Shown: positions 1-64,000, counted from the first letter of the stretch. The stretch is 64,000 nucleotides of DNA from Candidatus Latescibacterota bacterium (GCA_965222075.1 OZ244937.1:2336001-2400000), one strand, 5' to 3'. A program made the numbers and translations. The notes: generated by a model from the sequence alone, not told the origin.

Positions 1-1
1 C

Positions 2-967
2 TTACAAGAAACCCTGGAGCACCGCTACAAACTCGGCTTCTTCGGGGGCAGCGACAGCCACACCGGCCGGCCCGGCGACGACCGTCCGGGCCACCAGCAC
101 CGACGCTACGCCAAGGCGGGACTCGCAGCTGTTTACGCCACCGAGGTGAGCCTGAAAGCCTTCCTGGAAGCCCTGAAGGCCCGCCGCTGCTATGCCACGA
201 CCGGCGCACGGATCGTCCTGCGCACCGAAGCGGACGGCCACCCGATGGGCAGTGAACCCACGACCGACTCCCCTCCCGAGATCTCGGCCTCCGTAATCGG
301 CACCGCGCCCCTGGAATCGGTGGAGCTTTTCCGCGGGTTGGAAAAACGCTACACGCACCCCCTCCAGGCAGCGCCCGCCGGCAACCGGGTGCGCATCCTC
401 TGGGAAGGGGTCAGTCGAAAAAGCAGCTACTCGGGCGTCATCTGGGACGGCAGCCTGAACCTGGCCGGAGGCAAAATCACGGCTGTGGAAAAGCTGCGCT
501 TTGACAGCCCGCGCTCCGACATTGTGGACCGCAGCGAAAGCAGCCTGCGCTGGCACTCGGTAGCCTGCGGGTACCGCAGCGGCGTCATCCTGGACCTGAA
601 TGCGGAACCCGACGCCGAGCTGCAGCTTGCGATCCACACCTCGCTCATTACAGGCCCCACCTACGGCGGCCACGGCGAAATCGGCCCCAGGCGGATGTCC
701 TACGCCCCCGCCGAAAGCGTAAGCTTCAGCGTGAGCCTTCAAGAACTGGCCGAAGAACCCGTGGAAATGGACATCGGCCTCCTCAACCGCAAAGTCACGG
801 TCTCCCTCGCGCCTGAGCAACCCTTAGCGGACACCGCCGAATTCACCTTCACCGACCCCTCGCCCGAGCCGGGCGTGAACCCCTACTGGGTGCGCGTGGT
901 GCAAACCGACATGGAAATGGCCTGGTCCAGCCCCATCTTTGTGGATTACGTATCGTCAGGCGAATAA
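2..967 (+). CDS. DUF3604/PHP-like metallohydrolase, C-terminal part (5' truncated by window)
   Basis: The frame is open from base 2 (LQETLEHRYKLGFFGGSDSHTGRPG...) and continuous with ORF 146-967. It ends in the typical YWVRVVQTDMEMAWSSPIFV tail. Confidence 0.7.
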   Translation, partial: LQETLEHRYKLGFFGGSDSHTGRPGDDRPGHQHRRYAKAGLAAVYATEVSLKAFLEALKARRCYATTGARIVLRTEADGHPMGSEPTTDSPPEISASVIGTAPLESVELFRGLEKRYTHPLQAAPAGNRVRILWEGVSRKSSYSGVIWDGSLNLAGGKITAVEKLRFDSPRSDIVDRSESSLRWHSVACGYRSGVILDLNAEPDAELQLAIHTSLITGPTYGGHGEIGPRRMSYAPAESVSFSVSLQELAEEPVEMDIGLLNRKVTVSLAPEQPLADTAEFTFTDPSPEPGVNPYWVRVVQTDMEMAWSSPIFVDYVSSGE

Positions 968-1037
968 TACAGAACACCATGGCCGCAGGGGCGGGGTTCC
1001 CGCGCCTCTGCAGTGATTTTGTACTGGCGGAAAAACC

Positions 1038-1718
1038 GTGAGCGCCTGCCTCGTCACCTTTGTCAAAAACCCCGTTCCCGGCGCTGTCAAAACGCGCCTG
1101 CAGACCCGCTACACCCCAACACAGGCCGCCGCCCTCTACTGCGCCTTTGTCCTGGACTGCCTGGTCACCTACCGCTTGGTCGCTGCCGACCGTTACGTCG
1201 TCGCCTACGATCCCCCGGATGCGCAGGCCCAGATCAAGCGCCTTGTCGGCCCCGGCTGGGACCTCCATCCGCAGGCCCAAACCGACCTGGGCGGCCGGAT
1301 GGCCGAAGCTTTCGAATGGAGCTTCCGGGAGGGCGCCACCCGCACCGTGCTCCTGGGCACAGACATCCCCACCCTGCCCGCCGAACACGTCCGGCAGGCA
1401 TTGTGCCTGCTCCGCGAAAAAGACCTCGTCCTGGGTCCCGGCACCGACGGCGGCTACTACCTGATCGGCCTGTCTAAACCCTTTCCGGAGGTCTTCCGGG
1501 ACATCGACTGGAGCACCGAGCGGGTACTCGCCCAGACCCTGGATCGCGCCAGCGGCGTCTCCCTGGGCCTCATCCCCCCCTGGTACGACGTAGACACCCC
1601 CGCTGAACTCGACGTCCTCCTGGCCCATGCAAAGGCTCTGGACCTGTCGGGCACCCCGGCAGCCCTGGACCACACGCGGCAGTGCCTGTCAACACTGGAA
1701 GCTCGACCGTCGCAATAA
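1038..1718 (+). CDS. DUF2064/TIGR04282-type glycosyltransferase-like protein
   Basis: Motifs FVKNPVPGAVKTRL, DLGGRM, GTDIP, LGPGTDGGYYLIG, WYDVDTPAEL. Confidence 0.8.
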   Translation: MSACLVTFVKNPVPGAVKTRLQTRYTPTQAAALYCAFVLDCLVTYRLVAADRYVVAYDPPDAQAQIKRLVGPGWDLHPQAQTDLGGRMAEAFEWSFREGATRTVLLGTDIPTLPAEHVRQALCLLREKDLVLGPGTDGGYYLIGLSKPFPEVFRDIDWSTERVLAQTLDRASGVSLGLIPPWYDVDTPAELDVLLAHAKALDLSGTPAALDHTRQCLSTLEARPSQ

Positions 1719-1864
1719 GCTGAGAGGGTAAACCGCTATGGAAACCCACGGATTTGCAGTCACCTCTCTTGAACCCCACATCCAGCACCGGCCGCTCACC
1801 ACACGACCAGCGCGAACAATCACTGGTATGGGATGGTCGAGGCGGTAAAACCATAAGAGTCCAC

Positions 1865-3262
1865 TTGACAGACACGACCCGAAACTTCCGCACCCAGCAC
1901 CCTCAGAACGATCCGGCCGCCACAGGGAAATTCGACCTCTCCCGCCGGATCATCCATCTCGCCCTGCCTTTACTCCTGACCAGACAGCTGGAAAACCTGG
2001 TCGGTTTCGCCGACATCTACATGGTCGGAAAGCTCGGTCCCGAGGCCATCTCCGCCGTGGGCATCTCCCGGCAGCTCGTCATGGTTATCAGCGTCACCAT
2101 GATCGCCGTCACCACAGGCACCTTTGCCATGGTCGCCCAGGCCATCGGCGCCGAATCCCGGGGGGACGCCAGCGCCACCGCCAAGCAATCCATCACCCTG
2201 CTCAGCCTCCTCAGCATCGGCATCAGCCTGTTCGGCCTTGCAGCCGCCCCGGCTTTCCTCGTGGCCCTCAGCCTCAGCACCGAGGTCATTGCCCTGGGCG
2301 TCCCCTACCTGCGGGTTTTCTTCTCGGGCATCGTCCTGATGACACTCAACTTCTCCATCACCAACTGCCTCCACGGCGCCGGCGATACCCGCACGCCATT
2401 CTACATCAGCCTTTTCAACCACACCGTCAAAATCGGTATCAGCTACCTCCTCATCTTCGGCATCTGGGGCTTGCCTCGCCTCGGGGTCACCGGGGCGGCG
2501 TTCGGCGACATCGTCGGCCGCCTCTGCGGCGTCTGCATCGGGTTCTGGGCGCTCTACAGCGGGCGCTTCGGCATCACCCTCCTCCCGGACACATCCTACC
2601 GTCCAAATTGGGCGCTGACCCGCCGCATCCTCAAAATCGGCGTCCCCTCGGCCCTGCAGGGGCTCTTCCGAAACGGCTCCAACCTCGTCTTCGTCAAACT
2701 CGTCGCCCTCACCGCCTCTTCCACAACCGCCGTGGCCGCCTTCTCCATCGGCAACCAGGTGGAGCGCCTCCTCCGCCGCACCTCCCTCGCATTCGGCACC
2801 GCAGCCACCGCCCTGGTTGGCCAGAGCCTCGGCGCAGGCAATCCCGATGCTGCCGAACAACGCGGCTGGACCACCCTGCTCATCGCCGTTCTGTTCACCG
2901 CTGTTCTGGGCATACCCATTGCCCTCTTTGCACAGCCAATCCTGGCCTTCTTCACCGATGCCCCGGACGTCATCCAGATTGGCATCGTCTACCTCTACGC
3001 CGTCATCCTGGCAGAGCCTTTTATGTGCGCCGCCATCACAAGCGGCGGCGGCCTCCGGGGCGCCGGCGACACCCTGCCCGGCCTCTACTACACCCTCATT
3101 GCCCAGTGGCTCATCCGCCTCCCGGCTGCCTACCTCCTCGCCTTCACGCTTGGCTACGACATCATCGGCATCTGGGCCGCGCTCGTCATCTTCAGCGCCC
3201 TCCAGGGCGCCCTCACCGTCCGGAAATTCGGCAAAGGGGAGTGGAAGCAGCGGAAGATCTAA
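1865..3262 (+). CDS. MATE family efflux transporter
   Basis: About 12 hydrophobic segments with GAGDTRTP, LGVTGAA, GQSLGAGN and GAGDT repeats. Start uncertain (TTG 1865 chosen; frame open from 1754). Confidence 0.85.
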   Translation: MTDTTRNFRTQHPQNDPAATGKFDLSRRIIHLALPLLLTRQLENLVGFADIYMVGKLGPEAISAVGISRQLVMVISVTMIAVTTGTFAMVAQAIGAESRGDASATAKQSITLLSLLSIGISLFGLAAAPAFLVALSLSTEVIALGVPYLRVFFSGIVLMTLNFSITNCLHGAGDTRTPFYISLFNHTVKIGISYLLIFGIWGLPRLGVTGAAFGDIVGRLCGVCIGFWALYSGRFGITLLPDTSYRPNWALTRRILKIGVPSALQGLFRNGSNLVFVKLVALTASSTTAVAAFSIGNQVERLLRRTSLAFGTAATALVGQSLGAGNPDAAEQRGWTTLLIAVLFTAVLGIPIALFAQPILAFFTDAPDVIQIGIVYLYAVILAEPFMCAAITSGGGLRGAGDTLPGLYYTLIAQWLIRLPAAYLLAFTLGYDIIGIWAALVIFSALQGALTVRKFGKGEWKQRKI

Positions 3263-3416
3263 AAAACTTGTAAAGCAGGTCTCTTCATCGAAGAAGGTGA
3301 CGCGTCGAAGGGGCAGGCGATAGATCAGGTGAATAAGGATTCTTGATATTATACCTGAGAGTCGTATATTATAGCCGATTCAAAGTCGTCAGGCGCTTGA
3401 CGGATAGGGAAGGCTC

Positions 3417-4268
3417 ATGAGCAGGTTTTGGAATAGCACGGCCGCCAGACAAAAAGACCAGAAACGCCAGTGGCAGGGCATTCTACACGAAATAATCTTT
3501 GAAGCAGACACCCCGGCGGGCAAATGGTTCAATATCATATTGATCGTGAGCATCATGCTGAGCGTCATCGCGGTGATGCTCGACAGTGTAAGCGTCATCA
3601 GAGCAGCACACGGCGATCTCCTCAATTTGGCCGAATGGTTTTTTACCATTCTATTCACAGCAGAGTACCTTTTACGGTTGGTCTGTGTTGGGCGTCCGGT
3701 GCTCTACGCAGCCAGTTTTTTCGGAATCGTGGATCTGATGGCCATCGCCCCGACGTATCTCAGTCTGCTGTTTCCGGGCAGCCACTACCACCTGCTGGCC
3801 ATTCGGCTTCTACGCGTCCTGCGCATCTTCCGTGTCCTCAAACTGGTTCAATATCTCGGTGAGGCCAATCTGCTCATCCAGGTGCTGCGTTCGTGCCGCC
3901 GCAAGATCACCGTATTTCTGTTTACAATCTTGACCCTGGTGGTTATCCTGGGCTCACTCATGTACGTGATCGAAGACGAACAGGACGGGTTTACGAGCAT
4001 ACCCAAAAGTATCTACTGGGCGATCGTGACCCTCACCACCGTAGGCTATGGAGACATATCGCCAAAAACAAATATCGGTCAGGCATTGGCGGCCGTGGTG
4101 ATGCTCCTGGGATACAGTATGATAGTGATCCCAGCAGGGATTGTAACGGCGGAATTTACCCAGGCCCTCACGCGACAGAACATAACATTCCGGGTGTGCG
4201 CCGAATGCAGCGCCGAAGGCCACGACAGTGACGCGGTATACTGTAAACAGTGTGGTACGAAGCTCTAA
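3417..4268 (+). CDS. Voltage-gated-type potassium channel (ion transporter) with C-terminal Cys zinc-ribbon
   Basis: S4-like RLLRVLRIFRVLKL, selectivity filter TTVGYGD, and C-terminal CAEC...CKQC. Confidence 0.9.
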   Translation: MSRFWNSTAARQKDQKRQWQGILHEIIFEADTPAGKWFNIILIVSIMLSVIAVMLDSVSVIRAAHGDLLNLAEWFFTILFTAEYLLRLVCVGRPVLYAASFFGIVDLMAIAPTYLSLLFPGSHYHLLAIRLLRVLRIFRVLKLVQYLGEANLLIQVLRSCRRKITVFLFTILTLVVILGSLMYVIEDEQDGFTSIPKSIYWAIVTLTTVGYGDISPKTNIGQALAAVVMLLGYSMIVIPAGIVTAEFTQALTRQNITFRVCAECSAEGHDSDAVYCKQCGTKL

Positions 4269-4295
4269 CCAGCACAACAGGAGGCCTGACCGCCA

Positions 4296-5300
4296 GTGCC
4301 CAAACGCGTCACCATACCCGTGCTCATCGCCCTTCTCCTTGCGGGCATCGGCTATTTCCGGATGTCCGCTACATCTCCTTCCCAGCAGGCGGCGGCCCTC
4401 TGCATAGAAGGGGATGAGGCCCTGCTCAGAGCGGATGACGAAGGGGCACTGGCCGCTTATCGGAAGGCAAGAGACAAAGATCCCGATAACCCCCAAAGCC
4501 ACCTCGGTATCGCCCGGGTGCAGATCCGGCGCCGGCAGTTTGTCCAGGCTGCACGCACGCTCAGATCGGTGGTCTCCCTGGCGGGGGACGATGCGGAAAC
4601 CTGGATTGCGCTTGCCCGGGTCTTCCGGGATGCCAGAGCTTTCGAGCAGGGCATCTCTGTGTACTCAAAGGCCATTGAACTGGCCCCGGAACAGACCGAA
4701 CTCCTGATCGAACTTGGCAACCTCTACAGCTCGTGGGGGCACAAAGGCCTGCACGAAGTTGAGGCCGAAAAGTGTTATCGCCAGGCAGAGGCCCTGTGGC
4801 CGGACGATCCCCGAATTCACGCCGGCCTGGGGCGTCTCTTTTCCCTCCAGAGCGCTTACGACTCCGCGGCCGTTCGCCTGAGACAGGCCCTCCGACACAA
4901 ACCGGAAGACCCCGAACTCCTCACCGACTTCGCGGAGGTCGCCATCCTTCGGGGAACGCCCCAGAAGGCCCCACCCTACCTCCGGCAGGCCTTAACGGCT
5001 GACCCCTACCACCCCAGGGCCCGCTACTTCCTGGGAAGGACCTACCTGATGGTCGGTCAGAAAGCAGAGGCAGACCGGGAATTCGCCATCTTTAAGCGCC
5101 AAAAAAAGGTGTGGGATCAGATCCAATCCCTGGAAAAATCCGCAGCCGAACGCCCCACCGCCGAAGCCTACCAGATGCTGTCGCACCTCTACGCCCGGAT
5201 GGATCGGGACAGCCTCGCCGCCGAACGCCTCAGACGGGCGACGGCCCTGGACCCGATGGTGACCATCCCGCAGGAAGTAGACCAGACGGGCGCGTTCTAA
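4296..5300 (+). CDS. Membrane-anchored/exported tetratricopeptide-repeat protein
   Basis: N-terminal hydrophobic anchor followed by multiple TPR-like units (YRKARDKDPDN, YSKAIELAPEQ, LRQALTADPYH). Confidence 0.8.
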   Translation: MPKRVTIPVLIALLLAGIGYFRMSATSPSQQAAALCIEGDEALLRADDEGALAAYRKARDKDPDNPQSHLGIARVQIRRRQFVQAARTLRSVVSLAGDDAETWIALARVFRDARAFEQGISVYSKAIELAPEQTELLIELGNLYSSWGHKGLHEVEAEKCYRQAEALWPDDPRIHAGLGRLFSLQSAYDSAAVRLRQALRHKPEDPELLTDFAEVAILRGTPQKAPPYLRQALTADPYHPRARYFLGRTYLMVGQKAEADREFAIFKRQKKVWDQIQSLEKSAAERPTAEAYQMLSHLYARMDRDSLAAERLRRATALDPMVTIPQEVDQTGAF

Positions 5301-5323
5301 TTCCCCAAAAAGACCACAAACAC

Positions 5324-7318
5324 ATGGCGGAAAAGCAAAGGAGCTGGGTTGTAGCAGGCGAAACGATGCCGCAGGAGCGTGGGGTAACGCTTCGGTCAAT
5401 CGCCTTTGGGCTCTGCCTTTCAGTCGCCGTCGGCCTGCTGGGCAACTGGGTCCGCTTCGTCCTGTCCGGGTCCTTCATGTCCTACAGCCACATGCCGATG
5501 GGCAACCTCATCCTCTTCCTGCTGTCCATCCTCATCTGCGCCCCTCTGGCCTGGGGGCTGGGCCGCCGGTTTGTCTTCTCTCCTACCGAGTGGGTCACCA
5601 TCTTCTGCATGGGCTTCATCGGTTCTCTCGGTCCCACCTATGGCAGCAGCGGCGACCTTGTCGGTTTTATGGTCGCCCCCCACTACTTTGCAACCCCCGA
5701 GAACGAGTGGGCTGCGTTTCTCCATCCCTACATGCCCGGCTGGCTGATCCCCAAAAACGAAGGCGACGCAATGGTCTGGTTCTACAAGGGGGTGCCACAG
5801 GGGGCCTCCATCCCCTGGGGCGTCTGGGCCGTCCCCCTCGTCTGGTGGTTCCTCTTTATTTGCGCCGTCGGATTCGCCTGCGTCTGCGTCTCCACCCTCT
5901 TCCACCGGCAGTGGTCCGAGAACGAGAAACTCGTCTACCCTGCCCTGGCCCCCATTGTGGACATGACGACCCGCGTGGGCTCGGGCAAATGGTTTTTCCC
6001 GGAATTTATGCGGGGAAAGGCGTTCTGGGCCGGATTCGGGCTCACCGCCTCCGTCCTCGGGTGGAACATGGTCTCCTGGTTCTACCCGCTCTTTCCCAGC
6101 ATCCCCTTAGGCCCCAAGACCTGGGTCGCTTTCTCGCGTCACGACCCCTCCATCTACATCTTCCTCAGCACGGTCGTCATCTCATTCTCCTATTTCGCTA
6201 CCCTGGAAATCCTCTTCAGCATCTGGTTCTTCGACCTCCTCTTTGTCATCGAAGGGGGTGTCCTGAACCGGCTGGGGCTCAACATCATTTACAAAAACCA
6301 CTACGGAGGCGGGCACTACGCCTGGCAGACGGCCGGCGCCTTCCTTTCCCTGGGCCTCTGGGGAGTCTGGATCGCCCGTCTGCACCTCCGCGGCGTCATC
6401 CAAAAAGCCCTGAATCCCCCAAAATTCGCCCCCGACGGCGGCAATGATCTGCTCTCCTATCGGGCGGCGTTCATCGGCCTGATCGTGAGCTGCCTCTACA
6501 TGGCCGTCTGGCTCGGGCGGGCGGGCCTGGAGGTCAAAGTCATCCTCCTGCTGATCCCGTCCATGCTCCTTGTTTACATCACCCTGGCCAAGTTCGTGGC
6601 CGACTCGGGCCTGATCTACCTCGACCTGCCGACCTCCACGCTGAGGCTCCCCCTGATGGTCCTGGGAGGCGCGAATGCCCTGCAGGCCTCCTCGCACGCG
6701 GTCCTGGGCATCTCATCCCGCATCGTCAGCCACCACAACGGATTCGCAATGCCCGTGATGGCCCACATCAACCGCCTCGGGGAACGTATTTCCAATAACA
6801 AGCGCCGGTTCTTCTGGAGCGTCTGCGCAGCATTCGTCACCGGCCTGGTCACCTCCACGCTCTTCCTCATCTGGCTCGCCTACACCAGAGGGGCCGACAG
6901 CTTCGGTCCCAACTTTCTGATCCAGTACGCAGAACGCGTGGCGCTTGAAAGGGTCGTGACCAACATCAAAGGCGCCAAACCGATCGCATTGACCGACTAC
7001 GGATTCTTCCTCATCGGAGCAGGCGCCATGGCCTGCTTAAACCTGATGCGCTACCGCTTCGTCTGGTGGCCGATTCATCCCATCGGCTTTGCGCTCTCCG
7101 GGAACTATCTGGCCCGGCAGACAAGCTTTACCATCTTCGTCGCATGGCTGCTCAAACTTCTCATGCTCAAACTCGCCGGCGCTGCCTTCTACCGGAAATC
7201 CAGACCCTTTTTCATCGGCCTGCTCATCGGCTACATCCTGGCCGTGGCCGCAGGCGTAATCGTGGACGCCATCTGGTTCCAGCCCCTGGGCCAACAGCAC
7301 CGTCTGGACCCCCTCTGA
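5324..7318 (+). CDS. OPT-like polytopic membrane protein (DUF6785/DUF6784-like), copy 1
   Basis: ~664 aa with many TM segments. Motifs GVTLRSIAFG, RQWSENEKLVYP, WWPIHPIGF, RPFFIGLLIG. ATG 5324 aligns with the N-terminus of paralog 11978. Confidence 0.7.
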   Translation: MAEKQRSWVVAGETMPQERGVTLRSIAFGLCLSVAVGLLGNWVRFVLSGSFMSYSHMPMGNLILFLLSILICAPLAWGLGRRFVFSPTEWVTIFCMGFIGSLGPTYGSSGDLVGFMVAPHYFATPENEWAAFLHPYMPGWLIPKNEGDAMVWFYKGVPQGASIPWGVWAVPLVWWFLFICAVGFACVCVSTLFHRQWSENEKLVYPALAPIVDMTTRVGSGKWFFPEFMRGKAFWAGFGLTASVLGWNMVSWFYPLFPSIPLGPKTWVAFSRHDPSIYIFLSTVVISFSYFATLEILFSIWFFDLLFVIEGGVLNRLGLNIIYKNHYGGGHYAWQTAGAFLSLGLWGVWIARLHLRGVIQKALNPPKFAPDGGNDLLSYRAAFIGLIVSCLYMAVWLGRAGLEVKVILLLIPSMLLVYITLAKFVADSGLIYLDLPTSTLRLPLMVLGGANALQASSHAVLGISSRIVSHHNGFAMPVMAHINRLGERISNNKRRFFWSVCAAFVTGLVTSTLFLIWLAYTRGADSFGPNFLIQYAERVALERVVTNIKGAKPIALTDYGFFLIGAGAMACLNLMRYRFVWWPIHPIGFALSGNYLARQTSFTIFVAWLLKLLMLKLAGAAFYRKSRPFFIGLLIGYILAVAAGVIVDAIWFQPLGQQHRLDPL

Positions 7319-7435
7319 CCTCTGCCTGCCCGTCCCCATCAGGCTCTGGCAGCGTACATTGTTTTCCCTTGATGATTCGCCCTGGATAGGGTAGATTATG
7401 GTCTGTTGAAATCTCCCATCACAGACGGACACTCT

Positions 7436-10400
7436 ATGCGAACAACCTGGAAAAACATCCTGTCCATTACAAGTATTGTCGTCCTCTTTGTGCCCCTTGT
7501 CGTATTCTCTCCCGAGACCGTGACAAAACACCTGGTCAGATGGTTCAACCTTCACCCTCCGGAGGCACCTCCAGAGCACGCCCCCTCCGGCCAGAAGGCG
7601 CTGGCGGCGGCGGTCCGGGCGTCCATCCTGGAAGCCGACATCAAAGCCCACCTCACCCGTCTCACCTCATCAGGCTCCCGCGTCGTGGGATACCCCGGAC
7701 ACGAGGCGGCTTACCACTACATCAAAGACGCCTTCCAACAGATCGGCCTGGAGCAGGTCACCGTGGAAGCCTACGATGTCACCGCTCCCATCGACAAGGG
7801 ATGCAGCCTCAAGATCCTGGGCGATTCCCGTACCATCCCCCTCTATGCGGTCTGGCCAAACCTGGTGCGGACCTCTACGCTGCCGGGCAAGGGGCTTCAG
7901 GCTCCCCTGGTCGACGGGGGTTCCGGAGAGTTCTCGGACTTCAACGGGAAGGACCTCCAGGGCAGTGTGGTGTTGATGTCATTCAACTCCTGGAACCGCT
8001 GGATGAACGCGTCGATGCTGGGCGCCAAAGCGGTCATCTTCGTCGGGCCAGACTCTACGACCACCGCAGAGGCGGAGCAGAAGTTTTTCCAGGTGCCCCT
8101 CAACGTGCCCCGCTTCTGGATTGGCAGGCAGGAGGGCGAGGCGTTGCGTCGTCGTCTGAGTTTGGGGGAGCGGATCGAGGTGGAAGTGAAGGGTCGGATG
8201 GTGTGGGAGAAACACAAGGCGCACAACGTGTTTGGCCGAATAACGGGACGGCATCCCAGGTTGAAGGACGAGATTGTCCTCTTCGACGCCTACTACGACG
8301 CGATGTCTGTGGTTCCCGCGCTGGCGCCTGGTGCGGAGCAGGCCTCGGGTCTGGTCGCCCTGCTCGAACTCGCGGAATATTTGAAAGCCCATCCGCCTGC
8401 CCACACCGTCCTGTTCCTGGCCACGTCTGCGCACCACCTGGGGTTCCGGGGGGTGTGCGACTTTCTGGGTCGCCACGCGCGCAAGGAGGAGCACTTTGCT
8501 CCGCTGATGACCGATCCCATCGACATCCGGCTCTGGGTCTCCCTGGACCTCTCCTCGCACACCGACCAGATCGGCGTCCTGGGCTTCCAGTCCTTCCTCG
8601 CCCCGCTCGGCAGGCTGTTCTCCGAACTCGGCCGGCAACTCGCTCCCGCGCTCGACCTCAACGCCGACGGATCGCTGGTTGATGGCATCACGCCCCCTAC
8701 GGGCATGAGCTGGGACATGTTCATCCCCGGCGAAAACATTAAGACCGATGCCCAGGTCGTCCGAAGCGCGGGCATCCCTGCGCTCGCATTCGTAACCATC
8801 AACGACGGCCGGTTCCGGGTCGACACCCCCTTCGATAGGGTGGGTAGCGTCAACACCTCCAACCTGACAAAACAGATTCAACTCCTCACAGGGGTCTTCA
8901 ACAAGGTCCTCGACGACCCTCGTCTCCTCCTTGGCCAGCCCGCCAACCTGCGGGATGGGATGCGTGCTCTTAAGGGACGCATCCTTACCTTTCCCCGCCG
9001 CAGCCTGGTCCCCGACAAACCGCGCAGCGGGGCCATCGCCGCCCTCCGGATGACCACCGAGAAATCGGTGAAGGGAGTACGCGCCATCTTCTACGATCTC
9101 GCCGACGAAAAGGGAGAAATCTACATCCCCGGCCTGGCCGCGGACAAAGTGGCCTTAGAGGCCTACTACCTGGACCCGGAAACCGGCGAGATCACCTATG
9201 CCCCCAACCGGGGGCCCGCGGCCAGCATCTACAAGCTGGAATTCGGAATGGACAACTGGATCACCCGGGCTACCAGCGTCCTCTTCCCGTGCATAACCAC
9301 CGACTTCTACGAAACCGTCGATCCCCGTCACCTGTCCAGGCTCACCGAACTGAGCGTATACGGCGCAGGAAACACCGCGCCTCAGGAATATGGCTACACC
9401 CTCGGCTACGGCCCCAACGAGCCGGTCGGCGTGGTCTTCACCACACCCGGAGAACGGGTGAAATTAATCATGAGCGCCGGACCCATCGGCATCCGGTTCA
9501 TGCTCCTCAACTCGGACGGCCCCGGAAGCGAACAGGCCGCACGGGGCAGCGGGTTCACCACGCTCACGCACGGGGCCATCACCCACACGGCATTCCAGGC
9601 GGCGATAGACATGTGGACGCTGGACGAGGCGCGCATACGCGAACTGAGGGCCTACGGCATCCAGAACCAGCGCCTCAACGCCCTCCACAAGCAGGCCCGG
9701 AACCACCTCGAACGGGCAGAAGAGGCCCGGCGGAACCTGCGGTGGGACCGTTACACCAAGCACGCCCGGGCCGCGCTGGGCGTGGAGTCCCGGGCCTACC
9801 CGGACGTCAAATCGACCCAGAACGACGTCATCCGGGGCGTCGTCTTCACCATGGCGCTCGTCATCCCCTGCGCCTTTTTTGCCGAGCGGCTGCTGATCAC
9901 GGCCGCCGACATCCGATGGCAGGTCATCTGGTTCGCCCTCATCTTTTCGGCAACCTGGATCGTCCTCTCCATCGTCCACCCCGCCTTCAACCTCTCCAAC
10001 CCCATCGTTATTCTCCTGGCCTTCGTCATTCTATCTTTAGCCATCTTCGTCATCACCCTCGTCTTCTCCCGCTTCAACACCCACATGCGCCAGATCCGCA
10101 CCCGGGGAATGGGCATTCACCACGTGGACGTGGGACGCATCAGCGCCTCCATGGCCGCATTCCAGCTTGGCATCGCCAACATGAAGCGGCGAAAATTCCG
10201 AACCGTGCTCACCTTCTCCACTCTGGTCCTGCTGACCTTCACCGTCCTTTCGTTCACCTCCATCAAAACATCGCTCCGATTTCACCAGACCGCAAGCGAC
10301 CATCCGGGCCTGTATCCGGGCCTGCTCATCCGCAGCAAATTCTGGAGCCCGCTTGAAGAATCGGCCCTCGACTACGCCCGGGCGGACTTCGCCGGCGAGG

Positions 10401-11944
10401 CGGTCATCGCACCCCGGAGCTGGTATGCCTCAAAAAGCAAGAAGGCGATCCGGCTCAAGCACGGCCAGCAGTCGGCCAACGCCCTGGGCATCCTCGGCCT
10501 GACCCCGTCGGAGGCCGGAGTCACCCGCATCCAAACCTGCCTCAAGGCGGGGCGCTGGTTCCGGGGTGGAGAGCGGAACGTCTGCGTCGTACCCGAACCC
10601 ATGGCCAGACTGCTCGGCCTCACAGAAGCCGATGTCGGGCGGGCGCAAATCCGGCTCTTCGGAGAACACCTCACCGTCGTGGGCCTGGCCGACCCCGGCC
10701 GGTTAACCGCGCTGGTGGACCTTGACGGCGAACCCCTCACCCCGGCGGACTTCGTATTCACCGAACAAAGCGCGCTTGAGGAAATCGCACAGCAGGAAAA
10801 ACGTGAAAAATCCGGGCTGGAGGAGTCCAGCGTAGACGTGATGGAATTCGTCCACCTCGACCCGGGCAACGTCTTAATCGTCCCCTACCAGACCTTGCGG
10901 GAAGTCAACAGCCCCCTGCAGGCCGTCGCCGTGCGGTTTCACGACCCGAAAGTCGTCAAATCCCGTGTGGAGGACTTCCTCTCACGGCTCTCCGTGGTCC
11001 TCTTCGCCGGCATCCCCCGTCAGACCAGCGACGGACAGATCGAGCGCATCGACGTATCGGTCTACTCCTCCCTCGGGCACACCTCCCTGCGGGGAGTCGG
11101 CAACCTCGGTATCCCCATCGCCATTGCCGTACTCATCGTCCTCAACACCATGATGGGCTCGGTCTACGAACGGCTCCGGGAAATCGGCACCTACTCCTCC
11201 GTGGGGCTGGCCCCGGTCCACATCGCCTTCCTCTTCTTAGCCGAATCCTGTGTCTACGCCGTCCTGGGGGCGGTATCGGGCTACCTCCTGGGCCAGGGAA
11301 TCGCAAAAGCCCTGTTCTGGAAAGGCCACCTGCTGGGACTGACCCTCAATTATTCCTCCCTCTCCGCCATGGCCTCATCAGGGCTGGTTATGGCCGTCGT
11401 GATTCTGTCCACCCTCTATCCCGCCTGGCAGGCCTCCCGGATGGCCGTACCCGACATCACCCGGCGGTGGAACCTGCCGGACCCTGAGGGCGACCGGTGG
11501 CAGATCGCGTTCCCCTTCACCGTGGGAGGGCAGGAGGTCTTCGGGCTGTTCGCCTTCCTCACCCGGTACTTCGACTTCCACACCGAAGGATCGATGGGAA
11601 CATTCTACACCGAAGGCGCCCAACTTTCAACCCTATCGACCGATCGTGGAGAAAGCCACACCATCCAAACAACGATCTGGCTGGCCCCCTTCGACCTCGG
11701 CGTCAGCCAGACCGTACTGCTCAGGTCCAGGCCCACCGGCGATCATAACATCTACGCGCTCGACCTTACCATCGACCGCCTCTCGGGAGACGCCGCCTCT
11801 TGGAAGCGCTGCAACCAGCGGTTCATGAACCTGATCCGAAAACAGTTCCTCATCTGGCGAACGATCAGCCCGGAGGCGAAAGCGTACTACAGAGATGAAG
11901 GCCAGCGGCTCATTGAAAGCCCCTCGATTGTGGCTGTGTCGTAA
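7436..11944 (+). CDS. Giant PA/M28-peptidase-like + MacB/FtsX permease fusion protein, copy 1
   Basis: N-terminal TM; M28-like SRVVGYPG...AYYD...GAEQASGLVALLELA; MacB TM1 motif NMKRRKFRTVLT; periplasmic GRWF motif; FtsX motif NTMMGSVYERLREIG...G...FLAES. Confidence 0.8.
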   Translation: MRTTWKNILSITSIVVLFVPLVVFSPETVTKHLVRWFNLHPPEAPPEHAPSGQKALAAAVRASILEADIKAHLTRLTSSGSRVVGYPGHEAAYHYIKDAFQQIGLEQVTVEAYDVTAPIDKGCSLKILGDSRTIPLYAVWPNLVRTSTLPGKGLQAPLVDGGSGEFSDFNGKDLQGSVVLMSFNSWNRWMNASMLGAKAVIFVGPDSTTTAEAEQKFFQVPLNVPRFWIGRQEGEALRRRLSLGERIEVEVKGRMVWEKHKAHNVFGRITGRHPRLKDEIVLFDAYYDAMSVVPALAPGAEQASGLVALLELAEYLKAHPPAHTVLFLATSAHHLGFRGVCDFLGRHARKEEHFAPLMTDPIDIRLWVSLDLSSHTDQIGVLGFQSFLAPLGRLFSELGRQLAPALDLNADGSLVDGITPPTGMSWDMFIPGENIKTDAQVVRSAGIPALAFVTINDGRFRVDTPFDRVGSVNTSNLTKQIQLLTGVFNKVLDDPRLLLGQPANLRDGMRALKGRILTFPRRSLVPDKPRSGAIAALRMTTEKSVKGVRAIFYDLADEKGEIYIPGLAADKVALEAYYLDPETGEITYAPNRGPAASIYKLEFGMDNWITRATSVLFPCITTDFYETVDPRHLSRLTELSVYGAGNTAPQEYGYTLGYGPNEPVGVVFTTPGERVKLIMSAGPIGIRFMLLNSDGPGSEQAARGSGFTTLTHGAITHTAFQAAIDMWTLDEARIRELRAYGIQNQRLNALHKQARNHLERAEEARRNLRWDRYTKHARAALGVESRAYPDVKSTQNDVIRGVVFTMALVIPCAFFAERLLITAADIRWQVIWFALIFSATWIVLSIVHPAFNLSNPIVILLAFVILSLAIFVITLVFSRFNTHMRQIRTRGMGIHHVDVGRISASMAAFQLGIANMKRRKFRTVLTFSTLVLLTFTVLSFTSIKTSLRFHQTASDHPGLYPGLLIRSKFWSPLEESALDYARADFAGEAVIAPRSWYASKSKKAIRLKHGQQSANALGILGLTPSEAGVTRIQTCLKAGRWFRGGERNVCVVPEPMARLLGLTEADVGRAQIRLFGEHLTVVGLADPGRLTALVDLDGEPLTPADFVFTEQSALEEIAQQEKREKSGLEESSVDVMEFVHLDPGNVLIVPYQTLREVNSPLQAVAVRFHDPKVVKSRVEDFLSRLSVVLFAGIPRQTSDGQIERIDVSVYSSLGHTSLRGVGNLGIPIAIAVLIVLNTMMGSVYERLREIGTYSSVGLAPVHIAFLFLAESCVYAVLGAVSGYLLGQGIAKALFWKGHLLGLTLNYSSLSAMASSGLVMAVVILSTLYPAWQASRMAVPDITRRWNLPDPEGDRWQIAFPFTVGGQEVFGLFAFLTRYFDFHTEGSMGTFYTEGAQLSTLSTDRGESHTIQTTIWLAPFDLGVSQTVLLRSRPTGDHNIYALDLTIDRLSGDAASWKRCNQRFMNLIRKQFLIWRTISPEAKAYYRDEGQRLIESPSIVAVS
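7584..8578 (+). repeat. ~1 kb near-identical direct repeat, copy A (pairs with 14170-15164)
   Basis: Constant offset of 6586 bp and about 7 mismatches seen. Off-frame ORFs are identical in both copies (7776/14362 and 7897/14483). Confidence 0.92.
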
Positions 11945-11977
11945 AGAGAACGCGTTTTCATTCAAAGGAACAAACGC

Positions 11978-13984
11978 ATGGCGGAAACGCAGGCAAACCG
12001 CGTTAAAACACCAGCCGGGCCAGGCGGGGAAACAGCGCCCCAGGAGCGCGGTGTAACCCTCCGCGCAATCCTCTTCGGGCTCTGCATTGCCACCCTCATA
12101 GGCCCGATGGGCGACGCGGTCCGCTACATCCTGCACGCCTCCTTTATGGCCTACAGCCACATGCCCATGGGCAACCTTATCCTTTACCTGCTGTCCACCC
12201 TCATGCTCGCCCCTCTGGCCTGGTGGTTCGGCAAACGGTTCGCCTTCTCTCCATCGGAGTGGATCACCATCTTCTGCATGGGCTTCATCGCCTCCATGGG
12301 CCCCACCTACGGCATCAGCGGCTACCTCGTGGGCCTGATGGTGGGCCCCTACTACTTTGCAACCCCGGAGAACGAGTGGAGCAAATACCTCCAGCCCTAC
12401 ATGCCCCACTGGCTGATCCCCACCAACGACGGCAGCGTCATGACCTGGTTCTACGAGGGGCTCCCCCAGGGGGTGCCCATCCCCTGGAACATCTGGGCCG
12501 TGCCCCTTTTCTGGTGGTTCACCTTCATCTGCGCCGTAGGATTCGTCTGCGCCTGCGCCGCCATTCTCCTCCGCCGCCAGTGGTCCGAAAACGAAAGGCT
12601 CGTCTATCCGGCCATGGAGCCCATTATCGAGATGACGACCCGTGTGGGCAGGGGGACACGGTTCTTCCCGGAATACATGCAGGGCAAAGCCTTCTGGATC
12701 GGGTTCGCGCTTACCACCTTCGTCTTCGGGTGGAACATGATCTCCTGGGCCTACCCCCAGTTTCCCCGTTTCCCCACCGCATACGCCAGATGGACCTTTT
12801 TCTCGCGGGACTATCCTCCCGCCCTCTTTTTTTTGAGCACGGTCGTCATCTGCTTCTCCTATTTTGCCAGCTTAGAGATCCTCTTCAGCATCTGGTTCTT
12901 CGACCTCCTCTTCATCGTCGAAGGGGGCATCCTGAACCGGCTGGGGGTCAGGGCCATCTCGCCTTATTACGGCACCGGACGCTACTACTGGCAGACATCG
13001 GGCGCCTTCTTCAGCCTCGCCCTTTGGGGCGTGTGGGTCGCCCGTCTGCATTTTGCCGACGTCTTCCGAAAAGCCCTGCACCCCGAAAAATCCACCCTGG
13101 ACGACAGCAAGGAGCTGCTCTCCTACCGGGGGGCGCTCATCGGCCTGATCGTCGGTTGTCTCTACATCGCCGTCTGGCTGAACCGCGTGGGCATGGAACT
13201 CAAAATGATCGCCCTGCTCATCCCGTCCATGCTCCTCGTCTACACCACCGTGGCGAAAATCCTGGCCGATTCGGGGCTGATCTACGTCAACTCGCCGCTT
13301 TCTGGCTGGGGCCTGGCCGTGAGGCTGCTGGGTGGATCGCATACCCTGACGATTCTCACCAGGGCCACCCTGGGTCTTTCGTCCAGAGTCATCAACCACT
13401 ACCGGGGGTTCGCCATGGGCTCACTCGCCCACATCAACCGCCTTGCAGAATTCGTTCCCAGGGACAAGCGCCGGCTCTTCTGGGGCGTCTGTGCGGCCTT
13501 CGTCATCGGCATGGTCACTTCCACACTCTTTACCATCTGGCTGGGATACACCATAGGCGGCTACAACATCCGGCCCAACTGGTTGATCATCCGCTCGGCC
13601 ATGGGGCAGATCGGGGGAATCGCGAACGCCGCCAAGACCCCCTCCTCGCCGATCGAAATCACCAACTACTGGTTTTTCCTCATCGGAGCAGGCGCCATGG
13701 CCTGCTTAAACCTGATGCGCTACCGTTTCGTCTGGTGGCCGATTCATCCCATCGGCTTTGCGCTCTCCGGCACGGCCCTGTCCCGGCTGACAAGCGTCAC
13801 CATCTTCGTGGCGTGGCTGGTCAAACTGGTCATGCTCAAACTCGTCGGCGCTGCCTTCTACCGGAAGTCCAGGGCGTTTTTCATCGGCATGCTCATCGGC
13901 TACATCCTTCAGGTGACCCTCGGATTGGTTGTAGATACCATCTGGTTCCAGCCCCAGGGACACCGGGTGCATAAGTGGTATTGA
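11978..13984 (+). CDS. OPT-like polytopic membrane protein (DUF6785/DUF6784-like), copy 2
   Basis: Full-length paralog of 5324-7318 (YSHMPMGNL, YFATPENEW, LEILFSIWFFDLLF, WWPIHPIGFALSG). Confidence 0.7.
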   Translation: MAETQANRVKTPAGPGGETAPQERGVTLRAILFGLCIATLIGPMGDAVRYILHASFMAYSHMPMGNLILYLLSTLMLAPLAWWFGKRFAFSPSEWITIFCMGFIASMGPTYGISGYLVGLMVGPYYFATPENEWSKYLQPYMPHWLIPTNDGSVMTWFYEGLPQGVPIPWNIWAVPLFWWFTFICAVGFVCACAAILLRRQWSENERLVYPAMEPIIEMTTRVGRGTRFFPEYMQGKAFWIGFALTTFVFGWNMISWAYPQFPRFPTAYARWTFFSRDYPPALFFLSTVVICFSYFASLEILFSIWFFDLLFIVEGGILNRLGVRAISPYYGTGRYYWQTSGAFFSLALWGVWVARLHFADVFRKALHPEKSTLDDSKELLSYRGALIGLIVGCLYIAVWLNRVGMELKMIALLIPSMLLVYTTVAKILADSGLIYVNSPLSGWGLAVRLLGGSHTLTILTRATLGLSSRVINHYRGFAMGSLAHINRLAEFVPRDKRRLFWGVCAAFVIGMVTSTLFTIWLGYTIGGYNIRPNWLIIRSAMGQIGGIANAAKTPSSPIEITNYWFFLIGAGAMACLNLMRYRFVWWPIHPIGFALSGTALSRLTSVTIFVAWLVKLVMLKLVGAAFYRKSRAFFIGMLIGYILQVTLGLVVDTIWFQPQGHRVHKWY

Positions 13985-14021
13985 GACCTGCAGGGGCGAA
14001 AATCGACATGGAGCAATCACA

Positions 14022-17000
14022 ATGCGACTAACGTGGAAAAACATCACCCTGGCCCTCTTTATCGCCGTCCTCTTTGTGCCCCTCGTCGTATTTTCCCCCG
14101 AGACCGTGACCGACCACCTGGTCGCGTTCTTCAACATCCGGTACCCGGAACCTCCGCCCCAGAAATTCGCCTCCGGCCAGAAGGCGCTGGCGGCGGCGGT
14201 CCGGGCGTCCATCTCGGAAGCCGACGTTAAAGCCCACCTCACCCGTCTCACCTCATCAGGCTCCCGCGTCGTGGGATACCCCGGACACGAGGCGGCTTAC
14301 CACTACATCAAAGACGCCTTCCAACAGATCGGCCTGGAGCAGGTCACCGTGGAAGCCTACGATGTCACCGCTCCCATCGACAAGGGATGCAGCCTCAAGA
14401 TCCTGGGCGATTCCCGTACCATCCCCCTCTATGCGGTCTGGCCAAACCTGGTGCGGACCTCTACGCTGCCGGGCAAGGGGCTTCAGGCTCCCCTGGTCGA
14501 CGGGGGTTCCGGAGAGTTCTCGGACTTCAACGGGAAGGACCTCCAGGGCAGTGTGGTGTTGATGTCATTCAACTCCTGGAACCGCTGGATGAACGCGTCG
14601 ATGCTGGGCGCCAAAGCGGTCATCTTCGTCGGGCCAGACTCTACGACCACCGCAGAGGCGGAGCAGAAGTTTTTCCAGGTGCCCCTCAACGTGCCCCGCT
14701 TCTGGATTGGCAGGCAGGAGGGCGAGGCGTTGCGTCGTCGTCTGAGTTTGGGGGAGCGGATCGAGGTGGAAGTGAAGGGTCGGATGGTGTGGGAGAAACA
14801 CAAGGCGCACAACGTGTTTGGTCGAATAACGGGACGGCATCCCAGGTTGAAGGACGAGATTGTCCTCTTCGACGCCTACTATGACGCGATGTCTGTGGTT
14901 CCCGCGCTGGCGCCTGGTGCGGAGCAGGCCTCGGGTCTGGTCGCCCTGCTCGAACTCGCGGAATATTTGAAAGCCCATCCGCCTGCCCACACCGTCCTGT
15001 TCCTGGCCACGTCTGCGCACCACATGGGGTTCCGGGGGGTGTGCGACTTTCTGGGTCGCCACGCGCGCAAGGAGGAGCACTTTGCTCCGCTGATGACCGA
15101 TCCCATCGACATCCGGCTCTGGGTCTCCCTGGACCTCTCCTCGCACACCGACCAGATCGGCGTCTGGAATGGGTCTTCATCCTTCTACTACCAGCGCTTC
15201 TTTACCCCGCTGGGAAAGATGTTTTCCCAACTCGGGGCGGAACTCGCCCCCGCCTTTGGCCTCAACGCCGCCAGGTCCCTGGTAGACGGCATCAATCCCC
15301 CTTCCGGCATGAGCTGGCGTATGTTTATTCCCGGAGGGAGGATCAAGACCGACTCGGAAGTGGTCCTCACGGCCGGCATGCCCACCCTCGCATTCGTAAC
15401 CATCAACGATGCCCGCTTCAGGGTCGATACCCCTTTCGATACGGTGGAAGGGGTCAACATCCCCAACCTGACAAATCAGACCCAGCTCCTCACAGGAGTT
15501 TTTAGCAAGGCCCTGGACGATCCGTACTTCCTCCCCGACTACAAGGTCGCCATGAAAGACCGCATGCGCGCCCTGAAAGGCCGCATCCTCACCTTCCCCC
15601 GCCGCAGCATCACGCCCGACAGGCCCCGTAAAGGGGCCATCGTTGCCCTCCGGATGTCCCACCAGAAATCGGTGAAGGGCGTGCGCACCTTTTTCTACGA
15701 TGTGGCCGACGAAAACGGCGAGTTCTTCATCCCCGGGCTGGCGGTTCGGTGGGTCGGACTGAGCGCCTACTACCTCGACCCGGAAACCGGAGACATCACC
15801 TATGCCCCCGACCGGGGGCAGGCATCCAGGATCTACAAGCCGGAATTCGGCATGGACTGGTGGATCACCCGGGCAACGCGCATCCTCTTTCCCTGCATCT
15901 CCACCGATTTCTACGACACGGTAGACCCCCGCTACCTCACCAAGCTCTCAAGCCTGAGCGTCTACGGCGACGGAAACGTGGCCCCTCAGGAATACGGCTA
16001 TACCATCGGCTACGGCCGCAACGAACCGGTGGGCGTGGTCTTTACCCGCCCCAACGAAAAGGTCAAATTGGTGATGAGATCGGGGCAAGTCGGCATCCGT
16101 TACCTCCTGATCAACGCCACCGACGCGAGCAGCGAAGAGATTGCGCGCGGCGACGGATTCACCACCATCACCCACGGCGCCATCACCCATACCGCCTTCC
16201 AGGCCGCCAGCGACATGTGGATCCTCAACGAGGCCCGGATGCGCGAACTGAGGGCCTACGGCATCGAAAACTTCCGCCTGAACACCCTCCACGAGCAGGC
16301 CGCAAAGCACCTCGACAGGGCGAGAAGTGGGCGCAAAGACCTGCGGTGGGACGACTTTGTCAAGCATTCCCGGGCAGCGCTCGGTCTTGAATCCCGGGCC
16401 TATCCGGACGTCAAATCCACCCAGAACGACGTCATCCGGGGCGTCGTCTTCTTTATGGCCCTCGTCATCCCCTGCGCCTTCTTCGCCGAACGCCTCATCT
16501 TCACCGCATCCGACATCCGCTGGATGCTCACTGGATTTACCGGAATCTTTGTCGTCATCTGGATCTTCCTGTCCCTGGTCCATCCGGCCTTTGACCTCTC
16601 CAACCCCTTTGTCATCCTCCTCGCCTTCATCCTCCTGGCGCTGGCGTGCTTTGTCATCTCCATCGTCTTCTCCCGCTTCAACGCCAACATGCGTAACCTG
16701 CGCACTGAGGCAGCGGTGATTCACGATGTAGACGTTGGCCGGGTGAGCGCCTCCGTGGCCGCATTCCAGCTGGGCATTGCCAACATGAAACGGAGAAAAC
16801 TCCGAACCGTGCTCACCTTCTCCACCCTGGTCCTGCTGACCTTCACCGTCCTTTCGTTCACCTCCATCAAATCCCTGCTCCGATTCCACCAGATCGCCCG
16901 GGACAACCAGGGGACCTACCCCGGCATGCTCATCCGCAGCAAATACTGGGCGGCGCTTGAAGAATCGGTCCTCGACTATGCCCAGGCCACCTTTGAAGGC

Positions 17001-18581
17001 GAGGCCGTGGTTGCCCCCCGAAGCTGGTACGCGGACAAGTCCAAGAAGACCGTCCAGGTGGAGCACCGGGACAAGGCCGCCAACGCCCTGGGCGTGCTTG
17101 GCCTGTCGGCGCAGGAATCGGAAATTTTCAAAGGATCTCCAACCCGGATTCAGGACTGTCTCTCCGCGGGCCGCTGGTTCCGGGAGGGCGAACGAAAAGT
17201 CGCCGTTGTCCCCGAAGAGATGGCCAAACTCCTCGACATCACCTCCGATGACGTCGGCCGCACCCAGGTCCGCCTCTTTGGAGACCTCTTCACCGTCGTC
17301 GGCATCCTCATCTCGGACCGGATGGAGGAACTGAAAGACCTGGACGGGGAAACCCTGACACCTGCGGATTTCGTAGAAACCGACCGGAACGTCTTCCTGC
17401 AAATGGCCCAGCAGGAACAGCGAGAGAAAGCCGGCCTGGAGGACCCCGATGTGGACATCATGGAATTCGAACACCTCGACCCGGCAAACGTCCTGATCGT
17501 CCCCTACCAGACTCTGCGCGAAGTCAGCAGCCCTCTCCAGGCAATCGCCGTCCGGTTCCGCGATCCCACCGTGGTCGACGCCCGTACAAAAGACTTCATC
17601 TCCCGGCTCTCCGTGGTCCTCTTCGCCGGGATTCCCCAGATAGGCCCCGACGGAGAAATCGGACGCATCCGCGTCTCCGTCTTCTCCTCGCTTGGGCACA
17701 CGTCGCTTCGCGGCATCAGCAACCTCTTCATCCCCATCGCCATCGCCGCCCTCATTGTCCTCAACACCATGATGGGGTCTGTCTACGAACGGTTCCGCGA
17801 AATAGGCATCTACTCCTCGGTCGGACTCGCTCCTGTACACATCGCCTTCCTCTTCCTGGCCGAGTCCTGTGTCTACGCCGTGCTCGGAGCGGTATCGGGC
17901 TACCTCGTCGCTCAGGGCGTCGCCTGGTTCCTCCTCAACCAGGGCATCCTGCAAGGCTTCACCCTCAATTACTCTTCCCTCTCTGCCATGGGCTCCTCCG
18001 GGCTGGTCATGCTCGTGGTTATCGTCTCCACCGTATACCCCGCGCGCCGGGCGTCGCAGATGGCCGTCCCCGACATCACCCGGCGTTGGAAGATCCCCGA
18101 CCCGGACGGCGACCGGTGGCACTTTGAATTTCCCTTTACCATCGCGGGCAGGGAAGTCCTGGGGCTCTTTACCTTCCTGACCCGGTATTTCGACTTCCAT
18201 ACCGAGGGATCGATGGGCAACTTCTACACCGAAGGCGCGCACCTTTCGGTCCTCACCACAGATCAGGGAGAGGGATATACCATAAGCACCACCATCTGGC
18301 TGGCTCCCTTCGACCTCGGCGTCAGCCAGACCGTACAGCTCAGATCCAGGCCGACCGGTGACCACGACATCCAGGCCTTGGACATCACCATCCAACGCCT
18401 GTCGGGCGACGTCTCCTCCTGGAAGCGCTGCAACCAGCGGTTTATGAACCAGATCCGCAAACAGTTCCTCATCTGGAGAACCATCGCCCCCGAGGCCCAA
18501 AGCCAGTACCGGGACGAAGGCCGGCAGCTCATCGAAGCGTCCCCGGGTGAGGAAATGGAGAAGGTAGAGGCAGGAGACTGA
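14022..18581 (+). CDS. Giant PA/M28-peptidase-like + MacB/FtsX permease fusion protein, copy 2
   Basis: Full-length paralog of 7436-11944 with the same domain order. Confidence 0.8.
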   Translation: MRLTWKNITLALFIAVLFVPLVVFSPETVTDHLVAFFNIRYPEPPPQKFASGQKALAAAVRASISEADVKAHLTRLTSSGSRVVGYPGHEAAYHYIKDAFQQIGLEQVTVEAYDVTAPIDKGCSLKILGDSRTIPLYAVWPNLVRTSTLPGKGLQAPLVDGGSGEFSDFNGKDLQGSVVLMSFNSWNRWMNASMLGAKAVIFVGPDSTTTAEAEQKFFQVPLNVPRFWIGRQEGEALRRRLSLGERIEVEVKGRMVWEKHKAHNVFGRITGRHPRLKDEIVLFDAYYDAMSVVPALAPGAEQASGLVALLELAEYLKAHPPAHTVLFLATSAHHMGFRGVCDFLGRHARKEEHFAPLMTDPIDIRLWVSLDLSSHTDQIGVWNGSSSFYYQRFFTPLGKMFSQLGAELAPAFGLNAARSLVDGINPPSGMSWRMFIPGGRIKTDSEVVLTAGMPTLAFVTINDARFRVDTPFDTVEGVNIPNLTNQTQLLTGVFSKALDDPYFLPDYKVAMKDRMRALKGRILTFPRRSITPDRPRKGAIVALRMSHQKSVKGVRTFFYDVADENGEFFIPGLAVRWVGLSAYYLDPETGDITYAPDRGQASRIYKPEFGMDWWITRATRILFPCISTDFYDTVDPRYLTKLSSLSVYGDGNVAPQEYGYTIGYGRNEPVGVVFTRPNEKVKLVMRSGQVGIRYLLINATDASSEEIARGDGFTTITHGAITHTAFQAASDMWILNEARMRELRAYGIENFRLNTLHEQAAKHLDRARSGRKDLRWDDFVKHSRAALGLESRAYPDVKSTQNDVIRGVVFFMALVIPCAFFAERLIFTASDIRWMLTGFTGIFVVIWIFLSLVHPAFDLSNPFVILLAFILLALACFVISIVFSRFNANMRNLRTEAAVIHDVDVGRVSASVAAFQLGIANMKRRKLRTVLTFSTLVLLTFTVLSFTSIKSLLRFHQIARDNQGTYPGMLIRSKYWAALEESVLDYAQATFEGEAVVAPRSWYADKSKKTVQVEHRDKAANALGVLGLSAQESEIFKGSPTRIQDCLSAGRWFREGERKVAVVPEEMAKLLDITSDDVGRTQVRLFGDLFTVVGILISDRMEELKDLDGETLTPADFVETDRNVFLQMAQQEQREKAGLEDPDVDIMEFEHLDPANVLIVPYQTLREVSSPLQAIAVRFRDPTVVDARTKDFISRLSVVLFAGIPQIGPDGEIGRIRVSVFSSLGHTSLRGISNLFIPIAIAALIVLNTMMGSVYERFREIGIYSSVGLAPVHIAFLFLAESCVYAVLGAVSGYLVAQGVAWFLLNQGILQGFTLNYSSLSAMGSSGLVMLVVIVSTVYPARRASQMAVPDITRRWKIPDPDGDRWHFEFPFTIAGREVLGLFTFLTRYFDFHTEGSMGNFYTEGAHLSVLTTDQGEGYTISTTIWLAPFDLGVSQTVQLRSRPTGDHDIQALDITIQRLSGDVSSWKRCNQRFMNQIRKQFLIWRTIAPEAQSQYRDEGRQLIEASPGEEMEKVEAGD
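14170..15164 (+). repeat. ~1 kb near-identical direct repeat, copy B
   Basis: Matches 7584-8578. Identity drops abruptly after ...GACCAGATCGGCGTC. Confidence 0.92.
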
Positions 18582-18678
18582 GTGGATCAAAAACCCGGTC
18601 ACCGTGTTCATCCCACCACCGCGAACAATACACCCCGACAGGTCAGGCGGTTGAATCGCCAGATAAAGGATTGGAGAA

Positions 18679-19956
18679 ATGGACGCGCTGGGCAGGCACA
18701 TCCTCGTCGAACTCTACGGGTGTCCTCCGTCTGCGCTGAACGATGTCACCCACATCGAGCAGAGCATGGTCAAGGCCGCCCGGGAGGCCGGCGCCACAAT
18801 CATCAACACCACCTTCCACCCTTTCTCTCCCTACGGCGTCTCAGGCACCGTGGTCATCCAGGAAAGCCACCTGGCGGTTCACACCTGGCCCGAATACGGA
18901 TTCGCTGCGGTTGACCTCTTCACCTGCGGCGATAAACTCGACCCCTGGACGTCCTACGGATCCCTGAAAGCATCCTTCCAGGCCACCCACGGGTCGACCC
19001 TGGAAATGCACCGCGGGCAGCTCAATCTGCTGAAGAAGGTGGCCTCAGACACCCGTCCGCCTGATCAATCCAAAAAAAAACAGGATGTCCCGCAGCATTT
19101 CCGGAACATCTGGTTTACGGATAAAAACGAAGACATCGCCCTCTCCCTCAGACACGCCGGTATGCTCTACAGAAAACAATCCTCCTTCCAAAAAGTTGAA
19201 ATTTTTAACACCTACGGGTACGGAAAAATGCTCGTCCTGGACGGCGCTGTAACATGCACGGAAAAAGACGAATACATCTACCACGAAATGATCGTCCACG
19301 TGCCCATGCTCACCCATCCCGGTTCCGAGCGGGCTTTGATCATCGGCGGCGGAGACGGCGGCGCAGCCAGGGAGCTCCTCAAACACGACTGTCTCAGCGA
19401 GGTGGTCCTGGTCGAAATCGACGACGCCGTGGTCGAAGCCTCAAAAGCACATCTACCGTCCCTCGCCTCTGCCTTTGGAGACCCCAGACTCACCCTTAAA
19501 ATCCAGGACGGCGCTGCCTACATCCGGGCCTGTCCGGACGCTGCCTTCGACCTCATCGTCATCGATGCCACTTACCCCATCGGTCCGGCGGAGACCCTCT
19601 TCTCCAGGGAATTCTACGCGCAGGTCCACCGCTGTCTGAAAGCGGACGGCCTCATGGCCGCCCAGACCGAGCCCCCCACGCTTTACAGCCAGACCTTCAA
19701 AGAGATCTATCAACACCAGCGCCACACCTTTGGAGAAGACCGGGTGCACTGCTACCTGGCCTTCATCCCTACCTACACCACGGGCATGTTGAGTTTCTCC
19801 TACGCTTCAAAGGGATATCTGCACCCACTTGAACACTTCGATCCGGAAAAATCCGGGACATTTGCGGCAAAACACCACCTGCGGTACTACAACAAAGAAA
19901 TCCACCAGGCCGCGTTTGCCCTGCCCACTTTCCTCAAAACCCTGCTGGAGGGCTAA
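18679..19956 (+). CDS. speE: Fused S-adenosylmethionine decarboxylase proenzyme + polyamine aminopropyltransferase (SpeD-SpeE)
   Basis: N-terminal pyruvoyl cleavage motif [21 protein letters not shown]-terminal [20 protein letters not shown]. Confidence 0.9.
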
Positions 19957-20075
19957 GCCATACGGCTCACCTTTCTCGGCACAGCGCCCATGTCCGATCG
20001 CAAAAACGTCTCCCTCGCCAATGAAATCCGGCGCATCTACGGAACCGCTGCTTGAAACCATAGGGTGTGTGAACC

Positions 20076-20675
20076 ATGTTCTACCATGCAAAAGAAAACA
20101 GCATGCCCCCGGGCCTGTTGAACAGTTGTGACGTCCCCAGGTCCATCTTCTGGATATCCACACAGAGCCGCGAGGGCATCATCAACCTGGCCCCGTACAG
20201 TTTCTCTTCGGCCGTGGCCTACAAACCGCCGCAGGTCATGTTCGCCGTCACCGGATTGAGAAAGAACCGGCAGGAAGCGGATACCCTCGCCAACATTCGG
20301 GAAACCCGTGAATTTGTCGTCAACTTTCCTCCCTATGCGTTCAGAAACGAAATGAACCAGACCTGTGCATCGGTTGAGCCGGAAGTGGACGAAATGGCGC
20401 TTGCAGGCCTCGAACCCGCGGCATCGGTTCTGGTCAACCCGCCCGGCGTCAGGGAATCCCCCATTCGCTTGGAGTGCCGTCTGTACAGGATATTCGAACT
20501 GCTCGGCGACCACAACACAATGGTCGTGGGTGAAGTCCTGGGCATGCACATTGAAGACCACGTCCTGTCCAATGGCGAGGTGGACTGGTTGAAGTACAGG
20601 CCGATTGCCCGCATGGGCCGCAGCGACGGCTATACCGTCGTAAATACGTTGTTCTCCATGGACCGGCCGGAATAG
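20076..20675 (+). CDS. Flavin reductase-like (DIM6/NTAB) FMN-binding protein
   Basis: PRSIFWIST..NLAPYSF, DTLANIRETREFVVN, PIARMG. Confidence 0.85.
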   Translation: MFYHAKENSMPPGLLNSCDVPRSIFWISTQSREGIINLAPYSFSSAVAYKPPQVMFAVTGLRKNRQEADTLANIRETREFVVNFPPYAFRNEMNQTCASVEPEVDEMALAGLEPAASVLVNPPGVRESPIRLECRLYRIFELLGDHNTMVVGEVLGMHIEDHVLSNGEVDWLKYRPIARMGRSDGYTVVNTLFSMDRPE

Positions 20676-20706
20676 GGGAAAGCCTCAACAGCGGAAAGGA
20701 GGAACC

Positions 20707-21453
20707 TTGGCAAAAAAGATCCGGGATTATGTCCGCTTTACGCAAAGACTGGAGGCCCTGGCCCGGCCTCACCTGCAGGTAGAAACCATCGGCGTCGTCA
20801 ACGACTATCCCGTACATCGCGTCCTCCTGGGAGAAAACCGGGGCAAGCGCAAAAACGTCCTGGTGACCTCGGGGACGCATGGAGATGAACCTGCCGGTCC
20901 CAAAGCCGTCCTGCATTTTCTGAGACGGGACCTCACAGACCTCCTGCAGCACTTCAACTTCCTCATATTGCCCTGCATCAACCCGTATGGATATGTGCAC
21001 AGCCAGAGGGAAAACCGTGAGGGGGAAGACATCAACCGCGCATTTGAGAAAGAGAATGTCGCCGAGGCCAACATCGTCAAAGAGGCGCTTCGGAAACAGC
21101 GGTTCAGCCTCTTCATCGAATTTCACGAAGACTGGGAAGCGACCGGGTTTTACCTTTACGAGGGTCGGCATGAAACATGTGGGATCGGCCCGGAAATCAT
21201 CCGCCGTGTGGAAAAAATCGGTCCGATTGACACAGAGACATCCGAAAACGACATCCTGGTCTCCAAAGGCGTCTACGGTGTTGATCCGGCCTGGGGCACC
21301 CAGGGGATGGCCTCTTATATCCACCACTTCCATTCCGATCACGTCATCACCTGTGAAACGCCCACAGGCTGGGATCTCGAACGGCGAGCAGACGCTCATC
21401 AAATAGCGCTGGACACCGTCCTGGAACACCATCGGCGCACAGGTCGCTTCTGA
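20707..21453 (+). CDS. M14 family metallocarboxypeptidase / desuccinylase-like
   Basis: HGDEPAG, NPYGY, DINRAF, FHED, TCETP. Confidence 0.85.
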   Translation: MAKKIRDYVRFTQRLEALARPHLQVETIGVVNDYPVHRVLLGENRGKRKNVLVTSGTHGDEPAGPKAVLHFLRRDLTDLLQHFNFLILPCINPYGYVHSQRENREGEDINRAFEKENVAEANIVKEALRKQRFSLFIEFHEDWEATGFYLYEGRHETCGIGPEIIRRVEKIGPIDTETSENDILVSKGVYGVDPAWGTQGMASYIHHFHSDHVITCETPTGWDLERRADAHQIALDTVLEHHRRTGRF

Positions 21454-21456
21454 TTT

Positions 21457-22200
21457 ATGCCAACATTCCACACACGCGAAACGCTTGCGCAGGACCTCGG
21501 AACGCTCGGCGTCGAACCGGCGGATATCCTCTTTGTCCACGCTTCCTTCAAAAGCCTCGGTCCTGTCGAATCCGGCGCAGAGACCGTGGTCCGGGCCCTG
21601 GAGGACGCGGTCGGTCCCCAAGGCCTCATCCTGATGCCCTCGTTCAACCTCGTGCCTCCCGACAGAGACGGGCGGGCGGAGCGCTGGAACATCGAAACCA
21701 CCGCGTCCACCGTAGGATGGATCACCGAGTTTTTTCGCCGGATGCCCGGCACGTACCGCTCCGACCACTACTCCCACTCCGTGGCCGCCCGGGGAAAGGG
21801 TGCGGAACACTGGGTGGCCGACCACCTCAGCCGTGAGGGCTACAAATCGCCCTGGGACTGCGAACCGTGGGGCAAGACCTACGGCACGCACTCGCCGATG
21901 TACAGGGCCTATCGGGCCAATGGAAAAATCCTCATGCTGGGCGTGGACTACGAATCTTCCACCTACATCCACCTTGTCGAAGTCCTCTACTGGCACAAAC
22001 TGCGAAACCGGAATCCCGAAGCGCGCTACCCAGGTATAAAACGCCCGGTACTGGGCGCATTCTGGGACCGGGTCGGCACCCTGAGCAGAGGCCTGATAGG
22101 CGATGCCGACTGCCGGCTCTTCCGGGTGAGGGACTACGTCCACACCCTCCTCCACGAAGTTGAAACCAACCCCGATCCATACCTGAGACAGAGGAAGTGA
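21457..22200 (+). CDS. AAC(3)/YokD family N-acetyltransferase
   Basis: VHASFKSLG, ILMPSF, RSDHYSHSVAARG, LGVDYESSTYIH. Confidence 0.85.
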   Translation: MPTFHTRETLAQDLGTLGVEPADILFVHASFKSLGPVESGAETVVRALEDAVGPQGLILMPSFNLVPPDRDGRAERWNIETTASTVGWITEFFRRMPGTYRSDHYSHSVAARGKGAEHWVADHLSREGYKSPWDCEPWGKTYGTHSPMYRAYRANGKILMLGVDYESSTYIHLVEVLYWHKLRNRNPEARYPGIKRPVLGAFWDRVGTLSRGLIGDADCRLFRVRDYVHTLLHEVETNPDPYLRQRK

Positions 22201-23162
22201 TGGCTGGCCTGCTCAACGGGGTACGCGCTGCCTGCAAGGCGGTTACCAGCAGAGCGACCCACGTCCGGATTGACTACGATTCCATCCCGTCCTACGCCGC
22301 ATCTCTCCCGCTGGAGCAGATCGCGCATCCAAAGATCGATCCCGACTGCCACTACCTCGGCTGGGGCGACGACACGGTCGCTTTCTTCCTCACCCTGAAC
22401 GCCGTCAACTTCAGCTCCGGCTATTCTCCCTATCTGCGGAAGCGCCCCGGTATGTCCGGATACTTCACCGTGGCCTCTTCCCTCAACGACCACTACAGCA
22501 CCCACGGCCCGCTCTCGGCACAGGACCTGACGCGGCTTTCCACAGACGATTGCACGGCGATATTCGGCCAGGAGCCTGACAACCGCATCGTTCGCGAACT
22601 CCTGCAGCACTTCACCACGGCCCTGAACGACCTGGGCCGGTACCTGCTCGACCGTTTCGATGGAAGCTTTGTCCGTCTGGTTGAAACAGCAGACGCATCC
22701 GCCGAGCGGCTCGTAGAGTTGCTCATCAAAATGCCCTGCTTTAAAGACGTGGAATCCTACGGCGAACTGGAAGTCCCCTTCTACAAACGGGCGCAAATTA
22801 CCGCTGCAGACCTCTCCCTGGCATTCGACGGCCGGGGACCGGGCCGGTTCGACGACCTGGACCACCTCACCATCTTCGCGGACAACCTCGTCCCCCACGT
22901 CCTCCGTCTCGACGGCATCCTGCACTATACGGATACCCTGGCCGCCCGTATCGATGCGGAAAAGGAGATCCCGTTGGGATCTGCCGAAGAAGTTGAAATT
23001 CGGGCGTGCGCCGTCCATGCGGTGGAGGTCCTGGTCGATGAGCTCCGCCAATGTGGGCACAGCGTAGCCGCAAGAGAACTCGATTACCTCCTCTGGAATC
23101 GGGGCCAGGGGCCTGCCTACAAAGCACATCCGCGCCACAGAACGCGAAGCGTCTTCTACTGA
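22197..23162 (+). CDS. Queuosine salvage protein (DUF2419 / Qng1 queuosine-5'-phosphate N-glycosylase)
   Basis: NFSSG, PFYKRAQIT, FADNLVPHVL, EVEIRA, LDYLLW, HRTRSVFY. Confidence 0.85.
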   Translation: MMAGLLNGVRAACKAVTSRATHVRIDYDSIPSYAASLPLEQIAHPKIDPDCHYLGWGDDTVAFFLTLNAVNFSSGYSPYLRKRPGMSGYFTVASSLNDHYSTHGPLSAQDLTRLSTDDCTAIFGQEPDNRIVRELLQHFTTALNDLGRYLLDRFDGSFVRLVETADASAERLVELLIKMPCFKDVESYGELEVPFYKRAQITAADLSLAFDGRGPGRFDDLDHLTIFADNLVPHVLRLDGILHYTDTLAARIDAEKEIPLGSAEEVEIRACAVHAVEVLVDELRQCGHSVAARELDYLLWNRGQGPAYKAHPRHRTRSVFY

Positions 23163-23174
23163 CCGCTACACCGC

Positions 23175-23203
23175 TTGACACACCCGGGAGAAAGCTCTAT
23201 TTT
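23175..23203 (+). promoter_or_regulatory. sigma70-type promoter
   Basis: TTGACA-N17-TATTTT upstream of 23251. Confidence 0.55.
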
Positions 23204-23250
23204 TAGTTCGGATTTTACAGAACCCGGAACATCTATTTCGGAGGAATCCC

Positions 23251-23502
23251 ATGACAACAATACAGGCCACAGCGCTCAAAGAGACGCTTGAGGCGATGTT
23301 CGACAGCATCTCCAAAAAAGAGGGCGTTACGGAGCACCTCGTTCAAATCAGCAGGCTCCAGCAGGAAATCGCGCCCACGGCATCCCCTGAACTTTCACAC
23401 TACCTCCAGAACCGCAGCTATACAAAGGCCCTCGAATACCTGAAAACCGGCTTTGTAATCGAGGACCTCAAACGTCCGGACTGCGACGGTGACCACCCAT
23501 AA
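23251..23502 (+). CDS. Small hypothetical protein
   Basis: GGAGG RBS before ATG. Helical protein with LSHYLQNRSYTKALEYL. Confidence 0.7.
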   Translation: MTTIQATALKETLEAMFDSISKKEGVTEHLVQISRLQQEIAPTASPELSHYLQNRSYTKALEYLKTGFVIEDLKRPDCDGDHP

Positions 23503-23531
23503 AATCCACCTGCACCCACAAGGCTATCCCT

Positions 23532-24299
23532 ATGATCAACAGCATCCGTCAGCGTGTGCTCAACAGCGACCTGCTGGCCGGCACCTTTATCAACCTCGGC
23601 TCCAGTCTCACCGCCGAAATGGCCGCGCAGAGCGGATTCGACTGGGTCTTGATCGACATCGAGCACGGCGCTGGAGACCACGAAAGCCTGGTCCACCAGC
23701 TCCAGGCCGTGGGCGGCACACCGGCTGCGCCCATCGTCCGGATCGCCTCGAACGAACCGCCCCGCTTCAAAAGGGTGCTCGACATGGGCGCATCGGGCGT
23801 CATGGTCCCCTACATCAGCAGCGTGGCCGAAGCCGAGCAGGCGGTCGCCTCCATGCGCTATCCCCCCCGCGGCATCCGGGGAGTGGCCAAACTGAACCGG
23901 GGCAGCGGTTTCGGTGTGGACTTTGAAGACTACTTCGCCCGCTCCCACGAACTGCTCACCACCGTCGTCCAGATCGAAACCCGGGAAGCCCTTGACTGCA
24001 TCGACGGCATCGCGGCCGTGGACGGCGTGGACGTCCTCTTCATCGGACCGCTCGACCTGAGCGTCAACCTGGGCATCCCCGAACAGTTCGACAACCCCAA
24101 ATTCTCAGACGCGCGCCAGAAAGTCGCCAACGCCGCCCGCAGGGCCGGCAAGGCCGCCGGCATCCTCCTCCTGAATCCCGCGCAAATTGAAGCGACCGTC
24201 CAGGCCGGATTCACATTCGTCGCCCTCGGCTCGGACGGCGGCCTTGTTGCGAACGGCATGCAGCAGCTCGCCTCGGCCTTCGAACCCTACAGAAAATAG
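23532..24299 (+). CDS. HpcH/HpaI family class II aldolase
   Basis: GFDWVLIDIEHG, KRVLDMGA, RYPPRGIRG, VQIET, FIGPLDLS. Confidence 0.9.
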   Translation: MINSIRQRVLNSDLLAGTFINLGSSLTAEMAAQSGFDWVLIDIEHGAGDHESLVHQLQAVGGTPAAPIVRIASNEPPRFKRVLDMGASGVMVPYISSVAEAEQAVASMRYPPRGIRGVAKLNRGSGFGVDFEDYFARSHELLTTVVQIETREALDCIDGIAAVDGVDVLFIGPLDLSVNLGIPEQFDNPKFSDARQKVANAARRAGKAAGILLLNPAQIEATVQAGFTFVALGSDGGLVANGMQQLASAFEPYRK

Positions 24300-24395
24300 C
24301 CCACTATCCCGGCCTGGAACCTGCGATGTGGTCGTCCAGACAACCGACCAGGTCCGCATCGACCGGTTTCTCACTTGTACAAGGAGGTGGAACGG

Positions 24396-25349
24396 ATGGT
24401 CCGGGAAAAACCTGACACCCTCAGAAAAACCTTCAACGCCTGCGGGGTCTATGTCTTTGTGATGACCCCTATGAAAACCACCAGGAACCGGCAGGGGAAG
24501 CACGATATCGACCTGGAAGGCGTTGAAAAGAACATCCGGTATTTTTCCGGCATCACAGGCGAGAAGACCATGGTCCTCTGCGGTGGGTCGGGCGAATTCT
24601 ACGCCCTCTCCCCTGCGGAGGTCAAAGCCATTGCCAAAGCCGCAGTCGTCGGCGCAGAAGGGCGCTGCAAAATCGTCTCCGGCATCGGCGGCCCCACAAA
24701 AACCGCCGTCAAAATGGCCGAAGCCGCTCAGGACGTTGGCTGCGATGCCGTCTTAGTGATGCCCCACGACCCGGTTGTCAAACGCGGGGAGAAAACCATA
24801 TGGGACCACCACCGGGCCATTGCCAGGGCCATCGACATCGGCTTCCTCCCCTTCCGGGCCCCGCGCCAGCTCCTCTCCATCGATCTGGTCAAACGGTTCG
24901 CCAGGGTCAAAAACGTCGTCGCCATCAAAGAGGAAAGCGGCGCCGTGGACTGGGTCAGAACCGGACGCCGCGGAACGGACAACACCGTTCCCTTCATCAC
25001 CGGCGGGGGAGAGAATATGGTCCCCTACTACTACCTGGCCGGCGCGGTGGGCTTTACCACCGGCATGGCCAACCTCTCCCTCTCCATGTCCATCAAGCTC
25101 CACAACGCCGCCATCCAGGGCCACTGGAAAGAGGCCATGCGCTTCCGGGACTATTTTGAGCCCCTCACCGAGATGCGCCGCCAGCTCGGCACCCCTATGC
25201 TCAAGGCGGGCCTGGAAATGATGGGCCTGGCCGGCGGCCCGGTCCGCGACACCCGCGCCCTTTACGCCCCTTCCGCCGGCGGTAACATGCTCGATGCCCC
25301 GAACAGGCGCAGGCTCCGGCGCTTCCTGAAGCAGAAGGGCGTGCTTTAG
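24396..25349 (+). CDS. DHDPS/KdgD-like class I aldolase/dehydratase
   Basis: GGSGEFYALS and Schiff-base lysine in NVVAIKEESG. AAGGAGGT RBS precedes ATG 24396. Confidence 0.8.
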   Translation: MVREKPDTLRKTFNACGVYVFVMTPMKTTRNRQGKHDIDLEGVEKNIRYFSGITGEKTMVLCGGSGEFYALSPAEVKAIAKAAVVGAEGRCKIVSGIGGPTKTAVKMAEAAQDVGCDAVLVMPHDPVVKRGEKTIWDHHRAIARAIDIGFLPFRAPRQLLSIDLVKRFARVKNVVAIKEESGAVDWVRTGRRGTDNTVPFITGGGENMVPYYYLAGAVGFTTGMANLSLSMSIKLHNAAIQGHWKEAMRFRDYFEPLTEMRRQLGTPMLKAGLEMMGLAGGPVRDTRALYAPSAGGNMLDAPNRRRLRRFLKQKGVL

Positions 25350-25361
25350 CGCTTGTGAGGC

Positions 25362-26180
25362 TTATGTGAGGCGGAAAACCTTCTCCGCATTCTTCCGGGT
25401 AATCCGTTCAAAAGCGTCCCTGGACAGATCCGCCGTCTTGATATAGTCGATAATCGGCGTCTTCTGACCGACCGTCAAATAGTCCGTGGCGAACATCAAC
25501 CGGGACTTCCAACGCTTGAGAAACCCCCGCCCGAACTCAGGGTCCCGTGTGATCGCGTTGTACCCCGAACCGGCCGAAAGGTCGGCGTAGAGATTCGGAT
25601 ATCTCTTGAGCAGCTGATCAACTCTTCCCCCGGAAAGGACCTTCCCCCTTGGATCGGCCTTTGCCACCCTGCCCGAAATCTCCCGCCAGAAATGCGGAGA
25701 ATGCCCGATAAACCGGGTGTTCTTATAGGTCGCCAGCATCTTCTCAAACCCTTTCAGCCCCGGCCTATCCCGGTTGATCCACGAATCGAAATGCATCACA
25801 ACACCCAGCTTCAACCGGTCGCACGCCTCGTAGACCCGCTGCTGCATCGGGTCGTCTACCCGCAGCCCGCAGAGGTTTTCGCCGTAGCCGGCGCACCCCC
25901 GGTCCATATACTCTGCAATAATCGGGTACGGATCAAACCGTCCCGGGTACCGGTGCCGGGGATTGACCGCACACAGGGGAAACAACCGGTCCCGGTGCGG
26001 CCGGGTCATCCGCAGCAGATCCTCGGTGGTCACCAAAAAATCGAGCTCTTCGGGCACCTCTACCGCCATCACCACCGCCTTCTCGACCCCGTGTCGGTCC
26101 ATCCAGCGTAAAAGCTGGTACGGTTTCAATCCCGGATTATTGTAAACGAGCTGTCCCAGGTGCACATGGGTATCAATCAC
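25362..26180 (-). CDS. Amidohydrolase_2 family protein
   Basis: IDTHVH, YPNLYADLSAGSG, LMFATDY, NAEK. Confidence 0.85.
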   Translation of the reverse strand: MIDTHVHLGQLVYNNPGLKPYQLLRWMDRHGVEKAVVMAVEVPEELDFLVTTEDLLRMTRPHRDRLFPLCAVNPRHRYPGRFDPYPIIAEYMDRGCAGYGENLCGLRVDDPMQQRVYEACDRLKLGVVMHFDSWINRDRPGLKGFEKMLATYKNTRFIGHSPHFWREISGRVAKADPRGKVLSGGRVDQLLKRYPNLYADLSAGSGYNAITRDPEFGRGFLKRWKSRLMFATDYLTVGQKTPIIDYIKTADLSRDAFERITRKNAEKVFRLT

Positions 26181-26183
26181 CTG

Positions 26184-27347
26184 TCAGGATCTCCCTTCAC
26201 TTGTGCCTCTGGCCTCTTTTCGAAGCATATCCATAATCTGCAGTGAAATGGTCTGTACAGTCTCATCCAGATCTAAATTCTCAACCGCCGGCACCTGGTG
26301 GACCTCACCGATGTCAAGGATATACTGCTGAACCTTGAGAATCTGGTCCAGATATTTCAAGTACTGGTGTTGAGGCCGCCGGGAGGCCTCCCGGCCCCGG
26401 GTCTCGAAGCGTTCGGCATAGGACTGCACATCCGACAAATAGAGGTTTGTCCAGACAAACAGAACATCTTTTTCATAAGCCTCCAGTCCGGTCAGGTCGG
26501 GCAGCAGGTGGATACCATCCAGAATCAAGCTGACATTCTCTTCAATCGCCCGCTTGATCGTGGCCCGCACCCCTACACACACGCGCGTCGCCTGTTCATG
26601 AAAGGCATGGATCACGGGATCCACAGCATCCGATGGCGGTGCCGTAACATGCTTCCAGGCCATATAAGAAGAGGCGTGGAGGGCCGGCATCAGGTCCGGG
26701 GCGATCATCACACGCATGACCTGGCGGATCTCATCGGTGGAAGCCACCCGGGAAACCCTTAGCAGGTTGGCCAGCGCCACGCCCACCGACGTCTTGCCTA
26801 CGCCGCTGGCCCCGCCGATCAAAACGATCAAAGGTCGCGTCTGCTCGCGGTTGCGAAACCAATTCCAGATCCGATAGCGTTCGGCAAACTCCTCACCGTA
26901 CTCCTTTCTCAGGAGATTCATCGCCGCCTTCCGGATACCGGCCCTGGACACCACCGTCTTTTCTTGCCGAATAAAATCGGCGCCAATCCATTCGGCAATG
27001 CGATAAGCCTGGCCTTCGTCTACGCCCGTAATCGTCAGAGAATGGGAAAGGTGCTCCCTGGAAAAGGGCCTGGTGCCGCGCTCGTCTTCCACCATAATCT
27101 GTTTCGACCCGGGCGCCCAGAAGATCCCGTCTCCGATTGGACGGTCGCCAAACAGGTCCCGCACATGGGAGTGCACCAGGTCGATCATCCTCCTTGAAGA
27201 GACCGTTTTCTGCCTCTGGATACTGCGCCTGATCCGGTCGGCGACCTGGTAGGCCTCCTGAAAAGAAAGCCCCTGCTCGAGCAGATAGTGGGTCAGCATA
27301 CCCCTCAGAAAAGGAACCCGCTTCCGACCGTCTACAATGGTTGCCAT
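26184..27347 (-). CDS. 2-phosphoglycerate kinase-like protein (two ATP-cone-like units + P-loop)
   Basis: VPFLRGMLT and RPFSREHLS cone-like repeats; GGASGVGKT, STDEIRQVMR, LHASSY, ILDGIHL. Confidence 0.75.
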   Translation of the reverse strand: MATIVDGRKRVPFLRGMLTHYLLEQGLSFQEAYQVADRIRRSIQRQKTVSSRRMIDLVHSHVRDLFGDRPIGDGIFWAPGSKQIMVEDERGTRPFSREHLSHSLTITGVDEGQAYRIAEWIGADFIRQEKTVVSRAGIRKAAMNLLRKEYGEEFAERYRIWNWFRNREQTRPLIVLIGGASGVGKTSVGVALANLLRVSRVASTDEIRQVMRVMIAPDLMPALHASSYMAWKHVTAPPSDAVDPVIHAFHEQATRVCVGVRATIKRAIEENVSLILDGIHLLPDLTGLEAYEKDVLFVWTNLYLSDVQSYAERFETRGREASRRPQHQYLKYLDQILKVQQYILDIGEVHQVPAVENLDLDETVQTISLQIMDMLRKEARGTSEGRS

Positions 27348-27521
27348 TAAAAACATCCCTCCGGGCAATTGAATAAGGGGAGTACCAAGATAAGCCATCT
27401 CCTGGAAAGGTGTCAACTCAAAGTCTTGTGGTCAAAATAGAACCGCCTCCCCTGCGGAGCGCAAGTCGAAAATTCGTTGCGGGGCCGGTGCGGCCTGCCG
27501 GAGGCCGTACAGATAGCCCTT

Positions 27522-28589
27522 TCATTTTCCATCTGCCTCCCACCGCTTCAGATCCAGCCCGAAATCACGCGCCGCCTCGCAGATCGTCTCCCAGGTTCTC
27601 TCATCCACCTCAATTCCTTCGGCCTCCCGGCTCCTTGCGCTTCTAAACTCCGGCTCCCCGGGCACCAGGATCTCCTCAAACCCCGGGGCCAGTCGGCTCG
27701 ACTTCACGTGCCGGATCAGCGCCTCCACCTCGTCGTAATAAGCGTCCAGATCGGTAAAGTGCTCGATATGGTACACGGTCAACAGCACCCCATTGCTGAT
27801 CATTGCCCGTTCTCCCGCTGCACACCCCTGCCCGCTGAGCACCCCGCCCAGCAACTCCACCATCATACTCATCCCGTAGCCTTTGTGCCCGGCCGTGCCT
27901 CCAAGGGGCAGAATCGCCCCCGGCGGATCGGCTTTGAAATCGTTCGGATCCGTCGTGGGATTCCCCTCCCTGTCGATGAGCCATCCCTCCGGCACCTCCT
28001 CCCCCCGGTTGATGGCGATCCGGATCTTCCCCTCGGCCACAACCGACGTCGTCATATCCACCAGAATCGGATCTGCCCCTCTGCGGGGGGCTGCAAACGC
28101 AATCGGATTCGTGCTCAGTTTCCCGTCGATCCCCCCAAAAGGAGCGATCTGGTAGCCCAGGTGTCCGGCGTTCACAAAGATCTGGCCGATCAACCCCGCC
28201 CGGGCCGCCATCAACGGGTAGGCCCCCACCCGCCCGATGTGGCTTGTATTGCGCAAACCAACCGTGGCAACCCCGTGCTCCCGGGCCTTCTCCACCGCCA
28301 GGTGCGTTGCAAAAGTCGCCCCCACCTGCCCCAGGCCCCCCCGGGCGTCCACCACAGCCGCGCAGGGGCTGTCCCGGACCACCTCCGGTGCGGCCCGGGG
28401 CTGGAACCGGCCCTCATAGATGGCCCTGGCGTACTCGTAGAACCGGATCGCCCCGTGGGAATCGTGACCAAAAAGGTTGGACTCAACCAGGTGATCCACA
28501 ACCGCCCGGGCGTCCTCCAGCGTACACCCGGCCATCTCAAAAAGTGCGTAACCGATCTTGCGCAGTGTTTCCGGTTTAAATCTGGGCAC
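27522..28589 (-). CDS. Ldh_2 family oxidoreductase (malate/L-lactate/ureidoglycolate dehydrogenase-like)
   Basis: GHDSHG, SHIGRVG, STNPIAFA, DMTTS, GHKGYG, VPGEPE. Confidence 0.88.
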   Translation of the reverse strand: MPRFKPETLRKIGYALFEMAGCTLEDARAVVDHLVESNLFGHDSHGAIRFYEYARAIYEGRFQPRAAPEVVRDSPCAAVVDARGGLGQVGATFATHLAVEKAREHGVATVGLRNTSHIGRVGAYPLMAARAGLIGQIFVNAGHLGYQIAPFGGIDGKLSTNPIAFAAPRRGADPILVDMTTSVVAEGKIRIAINRGEEVPEGWLIDREGNPTTDPNDFKADPPGAILPLGGTAGHKGYGMSMMVELLGGVLSGQGCAAGERAMISNGVLLTVYHIEHFTDLDAYYDEVEALIRHVKSSRLAPGFEEILVPGEPEFRSARSREAEGIEVDERTWETICEAARDFGLDLKRWEADGK

Positions 28590-28684
28590 AGCGAAATCCT
28601 TTCTAAAATAGGGGTTGCAAGGCAGACAGCCAGCATGTATCTTACCTCAACTTTCAACGACCGACTCCAGGGAGAGGCATATCG

Positions 28685-29725
28685 ATGAAAGCGATGATGT
28701 TGTGGGAACCTGAGAAGATGGAACTGGTGGACCTCCCGGACGAAACGCCCGGGCCGGGAGAGGTCGTCCTGCGGGTGGAGGCCTGTTCCATCTGCGGCTC
28801 GGACCTGGAAGGCTACCACGGCCTGCACCCCACAATGACCCTGCCGCGTGTCATGGGCCACGAAGTCGCCTGCCGGGTCGAATCTCTGGGCCCGGAGGTC
28901 ACAGGTGTGGCCGTAGGAGACCGGGTCGCAGGAACGGGACGGAAGGCCTGCGGGGACTGTTCCCGTTGCCGGGACGGGCGGCCGGACCGGTGCGGACAGC
29001 CCCTGGGACCGGGCTTTAAAGCCCACGGCGCCTATGCCGAGCGAATGACCGTATTGGCGCGTGGGCTGACCCCGATCCCGGACGGCATCAGCTTCGAAGA
29101 GGCCGCCGTCGCCCAGCCCATCTGCATCGCCAACCACGCGGTCGTCACCCGCGCAGCGATCCGCGAGGGCGAAACCGTACTCATCCAGGGCTGCGGCCCC
29201 ATCGGGCTGGCGGCCATGCGCCTCAGCAAGCTTCGGGGTGCCCGCGTGGTCTCCACCGATATCGTCTCCTACCGGCGTCGGTGGGCGTGTAAGCTGGGCG
29301 CGGACCTGGCCCTGAACGCCCACACGGACGATGTCCTGTCGGCCGTTATGGACCTCACGGACGGACAGGGCGTGGACAAAGTCATCGAATGCGTCGGCGG
29401 CGACCAGGACCAGACCTTGCCCCAGGCAATCAGGGTCGTACGCCGGGGCGGTCTGGTGGTCGTGGTCGGCTCCTTTGCCTCCGACCGGGCGACCCTGCCC
29501 ATCGTCGACTTCAAATTCAACGAAAAGCAGGTCATCGGCTCCCAGAGCATGCCCGAAGGCTACGGCCCCATCTTCGACCTCATCCAGTCCGGCAGCCTGG
29601 ACGCAAACACCCTCATCACCCACCGCCTCCCCCTCAAACAGGCCCACAGGGGACTCCAGTTGATGGATGAAAAGGCCGAAGAGGTCATGAAAGTCGTCAT
29701 TCTCCCCGGCCTGGACACCGCGTAA
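28685..29725 (+). CDS. Zinc-dependent alcohol dehydrogenase (MDR, sorbitol/threonine DH-like)
   Basis: ICGSD, GHE, CGDCSRC...C, GCGPIG. Confidence 0.9.
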   Translation: MKAMMLWEPEKMELVDLPDETPGPGEVVLRVEACSICGSDLEGYHGLHPTMTLPRVMGHEVACRVESLGPEVTGVAVGDRVAGTGRKACGDCSRCRDGRPDRCGQPLGPGFKAHGAYAERMTVLARGLTPIPDGISFEEAAVAQPICIANHAVVTRAAIREGETVLIQGCGPIGLAAMRLSKLRGARVVSTDIVSYRRRWACKLGADLALNAHTDDVLSAVMDLTDGQGVDKVIECVGGDQDQTLPQAIRVVRRGGLVVVVGSFASDRATLPIVDFKFNEKQVIGSQSMPEGYGPIFDLIQSGSLDANTLITHRLPLKQAHRGLQLMDEKAEEVMKVVILPGLDTA

Positions 29726-29781
29726 AAAAAGGGGTGGGCGACCTGTGTACAAACGCACCTGAATAGTTACAGGAGAACAAC

Positions 29782-30642
29782 ATGGAATGGCACTTTGAAC
29801 GCGTTGTCGGCCCCTTCGACTTTACCGAAGGCCCGGTGTGGAACGGCGAAGCCGTCCTCTTTTCCGACATCCCCAACAACCGGATTATGCGGTATAATCC
29901 GCAAACCGGGGCCTGCGATGAATACCGGACGGGCACCAACAGGGCCAACGGCCTGGTCCTGGACCCGGCGGGCAACCTCTTTGCCTGTGAAACGGAGGGA
30001 CGCCGTATCGCACGGTACGATCCCGGCGGCGAGACCTTCGTCGCAGCCGACACATTCGAAGGCAGCCGGCTCAACAGCCCGAACGACATCGTGGTGGACA
30101 GCAGGGGACGACTCTGGTTTACCGATCCCAGGTACGCAGCCGACCGGTCCGACATGGAACTCGACCACGAATCGGTCTTCCGGCTGCACCCGCAGGAGGA
30201 CGGTACCTGGTCGGTTGTGCGGATGACTTTCGACACCACACGCCCCAACGGCCTGATCGTAACGCCCGATATGAAAACGCTCTACGTGGCCCAGAGTGAG
30301 TATGGAGAGGATAAAAGGCGGGAACTGAGGGCCTACCCGATCTTAGAAAATGACACCCTGGGGGAATACAGCGTCCTGCACAACTTCTACCCCCACCGGG
30401 GGATTGACGGCATGACCCTCGACCTGGAATGGAATATTGTGGCAACCGCAGGCTGGGAAAAAAGCGGGCCGGGGCCGATGATCTACGTCTTTGCCCCTTC
30501 AGGGCGGGTCCTGGAAACCCACCCCATGCCGGTCTCTCCGACCAACTGCACCTTTGGAGATGCAGACCTCCAGAGCCTCTACGTCACCGCCTCCGACGGC
30601 TCTCTCTTCCGCGCCCGCACCCACCGCCGGGGACTCGCATAG
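29782..30642 (+). CDS. SMP-30/gluconolactonase family protein
   Basis: FTEGPVW, FSDIP, NSPND, FTDP, PNG, DGM, TNCTFG. Confidence 0.9.
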   Translation: MEWHFERVVGPFDFTEGPVWNGEAVLFSDIPNNRIMRYNPQTGACDEYRTGTNRANGLVLDPAGNLFACETEGRRIARYDPGGETFVAADTFEGSRLNSPNDIVVDSRGRLWFTDPRYAADRSDMELDHESVFRLHPQEDGTWSVVRMTFDTTRPNGLIVTPDMKTLYVAQSEYGEDKRRELRAYPILENDTLGEYSVLHNFYPHRGIDGMTLDLEWNIVATAGWEKSGPGPMIYVFAPSGRVLETHPMPVSPTNCTFGDADLQSLYVTASDGSLFRARTHRRGLA

Positions 30643-30662
30643 AGGCTGGGGGCCGCTCCACC

Positions 30663-32786
30663 TCAATCCGCCCGGCCATCCCTCAGGAGCTCCAGCGGGT
30701 GCCATACCTCCAGGTCCGTCCCTGCCTTCAAGTGGATGCTGCACACACTGCTTTCGGTCACAATCGCCTCTACCCCCGCCTCTTTGAAAGACTGAAAGAG
30801 GGGCTCTCCCACCGCCTGGGAAAGCGCGTACCCCAGCAGCCCCACCTTCAACCCGAACGTCCCCGCCATCCCGCAGCAGGTCCCTGTCTCAATCACCTCC
30901 ACCTCGGCGCCCCGCCCTTCCAGATACGCCATCGCATGTCTGCCCGCTCCCAGTGGGCGCTGGTGACAGGGAATGTGGAACCCGAACCGGCGCCCCTTGA
31001 GGGACTCGACATCCGGGGACGCCTCCCCTTCCACCAGCTCTAAGTACTCGAACAACTCATACGTCCGATTCGCCAGGGCCTTTGCATCCTCCCGCCCGTC
31101 CAGCAGTTTGGGGTAGGAAATCTTGAGGCAATAGCCTGCGGTCGGCTCTGTGGTCACAACATCGTAGCCCTGCTCCACATAGGGCGCCAGGTACCGGACG
31201 TTCTCATCCGCCACCTTCCGGGCCTTTTTTAAATCCCCATACCCGATATAAGGGTAGCCGCACCCCCTCTGCGGCGGCAGCACCACCTCACACCCCCGTG
31301 CCTCCAGGCGCTCTACCGCCGCCATCCCCAGCTCCGGGGCATTGTAATTCGCATACAGATCCACGAAAAAAGCCACGCGTCGAACCGGTTTGGAAACCGG
31401 GGAAGCCCCTCTCTTTCTCATACGTTTCATCAGCGTCTGCCGGTTAAACGGCGGCAGCTCGTGGCCCCGGCCGATCCCTGTGATCTTTTCCATGACCCAC
31501 CGGTATGCCCGACTTTTCAAAAGCCAGTTGGAAACCGGGGCCGTGGCGCTGCCGAATTTCGCAAAAGCCTCGGCCGCCATCAAAATCCGGTTGACCGCAG
31601 GGTGCGGATGCGTTTCGCTGTCCCGGTCCTTCACGGCCGCGATCATCATCGGGATATCGATCTCCGCCGGACAGATCTCCTTGCACAGCCCGCAGGAAAT
31701 GCAAAGCGGAGCGAAATCCCCTGCCAGCTCCAGCCCGTGCACCTCTGCGGTCCAGGGAATCCCGATCGGCCCGGGATAGATGTGCCCAAACGTATGCCCC
31801 CCAACCACCCCGTAGGTGGGACAGATATTCATACACGCCCCGCAGCGGATACAGTTGAGGGCATCCTTGAAGAGGGCATCCTCCCGCATCCGGGTGCGCC
31901 CGTTGTCTAAGATGATAATGTGCGACTCCCTCGGCTCCTCACCCTCTCCCAGAGGCGACCTCCCGCCCATCATCGTCACATAGGTCGTCAGGTGCTGCCC
32001 CACCGCGCTGATCGGGTGGGCCAACATCATCTGCAGCGCATCCTCAACCGTCTCCACGATCTTCTCCCGACCCATAATGCAGATATGGACATCGGGGATG
32101 CTGGAAACCAGCCGGGCGTTTCCCTCGTTCGTTTCAATCACAATCGCGCCTGTCTCGGCAACCCCCACATTGGCCCCGGTCATGCCGATATCCGCATTCA
32201 AAAAAATGGGCCGCAGGTATCGGCGCACAACCTTCATAATCGCATCCACGTCTTTGGAGACCGCCTCCCCCGCCACCTTCTCAAAAATCTCCGCCACCTC
32301 GCCCGCCGTCTTGTGAATCGCTGGAAACACCAGATGAAACGGCTTCTCCTGGACCTTCTGGATAATCAACTCCCCCAGGTCGGTCTCGATCACCTCCATC
32401 CCCGCCGCCTCCATCGGGTGGTTGACCTCGATCTCCTCGCTGGTCAGCGATTTCGATTTTGCCACCACCTTCGCCCCGCATTCCCGGGCGACCTTCAAAA
32501 TATACGCGATCGCCTCGGCCCCGTCCTTTGCCAGGAAAACGGACGCCCCCCGCTCCCTGACCTTCTCAGCAAACCGGTCCACCAGATCGTCCTGCTGCTC
32601 CAAACACCGCAGCTTAATCCCCCTCACCTCACCCCGAAAGCCCTCTCCGCCGGGGAGTAAGTCCACGGCCGCGTGGCGGCTGTCCCGCCCCCGTTTCACA
32701 ACCTGATAAAGCGCCGTGCGTTTGGACTTCTCCTTCAGCGCCCGATCGATCTTTGCATACAACCGCGAATACCTCGTCTCAGCCAT
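30663..32786 (-). CDS. lutB: LutB/LldF lactate utilisation Fe-S protein fused to C-terminal CCG domains
   Basis: KSKSLTSEE, ETDLGE, TNEGN, CIRCGACMNICP, CISCGLCKEICP, HIPCH, CCGMAGTFG. Confidence 0.8.
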   Translation of the reverse strand: MAETRYSRLYAKIDRALKEKSKRTALYQVVKRGRDSRHAAVDLLPGGEGFRGEVRGIKLRCLEQQDDLVDRFAEKVRERGASVFLAKDGAEAIAYILKVARECGAKVVAKSKSLTSEEIEVNHPMEAAGMEVIETDLGELIIQKVQEKPFHLVFPAIHKTAGEVAEIFEKVAGEAVSKDVDAIMKVVRRYLRPIFLNADIGMTGANVGVAETGAIVIETNEGNARLVSSIPDVHICIMGREKIVETVEDALQMMLAHPISAVGQHLTTYVTMMGGRSPLGEGEEPRESHIIILDNGRTRMREDALFKDALNCIRCGACMNICPTYGVVGGHTFGHIYPGPIGIPWTAEVHGLELAGDFAPLCISCGLCKEICPAEIDIPMMIAAVKDRDSETHPHPAVNRILMAAEAFAKFGSATAPVSNWLLKSRAYRWVMEKITGIGRGHELPPFNRQTLMKRMRKRGASPVSKPVRRVAFFVDLYANYNAPELGMAAVERLEARGCEVVLPPQRGCGYPYIGYGDLKKARKVADENVRYLAPYVEQGYDVVTTEPTAGYCLKISYPKLLDGREDAKALANRTYELFEYLELVEGEASPDVESLKGRRFGFHIPCHQRPLGAGRHAMAYLEGRGAEVEVIETGTCCGMAGTFGLKVGLLGYALSQAVGEPLFQSFKEAGVEAIVTESSVCSIHLKAGTDLEVWHPLELLRDGRAD

Positions 32787-32860
32787 AAGGGTCTTCCCTC
32801 TGTTTCAAACGGCAAACGGCCCCTCCGCCTTCCCCAAAAGCTTCCGGGGGAGGAGGTGTT

Positions 32861-33448
32861 TCACGTCTTTACCACCACCGCATGCGCTACCGCAGGGCCG
32901 TGCACCCCCAGCGTAAGCCGCATCTCGATATCCGCCGTGCGGCTGGGGCCGGAAATAAAGGTCGCTGTAGCATTGTGGGGATTCGCCTCATAAAAATCCC
33001 GGATGCGGGGCGCTGCCTCCTTAAGCGTTTCCACCAGATCCTCTGCTCGAAACAACCCTACATGCACCCCCGGAAGCGTGGAAACCAGACGGAAGGCATC
33101 GTCTGTGGCAAACTCCACCAGCGTACCGGTCTCTGCAATGGCAAAGGCCGCCATGGAAACGCCCACCTGCGCGGTGTCGATCTTGTGGGGCAACTCTGCG
33201 TGCTGAAACGGAGGCTTTAAGACCGCCACCCCCGCACCTTCACACCACGCTTCAACGGCCTCCTGAAGGCCTCCTGTAAGTTCCCCTATGGCAACCCGCC
33301 TGGCGTCTGTCTCCCGAAGGATCGAGGCCACAATATCAGCGGCCTCGTCAGTACTGGCAGCCAGATGTACGATGCCCGCCAGGGCCTCGTACTTCTGTTT
33401 AAACCGTTGGATGGAATCACCGGCCACAAAACGCCCCTCTTTAATCAT
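32861..33448 (-). CDS. lutC: LutC/YkgG (LUD domain) protein
   Basis: AIAETGT, ISGPSRTADIEMRLTLGVHGP. Confidence 0.85.
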   Translation of the reverse strand: MIKEGRFVAGDSIQRFKQKYEALAGIVHLAASTDEAADIVASILRETDARRVAIGELTGGLQEAVEAWCEGAGVAVLKPPFQHAELPHKIDTAQVGVSMAAFAIAETGTLVEFATDDAFRLVSTLPGVHVGLFRAEDLVETLKEAAPRIRDFYEANPHNATATFISGPSRTADIEMRLTLGVHGPAVAHAVVVKT

Positions 33449-33547
33449 CCGCGCGCTTTTTTCACAACTTTGACGCCCTCAAAGTAATGTGAAACCACAT
33501 CAGAATCAAGACCTATTCTGCGCGGTGAGAAATACCCATTAAAACTG

Positions 33548-33576
33548 TTGCAAAAACAACACATCTGTGCTATAAT
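33548..33576 (+). promoter_or_regulatory. sigma70-type promoter
   Basis: TTGCAA-N17-TATAAT in the AT-rich divergent intergenic region. Confidence 0.55.
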
Positions 33577-33678
33577 TTCACATGCTCCCCTGCCCCTGCG
33601 CCTGCCGCCCTCAGTTCAAATCTCTCCAATAACCTGTTTTTAATAAAAATCCGGTATAATAAGTCCACCCGGTGGGGG

Positions 33679-33694
33679 CGGTACGGTTCTTGCC
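33679..33694 (+). promoter_or_regulatory. sigma54 (-24/-12) promoter candidate
   Basis: CGGTACGGTTCTTGCC, with GG-N10-GC spacing, 60 bp upstream of ATG 33754. Confidence 0.55.
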
Positions 33695-33753
33695 TGATCT
33701 ATGATGAGGTGCAGCATCAACCGATTTGGATATCCCTTTGATGAGGTAAGCCT

Positions 33754-35043
33754 ATGCAACGGGCGCTATTTCTGATTCTGATGGCAGGCCTCCTCTGCGG
33801 CTCTCCCCTTTTTGCTCGAGACGGTACGGGATACATCATTGAGCGAATCGAAGTTCGGGGCAACAAAAAGACCAAGCCGAAGGTCATTCTCCGCTCCCTT
33901 ATGCTGCGGGAAGGGGATCGTCTACCCCCCGACTGGATCAACCAGAGCCGGCAGGCCCTCTACCGGACGCGCCTCTTCCGGACCGTCCACCTGGCCTCCA
34001 AACCGGGCACGGAAAAGGGCAAAGCCGTCGTGGTGGTCTATGTGGATGAAAAACGCTTCGGCGACCTTGGCGTCAGCCTCGAATATACCGAACTCGACGG
34101 ATTCGGGATCGCCTCGGACGCTTACCACGTCAATCTCTGGGGAGAAGGAAAGATTGTGGGGGTCGAATATGGCCTGGGAGAACGGCTCAAACACTGGAGG
34201 TTCAGCTATACCGACCCCTGGCTCTCCGGCTCAAACCTCTCCCTCCATGTACAGGGTTCCACCTCATCCTCAGATCGGGATCTCTACCGGAGCAAGAACC
34301 CCGATGTCCGGGGACGGTATGACCTGGAACGCATCGGGGGGTCTCTGGGCATCGGCCGTCCCATCGGCACGGCCTACCGGCTGATCTTCAAGTACTCATT
34401 TGAAGATGTCCAGGTCGGAGATTTCCACGCGCCGGCCGTACTCAGGGGAGGGGGGCTGTTCGCGCAGGAGGTCGGAGCCGCGGTGGGCCGGAAGCCGGTG
34501 GGCTTTCTCGGCCTCGACCTCTACCGACGGCCGTCGGGGCGGCCCTGGGGCAGTGTCCCGGGCGTCGATCTGAGCCTGCAGGTCGACTTTTCGGCAACCT
34601 ACCTGGGGTCTACGGCCAATTTCCTCCGATTGCGTACCGAACTCTACCGGCATGTTGAGACCTTTCCGGGGCAGACCTTCTCCTTTGGAGGACGCGCTGG
34701 AATCATCTTTGGCTCTTCCCCGTTCTACGAACGGTTCTTTCTGGATGGCCCCAACCAGCTCCGAGGAATGGAGCGGCGCGAAGTTGGACCCGAGGGGGGC
34801 ACCCGGTTTGTTTCAGCGGAAGGGGTCTATTCGGTCTCCCTGGCAAAGATGGGACGGTTCTATCTCTTTGCAGAAGGCGCAGGCATCAGGCGGCCTGTGA
34901 ACGGCACCGTCCGAAAGGACGCAGACGCAACCGTGGGCATAGGCATCCTGCTCTTCAACCGAATCGACATCAGTTTTGGCATCACAACCGGCACATTAAT
35001 CGTAAAATTCCACCGGTTCGGGGGAATCAATGTGGGCCTTTAA
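33754..35043 (+). CDS. Omp85 (BamA/TamA-like) outer-membrane protein with a single POTRA domain
   Basis: Signal peptide; POTRA-like IERIEVRGNKKTK..VILR; barrel motifs FSYTDPW and FFLDGPNQLRG. Confidence 0.8.
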   Translation: MQRALFLILMAGLLCGSPLFARDGTGYIIERIEVRGNKKTKPKVILRSLMLREGDRLPPDWINQSRQALYRTRLFRTVHLASKPGTEKGKAVVVVYVDEKRFGDLGVSLEYTELDGFGIASDAYHVNLWGEGKIVGVEYGLGERLKHWRFSYTDPWLSGSNLSLHVQGSTSSSDRDLYRSKNPDVRGRYDLERIGGSLGIGRPIGTAYRLIFKYSFEDVQVGDFHAPAVLRGGGLFAQEVGAAVGRKPVGFLGLDLYRRPSGRPWGSVPGVDLSLQVDFSATYLGSTANFLRLRTELYRHVETFPGQTFSFGGRAGIIFGSSPFYERFFLDGPNQLRGMERREVGPEGGTRFVSAEGVYSVSLAKMGRFYLFAEGAGIRRPVNGTVRKDADATVGIGILLFNRIDISFGITTGTLIVKFHRFGGINVGL

Positions 35044-35125
35044 AATCGGGGAATAGGGAGTAGAACAGGGAATAGGACCGGCCTCCTGCGCCTGCGCCCT
35101 GTATTTAAATGGATGCAAACAAGGC

Positions 35126-35737
35126 ATGAAAGAGGCATTGAGACAGGGATGGATCGTCTGGTTGGGCCTCTTTTTTTTTATGACGCAGCCCGGCAGCGCA
35201 TCGGCTCAGACGATAACGGTCGGAAAGCGGCAGGTCTATATCCAGGGCAACACCCTCAAATTGGACGTGGCGCTCGACTCCCTCTTTTCTCAGCGCGCCC
35301 TGGATGCGATCGAATCGGGGATGACCACTTCCATCACCCTGGAACTTCGACTTGGCCCGGAAGACAATTTCAAACCTCTGGATCAAATCCTTCACATCCG
35401 CCTCGATCACGACATCTGGGAGGGACAGTACCACGTCGTTCGACACGCCAGCAGGCCCGAGACCCTTCAGACTGCCAGCTTCGACACCGTCCGGAGCTTT
35501 TGCTCGAACCTGAAGGGCATCACCCTTGGCCCCCTGCCCTCGACCGGAAAACAATTCGTCCTGCAAGCCAGAGTCGGGGTGAACCCCATCTCACCCGAAC
35601 AGCAGCAGCGTACCCGAAAGTGGCTCAACCTCCTGGAAAAAGGGAGCCTGCTGGAACTCTTTATCCCCCTGGATCGACCGTCTGAACGCACGCGCTGGAT
35701 CGAAGTTGAGCGCTTCAACCTCAAGGATCTGAAATGA
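35126..35737 (+). CDS. DUF4390-like exported protein
   Basis: Signal peptide and DAIESG motif; its position directly before an NtrY-like kinase is typical for the family. Confidence 0.6.
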   Translation: MKEALRQGWIVWLGLFFFMTQPGSASAQTITVGKRQVYIQGNTLKLDVALDSLFSQRALDAIESGMTTSITLELRLGPEDNFKPLDQILHIRLDHDIWEGQYHVVRHASRPETLQTASFDTVRSFCSNLKGITLGPLPSTGKQFVLQARVGVNPISPEQQQRTRKWLNLLEKGSLLELFIPLDRPSERTRWIEVERFNLKDLK

Positions 35738-37236
35738 AACCCCTATCGCTACGATCGCGGATCATCATCGCCCTGATTGCCCTGGCGCTGGGAACCACAC
35801 TGGTCCTCTCACTTCTGGCCAAAAACCTGCTGGACCAGAGCCTGCAGGTCAGCATTACCCCGGAGATCGGACAGGCCCTGAACGATGCGCTCGTTCTGGC
35901 AAAAGAAAACTACAGTGTGCGTAAAGCCATCATGGTCGAGGCCGGCGGTGCGCTGGCCGAATCGCCGATCCTCAACAAGGCATTCCAAAACGGAGATCTC
36001 GAACGGTTGCGGGACGTGTTCAAACAGAGGGAACTTTCGGAGGTTTCACTCCGTTTCGCCCCCAGGGGAAGCCTGCCGGCGTCGCTTGCCGACCGCCTTG
36101 TTGGTGGCCCGCAGGTCTTCAAAAGCCCCGAGCAGGCAGCCCTGCTACAAATGGCGGTGCCCGTTTGGGAAAACGGACGCATCGTCGCGGCCCTGTTCGT
36201 CACGGAGCGCCTGGACAAGCTCATAAACGTAGAGCGGGCGGCACAGACGGTTGGGCACCTGCAAATGATCTTCGATCACACCCAGGAAGACCTCTATCGG
36301 GCCTTTCTACTGACCTTTTTGGTGGCCGCCGCAGGCGTGGTCCTGGTGGCCTCGGTAGTCGGTATCCGCATCGGGTTTGAAATCACCGGCCCCCTCTACG
36401 CCCTCATCAAGGGCACCCGGGAACTGGCCCGGGACAACCTGCATTACCGCATCCCCAGGGGCCGCGACGACGAGATCGGTCTGGTCATCGACTCCTTCAA
36501 CCGCATGGCGGAAGACCTGAACCAGAACCGGCGGCAGCGGGTGGAAGCCGAAAAAATCGCGGCGTGGCAGGAAATTGCCCGCCGCCTGGCCCACGAAATC
36601 AAGAATCCCCTCACCCCCATCCAGCTCACCGTTCAGCAGATGAGAGACAAATATGCAGGAGACGATCCGGCCTATCGGAATCTGATCGAGGATTGTACCG
36701 AGATCGTCACCGAAGAAGTGGAAAGCCTCAGGGGCCTGGTTCAGGAATTTGCGGACTTCGCCCGCATGCCCTCCCTTTCCCTGAAGCGGCACGACCTCAA
36801 CAGCGTGGCGCAGGACGCCGTCCGCCTCTATCCGGAAGCCAGCATCAGGCTCGACCTTCAGGTCGACCTGCCCGAACTCGACTTAGACGTGGAACAGATG
36901 CGCCGCGTGCTGATCAACCTGATCGAAAACGGCGTGGAGGCAGCCGGAGAGAACGGCACCCTCGCCGTCTGCACGCAGTTCCGGAACGGGACCGTAAAGC
37001 TCCAGGTCACCGATTCCGGGCCGGGTGTGGCCAGAGAGAACCGGGAACGGATCTTCCAGCCCTACGTGTCAACCAAAGAGAACGGAATGGGCCTGGGTCT
37101 GGCAATGGTGCGAAGTATTGTTGAGAACCATGGAGGGCGCGTTACCGTAACAGACGGCCCGGAGGGAGGGGCTCAATTCGAGCTTCTGCTGCCCATTCCA
37201 GAGGGATCTATAAAATGGCCGGAGGTGCAGACATGA
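35734..37236 (+). CDS. NtrY-like sensor histidine kinase (HAMP)
   Basis: AAWQEIARRLAHEIKNPLTPIQL, N box, DSGPG, GMGLGL. Confidence 0.9.
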   Translation: MKPLSLRSRIIIALIALALGTTLVLSLLAKNLLDQSLQVSITPEIGQALNDALVLAKENYSVRKAIMVEAGGALAESPILNKAFQNGDLERLRDVFKQRELSEVSLRFAPRGSLPASLADRLVGGPQVFKSPEQAALLQMAVPVWENGRIVAALFVTERLDKLINVERAAQTVGHLQMIFDHTQEDLYRAFLLTFLVAAAGVVLVASVVGIRIGFEITGPLYALIKGTRELARDNLHYRIPRGRDDEIGLVIDSFNRMAEDLNQNRRQRVEAEKIAAWQEIARRLAHEIKNPLTPIQLTVQQMRDKYAGDDPAYRNLIEDCTEIVTEEVESLRGLVQEFADFARMPSLSLKRHDLNSVAQDAVRLYPEASIRLDLQVDLPELDLDVEQMRRVLINLIENGVEAAGENGTLAVCTQFRNGTVKLQVTDSGPGVARENRERIFQPYVSTKENGMGLGLAMVRSIVENHGGRVTVTDGPEGGAQFELLLPIPEGSIKWPEVQT

Positions 37237-38612
37237 CCGAACAAACCGTGCTGGTCGTCGACGATGAGCGGAACATCCGGCGATCCTTGAAAATGATTCT
37301 TTCGGGCGAGGGCTACAGCGTCATCTGTGCATCCGCCGGGGAGGAGGCCCTGGAGGTCCTCTGCCAGCAGCCCGTTCACACCGCCCTGCTGGACATCGTC
37401 ATGCCCGGCATGAACGGCATCGACGTGCTTCAGAACATGCGAAAGACAAGACCCAACCTGCCCGTCATCATGATCTCCGGCCACGGCACCGTTCAGGACG
37501 CTGTGTGGGCGACCAAGCTGGGCGCCTACGACTTCTTGGAAAAGCCGCTCTCCCGGGAGAAAGTGCTCCTTTCCGTCTCCCATGCCCTGGAAACATCCAC
37601 ACTGGCTGAGGAAAACCGGAACCTGCGGCAAAAAATCGAAGGCCGCTACGAAATGGTCGGCCAGAGCCAGGCCATGCAGGCCATCCTGGAACAGATCGGG
37701 AAGGTCGCGCCCACCAATGGACGGGTGCTCATCTTAGGGGAAAGCGGCACCGGCAAGGAACTCATCGCCCGGCACATCCACCGGCAAAGCCAGCGGCACC
37801 GGGGCTCTTTTATCAAAGTAAACTGCGCCGCCATTCCAGAAGAACTGATCGAGAGCGAACTCTTTGGAAGCGACCGGGGAGCCTTCACAGGGGCCGTGAA
37901 GACCCGGGATGGAAAATTCCTGCAAGCCGACGGCGGCACCCTCTTCTTAGACGAAATCGGCGACATGAGCCTCAACGTCCAGGCGAAGGTCTTGCGCGCC
38001 CTCGAACAGGGAGAATTCGAGCGCGTGGGTGGCTCCGAAACCATTCGGGTAGACGTCCGGGTGATTGCGGCCACCAACAAAGACCTCCGGAAACGGGTGG
38101 AACAGGGCCAGTTTCGTGAAGACCTCTTTTTCAGGCTCAACGTCATCCCCATCGTGTCCCCGCCCCTGCGGGACCGTCGCGAAGACATCTCCCTGCTCAC
38201 TGCCCACTGCCTCGATCTCTACGCCGAAGAGAACGGCTTCCGGCCCAAAAAGATCGCCCCCGATGCAATGGAGGTCCTCTGCCGCTACGACTGGCCTGGA
38301 AACATCCGGGAACTCAAGAACCTGGTAGAACGCCTCTCCATTATGGTCAGCGCAGATGTTATTGGCGCTGGTGACCTGCCCACCCTCAGCGGCCTTCATA
38401 TTCCACGCGCCTCAGAAGAGGCAGACACCCCGGCGCTCCCGAATCTGCCCTCCGGAAAAACGCTGCGGGAAGTGAGGGAAGCCGTAGAGCGGGTCGTCAT
38501 CGGTGACGCCCTGGAAAAGAGCGGCGGGAATGTGACGCAGGCGGCCAAAATCCTGGGTATTGAGCGGACAAACCTGCATAAAAAGATCAAAGCCTATGAC
38601 CTCGAACGGTAG
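37233..38612 (+). CDS. NtrX/NtrC-like sigma54-dependent response regulator
   Basis: REC domain, GESGTGKE, intact GAFTGA, FLDEIG, WPGNIREL, Fis-type HTH. Confidence 0.92.
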   Translation: MTEQTVLVVDDERNIRRSLKMILSGEGYSVICASAGEEALEVLCQQPVHTALLDIVMPGMNGIDVLQNMRKTRPNLPVIMISGHGTVQDAVWATKLGAYDFLEKPLSREKVLLSVSHALETSTLAEENRNLRQKIEGRYEMVGQSQAMQAILEQIGKVAPTNGRVLILGESGTGKELIARHIHRQSQRHRGSFIKVNCAAIPEELIESELFGSDRGAFTGAVKTRDGKFLQADGGTLFLDEIGDMSLNVQAKVLRALEQGEFERVGGSETIRVDVRVIAATNKDLRKRVEQGQFREDLFFRLNVIPIVSPPLRDRREDISLLTAHCLDLYAEENGFRPKKIAPDAMEVLCRYDWPGNIRELKNLVERLSIMVSADVIGAGDLPTLSGLHIPRASEEADTPALPNLPSGKTLREVREAVERVVIGDALEKSGGNVTQAAKILGIERTNLHKKIKAYDLER

Positions 38613-39750
38613 TCAATTGGCGCAACGGGCGCTCATACTGGCGGCATTATATCTTTTCATCGGTGCCGCAGAAGCCAACGCGCCGCAGGGACGTCTAAAG
38701 GCGTTCTACCGGTCCATCCGGATGCGCTACAACCGGGTAGAAGGCATTTTTCTGGGCTACCGCCTGGGCGTTGCGCCCAGGACCTGGCAGGGCTTCGGCC
38801 TCTTTGCAGAGGGCGGCTACGGCATGCACAACCAGTCGCCCCGCTGGGAAAGCGGCCTGGAGTACCAAAAGGATAAGGCGACCTTTTCCCTTACCCTGTT
38901 CGACCGCACCGAAACCAACGACCGCGAAATCACCCGCACCAGTGAAAATACCGTTTTCACCCTCCTCTTCAAATGGGATTACCAGGACTACTTCCGGACA
39001 AAGCAGGGGTTTGAGGCCAAAGGGGCTTACCGCTACCGGCGGCGCCTGCTCTTCCTGGGCCGGCTGTCCGCGTTTACCTATGACAATATGCCCCTCGAAA
39101 CGGGGTGGAGTCTTTTTCATCCGAACCGCGCCTTCCGAATCAATCCCCGGATTCAACCCGGAGACGCCGGTCTGCTGCAACTCGGGTTCATCCTGGATAC
39201 GCGGATACGCAGTCCCATCTTCCGGAACGCCTGGTACCTCAGCGGAATCTACGAACGGGGATTTCGGGCATTCGAATACAACGGCCTGATCCTGGCGGTC
39301 AAACGGTTCCAGAAAGTCATCTTCGGCAGCCAGGCCTTTGTCGTGCAAGCCCGGATCGGTACTCGCGAGAGCACCCACGAGCAGCACCTGTTCGATCTGG
39401 GAGGGGTGAGCACGCTTCGGGGCTACGACATCAAAGAATTTACCGGCAACCGGATGGTCATGGTCAACTTCGACTACCTCTTCGGTGGGGACCTGCTGGG
39501 TCGAATGCCCATCAAAGGGTTCCACCTGCTCAACCTCATCCTCTTCTTCGACGCCGGATGGGCGCACGCGGTGCCCAAATCGGAAACCCTGTTGAGCGGC
39601 TTCGGTGACTTGAGTCTGAAAGACTTCAAGCCCAACGCCGGCGTCGGAGTCGCCGCTCTCCGGCAGTTCCTCCGATTCAACATCGCCCTGCGTCTGGACC
39701 GCAAGAATGACCCCTGGGTTGTATCCTTGCGTGTTAAAAGAAAATTCTAA
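38596..39750 (+). CDS. Outer-membrane beta-barrel protein (Omp85-barrel-like)
   Basis: RYNRVEG, LGGVSTLRGY..KEFTGN, LFFDAG, terminal Phe. Confidence 0.7.
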   Translation: MTSNGSQLAQRALILAALYLFIGAAEANAPQGRLKAFYRSIRMRYNRVEGIFLGYRLGVAPRTWQGFGLFAEGGYGMHNQSPRWESGLEYQKDKATFSLTLFDRTETNDREITRTSENTVFTLLFKWDYQDYFRTKQGFEAKGAYRYRRRLLFLGRLSAFTYDNMPLETGWSLFHPNRAFRINPRIQPGDAGLLQLGFILDTRIRSPIFRNAWYLSGIYERGFRAFEYNGLILAVKRFQKVIFGSQAFVVQARIGTRESTHEQHLFDLGGVSTLRGYDIKEFTGNRMVMVNFDYLFGGDLLGRMPIKGFHLLNLILFFDAGWAHAVPKSETLLSGFGDLSLKDFKPNAGVGVAALRQFLRFNIALRLDRKNDPWVVSLRVKRKF

Positions 39751-39764
39751 TTGGACCGCACAGG

Positions 39765-41015
39765 CTAAGTCCCTTCCTCCCAGGAACTCAGGTACGCCGC
39801 CTGCTCGGACGTCAGTTCGTCGATCTGCACCCCCATCGCCTCCAGCTGCAGCTGGGCGACCTCCCGATCAATCTCGTCCGGCAGCCGGTAGACCTTCGGC
39901 TCCAGTTCATCCGCATGGGCAATGCCGTATTCCACGCCCAGCGCCTGGTCGCAAAATGAAAGCGACATCACCGCAGACGGGTGACCCTCCGCGCAGGCCA
40001 GGTTCACCAGGCGCCCTTCGCCGCAGAGGAATATCGACTTCCCCTTTAAGGAATACTCGTGGAAAAGCGGGCGTACCTCCCGTTTGTTGTCCGCCATCTC
40101 CTCCAGGCCAACCACGTCAATCTCTAAGTCGAAATGTCCGGCGTTGGCCATCACCGCACCTTCCTTCATAACCTCCATATGATGGGTGTTGATCACGTGC
40201 TTGTTCCCGGTCACCGTCACAAACAGGTCGCCCAGTGGGGCGGCTTCCGCCATCGGCATTACCCGGAAGCCGTCCATCCGCGCCTGCAGTGCCCGGAAGG
40301 CGTCCACCTCCGTCACCGCCACCTCTGCGCCCAGCCCCCTGGAGCGGGAAGCCACGCCCTTCCCGCAGTTGCCATATCCGACAACCACCACCGTCTGCCC
40401 GCTGATCAGCAGGTTGGATGCCCGGACCACGCCATCCAGCGCCGACTGTCCGGTCCCGTAAAAATTGTCCATCAGGTGCTTCGTATCGCAGTCGTTCACC
40501 GCAATAATCGGGTATTTAAGGGCACTGTCCTTCTCCATCGCCCGCAGACGGATGATTCCCGTCGTGGTCTCTTCACACCCGCAGAGAATATCGGGAATCT
40601 GGTCGGCGTAATTGGTGTGGATCTCGGAGACCAGATCACACCCATCGTCAATGGTCACATGCGGTTTGGTCTCGATCACCGCCCGGATATATTTGTAATA
40701 ATCCTCGCGGGTCTCTCCCTTGTAGGCGTAAACCGTCGTGTCCTCATAAGCCAGAGCCGCGGCCACATCGTCCTGCGTCGACAGCGGGTTGCAGCCGGTA
40801 ATGGCCACCTCCGCGCCTCCCGCCTGCAGGGTGCGCACAAGCACGGCCGTCTCTTTGGTCACGTGCAGCGCCATGCCAATCCGGTACCCCTCCAGCGGTT
40901 TTTCCGCTTCAAACCGTTGCCGGACCTTCATCAGCGCCCCCATCTGCTTCTCCGCCCACTCGATATTCTTCAGGCCCTGATCGGCCAGGTTGATATCTTT
41001 GACCTCGTAAGCCAC
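39765..41015 (-). CDS. ahcY: Adenosylhomocysteinase
   Basis: CNPLSTQD, EETTTG, GHFD, GRLVNL..AEGHP. Confidence 0.97.
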   Translation of the reverse strand: MAYEVKDINLADQGLKNIEWAEKQMGALMKVRQRFEAEKPLEGYRIGMALHVTKETAVLVRTLQAGGAEVAITGCNPLSTQDDVAAALAYEDTTVYAYKGETREDYYKYIRAVIETKPHVTIDDGCDLVSEIHTNYADQIPDILCGCEETTTGIIRLRAMEKDSALKYPIIAVNDCDTKHLMDNFYGTGQSALDGVVRASNLLISGQTVVVVGYGNCGKGVASRSRGLGAEVAVTEVDAFRALQARMDGFRVMPMAEAAPLGDLFVTVTGNKHVINTHHMEVMKEGAVMANAGHFDLEIDVVGLEEMADNKREVRPLFHEYSLKGKSIFLCGEGRLVNLACAEGHPSAVMSLSFCDQALGVEYGIAHADELEPKVYRLPDEIDREVAQLQLEAMGVQIDELTSEQAAYLSSWEEGT

Positions 41016-41027
41016 CTCATTCTCCTT

Positions 41028-42194
41028 TCAAATCAGCTTTTTTGCCGCCCTCCGCAGGGCCTGAGCCTTATCGGTCTGCTCCCAGGTAAACGCATCGCCC
41101 CGGCGCCCAAAGTGCCCGTAAACGGCTGTCTGCCCATAGATGGGGCGAAGCAGCTTCAGCGACTTGATAATCCCGGAAGGCGTCAGGGGAAAATGCTCCC
41201 GAATCAGCTTTGAAATCGCCGCATCGTCAATCTTCCCGGTCCCGAATGTATCCACAGCGACCGACACCGGTTCGGGCACGCCGATCGCGTATGCAAGCTG
41301 GACTTCGCAGCGGTTGGCCAGACCTGCCTTCACCACATTCTTGGCCACGTAACGGGCCGCATAGTGGGCGCTCCGGTCCACCTTGCTGGGATCCTTGCCG
41401 GAAAACGCCCCCCCTCCGTGCCGCCCCATCCCACCGTAAGTATCCACAATAATCTTCCGCCCCGTCAGCCCGGTATCGCCGTGGGGGCCTCCAACCACAA
41501 AACGTCCGGTAGGATTGATGTGGTAGATCGTATCTGTGTCCAGATATCGTTCCGGCACCACTTTCTTGATGACCTGTTTAATCATGTCATTCGTGATTTT
41601 TCTATGGCTCGTCTTGGGGGCATGCTGGGTGGAAACAACAACCGTGTGCACCCGGACCGGCGTATCGCCTTCGTACTCCACCGTAACCTGCGACTTGCTG
41701 TCCGGGCGCAAATAGGGCAGTGTGCCCCTCCTGCGAAGCTGCGCCAGGCGCTGCATCAGCTTGTGCGCCAGCATAATGGGCATCGGCATCAACTCCGGCG
41801 TCTCCCGGCAGGCATAACCGAACATCATCCCCTGGTCGCCGGCCCCCTGCTCCTGATGTAAGCCTTCCCCTGTGCTGACACCCTGGGAAATATCGCCCGA
41901 CTGTTTGTCCAGGGCAACCAGCACCCCGCAGGACTGGCAGTCAAACCCGTAGTCCGAATCGGTATACCCGATCCGGCGGATAACATCTCGAACCAGCTCT
42001 GAAACTTCCACCGTCGCCTGGCTGGTCACCTCTCCCGACACGATCACCTGCCCCGTCGTCACCAGGGTTTCACAGGCGACCCGGGACCTGGGGTCCTGCG
42101 CAAGCATCGCATCTAAAACCGCATCGGAAATCTGATCGCAAATCTTGTCCGGATGCCCTTCAGACACCGACTCGGAAGTAAAAAGACGCCGCAT
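41028..42194 (-). CDS. metK: Methionine adenosyltransferase
   Basis: [28 protein letters not shown]. Confidence 0.98.
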
Positions 42195-42252
42195 AAAGTT
42201 AAGTTCTCCCTCCCGTGATAAGAAGCTGTTTTAAAATTCCTGTCCAGACCGG

Positions 42253-44082
42253 TTATGCCCTCCCCTCGCCGGGACGGTCGGCCTCAACTCGCACCTCTGG
42301 TCCATCTCCCTCCAGCACCACCTCTGTGAATACGGGTTCGGGAAGCGCCTGTCGGACCTCGGCCGGCAGGGCCTCTTGCAGGTGATTCCTGATCTCTTCA
42401 CACGACCGCAGAGAAAGCACCGCCCCGGCCAGGACCTTGGCTTCCTCCATCGTGATGGACCGGATGGCCCGCTTAACCGCCGGTATGGCCATCGGGCTCA
42501 TGCTCAGTCCGTCCACCCCCAGGCCCAGCAGCAGCGCGCTAAACCAGGGATCGCCTGCCATCTCGCCGCACACGGTCACCGGAATCCCCTGCCGGCCCGC
42601 CGCCACCACCACATTGTGAATCAACCGCAGCACCGCCGGATGGAGCGGATCGAAGAGGTAGGCCACCTTTTCGTTCCCCCGATCCACGGCGATCGCATAC
42701 TGAATCAGGTCATTGGTCCCGATGCTGAAAAAATCGACTTCCTCCGCCAGTTGATCAGCCACCACCGCCGCGGCAGGCACTTCAATCATCGCCCCCACCG
42801 GACAGCCCTCGTCAAAAGGAACGCCCTCGGCCCTCAGCTCTTCACGGGCCTCCTCCAGCACCTCGTTGGCCTCGATCAACTCTTCCACGCCCGATATCAT
42901 CGGGTACATGATCCGGATGTTGCCCGTCACGCTCGCCCGGAGAATCGCCCGCAGCTGCACCCGAAAAAACCCCTTGTTGGCCAGCGACAGCCGGATGGCC
43001 CGCCAGCCTAAGAAGGGGTTCATCTCCGGGCTGGTATGCAGGATGTAGGAGAGTTTATCTCCCCCCAGATCCAGCGTGCGGACCACCAGAGGGTGAGGCG
43101 CCATCCGCTGGGCGATCCGGGTGTAGGTCTCTGTCTGCTCACCTTCGGTAGGCAGGCTGGAACTGGCCAGATAGAGATACTCTGTCCGGTAAAGTCCGAT
43201 GCCCTCTGCGCCATAGGCAAGTGCGGACTCCACCTCCTCGGAGATCTCGATATTCCCCTGCAGATTCACCTCAATACCATCCAGCGTCACACTGGGCAGA
43301 TCTTTTAACGACGAGAGGTCCTTCCGGACCTCCTGGAACCGTTTCGCCTCGACCCGATAGCGCTCCAGCGTCTCGGCATCCGGATTAATGTAGACCAGCC
43401 CCCGGCGCCCGTCCACAATGGTCAGGTCCCCCGATTCTGCCGAGGCAATGGCCGATTCGACACCCGCCACGGCCGGAATCTCCAGCCCACGCGCAATAAT
43501 GGCCGCATGCGATGTGGTCCCCCCCACCTCGGTCACAACCCCCAGCACACAATCCCGATGCATATGGGCCGTATCCGACGGAGTGAGATCGTGGGCCACC
43601 ACAATCGCCTCTGTGGTCAGCCGGTCCAGCAGCACGTCCTCCCGCTGGCACAGTTTGGCCAGCACCCGCTTTTCAATGTCTAAGATATCCGCCTTACGCG
43701 CCCGGAAATAGTCGTCCTGAATGGCGTCGAACTGTCGCCTGACCCCCTGGAATGTCCGCCAGAAGGCATATTCGGCGCTGAACCGCTCCTGCTGGATCAA
43801 CTGGGTGGTGGGGTCTTTGAGGGCCATGTCTTCTAAGATCAGCAGGTGCGCGTCAAATATCTGCGCATAGTCCCGGCCCAGCCGCTCCTCCACCTGCGCC
43901 CGAATCACCTTCACATCTTCGGCCACCTCCTCCAGCGTGGCCAGAAACCGCCCGACTTCGGCTTCCACATCCACCTCGGAAATCCTCCGGTCATCAATCC
44001 AGGGATCTTCCGGATCGTGCAGGTATATTGGACCTATCGCAATACCTGGAGATATCTGGATGCCTTTAAGCCGTACCATCAT
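42253..44082 (-). CDS. ptsI: PEP-protein phosphotransferase (PTS enzyme I)
   Basis: TSHAAIIAR phospho-His motif, RTLDLGGDK, FSIGTNDLIQY, CGEMAGD. Confidence 0.95.
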   Translation of the reverse strand: MMVRLKGIQISPGIAIGPIYLHDPEDPWIDDRRISEVDVEAEVGRFLATLEEVAEDVKVIRAQVEERLGRDYAQIFDAHLLILEDMALKDPTTQLIQQERFSAEYAFWRTFQGVRRQFDAIQDDYFRARKADILDIEKRVLAKLCQREDVLLDRLTTEAIVVAHDLTPSDTAHMHRDCVLGVVTEVGGTTSHAAIIARGLEIPAVAGVESAIASAESGDLTIVDGRRGLVYINPDAETLERYRVEAKRFQEVRKDLSSLKDLPSVTLDGIEVNLQGNIEISEEVESALAYGAEGIGLYRTEYLYLASSSLPTEGEQTETYTRIAQRMAPHPLVVRTLDLGGDKLSYILHTSPEMNPFLGWRAIRLSLANKGFFRVQLRAILRASVTGNIRIMYPMISGVEELIEANEVLEEAREELRAEGVPFDEGCPVGAMIEVPAAAVVADQLAEEVDFFSIGTNDLIQYAIAVDRGNEKVAYLFDPLHPAVLRLIHNVVVAAGRQGIPVTVCGEMAGDPWFSALLLGLGVDGLSMSPMAIPAVKRAIRSITMEEAKVLAGAVLSLRSCEEIRNHLQEALPAEVRQALPEPVFTEVVLEGDGPEVRVEADRPGEGRA

Positions 44083-44137
44083 AAGCGAATACCCAAACCC
44101 TGAGTGTCCACAAAACCCTCACCCCCTGCCCACACCT

Positions 44138-44398
44138 CTAATCGAACTTACGCTCAATCACCTTAACGGTTTCCGCAACCGCCTCGACCTCGTCCTCCCC
44201 TTCTGCCCGCACCAGGATGGTCGAGCCCTCTTCCGCAGCCAGCATCATCACCCCCATAATGCTCTTTCCACTGACCTCCAAACCCTCTTTGACCAGGGTA
44301 ATCTCACAAACATACCTGGACGTCGCCTGCACCAGAAGCGCGGCTGGCCGTGCATGGAGCCCCAATCTGTTTTTGACCGTCGCCTGCCGTTCCTCCAT
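44138..44398 (-). CDS. ptsH: HPr phosphocarrier
   Basis: GLHARPA and GKSIMGVMML (regulatory Ser). Confidence 0.95.
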   Translation of the reverse strand: MEERQATVKNRLGLHARPAALLVQATSRYVCEITLVKEGLEVSGKSIMGVMMLAAEEGSTILVRAEGEDEVEAVAETVKVIERKFD

Positions 44399-44465
44399 AA
44401 ACAGATCCTGTATTGCAACCCAAGCGCCTGAAAAAGATACGATCTATATAGAAGGCCACAGGATG

Positions 44466-45350
44466 TCAAGCGCTGCCGACCAAACGCAGCACCTGCGCTT
44501 CCCCGTCGATATGCCCGTTGCCGCCCAAACCACAGCAGGTCAACGCCGCGCTGGCGCTGGCAAACTGGACGCTCCGGGTCAGCGTCCATCCCTGAAGGTA
44601 GCCGGTTATCAATCCTGCGCGGAACGCATCGCCCGCACCGGTCGTATCCCGCACTGGCACCGAAAACGCCGGCTGGTCGAAACTGCTCCCGTTCTCCCGA
44701 TACACCGTGCACCCCTCGCGCCCCCGGGTGATCACAACCGTCTTCACACCGGCCTTGAGCAGGCCAACAGCCACATCGGCGTCGGCCCCCATCCGATGCC
44801 GTCTGATAAATCCGTTGGAATTGATCACCAGATCGCAGAATTCTGCCAGGGGGTGGTCCTCCGAAAGCTCAATGGAAAACACGGAACTCCCCGCTTCCCG
44901 CGCCAGCCGGGCGGCTTCCACCGCATTCTTTCCCAGAAAAGGATCCACCGAAAGCAGGGATACCCCCTCAATATCTTCCGGCCTCAGGGGCCGGCTCACA
45001 AGATTGTAGATAGAGCCCATCATACTCCGTGCCCCATCCAGACTGGAAAGGATCACAACGTGGACCGTTGGCACTCCCCCGTCCACATCCAGATCGCGGG
45101 TATCCACCCGATAAGGGCGGATTTGCCGCAAAAAGAGGTTGCCCCGACGGTCGTCGCCCAGCGTGCTGCCCATCAGCTTTACCGGTACGCCCAGACAGCT
45201 CAGCGTAATGGCAACATTGGCCGCCTCGCCTCCGATATACTCGCCATTAGAAAGCATTCGGGTATGGCCGTCTGGCTCCGGATAGTCGACAACCTGAACG
45301 ATCTGGTCCACACCCAGCACACCGTAGCAGAGCACCTCGCCGGGTTTCAT
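44466..45350 (-). CDS. PfkB family carbohydrate kinase
   Basis: GGEAANVA, DTTGAGDAFRAG. Confidence 0.9.
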   Translation of the reverse strand: MKPGEVLCYGVLGVDQIVQVVDYPEPDGHTRMLSNGEYIGGEAANVAITLSCLGVPVKLMGSTLGDDRRGNLFLRQIRPYRVDTRDLDVDGGVPTVHVVILSSLDGARSMMGSIYNLVSRPLRPEDIEGVSLLSVDPFLGKNAVEAARLAREAGSSVFSIELSEDHPLAEFCDLVINSNGFIRRHRMGADADVAVGLLKAGVKTVVITRGREGCTVYRENGSSFDQPAFSVPVRDTTGAGDAFRAGLITGYLQGWTLTRSVQFASASAALTCCGLGGNGHIDGEAQVLRLVGSA

Positions 45351-45437
45351 AACGTCGCTTCACTCTCTCAAAAAAAATCCGCCAATTGCGTTCTGGCGGA
45401 ACGTCGCTTGAAAACGAGAAACCCTTTCCCAAGTGTG

Positions 45438-46184
45438 TTAATCGGAACGATGGATGGCCTGGGCAAACGCCCGAACCGTCGAAGCGTCCCGCCGGGCCTC
45501 CAGAACACTTCCCACAACGACAAACGAAGCGCCTGCCTCCACTCTCGCTTCAGCATCCTCCGGACGCTGAAGCCCTCCTCCCACAATGATCGGTATCGAA
45601 ATATAGCCCGTAACCGCCTCAAGCATCTCCTCGGGCACCATTTGCTCTGCACCGCTGCCGGCGTCTAAGTAAACACACTGCATCCCCAGATATTCCGCTG
45701 CCAGTGCATGGGCCATGGCAATATCGGGCTTGTCACGGGGCATCGGTTTTGTATTGCTGATGTACTCGACCGTGGTCTGCCTGCCGGAATCGACAAGCAT
45801 ATATCCGGTGGAAATCGGCTCTAAGCCGTAGGCCTTTAAAATCGGTGCGGCCTTCACATGCTGCCCTACCAGCAGTTCCGGATTCCTCCCGCTGATCATC
45901 GACAGGTATAAAATCGCATCCGCAGCCGCCGAAATCTGATTGTTGCCGGCCCCGAAGATAATCACTGGAACACGCACGGCATGCTTGATCTCCCGAACCA
46001 TCCGGTCAAAATCGGTCGAAAGGAGAAAACTGCCTCCAACCAGGATGGCATCCGCACCGTTCTCCTCAAACATGGCCGCCGTTTGAACCAGGTCTTTTTT
46101 TTTCAGGCGATCCGGATCCAGCAAGGGCAGAAAACCTGCCCCCAGCGTTGCCCGGATGTCCATCAAATGGTCAAAAGTAGACAT
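45438..46184 (-). CDS. pcrB: Geranylgeranylglyceryl/heptaprenylglyceryl phosphate synthase (PcrB family, group II-like)
   Basis: LLDPD, LVGGS, ISGRNPELLVGQHV, GYMLVDSG, YLDAGSGA, IVGGG. Confidence 0.88.
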   Translation of the reverse strand: MSTFDHLMDIRATLGAGFLPLLDPDRLKKKDLVQTAAMFEENGADAILVGGSFLLSTDFDRMVREIKHAVRVPVIIFGAGNNQISAAADAILYLSMISGRNPELLVGQHVKAAPILKAYGLEPISTGYMLVDSGRQTTVEYISNTKPMPRDKPDIAMAHALAAEYLGMQCVYLDAGSGAEQMVPEEMLEAVTGYISIPIIVGGGLQRPEDAEARVEAGASFVVVGSVLEARRDASTVRAFAQAIHRSD

Positions 46185-46193
46185 GGAGGCGCG

Positions 46194-48806
46194 TCACCCT
46201 CCCAGTTGCGCCCGCACAATCTCGGGAACCAGAGCCAGCGCTTGGTTTATCTTTTCCGGATGTCTGCCTCCGGCCTGTGCCATATGGGGCCTCCCGCCGC
46301 CGCCGCCGCCCACCACCCTGGCCACTTCCTTCACAACCGCACCCGCCTGAACCCCCCGCCGGATCAGGTCGTCGGACACCACCGCAATCAGAGAGGCCTT
46401 GCCGTCCAGGTTCGTTCCCAGTACCCCCACCCCCGATCCCAGGGCCGCTCGGAGCCCGTCGGCCATGTCTCGAAACGACGCCATATCGACAATCTCCACC
46501 TCCGCTGCCACCACCCAGGTGCCGTCCACTTCCAGGGCCCCGTGCACCAGGTCGTCCATGGCTGCTCCGGCCGTTTTCCGGCGCAGGTCCAGCAGCTCCC
46601 GTTCCAGCTCCCGGTTTCGGGAGAGCAGATCGGATACACGCCCGGGCAAGTCCGGCATCTGGGCGTCTAACAGCCCCTCCAGTTCAGCAAGCGTTGTCCG
46701 CTCCCGGCGCAGCACCCGCTCCATCCCTCTACCCGTAAGGGCCTCAATGCGGCGCACACCCGCTGCAACACCCGCCTCGGCAACCAACCGCAGGATACCG
46801 ATCTGACCCGTGGACTGGACGTGCGTCCCCCCGCAGAGTTCCAAGCTGAAATCGCCCACGCGGACCACCCGCACCACATCGCCATATTTTGCCGTAAACA
46901 GCATCGTGGCCCCCATCTCCTTCGCCGCCTCCAGCTCGGCGTAAGAAACCTCCACAGCCAGATCCCTGCGAGTCACATCGTTGACAATCCCCTCGACCTC
47001 CTCCATCTGCCCCGTTTCAACGCCCGTAAAATGGGTAAAATCGAACCGGAGTCGGTCCGGCGCAACCAGCGACCCCGCCTGCTGCACGTGACGCCCCAGC
47101 ACCCGGCGCAGCGCGTCGTGAACCAGGTGCGTCGCCGTATGGTTGCGCGCCGTATCCAGCCGCTGCTCCCCGTTTACCTCCGCCTTGACCCGCGCATCGG
47201 TCAGATCCTCCAGCTCTCCCTGCATCAGACGCCCCCGGTGCACAATCCCCTCCCCAACGCGGAACGTATCCTCCACCTGGAAGACCACATCGTCGTTGGA
47301 AATCCTGCCCCGGTCGCCCACCTGCCCACCCGCCTCTGCGTAGAAGGGCGTTACATCCAGATAGAGGTCCAGTATCCCCTCACCGGCCGTCCGCCAGGCC
47401 ACCACCCCGGCCTGCGCACTCAGGGTCTCATATCCCACGAACTTGGAATGTCGCTTCGGCAGAAACCCCTCCTGAACCACGCCCTGGGACACAGTCCGGG
47501 CAGCCTCTCGGGAACGCGTCTGCTGTACCGCCATCTCCCGCTCGAACCCCGCCACATCCACCTCCAGCCCCTTTTCGGCGGCCATCAACTGAGTCAGGTC
47601 CAGCGGGAACCCGTACGTATCGTAAAGGCGAAACGCGTCCTCACCCAAAATACGGCCTTTCCGGCTGACCTCTTCAAAAATCTCAATGCCCCGGTCCAGC
47701 GTCTTGCCAAACCCCTCCTCTTCCGACTTGACCACCAGCGCAACATGCTGCGCCTGTTGCAAAATTTCGGGAAACACCTTTCCCATCACGTCCGCAACCG
47801 TGGACGTCAGACGGTAGAGAAACGGCTCGTGCATATCCAGCGTGCGTCCAAAGCGCGAGGCCCGCCGGAGGATGCGCCTGAGTACGTACCCGCGCCCTTC
47901 GTTGGAGGGCAGGGTGCCTTCGGCAATCGCAAAAGTCAGCGCCCGGATATGATCCGCGATAACCTGCATGGCCGCCCTGTGTTCGTCGCCGTAGGGTTTC
48001 CGGGTAATCTCTCCGATGGCCTCGATAATCGGTTGAAAAAGGTCCGTATCGTAATTGGATCTCACACCCTGGAGAAGGGAGCAGATCCGCTCGAACCCCA
48101 TGCCGGTATCCACATGCTTGTCGAGCAGCGGCTCAAGGTGGTTGTCTTCCTCCCGGTTGAACTGGATAAAGACCAGGTTCCAGATCTCAATATAGTTCGG
48201 ATCGTCGGAGTTCACACCCTCCGCAGACTGAGCAGAGAGGTCATCTCCCAGATAGTAGTGGATTTCCGAATTGGGTCCGCAGGGGCCCGTCTCACCCATC
48301 TCCCAGAAATTGTCCTCCTTCCCGAACCGAAGCACCCGTTCGGGCGGCAGATCCGTCACCTCCGTCCAGAGCTTTTCCGCCTCCTCATCCAGCTCCAGCC
48401 CCAGAGATGCGTCTCCGCCAAAGACCGTGGCCCAGAGGCGCTCCCTGGGCAGTTTCCACACCTCGGTGAGCAGTTCCCAGGCCCACGCAATCGCCTCGCG
48501 CTGGAAGTAGTCTCCAAAAGACCAGTTCCCCAGCATTTCAAAAAAGGTATGGTGCAGGCAGCTGAACCCCACCTCTTCTAAGTCGTTGTGCTTCCCCGAC
48601 ACCCGGATACACTTCTGCGTATCCACCGCCCGCGTGTACTCCCTGCGCCCCGTCCCTAAGAACACATCCTTGAACTGGTTCATCCCCGCGTTGGTAAACA
48701 GCAGCGTCGGATCGTCCTGGGGCACCACCGGCGCGCTTGGCACCCGGGTATGGCCCTTGCCTTCAAAAAAGCGGAAAAAATCCTCTCGTATCTCAGATGA
48801 AGTCAT
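46194..48806 (-). CDS. alaS: Alanine--tRNA ligase
   Basis: FTNAGMNQFK, HHTFFEMLGNWSFG, DTGMGFER, HTATH, ELCGGTH. Confidence 0.98.
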   Translation of the reverse strand: MTSSEIREDFFRFFEGKGHTRVPSAPVVPQDDPTLLFTNAGMNQFKDVFLGTGRREYTRAVDTQKCIRVSGKHNDLEEVGFSCLHHTFFEMLGNWSFGDYFQREAIAWAWELLTEVWKLPRERLWATVFGGDASLGLELDEEAEKLWTEVTDLPPERVLRFGKEDNFWEMGETGPCGPNSEIHYYLGDDLSAQSAEGVNSDDPNYIEIWNLVFIQFNREEDNHLEPLLDKHVDTGMGFERICSLLQGVRSNYDTDLFQPIIEAIGEITRKPYGDEHRAAMQVIADHIRALTFAIAEGTLPSNEGRGYVLRRILRRASRFGRTLDMHEPFLYRLTSTVADVMGKVFPEILQQAQHVALVVKSEEEGFGKTLDRGIEIFEEVSRKGRILGEDAFRLYDTYGFPLDLTQLMAAEKGLEVDVAGFEREMAVQQTRSREAARTVSQGVVQEGFLPKRHSKFVGYETLSAQAGVVAWRTAGEGILDLYLDVTPFYAEAGGQVGDRGRISNDDVVFQVEDTFRVGEGIVHRGRLMQGELEDLTDARVKAEVNGEQRLDTARNHTATHLVHDALRRVLGRHVQQAGSLVAPDRLRFDFTHFTGVETGQMEEVEGIVNDVTRRDLAVEVSYAELEAAKEMGATMLFTAKYGDVVRVVRVGDFSLELCGGTHVQSTGQIGILRLVAEAGVAAGVRRIEALTGRGMERVLRRERTTLAELEGLLDAQMPDLPGRVSDLLSRNRELERELLDLRRKTAGAAMDDLVHGALEVDGTWVVAAEVEIVDMASFRDMADGLRAALGSGVGVLGTNLDGKASLIAVVSDDLIRRGVQAGAVVKEVARVVGGGGGGRPHMAQAGGRHPEKINQALALVPEIVRAQLGG

Positions 48807-48848
48807 AACGGGTCTGTCGCAGGTTTCACAATTGAGAATTTCAAGCCG

Positions 48849-49400
48849 TCATCCTGCCCACGGCGTCTCCTCCTCCTGCGCCTCCTCCAGCTCGGCCCAG
48901 GTCCGTTCGGCCGCCTCGCGTGCGATACGGGCCTCAAACCCCCGCCTGCCCAAAAAGCCGTACATCCGGGAAAGCGCCTTCTGGCGTTCCAGCCCCCGGT
49001 ATCGCTCCTGCCGGGACCTCAGTAAGTCCAGGGCGACCACACCTAAGTCCACGCCCTCCAGCGCCTCGTCCAGGACCTGCTGGACGGTCTCCTCCGCAAC
49101 GCCCCGCACCTTGAGCTCCCGCGCCAGCATCTGTCGGCCCATCGGCCGCAAACGCATCCGTTCCTGCACAAAGCGCCTCGCAAACGCCCAATCGTCGATC
49201 AGCCCGAGTCGTTCCAGCGTCTGCACCGTCTGCTCAATTGCCCGCCGCCTGAACTGCCTTCCCCGCAGCTTGCCGAGGATCTCCTGCCGGGTGTAAGCCC
49301 GCCCGCCCAGCAGACCAAAGGCAACCTTCTTGGCCTTCTCAACCTCCTCGTCTACCTCGAACATCCGGGCCGATTCGGGATGGAGCTTCAATGCTGGCAC
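48849..49400 (-). CDS. recX: Regulatory protein RecX
   Basis: Directly downstream of recA; GLIDDWAFA, ELKVRGV, FLGRRGF. Confidence 0.85.
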   Translation of the reverse strand: MPALKLHPESARMFEVDEEVEKAKKVAFGLLGGRAYTRQEILGKLRGRQFRRRAIEQTVQTLERLGLIDDWAFARRFVQERMRLRPMGRQMLARELKVRGVAEETVQQVLDEALEGVDLGVVALDLLRSRQERYRGLERQKALSRMYGFLGRRGFEARIAREAAERTWAELEEAQEEETPWAG

Positions 49401-49456
49401 CTCTTAAAGGCCAAATGACGGTGGATACTTCCCCCCCTTCCGGGGGTGGGACAGGC

Positions 49457-50506
49457 CTATCCTTCCGCCGCCGCCTGCTGTTCTGAGGGCGTCCCGTTTA
49501 CCGGCAGCGCCACTGCCTGCCGCACCTCCTGCTCGACCCTGGTTGCAATTTCCGGGTTCTCTTTCAGGAAGCGCTTCACATTCTCCCTGCCCTGTCCCAG
49601 ACGGCCGCCGTCGTAGGAGAACCAGGTCCCGCTCTTGTTGATGATCCCGTGCAGTTCGGCCATGTCGATCAGGCTTCCCTCCCGTGAGATCCCCCCGCCG
49701 AACATCAGGTCGAACTCCGCCTCCTTAAACGGCGCAGCCATCTTGTTCTTCACCACCCGGACCTTCACCCGGTTGCCGATCACGTTCTGCCCGTCCTTAA
49801 TAGATCCGATCCGCCGGATGTCCATCCGCACGGACGAATAGAACTTGAGGGCGTTCCCCCCGCTGGTCGTCTCCGGGTTGCCGAACATCACCCCGATCTT
49901 CATCCGGATCTGATTGGTGAAAATCAAGCAGGTCTTCGACCGACTGACGGACCCGGACAGCTTGCGCATCGCCTGGGACATCAGCCGCGCCTGCAGCCCC
50001 ATGTGGGAATCGCCCATCTCACCTTCCAACTCCGCCCTGGGCACCAGCGCCGCTACCGAATCGACCACCACCACGTCGGACGCCCCGCTGCGCACCAGCG
50101 TATCGGTAATCTCAAGCGCCTCCTCTCCGGTATCCGGCTGGGAGATCAACAGGTGCTCCAGATCCACCCCGATCTGTTCGGCCAGCTCCACATTGAGCGC
50201 ATGCTCAGCGTCCACAAACGCCGTCACACCGCCCCGTTTCTGGGCCTCGGCAATCACGTGCAGGGTCAGCGTTGTCTTCCCCGACCCTTCGGGGCCATAA
50301 ACCTCAATGATCCGCCCTTTGGGCACCCCTCCCGTCCCCAGGGCCACGTCCAGCGCCAGAGACCCCGTCGGGATCACCTCCGCCCTTATTCGGTGGTTTT
50401 CCTCCCCTCCCAACCGCATAATAGCCCCCTGACCGAACTGCTTCTCAATCTGAGCAATGGCCAGGTCAATCGCCTTCTCCTTACCGTCTGTCGCTCGCTT
50501 CGCCAT
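49457..50506 (-). CDS. recA: Recombinase RecA
   Basis: [38 protein letters not shown]. Confidence 0.99.
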
Positions 50507-50607
50507 AGCGTCGCCCCTCCTGTCCTCTGTATAGGGGGTTGATGGGATTACGGTGCAGCCCTTGGATCTCTAAAACACCTTCTGCACCGTACGTTAGGTG
50601 ACGACAT

Positions 50608-50636
50608 AATATACTGAACACATGTATATTGGTCAA
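50608..50636 (-). promoter_or_regulatory. recA promoter with overlapping inverted repeat (candidate SOS operator)
   Basis: Minus strand TTGACC-N17-TATATT, overlapped by AATATAC-N9-GTATATT. Confidence 0.65.
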
Positions 50637-51205
50637 GGGTAATAATGCCCCACATCCAGCGCCCCGCACCCCAGCACCGAATACACCGCCCCCTCAGGCC
50701 GCAGGTCGCTCTTCATCACGTCCACCCGTTCCACCCGGAAGCGAACCGGTTGGATCGGACCCGCCATATCCCCCGACAGCGCCACAGGCCGGCGACGCGC
50801 CCTTCCCAGCGTCAGGTGGGCAGTGAACCGCCGCCGCTCGGGGGGAAACCCGAGGGAGTTCAGGACGCGCTCGACCCCGTCCTGGAGCCGCTTCAGAGCC
50901 TCTAAGTCCCCCTCGATTCCAACCCAGAGCACCCGGGCTCGATCCCGGCTGGGAAACCCTCCGGCCCCTGCGGTCTGAAGCGTAAAAGGCGCGACCTCTC
51001 CGGCAACCTGCTCAACGGCCGCAACAACGTCTGGAATCTGCGCCTCTTCGACATCTCCCAGAAATTTCAGCGTCAGGTGGATGCCTTCCGGGCGCACCCA
51101 GCGCACCCCATCTCCTACCTCCCTCAGACAATCGATTGTAGCAGCCAGAGTCCGGACCACTTCACCCGGGAGTCCCACGGCAACAAATGTCCGCACCAAC
51201 CCCAT
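50633..51205 (-). CDS. thpR: RNA 2',3'-cyclic phosphodiesterase
   Basis: Two HxT motifs: HLTLKFLG and HLTLGR. Confidence 0.92.
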   Translation of the reverse strand: MGLVRTFVAVGLPGEVVRTLAATIDCLREVGDGVRWVRPEGIHLTLKFLGDVEEAQIPDVVAAVEQVAGEVAPFTLQTAGAGGFPSRDRARVLWVGIEGDLEALKRLQDGVERVLNSLGFPPERRRFTAHLTLGRARRRPVALSGDMAGPIQPVRFRVERVDVMKSDLRPEGAVYSVLGCGALDVGHYYP

Positions 51206-51209
51206 CAGA

Positions 51210-51707
51210 TTACCTGTTCCAGAGCGTCAATGCGCCGCGTAAAATCAGATTGCCGTAAACCCCGGCAATAATGTCGTCCATCATCACACCCCACCCCCCG
51301 GGCAGGGCTTCCAACTGGCGTGCGGGGGGCGGCTTCACAATATCCAGCGCTCTGAAAAGGAAAAATCCGGCAATTCCCAGCCCTATGGACGGAGGCAGCA
51401 GGAACATGGTCACGAAAAAACCGATCATCTCATCGATGACCACAGGCGCAGGATCTTTGCCCCAGACCGATTCACCGGCCGATGCGGCATACACACCCAG
51501 GACAAAAAGGAGCGTGAGGAAGGCGATCCAGGAAAACAGGCTGAGAGGAGGCAGCAGGCAGTAAATCACAAGCGCAACTGCAGTCCCGACCGTGCCGGGC
51601 GCAAAAACAGAATACCCCGCAAAAAAACCGGTAGCGATCAGACGCGTCGGGAAATTCAAAGAGCGCTCCCGTTCGGCATGCTGAGGTTCACAGGAAAGAG
51701 GAGACAA
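51210..51707 (-). CDS. pgpA: Phosphatidylglycerophosphatase A
   Basis: APGTVGT, DPAPVVIDE, FRALDIVKP, GVMMDD. Confidence 0.92.
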   Translation of the reverse strand: MSPLSCEPQHAERERSLNFPTRLIATGFFAGYSVFAPGTVGTAVALVIYCLLPPLSLFSWIAFLTLLFVLGVYAASAGESVWGKDPAPVVIDEMIGFFVTMFLLPPSIGLGIAGFFLFRALDIVKPPPARQLEALPGGWGVMMDDIIAGVYGNLILRGALTLWNR

Positions 51708-51711
51708 ACGT

Positions 51712-52299
51712 TCAGGTCCGGGACCGGTGCAGAACCCTCAGATAGCGCACACCTGAAACCACGGCCAGCAGCGTCACCGCAGCAACCAGCCCGTTCAACA
51801 CCAGATGCGACCAGGAATCGATCAGGACCAGCGGCTGTGACGTCAATTTTGCCTCGATAACCCGCACATTGATAAAGACCAGAATGCCGAAGATAATGAC
51901 CAGCTGCAGCATCGTCTTCCACTTGGCCAAACGGGACGTCACCACCGGCCGCCCCGCACGGATGCCATACACCCTAAGCCCCGTGATCGCCGCATCCCGA
52001 ATCAGCATCGCGCCCACCAGCCAGGCCTCTACCATCCCCAGAACCACAAAAGAGATCAGGGCCGAAGAAACCAGCAGCTTATCCGCCAGGGGGTCCAGAA
52101 ATTCCCCAAGGCTGGTCACCGTCCCGTTGCGTCGGGCAATCCGCCCGTCGTAGAAATCGGTCAGCGACGCCACCGTAAACACCAGCAGCGCCAGGATTTT
52201 GCAGTACCAACTCTCCGCAAAAATCAGGAGCAGAAAGACCGGCGTCAGCACAAGCCGAACCGTGCTTAGAATGTTCGGAAAGGTCACCAACCGATCCAT
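51712..52299 (-). CDS. pgsA: CDP-diacylglycerol--glycerol-3-phosphate 3-phosphatidyltransferase
   Basis: PNILSTVR, DFYDGRIARR..G.FLDPLADK. Confidence 0.9.
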   Translation of the reverse strand: MDRLVTFPNILSTVRLVLTPVFLLLIFAESWYCKILALLVFTVASLTDFYDGRIARRNGTVTSLGEFLDPLADKLLVSSALISFVVLGMVEAWLVGAMLIRDAAITGLRVYGIRAGRPVVTSRLAKWKTMLQLVIIFGILVFINVRVIEAKLTSQPLVLIDSWSHLVLNGLVAAVTLLAVVSGVRYLRVLHRSRT

Positions 52300-52361
52300 C
52301 GTCCCCCGCTTGGGAAAGGGGAGGTCTCCGGTATTTCCACGAAGGGTATTTGCGCGTTCCA

Positions 52362-52958
52362 TCACAATAGCTCCCGACGCCCTTCCAAGGCCCGCGCCAG
52401 AGTAACCTGATCCGCCAGCGTTAAGTCGCTCCCAACCGGCAGCCCCCGGGCAATCTGGGTCACCTTTATGTTGAACGGTTCAAGACACTGCCCGATGTAC
52501 TGTGCCGTGGCATCTCCCTCCACCGTTGGACCGTTCGCCAGAACCACTTCCTTGATCTCGTTCTGTTTCAACCGCTCCAACAGCTCCTGAATGTGCAGAT
52601 CTTCGGGACCGATGCCGTCCAGTGGAGAAATCCGACCGTCTAAAACGTGGTACACTCCCCGATTGGTACTCGTCTGCTCAATGGCCAGGAGGTCTCCCAC
52701 ATAGTCGACCACCATCAACAGTGAGCGATCTCGGCGCGGATCCGAGCAGATCGGACACGGATCGCTCTCGGTCAGATTAAAACAGACCGAACACCGCCGG
52801 ACCGCCGTCTTCACCTCTACCATCATTTTCGCCAGCTCGCTGACCTTCTCCGTGTCCCAGGTCAGCATCTCCAGCGCAATCCGCCGGGCGGACTTGGCCC
52901 CGATGCCCGGCAGACGGTTCAAACCGGCAATCAACCTGTCGATGGCGTTTGAAGTCAA
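52362..52958 (-). CDS. recR: Recombination mediator RecR
   Basis: LPGIGAKSARR, C4 zinc finger, Toprim, ALEGR. Confidence 0.95.
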   Translation of the reverse strand: MTSNAIDRLIAGLNRLPGIGAKSARRIALEMLTWDTEKVSELAKMMVEVKTAVRRCSVCFNLTESDPCPICSDPRRDRSLLMVVDYVGDLLAIEQTSTNRGVYHVLDGRISPLDGIGPEDLHIQELLERLKQNEIKEVVLANGPTVEGDATAQYIGQCLEPFNIKVTQIARGLPVGSDLTLADQVTLARALEGRRELL

Positions 52959-53017
52959 CCGTCCTTCTCCCCTATCTTTATCTCAATAAAGAGCGAAAAG
53001 CAGCAGCCACCGGAACC

Positions 53018-53350
53018 CTAAATCCCCAACCCCGGCACATTCATCCCCGGCGGGATCAACCCCGCCGTGGCCTTCTGCATCGCTTCTTCGGCCATCGCCT
53101 GTGCCTTTTCACGGGCCTGCTGGATCGCGGCCAGCACCAGATCCTCCAGCATCTCCACATCCTCCGGGTCCACCACTTCCGGGTCGATTTTGATCCCCAA
53201 AATCTCCTGACGCCCATTGGCTCTGACCACCACCATCCCGCCGCCGGCCGAACCTTCCACCTGCTTCTCTGCCAATCCCTCCTGCACCCTGGCCAGCTTT
53301 GCCTGGAGCTTCTGGGCCTGCCTCATCATCCCCGCCATACCCTTTGCCAT
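53018..53350 (-). CDS. YbaB/EbfC nucleoid-associated protein
   Basis: GSAGGGMV, DVEMLEDLVLAA; located between dnaX and recR. Confidence 0.92.
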   Translation of the reverse strand: MAKGMAGMMRQAQKLQAKLARVQEGLAEKQVEGSAGGGMVVVRANGRQEILGIKIDPEVVDPEDVEMLEDLVLAAIQQAREKAQAMAEEAMQKATAGLIPPGMNVPGLGI

Positions 53351-53422
53351 AACCACCGTCCTCCCGGGATGCTTCCCGCGCCGGCCTGCCTGCGCGTGCT
53401 GTCTCACGCACGCAGGCAGGGC

Positions 53423-55048
53423 CTACCGACGGAGAACCTCCCCATCAAAGATCCGGAGGGCCATCTGCACCCGTTCGTCCGCTTCGGCACGATCCTCATC
53501 CTCGGCTTGGGACGCCGCATCGCCATCCAGCCGGCACACCACCCGCAGCTTAGCCCCAAACAGCTTGGCTACCGCCGCTTCCACCGCCTCCCGGTTGCGG
53601 GTGACCTGATTGGCGTGAAACGTACTGCTCCGATCAAAAAAAACGTCCAGCTGACGACCTTTCAGCGCCCTGGGGCTTCCCGCTGCCAGAAACGTACCCA
53701 CCGAAATCTTCTGTGCCTTGACCCCCTGCACCAGCGCATCCCAGCCGGCCTGGACGGCCTTCAGCGTCACCTCGCCCCCCGTTGGGGGCTCCCGGTCCCG
53801 CGCCGCGGTTTCCGCTACGGGGGGCGCTGCCCTGGCCTCTTTCTGTGGGGGACTGCCTTTCCGATCCGGCTGCCGGGATCTTGTTGTTTCCCGGCCCTTT
53901 AAAAGCCCCTCCAGCCCCTCCAGCCGGCCCATCAGGTCCTCCAGCGCCACCGTCGAGGCCATCTTCACCAGCTTCATCACCGTCAGTTCCAGCCAGAATT
54001 GGGGTTCGGAGACGCGCCCTAAGTTAAGCTCAAGTTCGGAAACAATCTGGAGCATGCGAACCAGATCGTCCTCCTGAAAACGCCCGGCAAAGTCCACATA
54101 CCGCGCCCTGTCGGACTCCGGCAGACCCTCCCCTTCCATCCCCTCCGAAACGCGGGCCACCAGCAGGTGCCGGCCGTGCCCTAACAGCCCTTCGGTAAAC
54201 TCCCCCACATCCCCACCCTCTTCTATGACCCGGGCAACCACGTTCAGAGCGGCCGCCCCATCCCTGTCTAAGATCGCCTGCGTCAGTTCAAAATAAACGT
54301 CCCGGGGGATAATGCCCAGCAGATTCCTGGCGGCCTCTTCCGTAATCGCCCCTTCGGAAAAGGCCACGACCTGGTCCAGCAGGCTCAGCGCGTCTCTCAT
54401 CGCCCCATCGGCCTTCCGGGCGATCAGAAAAAGCGCCTCCTCCTGGGCTTCCAGGCTCTCCGCCTCCAAAATCGTTCGAAGCTGCGCCACAATCTGCTCG
54501 CTGGGAATCCGGCGGAAATTGTAGCGCTGGCACCGGGAGAGAATCGTCTCTGGCACCTTGTTGGACGCTGTGGTGGCAAATACGAAAACAACGTGCGGGG
54601 GGGGCTCCTCCAGCGTCTTGAGGAGGGCGTTAAAGGCCTCCGGCGTCAACATGTGGACTTCATCAATAATATAAACTTTCCGCTTCCCCTTGGAGGCCGC
54701 GTACCCCACTTCTTCTCGAAGCTGGCGGATCTCATCGATCCCCCGGTTGGACGCCCCGTCGACCTCCAGCACGTCAAAACTTTTGCCGTCTGCAATCGCC
54801 TTGCAGGAATCACACGCCCCGCAGGGATCCGGCGTGGGCCCCTCCTCGCAGTTGAGGGCCTTGGCCAGCAGCCGGGCCATGGTGGTCTTCCCCGTCCCAC
54901 GCGGGCCTGAAAAGAGATAGGCCTGAGCGACCCGGTCCGAGAGGATCGCATTTTGCAGGGTCTTCACAATGTGGTCCTGAGCGACAACGCGTCCAAACAC
55001 CTCCGGCCGCCACTCCCGGGCCATCACCCTGTAGACCTTGTGGGACAT
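53423..55048 (-). CDS. dnaX: DNA polymerase III subunit gamma/tau
   Basis: GPRGTGKTT, zinc module, DEVHML, FNALLKTLEEPP, SRC. Confidence 0.96.
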   Translation of the reverse strand: MSHKVYRVMAREWRPEVFGRVVAQDHIVKTLQNAILSDRVAQAYLFSGPRGTGKTTMARLLAKALNCEEGPTPDPCGACDSCKAIADGKSFDVLEVDGASNRGIDEIRQLREEVGYAASKGKRKVYIIDEVHMLTPEAFNALLKTLEEPPPHVVFVFATTASNKVPETILSRCQRYNFRRIPSEQIVAQLRTILEAESLEAQEEALFLIARKADGAMRDALSLLDQVVAFSEGAITEEAARNLLGIIPRDVYFELTQAILDRDGAAALNVVARVIEEGGDVGEFTEGLLGHGRHLLVARVSEGMEGEGLPESDRARYVDFAGRFQEDDLVRMLQIVSELELNLGRVSEPQFWLELTVMKLVKMASTVALEDLMGRLEGLEGLLKGRETTRSRQPDRKGSPPQKEARAAPPVAETAARDREPPTGGEVTLKAVQAGWDALVQGVKAQKISVGTFLAAGSPRALKGRQLDVFFDRSSTFHANQVTRNREAVEAAVAKLFGAKLRVVCRLDGDAASQAEDEDRAEADERVQMALRIFDGEVLRR

Positions 55049-55079
55049 GGAATCCACTCCAGAGTGTAATGAAAGACAA

Positions 55080-55354
55080 GGCCGTGCACCCCGCTTTGAT
55101 CCTCCATTTCGGGGCGTTCAGAAAGCGCCAGCTCCCGCCAGGTTGCCCCACGGCACACGGGCCGCATTGCCTACCGCTGCTACCTTCCGGTCCTGACGGA
55201 GTTGAGCAAGGACCCGTTGCGCAGGACCTGACGATCCACACCGCCTTCTCTCTGAACCGCATCCCAAAATGAGCAACCTCAGACGTGGGAATTCGACCCC
55301 GCTACAGCGGATTGCGGGCTACAGGGCACCGCTACCTCCCCGTCTAGCACGACC
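55080..55354 (-). ncRNA. ffs: Large bacterial SRP RNA (Alu-domain, Bacillus scRNA-type)
   Basis: 5' GTGCTAGACGGGGAGGTAGCGGTGCCCTGT, helix-8 TCAGGACCGGAAGGTAGCAGC, and complementary 5'/3' ends. Confidence 0.92.
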
Positions 55355-55433
55355 TTGAAAAAGGTTTCAGTGGTCAGCCGACGGCGGTTGGTCTCAATTT
55401 TACTGACCACTGACGACCGAAGACTGTTTTTTC

Positions 55434-55509
55434 TGGTGGAGCAGATGGGATTTGAACCCACGACCTCCAGAGTGCGATTCTGGCGCTCTCCCAACTGAGC
55501 TACTGCCCC
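55434..55509 (-). tRNA. tRNA-Ala(CGC)
   Basis: Cloverleaf with anticodon arm CCAGA-ATCGCAC-TCTGG, G3:U70 pair, and CCA end. Confidence 0.93.
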
Positions 55510-55543
55510 ACAATGATCATTGAAAATTGCCAGGATTGAAGGT

Positions 55544-55634
<91 letters not shown>

Positions 55635-55727
55635 AGCGTATAAGTCACAAGTCAGGGTTCCCAACCCTTCTTGCGAGTGCCGATCTTGAACTTTTGACTT
55701 TAGACGCGTGACTCAAAACGCTTTTCT

Positions 55728-55817
<90 letters not shown>

Positions 55818-55831
55818 AAAGCTCAGACACT

Positions 55832-56323
55832 TCAGCGCCGCTTCTTGAAGAAGACCCTCAAAACCTCCCCACAGGCCTGCTCCAGAACTCCCCTTTGGAC
55901 CGCCACTTGATGGTTCAACCGGCGGTCCTCGACCACATTCCGAACCGATCCGCACGCCCCGGCTTTTGGATCCCATGCCCCGAACACCAGCCTGGGTATG
56001 CGGGCCAGAACCATCGCCCCGGCGCACATAGCACAGGGCTCTAAGGTGATGTAAATCGTGCACCCTTCCAGACGCCACGACCCCAGGTGCGCGGCTGCCT
56101 GCCGGATGGCCAGCATCTCGGCGTGGGCCGTGGGATCGTTGTCCTGCCGGGTTCGGTTGTGCCCACACCCCACCACCTCTTCCCCCCGCAAAATCACCGC
56201 CCCCACAGGCACCTCACCCCCCGCTTCCGCCACCTTCGCCTCGGCTAAGGCCAACCGCATGCCAGCTTCGTCTACATCCTGCAAAACAACCCCGATTTGG
56301 ACACGTACAGGGGCGCATTCCAT
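55832..56323 (-). CDS. tadA: tRNA adenosine(34) deaminase
   Basis: EVPVGA, HAE, LEPCAMC, DPKAGA, FFKKRR. Confidence 0.93.
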   Translation of the reverse strand: MECAPVRVQIGVVLQDVDEAGMRLALAEAKVAEAGGEVPVGAVILRGEEVVGCGHNRTRQDNDPTAHAEMLAIRQAAAHLGSWRLEGCTIYITLEPCAMCAGAMVLARIPRLVFGAWDPKAGACGSVRNVVEDRRLNHQVAVQRGVLEQACGEVLRVFFKKRR

Positions 56324-56341
56324 ATCCTGAGAGAACTAACG

Positions 56342-56370
56342 AATATACCAATTTACCCCTGTTCAGTCAA
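56342..56370 (-). promoter_or_regulatory. sigma70-type promoter of the tadA-tRNA cluster
   Basis: TTGACT-N17-TATATT on the minus strand. Confidence 0.55.
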
Positions 56371-56448
56371 CCACTTTCCCGACCCCAAAAGCCGCCTAAC
56401 CCCTTGATCAGTTCGTGTAAAACACCCTCTTGCTCCCCTGAGATCCCA

Positions 56449-57750
56449 CTACAGCTTCGTGCAGAAAAACGGGATCAACATCTCCCTTTCGTGCAGCCCG
56501 CCGTGCCGCCCCCCCCGCAGGTGGGACGGCCTGGCCCCCTCTTTGTAGGGGTAAAAGAGCGTGTGGGCGTCTCGAAACAGCACCAGCAGCTCTCCGATCC
56601 GGCCCTGAAACTCGGAGCTGACCCGCCCCGGCCCCCATAGCCCCTCGCTCAGGGCATCCCCACACATCAGCACCAGCGCCCGATCTCCCAGGGCCACCCT
56701 GAGGTAGCCCTTCGCAGACGCCGCCCTTCCATCCCTCAGATACAGGTAGGCCGACCGCCCCGTTCCGGTCGGCGGCACAGCCAGCATTTTCCCCCATTTT
56801 GGAAATTTACGTATCGAAATCACGTCCTTCGGCTCGACCTGGATATGCCCGTGGTCTGACAGAAACATCAACGCGGCCCGTCCTCTGCCCGACCGTGCCC
56901 TGGGCCCCAAGAGTTCCCGTTGGAGGGAATAGGCCAGATTTCTCACCTCCGCTTCCGGCTCCTCCCCCAGCGTGCCGTAATGGTGCAGGATGGTGTCCAG
57001 CGCCCCCCAGTACGCCCAGATGCAGGCGGGTGTCTGTGGATCGGTCTCAAGCAATTTCCGAATCTGAACGAACAGGTCGGAAGAATTCACACAGGGGATA
57101 ACCTCCGTAGCCCCCTCATAATGCATCACCGAAAGCCCGCTCCGATGGATCGTATCCCGGATCAGACAGTACGACCGGACGCCCGCCCGGGCCAACCGTC
57201 GGTGCACGGTTGGCACCCCCAAAAGCGCCCGGGCAGCGCCCGGATGCTGCACCAACCGATTGGCACGCTCGTCTGCATCCGGACTCAATCGGATCATATT
57301 GGCCACCACGCCCCGCTCGGGAAGGTACATCCGGTAGCCCGCAATCCCGTGTCCAACCGGAGGCAGGCCCGTGTGCAGGGTGGTCAGCGCCACAGCCGTC
57401 GTAGAAGGAAACACCGACGTCAGCGGTGCAAACCGGCCCCGGCGCCTCAACTCGTTCAGACCAAGGCTGCGGTCCCCGGCCATCTGTGCCGACACCGCTA
57501 AGTACCCCAGGGCGTCCATAAGCATAACGACCAGCTTCCGGCATCCCTTTAATTCGTCCCCCACCACCTCAGGCGCCAGCGGCGGGGTTGGCACCCCCGA
57601 AACCCCAAAGTGGGCCAGCACCGTTGCCGGCACATTGGCCAGACTGTATCCACCATAAGCCGGCAGCACAAAATCGTCCGGCAGCGTCTCACCGGCCAGC
57701 GTACGTCTTTTCCGCAGACGCTTCAAAACGCCCTGGGCAACCCCTCTCAT
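56449..57750 (-). CDS. Alkaline-phosphatase superfamily (nucleotide pyrophosphatase-like) protein
   Basis: MDALG, SVFPSTT, D..HHYG, SDHGH, GRHGGL..EMLIP. Confidence 0.85.
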   Translation of the reverse strand: MRGVAQGVLKRLRKRRTLAGETLPDDFVLPAYGGYSLANVPATVLAHFGVSGVPTPPLAPEVVGDELKGCRKLVVMLMDALGYLAVSAQMAGDRSLGLNELRRRGRFAPLTSVFPSTTAVALTTLHTGLPPVGHGIAGYRMYLPERGVVANMIRLSPDADERANRLVQHPGAARALLGVPTVHRRLARAGVRSYCLIRDTIHRSGLSVMHYEGATEVIPCVNSSDLFVQIRKLLETDPQTPACIWAYWGALDTILHHYGTLGEEPEAEVRNLAYSLQRELLGPRARSGRGRAALMFLSDHGHIQVEPKDVISIRKFPKWGKMLAVPPTGTGRSAYLYLRDGRAASAKGYLRVALGDRALVLMCGDALSEGLWGPGRVSSEFQGRIGELLVLFRDAHTLFYPYKEGARPSHLRGGRHGGLHEREMLIPFFCTKL

Positions 57751-57828
57751 CGCACCTCCGATCCCAACAAACCATCCCCATCTCCAGGACAACCGATTGG
57801 CTGGTCGCCCCTTTTTTCGATTCGGACG

Positions 57829-58539
57829 CTACCCCCTGCACCGCCGCCGTTCAATCTCCTGGATCTTCCGCACCCCGTCCGCATACTTCCCCCCCTCAAA
57901 CGGCGTCGTCAGCCAGGTCGCCACAATCTCCCGCGCCACCGTATCCCCAACAGTCCCCACACCCAGACAGAGCACATTCGCATCCACGTGCGCCCGGGCA
58001 AACTTGGCCGACGTCACATCGTGGCAGGCTGTGGCCCGCACCCCCACCACCTTGTTGGCCACAATCGCGGACGGCCCCCCCGCACCGTCCGCCACGATCC
58101 CCGCCTCACAGCGTCCCTCCGCCACGGCCACCGCCACCTTTTCGGCCACCGCCTCACCCGCCCCGCAATCCACCACCTCCCGCCCCGCCCCCCGAAGCAT
58201 CCCCTTCAGCGCCTCCTTTAAGGCCTCCCCCCTCTGATCCGCCCCAACAGCAATCCCCCCCAACGTCCTTCCCGCCCCCGATCCACCCTCCTCCGCGTCC
58301 GTAACTTCAACCAGCGCGATCCCCTCCCGCCAGAGCGCATCCCGTGCCAGCGGCGTCACAATCCCCCCCTCACCCACCCGGATCTCCCTCCCCCCACGCG
58401 CCGCCGTCTCCACCACCAGTTCCTCGGTAACCAGCCGCACCGCAGGCTCGCCCCCCCAGTCCGCCGTCTCCTCCCCCGACAGCGCCTTCAGCCGCCGAAT
58501 CACCTCCACCACAATCCGTTCAATCAGCTCCCGATCCAT
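57829..58539 (-). CDS. RpiB/LacAB-family isomerase-like protein with N-terminal encapsulation-peptide-like helix
   Basis: ANKVVGVRA, ARAHVDANVLCLG, TPFEGG; N-terminus MDRELIERIVVEVIRRL and IVTPLARD. Confidence 0.8.
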   Translation of the reverse strand: MDRELIERIVVEVIRRLKALSGEETADWGGEPAVRLVTEELVVETAARGGREIRVGEGGIVTPLARDALWREGIALVEVTDAEEGGSGAGRTLGGIAVGADQRGEALKEALKGMLRGAGREVVDCGAGEAVAEKVAVAVAEGRCEAGIVADGAGGPSAIVANKVVGVRATACHDVTSAKFARAHVDANVLCLGVGTVGDTVAREIVATWLTTPFEGGKYADGVRKIQEIERRRCRG

Positions 58540-58570
58540 AGTCTCTCACCACACCCGTTTCAATTTTCTT

Positions 58571-59383
58571 TTACCCCTCCCCCAGCACCCGATTCAACCG
58601 ATCCGGATAATTCGTAATAACCCCCCCCACCCCCATCTCCACCATCTCCCGCATATCCTCTTCCCGGTCCACCGTCCACACCCAGAATCCCATCGCCCGG
58701 CTCAAAAAGACCTCCACCAGATCCGGCCGCGCCGCCGTGTATTTCAGCGACAGCGCATTCGCCCCCAGCTTCAACACCCGCTTTACCACCCCCGTCTTTC
58801 GGCGCAGGGCCGCTTCACTGCCCGTCATCAAAAACGCCGTTGGAATCCGCCGGTCCAGCCGGTTCACCACACGCACCGCCGTTCCCAGGAAAGACTGGAT
58901 CACCACGTAGGACTGTGCCCTAAAAGAGCGGACCACCGCAACCACGCGTTCTGCGGCCTCTTCGGTCTTTGCCTCCACCAGCAGCAGCGCCCGTTTGTCC
59001 ACCAGGTCCAGCACCTCCTCCAGCGTCGGGATCCGCTCCCCCCGAAACGGGGAACCGAACCAGCTCCCGGCATCCAGCCTCCGGATCTCACCCAGTGTCA
59101 GCATATCCACGGCCCCACTCCCGTCCGTGGTCCGGTCCACCGTCCGGTCGTGAATCGCCACCACGTGTCCGTCCGCCGTTAAGTGGATGTCGGTCTCCAC
59201 CAGATCCACGCCGACTTCAAGGGCCTTCTCCACCGCCGCCAGTGTGTTCTCCGGCCCCAGCCCAGCCCCGCCCCGATGGGCAATGCGCATCACCGGAGGC
59301 AGGGGCCTGGACACCGCCGCCCGCCGCCGCCCGATCCGTTTCGGTTTTCGACTCCGCGCCTTCCGACTCCGCATCGGTTTCAT
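58571..59383 (-). CDS. Glycerophosphodiester phosphodiesterase
   Basis: IAHRG, PENT, ETD, HD, WTV, ITNYP. Start uncertain. Confidence 0.9.
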   Translation of the reverse strand: MKPMRSRKARSRKPKRIGRRRAAVSRPLPPVMRIAHRGGAGLGPENTLAAVEKALEVGVDLVETDIHLTADGHVVAIHDRTVDRTTDGSGAVDMLTLGEIRRLDAGSWFGSPFRGERIPTLEEVLDLVDKRALLLVEAKTEEAAERVVAVVRSFRAQSYVVIQSFLGTAVRVVNRLDRRIPTAFLMTGSEAALRRKTGVVKRVLKLGANALSLKYTAARPDLVEVFLSRAMGFWVWTVDREEDMREMVEMGVGGVITNYPDRLNRVLGEG

Positions 59384-59568
59384 ATTCGGCCAACATGTCT
59401 GAAAAACTGGATTTTGAACGCCACGGACAACCAGGAATGCGCCAAAAATAGACCATCTCCCCCATTTTGTCAAGGACAATACCCCCAAAGCATCCAAACC
59501 GAAAGACCCCTCTCAAACCCACACCTGAAACCTGCAACCCGCTTCGCCTGCCATCCCCAATTTTATCC

Positions 59569-59597
59569 TTGACACCCCCCCCCCCTTATCGTATGTT
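59569..59597 (+). promoter_or_regulatory. tRNA-Asn promoter with a C11 run in the spacer
   Basis: TTGACA-C11TTATCG-TATGTT (17-nt spacer). Confidence 0.6.
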
Positions 59598-59618
59598 TCC
59601 ACATACTGGACCTTATGT

Positions 59619-59694
59619 TCCGGCGTAGCTCAGTCGGCAGAGCAGGTGGCTGTTAACCACTGTGTCGCAGGTTCGAGTCCTGCCGCCGGAGCCA
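59619..59694 (+). tRNA. tRNA-Asn(GTT)
   Basis: TCCGGCG acceptor stem, GGTGG-CTGTTAA-CCACT, GTTCGAGTCC, GCCA end. Confidence 0.96.
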
Positions 59695-59731
59695 ACTATC
59701 CATCGCCAACTTTGGCGATCCATTCGTTAAC

Positions 59732-59770
59732 GCGAGACCCCGAGGGGCGATCCCTTCGGGGTCTTGTCGC
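59732..59770. terminator. Hairpin downstream of tRNA-Asn
   Basis: AGACCCCGAGGGG-CGAT-CCCTTCGGGGTCT inverted repeat. Confidence 0.55.
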
Positions 59771-59852
59771 ATCTGTTCTATTTCCAACTAAAAGAAAAAT
59801 CACCCACCCCCATTCAGGGTTGGGTGATGCACTCGGAGGTTGCGTTGTTTCT

Positions 59853-60155
59853 TCAAACGATGGAAACCACCAGGCTCAAATTTTCTTTTCGAAGCATATC
59901 TTGTAAGGCAAGCTGAACCCAGAAGCTTTCTGGCTCGCCAAGTTTTCTGGCGATTTCTGCTGCCCTGCCGGGGCTTGGAATTCTTCTCTCTTTTTCAATA
60001 TCACAAAGGCTTTGAGGCGAAATGCCCAAAAAAGTAGCAAATTCTCTCTGGTTTTTTTCTTCTCCCATGCGATAGCTTGCCAGGGCATTTCCAAAGGTAA
60101 GATATCCAAAGTCTTTCTCCAATTCAGGAATCCCATATTGTCCTTTAGTACTCAT
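59853..60155 (-). CDS. XRE/HigA-like HTH antitoxin
   Basis: NQREFATFLGISPQSLCDIEKERRIPS..RA; AT-rich compared with the core genes. Confidence 0.75.
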   Translation of the reverse strand: MSTKGQYGIPELEKDFGYLTFGNALASYRMGEEKNQREFATFLGISPQSLCDIEKERRIPSPGRAAEIARKLGEPESFWVQLALQDMLRKENLSLVVSIV

Positions 60156-60171
60156 GTTTATTGATCTCCTG
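60145..60171 (-). pseudogene. 3' remnant of a probable RelE/HigB-type toxin gene
   Basis: QEINKHEY* overlaps the antitoxin start codon. The frame is closed by a stop a few codons upstream. Confidence 0.4.
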
Positions 60172-60560
60172 AAGCGGCTGCTTGGAAAATAGGCTTTATT
60201 TTCATCATTATGGGTGCCCCAAAGGGCGCATGACAACTGCTTAGAAAATAACCTTTCTTTTGCTCTTGGCCTTTTTCTTGTTCGCCCAAGAAAAAGGCCG
60301 AAAAAGAAGGGCGCCTGCCTGCGCGGCGCACCGCGCTGCAGGCAGGCCGCTCAAACGCCGCGGGGGCTGCTTTTCCGCGAATAGCCCCTGTGGTGGAAAC
60401 GGAAACTCCTGTCTGCCGTTCTGCCCTGCGGACCTTTGGGGCGTTGCTGGGCGATGGTGATGGACGGAACCGCGCGGAAAAGCCCACCCCCCTCATTACT
60501 CCCCCCTTGAGGGGGAGTCGGCAAGCCAGGCGCGCCGGTGGGGGGATCGCAGAGGCGACA
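60172..60560. repeat. Cluster of palindromic REP/MITE-like elements
   Basis: Direct repeats CTGCTTGGAAAATA and CTGCTTAGAAAATA; hairpins GCCTGCCTGC..GCAGGCAGGC and CTCCCCCC-TTGA-GGGGGAG; no credible ORF. Confidence 0.5.
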
Positions 60561-60601
60561 GGACTCGTCGGCTGCGGTGACAACACGGCAGCCGGAGGAA
60601 C

Positions 60602-61329
60602 GTTACACGCCAGCCCAAGGCGATGCCCCATAAAGCATGCCCGTAGTCGGCTCTGATCCCTTGGCTGCAGATCAACTCACATGCATTGGAGGTGAGATGA
60701 AAAAGCAATCGGAGGGGCTTTCTCACCGCGGATTGGCTGCGTCCTGTTTCAACAAGACCTGGGACTATCTGGGTAAGTCTGAACTCAGCGCCGAGGAAGC
60801 TGAAGAAATGATCCATGTGGCCCATGCTTCCTTCTGGCATTGGAATCAGGTTGAGGATCACACTCCGCTTAACATTTCTGTTGGGACCTGGCAGCTTTCT
60901 CGGGTTTACACAATGGCAGGACTTCCAGAGCGTGCTGAATACTTCGCACGGAGATGCATTGAAGTGAGTGAGAACAACAATCTGCCACCGTTCTATGTCG
61001 GCTACGGCTACGAGGCGAGTGCACGTGCGAAAGCTTTGCAGGGAGAGAAGCAGGAGGCACAGGATCTGATTGAGAGGGCAAAACGTCTTGCTGATCAAGT
61101 CCAGGAGAAGGATGACCAGCAGACGCTCCTTGACGACTTGAACAGTATTCTGTGATCAGTAAACAGTGACTACTCAACGACTGCAAAGGCGTTGTGATTT
61201 TGCGGACCATTGGTGTCCCCATGACAGGGATTCAGCCACAAATGGGGCCGGCGTGTAACTGCGGACTTGCGTGCCCCACACATCCCTGACCACCCCACAG
61301 GCGTTTCGCGTACGGGGAAATCGTTATGC
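60602..61329 (+). mobile_element. Putative integron-type gene cassette (degenerate attC)
   Basis: GTTACACGCC (60602) is the exact reverse complement of GGCGTGTAAC (61250). The next core site is GTTATGC at 61323, and a single ORF lies inside. Confidence 0.4.
60697..61155 (+). CDS. Hypothetical helical-repeat protein
   Basis: GGAGGTG RBS; FNKTWDYL..EMIHVAHASFWHW..WQLSRVY..YEASARA. Confidence 0.75.
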   Translation: MKKQSEGLSHRGLAASCFNKTWDYLGKSELSAEEAEEMIHVAHASFWHWNQVEDHTPLNISVGTWQLSRVYTMAGLPERAEYFARRCIEVSENNNLPPFYVGYGYEASARAKALQGEKQEAQDLIERAKRLADQVQEKDDQQTLLDDLNSIL

Positions 61330-61385
61330 GGCATTTCCAGTGGCTGAATAGAGTGAGCATTCAGATGACCTTGTGAGGAATCTCG

Positions 61386-61732
61386 ATGATTGTCAAATCT
61401 GAAGCAGCAAAAGAGGCCAGCTTCGAAGGCCTTACGATTCGAGACTATACCCCGGATCACGACCGTAGTTCTTCATTGGCCACAGTCGAGGTGCCTCCCG
61501 GGGTGCAGCACCGAAAAGCACGGTCAACGCGTTCCGACAAATACTACTATGTGATTGAGGGGAAGATACACTTCACTTTGGGTGACGACGAAAACCACCT
61601 TGAAAGGGAGACTTCTGCCTGGTGCCAAAGGGAGTACATTTTGGGTACAGGAATGACACTCAAGTGATGGCGATCTTGTTGCTGTTCCATACCCCCAGCT
61701 TTGATTTATCGGCGGAGGTTTTCGAGGGTTGA
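61386..61732 (+). pseudogene. Cupin-domain gene with a 1-nt frameshift near 61605
   Basis: Motif 1 (YYYVIEG) is in frame 0. Motif 2 (GDFCLVPKGVHFGYRN...PSFD) continues in the -1 frame to TGA 61732. Confidence 0.7.
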
Positions 61733-61793
61733 AATCGTAGGGACGTCCCTTGTGCACGCCCAATACGGCGAAAACGACGCAACCGACCATACC

Positions 61794-63050
61794 TCACAGA
61801 TACAGGCCGATCATGCAGCCGGTGAGCATCGTCGCCAGGGTGCCCCCCAGCAGCGAGCGCAGACCCAGTCGCGCCAGATCGCCGCGGCGGTCGGGTGCGA
61901 TGCCGCCAATACCGCCTATCATAATCGCGACGGAGCCGAAGTTGGCGAATCCGCACATGGCGTACGCCGCAATAACAAAAGCGCGTTGCTGGAGGGGATC
62001 CGGTCCGCCCATGTGCCGCGACAGCTCCACGTACGCGACGAACTCGTTGAGAATCGTCTTCAGGCCCATGAGCTCGCCGACGACCCGGGCTTCGCTCCAC
62101 GACAGACCCATGAGCCAGACGAAGGGACGAAACACCCAGCCGGCGGCCGCCTGCAGGCTCCAGTCGCCCGCGCCGGCGTTGACCATCACCTCCACCCTGC
62201 CGATGACGAGGTTGGCCAGGGCGACGAGGCCGATAAAAGCGACGAGCATGGCGAGGATGTTGATCACCAAATGCATGCCTTCGGCAGCGCCGCGAGCCGC
62301 AGCGTCGAGACCGTTCAGCGTATCGTCGCGCGGAAGTTCCACCTGACGGTGTGAGGTGACAGGCTCACCAGTCTCCGGGATCATGAGTTTGGCCACCGCA
62401 ATCGCCGCCGGGGCGCTGATCAGCGAAGCCGTGAACAGATGGCCGGCGATGTCGGGATGAGCGGAACCCAGAATGGTCGCGTAGATGACCATCACCGTAC
62501 CGGCGATCGTGGCCATGCCGACGGTCATCAGACAGAACAACTCACTCTCGGTCATGCGGCTTACGTAGGGTCTTATCAGCAGCGGGGATTCCGTCATGCC
62601 CAGGAAAACGTTGGCCGCAGATCCCACGCTCTCTGCCGAACTGAGCCCAAGGGACTTCTGCATGGCCAGACTGAGGCGACTGATCACCCAGGGCAGGATG
62701 CGGTAGTGGTAGAGCATGCGCGAAACCGCAGCCACAAAAATCAGGATCGCGGCAATCTCCAGGGCGACGATGGGGCCGTACTGACTCGTGAATTCGGGGT
62801 TCGAAAGTCCCGAGAACAGCAGCGACTCGTTGGCCTTCAGCGCGGTTGCGCGCAGCATCCCCGTCAGGGCGTTGATGACGCCGAAGACGTAATGCCGCAG
62901 TCCCGTTTGAACGAGGAGGCCCGTGAGCAGCAGCTGCAGACCACTGGCGACGGCGACGGTTTTCCACGGGATTCGCCTCGTGCGCGTGCCCACGGACCAG
63001 GCGATGGCCAGGAGCACGACATAGCCGATGGCGCTGTGCAGTATCGTCAT
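61794..63050 (-). CDS. Concentrative nucleoside transporter (CNT/NupC family)
   Basis: ANVFLGMTE, SELF, GMATIAG, ISAPA, NEFVAY, CGFANF. Confidence 0.93.
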   Translation of the reverse strand: MTILHSAIGYVVLLAIAWSVGTRTRRIPWKTVAVASGLQLLLTGLLVQTGLRHYVFGVINALTGMLRATALKANESLLFSGLSNPEFTSQYGPIVALEIAAILIFVAAVSRMLYHYRILPWVISRLSLAMQKSLGLSSAESVGSAANVFLGMTESPLLIRPYVSRMTESELFCLMTVGMATIAGTVMVIYATILGSAHPDIAGHLFTASLISAPAAIAVAKLMIPETGEPVTSHRQVELPRDDTLNGLDAAARGAAEGMHLVINILAMLVAFIGLVALANLVIGRVEVMVNAGAGDWSLQAAAGWVFRPFVWLMGLSWSEARVVGELMGLKTILNEFVAYVELSRHMGGPDPLQQRAFVIAAYAMCGFANFGSVAIMIGGIGGIAPDRRGDLARLGLRSLLGGTLATMLTGCMIGLYL

Positions 63051-63460
63051 GGCTCGTTTCCTCTTTCGAAATCGACCGGCCAGTGGCCAGCAACGCGATA
63101 GGCCTCGTCTTCGCCCGGCCAGGGCGGCATCGTGACGATCACGAAGCGCAACGGCCGATCTCCGATGGTCCTGAATTGGAAGTGCGCGCCGGTAGGAATC
63201 GACAGACTCCCGCCCGGAGCCACATCCACGACCCGCTCCTCGTCACCGTGTCGCCGCCACATTTGGCCTGTGCCCTCAAGACAGTACCAGAGCTCTTCGA
63301 CGGTCCTGTGCGCAACGGGCACGGACACCTCTCCCGGATTCAGTGCGCAGTGGACCATGCTCCCGCGGCGCGTCTCAGACAGCAACCGGATCTCCGAGCC
63401 ATCCGGTGCGAGCACGTCACAATCCCTGGCAAGCTGTTTGTAGTCCAGGACCTGGCCCAT
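63047..63460 (-). CDS. Cupin domain protein
   Basis: APDGSEIR, HRTVEELWY, IPTGAHFQFR, MPPWPG. Confidence 0.85.
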   Translation of the reverse strand: MGQVLDYKQLARDCDVLAPDGSEIRLLSETRRGSMVHCALNPGEVSVPVAHRTVEELWYCLEGTGQMWRRHGDEERVVDVAPGGSLSIPTGAHFQFRTIGDRPLRFVIVTMPPWPGEDEAYRVAGHWPVDFERGNEP

Positions 63461-63528
63461 CTCTTAAGGCCTATTACCCGACCGTGAAAGAATACGTCTA
63501 CGGTATTTCCCTCTGGAGCTCACCTCTT

Positions 63529-63816
63529 CTACACCAAAGACAGCCGCTCGACCTTGATTCGGTCGGCTTGTTTCATCGCCTGCGCCAGGTCGTAGGCCGC
63601 CTGTAACCGGTACCACCTGGTCGCGCCCCTGCCGAAGGCCTTGTCGAGGCGGATCGCCATCTCCGGCGAGATCCCCGAATGGCCATTCACAACATCGGAC
63701 AACTGCTTGCGGCTGACGCCAAGCTTCTGTGCGGCTTCCGTCACGGTGAGGCCCAGCGGCTCCAGGCAGTCGTGACGGACGGACAGGCCCGGATGGGGCG
63801 GGTTCTTCATCGGCAT
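63529..63816 (-). CDS. higA: HigA family addiction-module antitoxin
   Basis: [36 protein letters not shown]; GAAGGA RBS before ATG 63816. Confidence 0.9.
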
Positions 63817-64000
63817 ATCACGATCCTTCCTTCGGTGTAACCTGTCACCTCTCAGGTTACAATTTTTCCCACACCTTCTCACCCCATGCGCGATTTTCTC
63901 GGCAGTCTCACGACCTTCGATAATTCCTTGTGATCAGACAGAACGCCCGGTCGACGAAACGGAATGACGCATGCCTGACGGATCCGCGTGGGTTCGGGCA

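What the first reader, a model, noticed from the sequence alone, without database searches (positions are those of the whole stretch)
4296..18581. Candidate undescribed envelope transport system: TPR + 2x [OPT-like membrane protein + PA/M28-MacB/FtsX giant]
Seen: five co-directional genes with gaps of 23, 117, 33 and 37 bp, arranged TPR-A1-B1-A2-B2. Protein A (~665 aa) begins GVTLRAILFG, reminiscent of the OPT/YSL T.Ra.i.G opening, and is highly polytopic. Protein B (~1,510 aa) runs N-terminal anchor, PA + M28-like ectodomain, beta-rich domain, helical region, 3 TMs, MacB TM1, periplasmic core, FtsX TMs, and a ~170-aa C-terminal tail (WLAPFDLGVSQ). Known: OPT proteins are secondary importers of peptides or metal chelates, and MacB/FtsX proteins are ATP-driven mechanotransducers rather than pores. 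Inference: A and B were duplicated as a unit, so they are probably obligate partners. They may form a hybrid uptake or sensing machine in which B captures an extracytoplasmic ligand and passes it to A. I know of no characterised system with this architecture.
Basis: partly seen in the sequence, partly recalled or inferred. Interest (0 to 1): 0.85.

Follow-up and report, generated by a model that had tools for sequence, protein, structure and literature searches.

The report
Orphan MacB-like giant with OPT-fold permease
The cluster is a doubled copy of a conserved but uncharacterised envelope gene set, found in at least two little-known bacterial phyla, that joins a TPR protein, a 1,500-residue MacB/FtsX-type membrane protein with no ATPase gene beside it, and a permease folded like plant iron and peptide importers.

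Summary
Five co-directional genes, TPR-A1-B1-A2-B2, lie at the stated coordinates with the stated gaps.

- **A (DUF6785+DUF6784):** it has no sequence match to OPT. Its AlphaFold model matches only barley Yellow Stripe 1, an OPT-family proton symporter.
- **B:** it combines PA and M28-like parts, a MacB periplasmic domain, FtsX helices and a family-specific cytoplasmic tail. Its zinc site is remodelled and conserved across the family. No ABC ATPase gene lies nearby.

The genome is Candidatus Latescibacterota. It holds 46 A paralogs but only 8 B paralogs, and only 7 A copies lie near a B. So A does not need B. Most A copies lie in other loci, many beside TonB-receptor-like genes.

B almost always has an OPT-fold neighbour: A upstream and/or a second family, C, downstream (65 of 73 loci). 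In a second phylum, TPR-B-C is a single-copy, near-universal operon.

The A1-B1 pair is an extra copy. The nearest relative has only TPR-A2-B2. A 1-kb tract of B1 was gene-converted from B2.

Function is inferred. My best reading is that B captures a periplasmic ligand and hands it to a proton-driven OPT-fold importer. The gene set appears undescribed.

The parts
4296..5300 (+). TPR protein (334 aa) with an N-terminal hydrophobic anchor. It is the first gene of the set.
   Evidence: Pfam finds TPR_19 at 1.2e-26 and many other TPR families. A TPR gene stands directly upstream of A-B in 8 related loci. In a ninth locus, L045, it lies downstream of B-C. In a second phylum a small TPR gene stands directly upstream of B.
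5324..7318 (+). A1: a polytopic DUF6785+DUF6784 membrane protein (664 aa), the extra, divergent copy.
   Evidence: Pfam gives 9.5e-96 and 1.8e-22. A1 is 64% identical to A2. In the same-genus relative the A gene is 64% identical to A1 and 94% to A2.
7436..11944 (+). B1: a 1502-aa membrane protein. It has an N-terminal anchor, a PA/M28-like ectodomain with a remodelled metal site, 3 TM segments, a MacB-type TM1, a periplasmic domain, FtsX TM2-4 and a cytoplasmic tail of about 170 aa.
   Evidence: Pfam finds FtsX, M28 and PA. PDB profile hits are aminopeptidase 2ek8 at 3.5e-13 and MacB 5lil at 1.4e-10. B1 is 77% identical to B2.
7584..8578 (+). Gene-conversion tract in B1, covering the PA and M28 N-terminal part (residues about 50-381). 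B2 was the donor.
   Evidence: The tract is 99.3% identical to B2, against about 75% elsewhere. The longest exact run is 593 bp, at 7643-8235. The tract is 95% identical to the relative's B, like the rest of B2, whereas the rest of B1 is 74% identical to it.
11978..13984 (+). A2: a DUF6785+DUF6784 OPT-fold permease (668 aa), the ancestral copy of this locus.
   Evidence: Pfam gives 7e-99 and 1.9e-19. The AlphaFold2 model has pLDDT 86.3 and pTM 0.89. Foldseek top hits are HvYS1 7wsr/7wst, E 4e-7. A2 is 94% identical to the A gene of the same-genus relative.
14022..18581 (+). B2: a 1519-aa orphan MacB/FtsX-type giant, the ancestral copy of this locus.
   Evidence: Pfam finds FtsX, M28, MacB_PCD and PA. 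B2 is 95% identical to the B gene of the same-genus relative. The tail, residues 1345-1519, matches 1462 protein clusters. In 149 of the 150 listed it lies at or near the C-terminal end.
14170..15164 (+). The donor copy in B2 of the tract that is identical in B1.

Best explanation
**What the cluster is.** The window holds a lineage-specific tandem doubling of a conserved three-part envelope gene set.
1. An inner-membrane-anchored periplasmic TPR protein.
2. 'B', a giant membrane protein of the MacB/FtsX (type VII ABC) superfamily.
   - It has lost any linked ATPase.
   - It carries a large periplasmic PA/M28-type ectodomain. The di-zinc site is replaced by a conserved Tyr-Tyr-Asp / Glu / His-His / Asp constellation.
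   - It ends in a family-specific cytoplasmic tail.
3. A permease with the fold of OPT/Yellow-Stripe proton symporters. Here this is A (DUF6785+DUF6784). In most other loci it is also, or instead, family C.

**Most likely working (inferred).** A is a proton-coupled importer of small oligomers or chelates. It can work alone, as most of its 46 paralogs seem to, in loci enriched in TonB-receptor-like genes. B, probably as a dimer and with the TPR protein, acts as a non-catalytic periplasmic receptor or gate. It binds a ligand at the remodelled M28/PA site and passes it, or the signal, to the adjacent OPT-fold permease.

**Shown:** gene order, domain content, folds of A and C, loss of the zinc ligands, lack of a linked ATPase gene, and conserved linkage across two phyla.

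**Inferred:** direction of transport, physical contact, the ligand, and the energy source.
For: **Fold**
- The A2 model (pLDDT 86.3) and the C model (pLDDT 82.4) each have only two significant PDB matches.
- Both matches are HvYS1: E 4e-7 for A2 and 2.5e-10 for C, TM 0.56-0.68. The next hits have TM of about 0.1.
- HvYS1 is a proton-driven symporter (PMC9691689, passages read).

**Linkage seen from B**
- Of 73 B loci with at least 2.3 kb on both flanks: 34 are A-B-C, 19 are B-C, 12 are A-B and 8 have neither adjacent. Of those 8, 5 have an A 1-4 kb upstream.
- 7 of the 8 own B paralogs have an A or a C beside them.
- A tree of the own A paralogs needs 3 label changes for the B-linked copies, against 6.7 in shuffles (0 of 500 as low).

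**Phyletic pattern**
- Own phylum: A in 137 of 151 genomes and B in 138 of 151. Both are 0 of 13 in one family.
- Second phylum: B in 55 of 61 and C in 55 of 61. Both are present in 54 genomes and both absent in 5.
- In that phylum B is directly followed by C in 16 of 16 fetched loci. A small upstream ORF is present in 15 of 16, and it is a TPR protein in 4 of 4 tested.

**Context of A**
- TonB-receptor-like F10 genes lie within 4 genes of 9 of 43 A paralogs, against 1.7 expected. None of 500 random gene sets reached 9.

**Remodelled site**
- In 85 B proteins: Y286 in 81, Y287 in 85, D288 in 85, E301 in 79, H333 in 85, H334 in 68 and D371 in 82.
- In 2ek8 the aligned residues are HHD, D and EE.

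**No linked ATPase**
- None lies in the window flanks.
- An ABC-ATPase-like ORF lies within 10 kb in 12 of 80 loci and in 0 of 16 second-phylum loci.
Against: - No A-B contact is shown.
- 39 of 46 A paralogs have no B nearby, so B is not a general requirement for A.
- B is single-copy, near-universal and about 47-52% identical over 740 residues in a second phylum of 1-2.7 Mb genomes. That pattern fits a housekeeping envelope role better than substrate-specific nutrient capture.
- B's periplasmic parts are not hypervariable among paralogs (0.38-0.57 identity, against 0.59-0.71 in the membrane parts). A ligand-specific receptor might be expected to vary more.
- One B sub-clade keeps an FtsE-like ATPase gene two genes upstream of A. 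B may therefore use an ATPase encoded elsewhere.
- One distant homologue carries a LysM domain, which hints at cell-wall glycans.
- A and C do not match the OPT Pfam model at all. Import and proton coupling are extrapolated from the fold alone.
Confidence: 0.4

Rival explanations
1. B is an FtsEX-like regulator or scaffold for cell-wall remodelling. Its pseudo-peptidase ectodomain and the TPR protein bind peptidoglycan or control a hydrolase. Energy comes from an FtsE-type ATPase encoded elsewhere. The OPT-fold neighbour recycles the released peptides.
For: - B has the FtsX and MacB_PCD core.
- One distant homologue with the same tail carries LysM plus an NMB0315-like domain I.
- One B sub-clade conserves an FtsE-like ATPase gene two genes upstream of A: own genome 2641730-2642377, 211 bits to the FtsE model, with counterparts in 7 related loci.
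- The near-universal single-copy status in a phylum of small genomes fits a housekeeping role.
- From recall, not tested here: TPR lipoproteins and degenerate peptidases regulate peptidoglycan hydrolases in known systems such as NlpI and EnvC.
Against: - The genome already has a canonical adjacent FtsE-FtsX pair (4391132 and 4392485).
- 68 of 80 B loci have no ABC-ATPase-like ORF within 10 kb. In the own genome, 6 of 8 B copies are more than 50 kb from one.
- LysM was seen in 1 of 5 distant homologues scanned.
- Eight paralogs, several in loci with polysaccharide-lyase-like genes, are odd for a division factor.
Confidence: 0.2
2. The set is an exporter or extractor. B expels or extracts a periplasmic or outer-leaflet substrate in the MacB/LolCDE manner, such as a lipoprotein, glycolipid or peptide. 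The OPT-fold protein supplies the substrate across the membrane, or supplies proton-motive energy in place of the missing ATPase.
For: - The MacB-type architecture is present, with an elbow helix, TM1, a periplasmic core and TM2-4.
- An ATPase gene is consistently missing, while a polytopic partner is constantly adjacent.
- The membrane helices are the most conserved part of B (0.59-0.72 identity).
- The tail is always C-terminal and is found in 1462 clusters. Since B has no ATPase domain, it may stand where an ATPase would dock (inference).
Against: - All characterised OPT members known to me are importers (recall). HvYS1 is an uptake symporter.
- A paralogs sit in catabolic, receptor-containing loci.
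- No outer-membrane exit duct or adaptor gene is seen in the window.
Confidence: 0.15
3. A and B are functionally independent neighbours. They are co-located only by co-regulation or by the history of the locus.
For: - Most A paralogs work without B.
- No other positive evidence was found. The complex job gave no answer and counts neither way (see Tried and rejected).
Against: - Adjacency holds in 65 of 73 loci, with gaps of 5-117 bp in the own genome.
- The B-C pairing is kept across two phyla.
- A and B paralogs diversified in parallel.
- 7 of 43 A paralogs lie near a B, against 0.64 expected. None of 500 random gene sets reached 7.
Confidence: 0.1
4. B is a biogenesis or assembly factor for its polytopic neighbour. 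This would resemble eukaryotic nicalin, an inactive M28/PA-like protein of a membrane-protein insertion complex.
For: - Nicalin is among the PDB sequence hits of the B profile (7tm3, E 1.3e-4).
- The peptidase site is degenerate.
- B always sits beside a large multi-pass protein.
Against: - 39 of 46 A paralogs have no B.
- The nicalin match covers only about 70 residues of the M28 core.
- The role of nicalin is recalled, not tested here.
Confidence: 0.05

Closest known systems
Yellow Stripe 1 / OPT family proton symporters (HvYS1, PDB 7wsr/7wst; Pfam PF03169)
   Same: The whole-chain fold of A and of C matches (TM 0.56-0.68, probability 1.00). Size is similar at about 650-700 aa. Both have a polytopic build with an N-terminal G-x-T/N-x-[RK]-[AT]-[IL] opening.
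   Different: Neither Pfam OPT nor a PDB profile search detects any sequence relation. Pfam files A under DUF6785/DUF6784 and gives C no family. The substrate and the coupling ion are unknown. The family is expanded to 46 copies in one genome.
MacB (MacAB-TolC), LolCDE, FtsEX and YtrF: type VII ABC transporters / mechanotransducers
   Same: B shares the FtsX four-helix module, with a periplasmic core domain between TM1 and TM2. PDB hits are MacB at 1.4e-10, YtrF at 3.3e-9, and LolF/LolC.
   Different: B has no fused or adjacent ATPase. It has about 900 extra N-terminal residues: an anchor, a PA/M28-like ectodomain and 3 TM segments. It also has a family-specific C-terminal tail of about 170 aa. 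Its constant partner is an OPT-fold permease rather than an adaptor or hydrolase.
ADOP 'duplicated orphan permease' family (TIGR03434)
   Same: Both are FtsX-type permeases found in many copies without a linked ATPase. The orphan property of ADOP is recalled from the family's name and description.
   Different: The match is only 19.8-25.3 bits against a cut-off of 622. B has one FtsX module rather than two, and it carries the M28/PA ectodomain and the tail.
PA + M28 aminopeptidases (2ek8, YwaD) and their inactive relatives (nicalin)
   Same: B residues 58-338 align with the PA-M28 aminopeptidase 2ek8 at 3.5e-13. Nicalin is also hit.
   Different: The zinc ligands and the catalytic Glu are replaced: HHD by YYD, D by E, EE by HH. 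The replacements are conserved across the family. The domain is fused to a MacB-type membrane core.

Membership tests
Pfam DUF6785 + DUF6784 | Score above the gathering threshold for both models | tested here: met
   A1 scores 321.7 and 79.9 bits. A2 scores 332.1 and 70.1 bits. The cut-offs are 25 and 26.4.
OPT family (Pfam PF03169 / TC 2.A.67) | Sequence match to the OPT model | tested here: not met
   A1 and A2 give no OPT hit at E<=0.01. The whole genome gives 0 matches at E<=10, while 5 of the 14 control genomes matched, 2 of them above the cut-off.
OPT family (Pfam PF03169 / TC 2.A.67) | YS1-type fold | tested here: met
   Foldseek against 7wsr/7wst gives E 4e-7 and TM 0.56-0.63 for A2, and E 2.5e-10 and TM 0.63-0.68 for C.
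OPT family (Pfam PF03169 / TC 2.A.67) | Proton-coupled uptake of oligopeptides or metal chelates, and the cavity Asp residues proposed for HvYS1 | not tested
   Transport cannot be tested with these tools. A residue-level superposition on Asp446/490/494 was not made.
MacB/FtsX type VII ABC superfamily | FtsX C-terminal helical module | tested here: met
   PF02687 scores 51.5 bits in B1 and 52.1 bits in B2, with a cut-off of 25.5. MacB 5lil is hit at 1.4e-10.
MacB/FtsX type VII ABC superfamily | Periplasmic core domain between TM1 and TM2 | tested here: inconclusive
   MacB_PCD scores 28.5 bits in B2 (cut-off 27). B1 gives no hit at E<=0.01. The precomputed Pfam column lists it for some homologues only.
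MacB/FtsX type VII ABC superfamily | Cognate ABC ATPase, fused or encoded beside the permease | tested here: not met
   None is fused. None lies in the window flanks. The nearest ATPase-like ORFs are about 58 and 64 kb away. One is seen within 10 kb in 12 of 80 related loci and in 0 of 16 second-phylum loci. An ATPase acting from elsewhere is not excluded.
M28 metallopeptidases | Di-zinc ligands (His, Asp, Glu, Asp, His) and the catalytic Glu | tested here: not met
   The alignment to 2ek8 shows HHD replaced by YYD, D by E and EE by HH. No His stands at position 286 in any of 85 B proteins. The assignment of D371 and the last His ligand rests on recalled motifs.
PA domain (PF02225) | Score above the gathering threshold | tested here: inconclusive
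   The score is 21.3 bits against a cut-off of 23.9. The alignment to PA-containing 2ek8 does span this stretch.
ADOP (TIGR03434) | Score above the curated cut-off, and a duplicated FtsX module | tested here: not met
   The score is 19.8-25.3 bits against a cut-off of 622.3, with one matching stretch.
TPR proteins | Multiple TPR repeats | tested here: met
   22 TPR-type families match, and TPR_19 gives 4 stretches.

The most novel reading that the evidence does not exclude
B is a MacB-type mechanotransducer that has swapped its ATPase for a cytoplasmic tail domain. It is driven by, or gates, the transport cycle of an adjacent elevator-type OPT-fold permease. That would make a hybrid secondary-transporter / mechanotransmission machine powered by the proton gradient. 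It would serve a core envelope function in Omnitrophota-type and Latescibacterota bacteria, and would have been multiplied in the latter for nutrient-acquisition loci.
Probability: 0.15. Interest if true: 0.9.

Novelty: new variant of a known kind. Interest (0 to 1): 0.7.

Why it matters
- **MacB/FtsX proteins.** They are understood as ATP-driven machines. Here is a large, strongly conserved branch with no linked ATPase gene and a constant OPT-fold partner. The tail domain alone defines 1462 clusters at 50% identity. The question of what powers or uses it becomes testable.
- **Two new OPT-fold groups.** DUF6785/6784 and family C are identified as bacterial proteins with the OPT/YS1 fold. Sequence methods miss this.
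- **A dominant transporter family.** With 46 copies, A is the second-largest paralog family in this genome. It is a candidate main inner-membrane transporter behind the TonB-receptor-like loci of Latescibacterota. In a second phylum the family has 1-10 copies in 57 of 61 genomes sampled.
- **A core operon of unknown role.** TPR-B-C is near-universal and single-copy in a phylum of small genomes. This points to an unrecognised core envelope function.

Tried and rejected
- **Complex prediction.** A2 (residues 22-668) was folded with B2 (795-958 and 1225-1356). ipSAE was 0.00 in both runs and the verdict was 'no answer'. This counts neither for nor against binding. Full-length B could not be used because of the 1000-residue limit.
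- **Profile of A against PDB sequences.** Nothing significant was found. The best hit was 7x0r at E 1.4.
- **hhalign of C against A.** E was 0.013 for this single comparison, but the probability was only 3%. The motifs line up (GFN-KTI with GVT-RAI, ERLPFP with ERLVFP). I do not count this as evidence of homology. The shared fold is the evidence.
- **ESM Atlas.** The B tail gave no usable hit. B residues 385-795 gave only an unnamed Latescibacterota cluster at 0.93, probably its own kind.
- **Promoter and terminator scan of 3200-19200.** It showed nothing at the intergenic gaps.
- **RNA libraries.**
  - Three sponge metatranscriptome runs from one study hold only 5-7% of the sampled words.
  - Short contigs of 160-340 nt, with 0-2 mismatches, lie on all five genes. 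One bridges the TPR/A1 junction (5163-5373).
  - DNA carry-over cannot be excluded and contigs cannot show a transcript, so I draw no expression claim. Parts without cover mean nothing.
- **SBP idea.** Two SBP_bac_5 genes directly follow one A paralog (L121). An ABC permease gene (BPD_transp_1) lies two genes further on, so they may belong to an ordinary ABC importer. I dropped them as support for 'A uses periplasmic binders'.
- **B as the only FtsX-type protein of the second phylum.** This is rejected. Those genomes hold 1-7 FtsX-domain matches each.
- **Supplementary files.** Those of the HvYS1 paper, which hold its conservation figures, could not be seen.


Full report
**1. The observation**

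Listing and translating the ORFs gives five co-directional genes:
- TPR, 4296-5300
- A1, 5324-7318
- B1, 7436-11944
- A2, 11978-13984
- B2, 14022-18581

The gaps are 23, 117, 33 and 37 bp, exactly as reported. The starts of A1 and B1 were chosen by similarity to A2, B2 and relatives.

Pfam gives these results:
- The first gene is a TPR protein.
- A1 and A2 match DUF6785 (E 1e-95 and 7e-99) plus DUF6784.
- B1 and B2 match FtsX.
- B1 and B2 match a partial Peptidase_M28, covering profile positions 1-78 of 193.
- B1 and B2 give a sub-threshold PA match.
- B2 alone matches MacB_PCD.

NCBIfam adds only weak sub-threshold hits to ADOP, LolC, MacB and FtsX. Hydropathy gives B2 one N-terminal segment, three central segments and four FtsX-type segments.

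The flanks hold a MatE gene and an ion channel upstream. Downstream they hold a SpeD-SpeE fusion, a flavin reductase, an M14-like peptidase, an acetyltransferase and a queuosine-salvage gene. None is an ABC ATPase.

**2. The organism and the size of the families**

Source names of close homologues and record titles are Candidatus Latescibacterota. Some are labelled Gemmatimonadetes.

The window lies in a 5.36-Mb single-contig genome.
- The genome has 47 DUF6785 matches.
- 46 of them are full-length paralogs.
- In my own crude gene set of 4038 greedy longest ORFs, this is the second-largest paralog family.
- There are only 8 full-length B paralogs.

**3. Who sits next to whom in this genome**

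Seen from B:
- Six of the 8 B paralogs have an A directly upstream, or one gene away, with gaps of 5-112 bp.
- Three have a third polytopic gene, 'C' (family F116, 690-806 aa), beside them.
- One, at 5284191, has no polytopic neighbour.

Seen from A:
- Only 7 of the 46 paralogs are near a B.
- The neighbourhood statistics use 43 of the 46. Three fell out of the greedy gene set.
- TonB-receptor-like genes (family F10: CarboxypepD_reg + Plug) lie within four genes of 9 of 43 A paralogs, against 1.7 expected.
- Unknown families F11, F12 and F3, PhyH dioxygenases and large TPR proteins are also enriched.
- ABC ATPases are not enriched.

**4. The fold of A, and of C**

An AlphaFold2 model of A2, from a 41-sequence alignment, has pLDDT 86.3 and pTM 0.89.
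- Foldseek against the PDB gives two significant hits, both the barley Yellow Stripe 1 transporter (7wsr and 7wst; E 4e-7 and 1e-6; TM 0.56-0.63).
- Everything else has TM of about 0.1.

C has no Pfam family. Its model, from 30 sequences, has pLDDT 82.4.
- It gives the same two hits (E 2.5e-10; TM 0.63-0.68).

HvYS1 is a proton-driven symporter of the OPT family (PMC9691689, passages read).

Sequence methods do not see the relation:
- A and C give no OPT Pfam hit.
- The whole genome gives none, even at E<=10.
- The A profile gives no PDB sequence hit.

So A and C have the OPT/YS1 fold but do not pass the sequence test for the OPT family.

**5. What B is**

A family profile of 25 sequences hits these PDB entries:
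- PA-M28 aminopeptidases: 2ek8 at 3.5e-13, YwaD at 2.8e-9
- MacB: 1.4e-10
- YtrF
- LolF and LolC
- Nicalin, weakly

The aligned zinc and catalytic positions of 2ek8 are HHD, D and EE. In B they read YYD, E and HH.

In 85 B proteins (8 own plus 77 from other genomes) these replacements are nearly invariant. Y287, D288 and H333 are found in 85 of 85. No member has His at position 286. The site is therefore remodelled and conserved, not decayed. It is probably not an aminopeptidase site and may bind something else.

Among B paralogs the membrane helices are the most conserved parts, at 0.59-0.72 identity. The periplasmic parts are at 0.38-0.61 and the tail at 0.55-0.61.

The 175-residue tail alone finds 1462 clusters at 50% identity.
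- In 149 of the 150 listed it lies at or near the C-terminal end (the exception is P0501). Many of these proteins have 1000-3053 residues; the shorter ones may be fragments.
- Of five such proteins scanned, all have FtsX. Three also have the partial M28. One adds Big_5, and one adds LysM and an NMB0315-like domain.

C-terminal halves of the same kind are named from Armatimonadota, Omnitrophica, Planctomycetota and Syntrophobacterales records. Many of these are partial.

**6. ATPase**

A Walker-A plus ABC-signature scan finds an ATPase-like ORF within 10 kb in 12 of 80 B loci.
- Seven of these lie in related loci: six at one fixed position, two genes upstream of A, and L049 further upstream.
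- The own-genome counterpart, at 2641730-2642377, is an ABC_tran protein scoring 211 bits to the FtsE model.
- For B1 and B2 the nearest such ORF is 58-64 kb away.

Other FtsX-type genes of this genome do have adjacent ATPases, including an FtsE-FtsX pair.

**7. Other genomes**

*Own phylum (151 genomes sampled; kin are not independent).*
- A is found in 137 and B in 138.
- Both are 0 of 13 in one family.
- The one discordant genome is 67% complete.

*80 loci fetched with the B profile.* 73 have at least 2.3 kb on both sides:
- 34 are A-B-C
- 19 are B-C
- 12 are A-B
- 8 have neither adjacent, and 5 of these have an A 1-4 kb upstream

*Second phylum.* It was reached through loci whose records are titled Candidatus Omnitrophota. 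One is titled Vermiphilus sp. Genomes are 0.9-2.7 Mb.
- B is found in 55 of 61 genomes, in most of them as one place, at 47-52% identity over the last 740 residues in full-length matches.
- C is found in 55 of 61.
- Both are present in 54, each alone in 1, and neither in 5.
- In 16 fetched loci, C directly follows B in 16.
- An ORF of 107-224 aa directly precedes B in 15. The sixteenth locus is cut.
- 4 of 4 of those ORFs tested are TPR proteins, and 3 are hit by the window's own TPR protein.
- No ATPase-like gene was found in these loci.
- DUF6785 is also present there, in 57 of 61 genomes with 1-10 matches.
- Those genomes also have other FtsX-type genes.

The conserved core is therefore TPR + B + an OPT-fold permease. 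The window's TPR-A-B form uses A in the place usually held by C.

**8. History of this locus**

The same-genus relative (L041) has only three genes here:
- TPR, 90% identical
- A, 94% identical to A2 and 64% to A1
- B, 95% identical to B2 and 76% to B1

More distant relatives also have a single TPR-A-B. Their A and B are closer to A2 and B2.

A1 and A2 are nevertheless each other's nearest paralogs in this genome (SH-aLRT 90; this is the quick tree, because the careful search did not finish). B1 and B2 are also each other's nearest. So an A-B unit was copied as a unit. The copy is older than the split from those relatives, which lack it at this site.

A 995-bp tract (B1 7584-8578, B2 14170-15164) is 99.3% identical, against about 75% elsewhere. 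It is as close to the relative's B as the rest of B2 is. So B2 converted B1.

**9. Reading**

*Shown:* the anatomy, the folds, the remodelled site, the lack of a linked ATPase gene, and the conserved linkage of B to an OPT-fold gene and a TPR gene.

*Inferred:*
- A and C are proton-coupled importers, from the fold and from A's receptor-rich loci.
- B with the TPR protein is a non-catalytic periplasmic receptor or gate for the neighbouring permease.

I give this 0.4. The main doubts are these:
- No contact has been shown. The one complex job gave no answer.
- B has a housekeeping-like distribution in the second phylum.
- An FtsE-like ATPase gene is conserved in one sub-clade.

The rivals are a cell-wall (FtsEX-like) role at 0.2, an exporter or extractor at 0.15, independent neighbours at 0.1, and a biogenesis factor at 0.05.

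**10. Novelty**

Full-text searches found 0 papers for DUF6785 or DUF6784. They found 0 papers with three or more of FtsX, M28, orphan permease, MacB and 'without ATPase'. A search on Latescibacteria with TonB-dependent or polysaccharide utilisation listed two papers. I saw only the listing. The library lacks most subscription journals.

All parts belong to known superfamilies. The combination, the ATPase-less MacB-type branch and the two OPT-fold groups appear uncharacterised. I file it as a new variant of a known kind.

Noticed in passing
own genome G000:C1, 46 places listed: DUF6785/DUF6784 is expanded to 46 full-length paralogs, the second-largest paralog family in this 5.36-Mb genome. First-look candidate counts of about 15-88 per genome occur across most of the phylum.
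   Followed up: partly
own genome, for example G000:C1:62636-70295 (L009, L011) and 5108838-5109791 (L012): A triad recurs beside A paralogs: a TonB-receptor-like protein (F10: CarboxypepD_reg + Plug, about 1050 aa), F11 (about 800 aa) and F12 (about 320 aa). F11 and F12 have no Pfam family. This may be an uncharacterised outer-membrane uptake set.
   Followed up: partly
L122 (G000:C1:2629000-2645000), and L049-L051, L053, L056, L058, L075: One B sub-clade keeps an FtsE/LolD-type ABC ATPase gene two genes upstream of A-B-C. It is a candidate ATPase acting from a distance for B proteins.
   Followed up: partly
L121:11209-18714 (G000:C1:4904208-4911713): One A paralog is followed by two SBP_bac_5 solute-binding genes. 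An ABC permease gene (BPD_transp_1) lies a little further on.
   Followed up: partly
window 18679-19956 (+): This gene fuses S-adenosylmethionine decarboxylase (AdoMet_dc) to spermidine synthase domains. It lies directly after B2.
   Followed up: no
protein P0403 (2451 aa): A distant B-type protein carries LysM and an NMB0315-like domain I ahead of the M28-like, MacB_PCD, FtsX and tail parts. This hints at binding to cell-wall glycans.
   Followed up: no
window 3300-19990, runs X1-X3: Short contigs from three sponge metatranscriptome libraries of one study, with 0-2 mismatches, lie on all five genes and on neighbouring genes. DNA-type runs from three other studies hold 97-99% of the sampled words of 8700-14000.
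   Followed up: partly
second-phylum genomes, for example G178:C51, G180:C6, G181:C212, G198:C125, G168:C4: In several genomes B and C lie in the same reading frame, separated by a single TAA. The open frames read about 2100 aa with one stop inside. In others B and C overlap or abut.
   Followed up: no
window 2-967 (+) and L123:14884-17319: DUF3604-like genes occur at the window's start and near another B locus.
   Followed up: no
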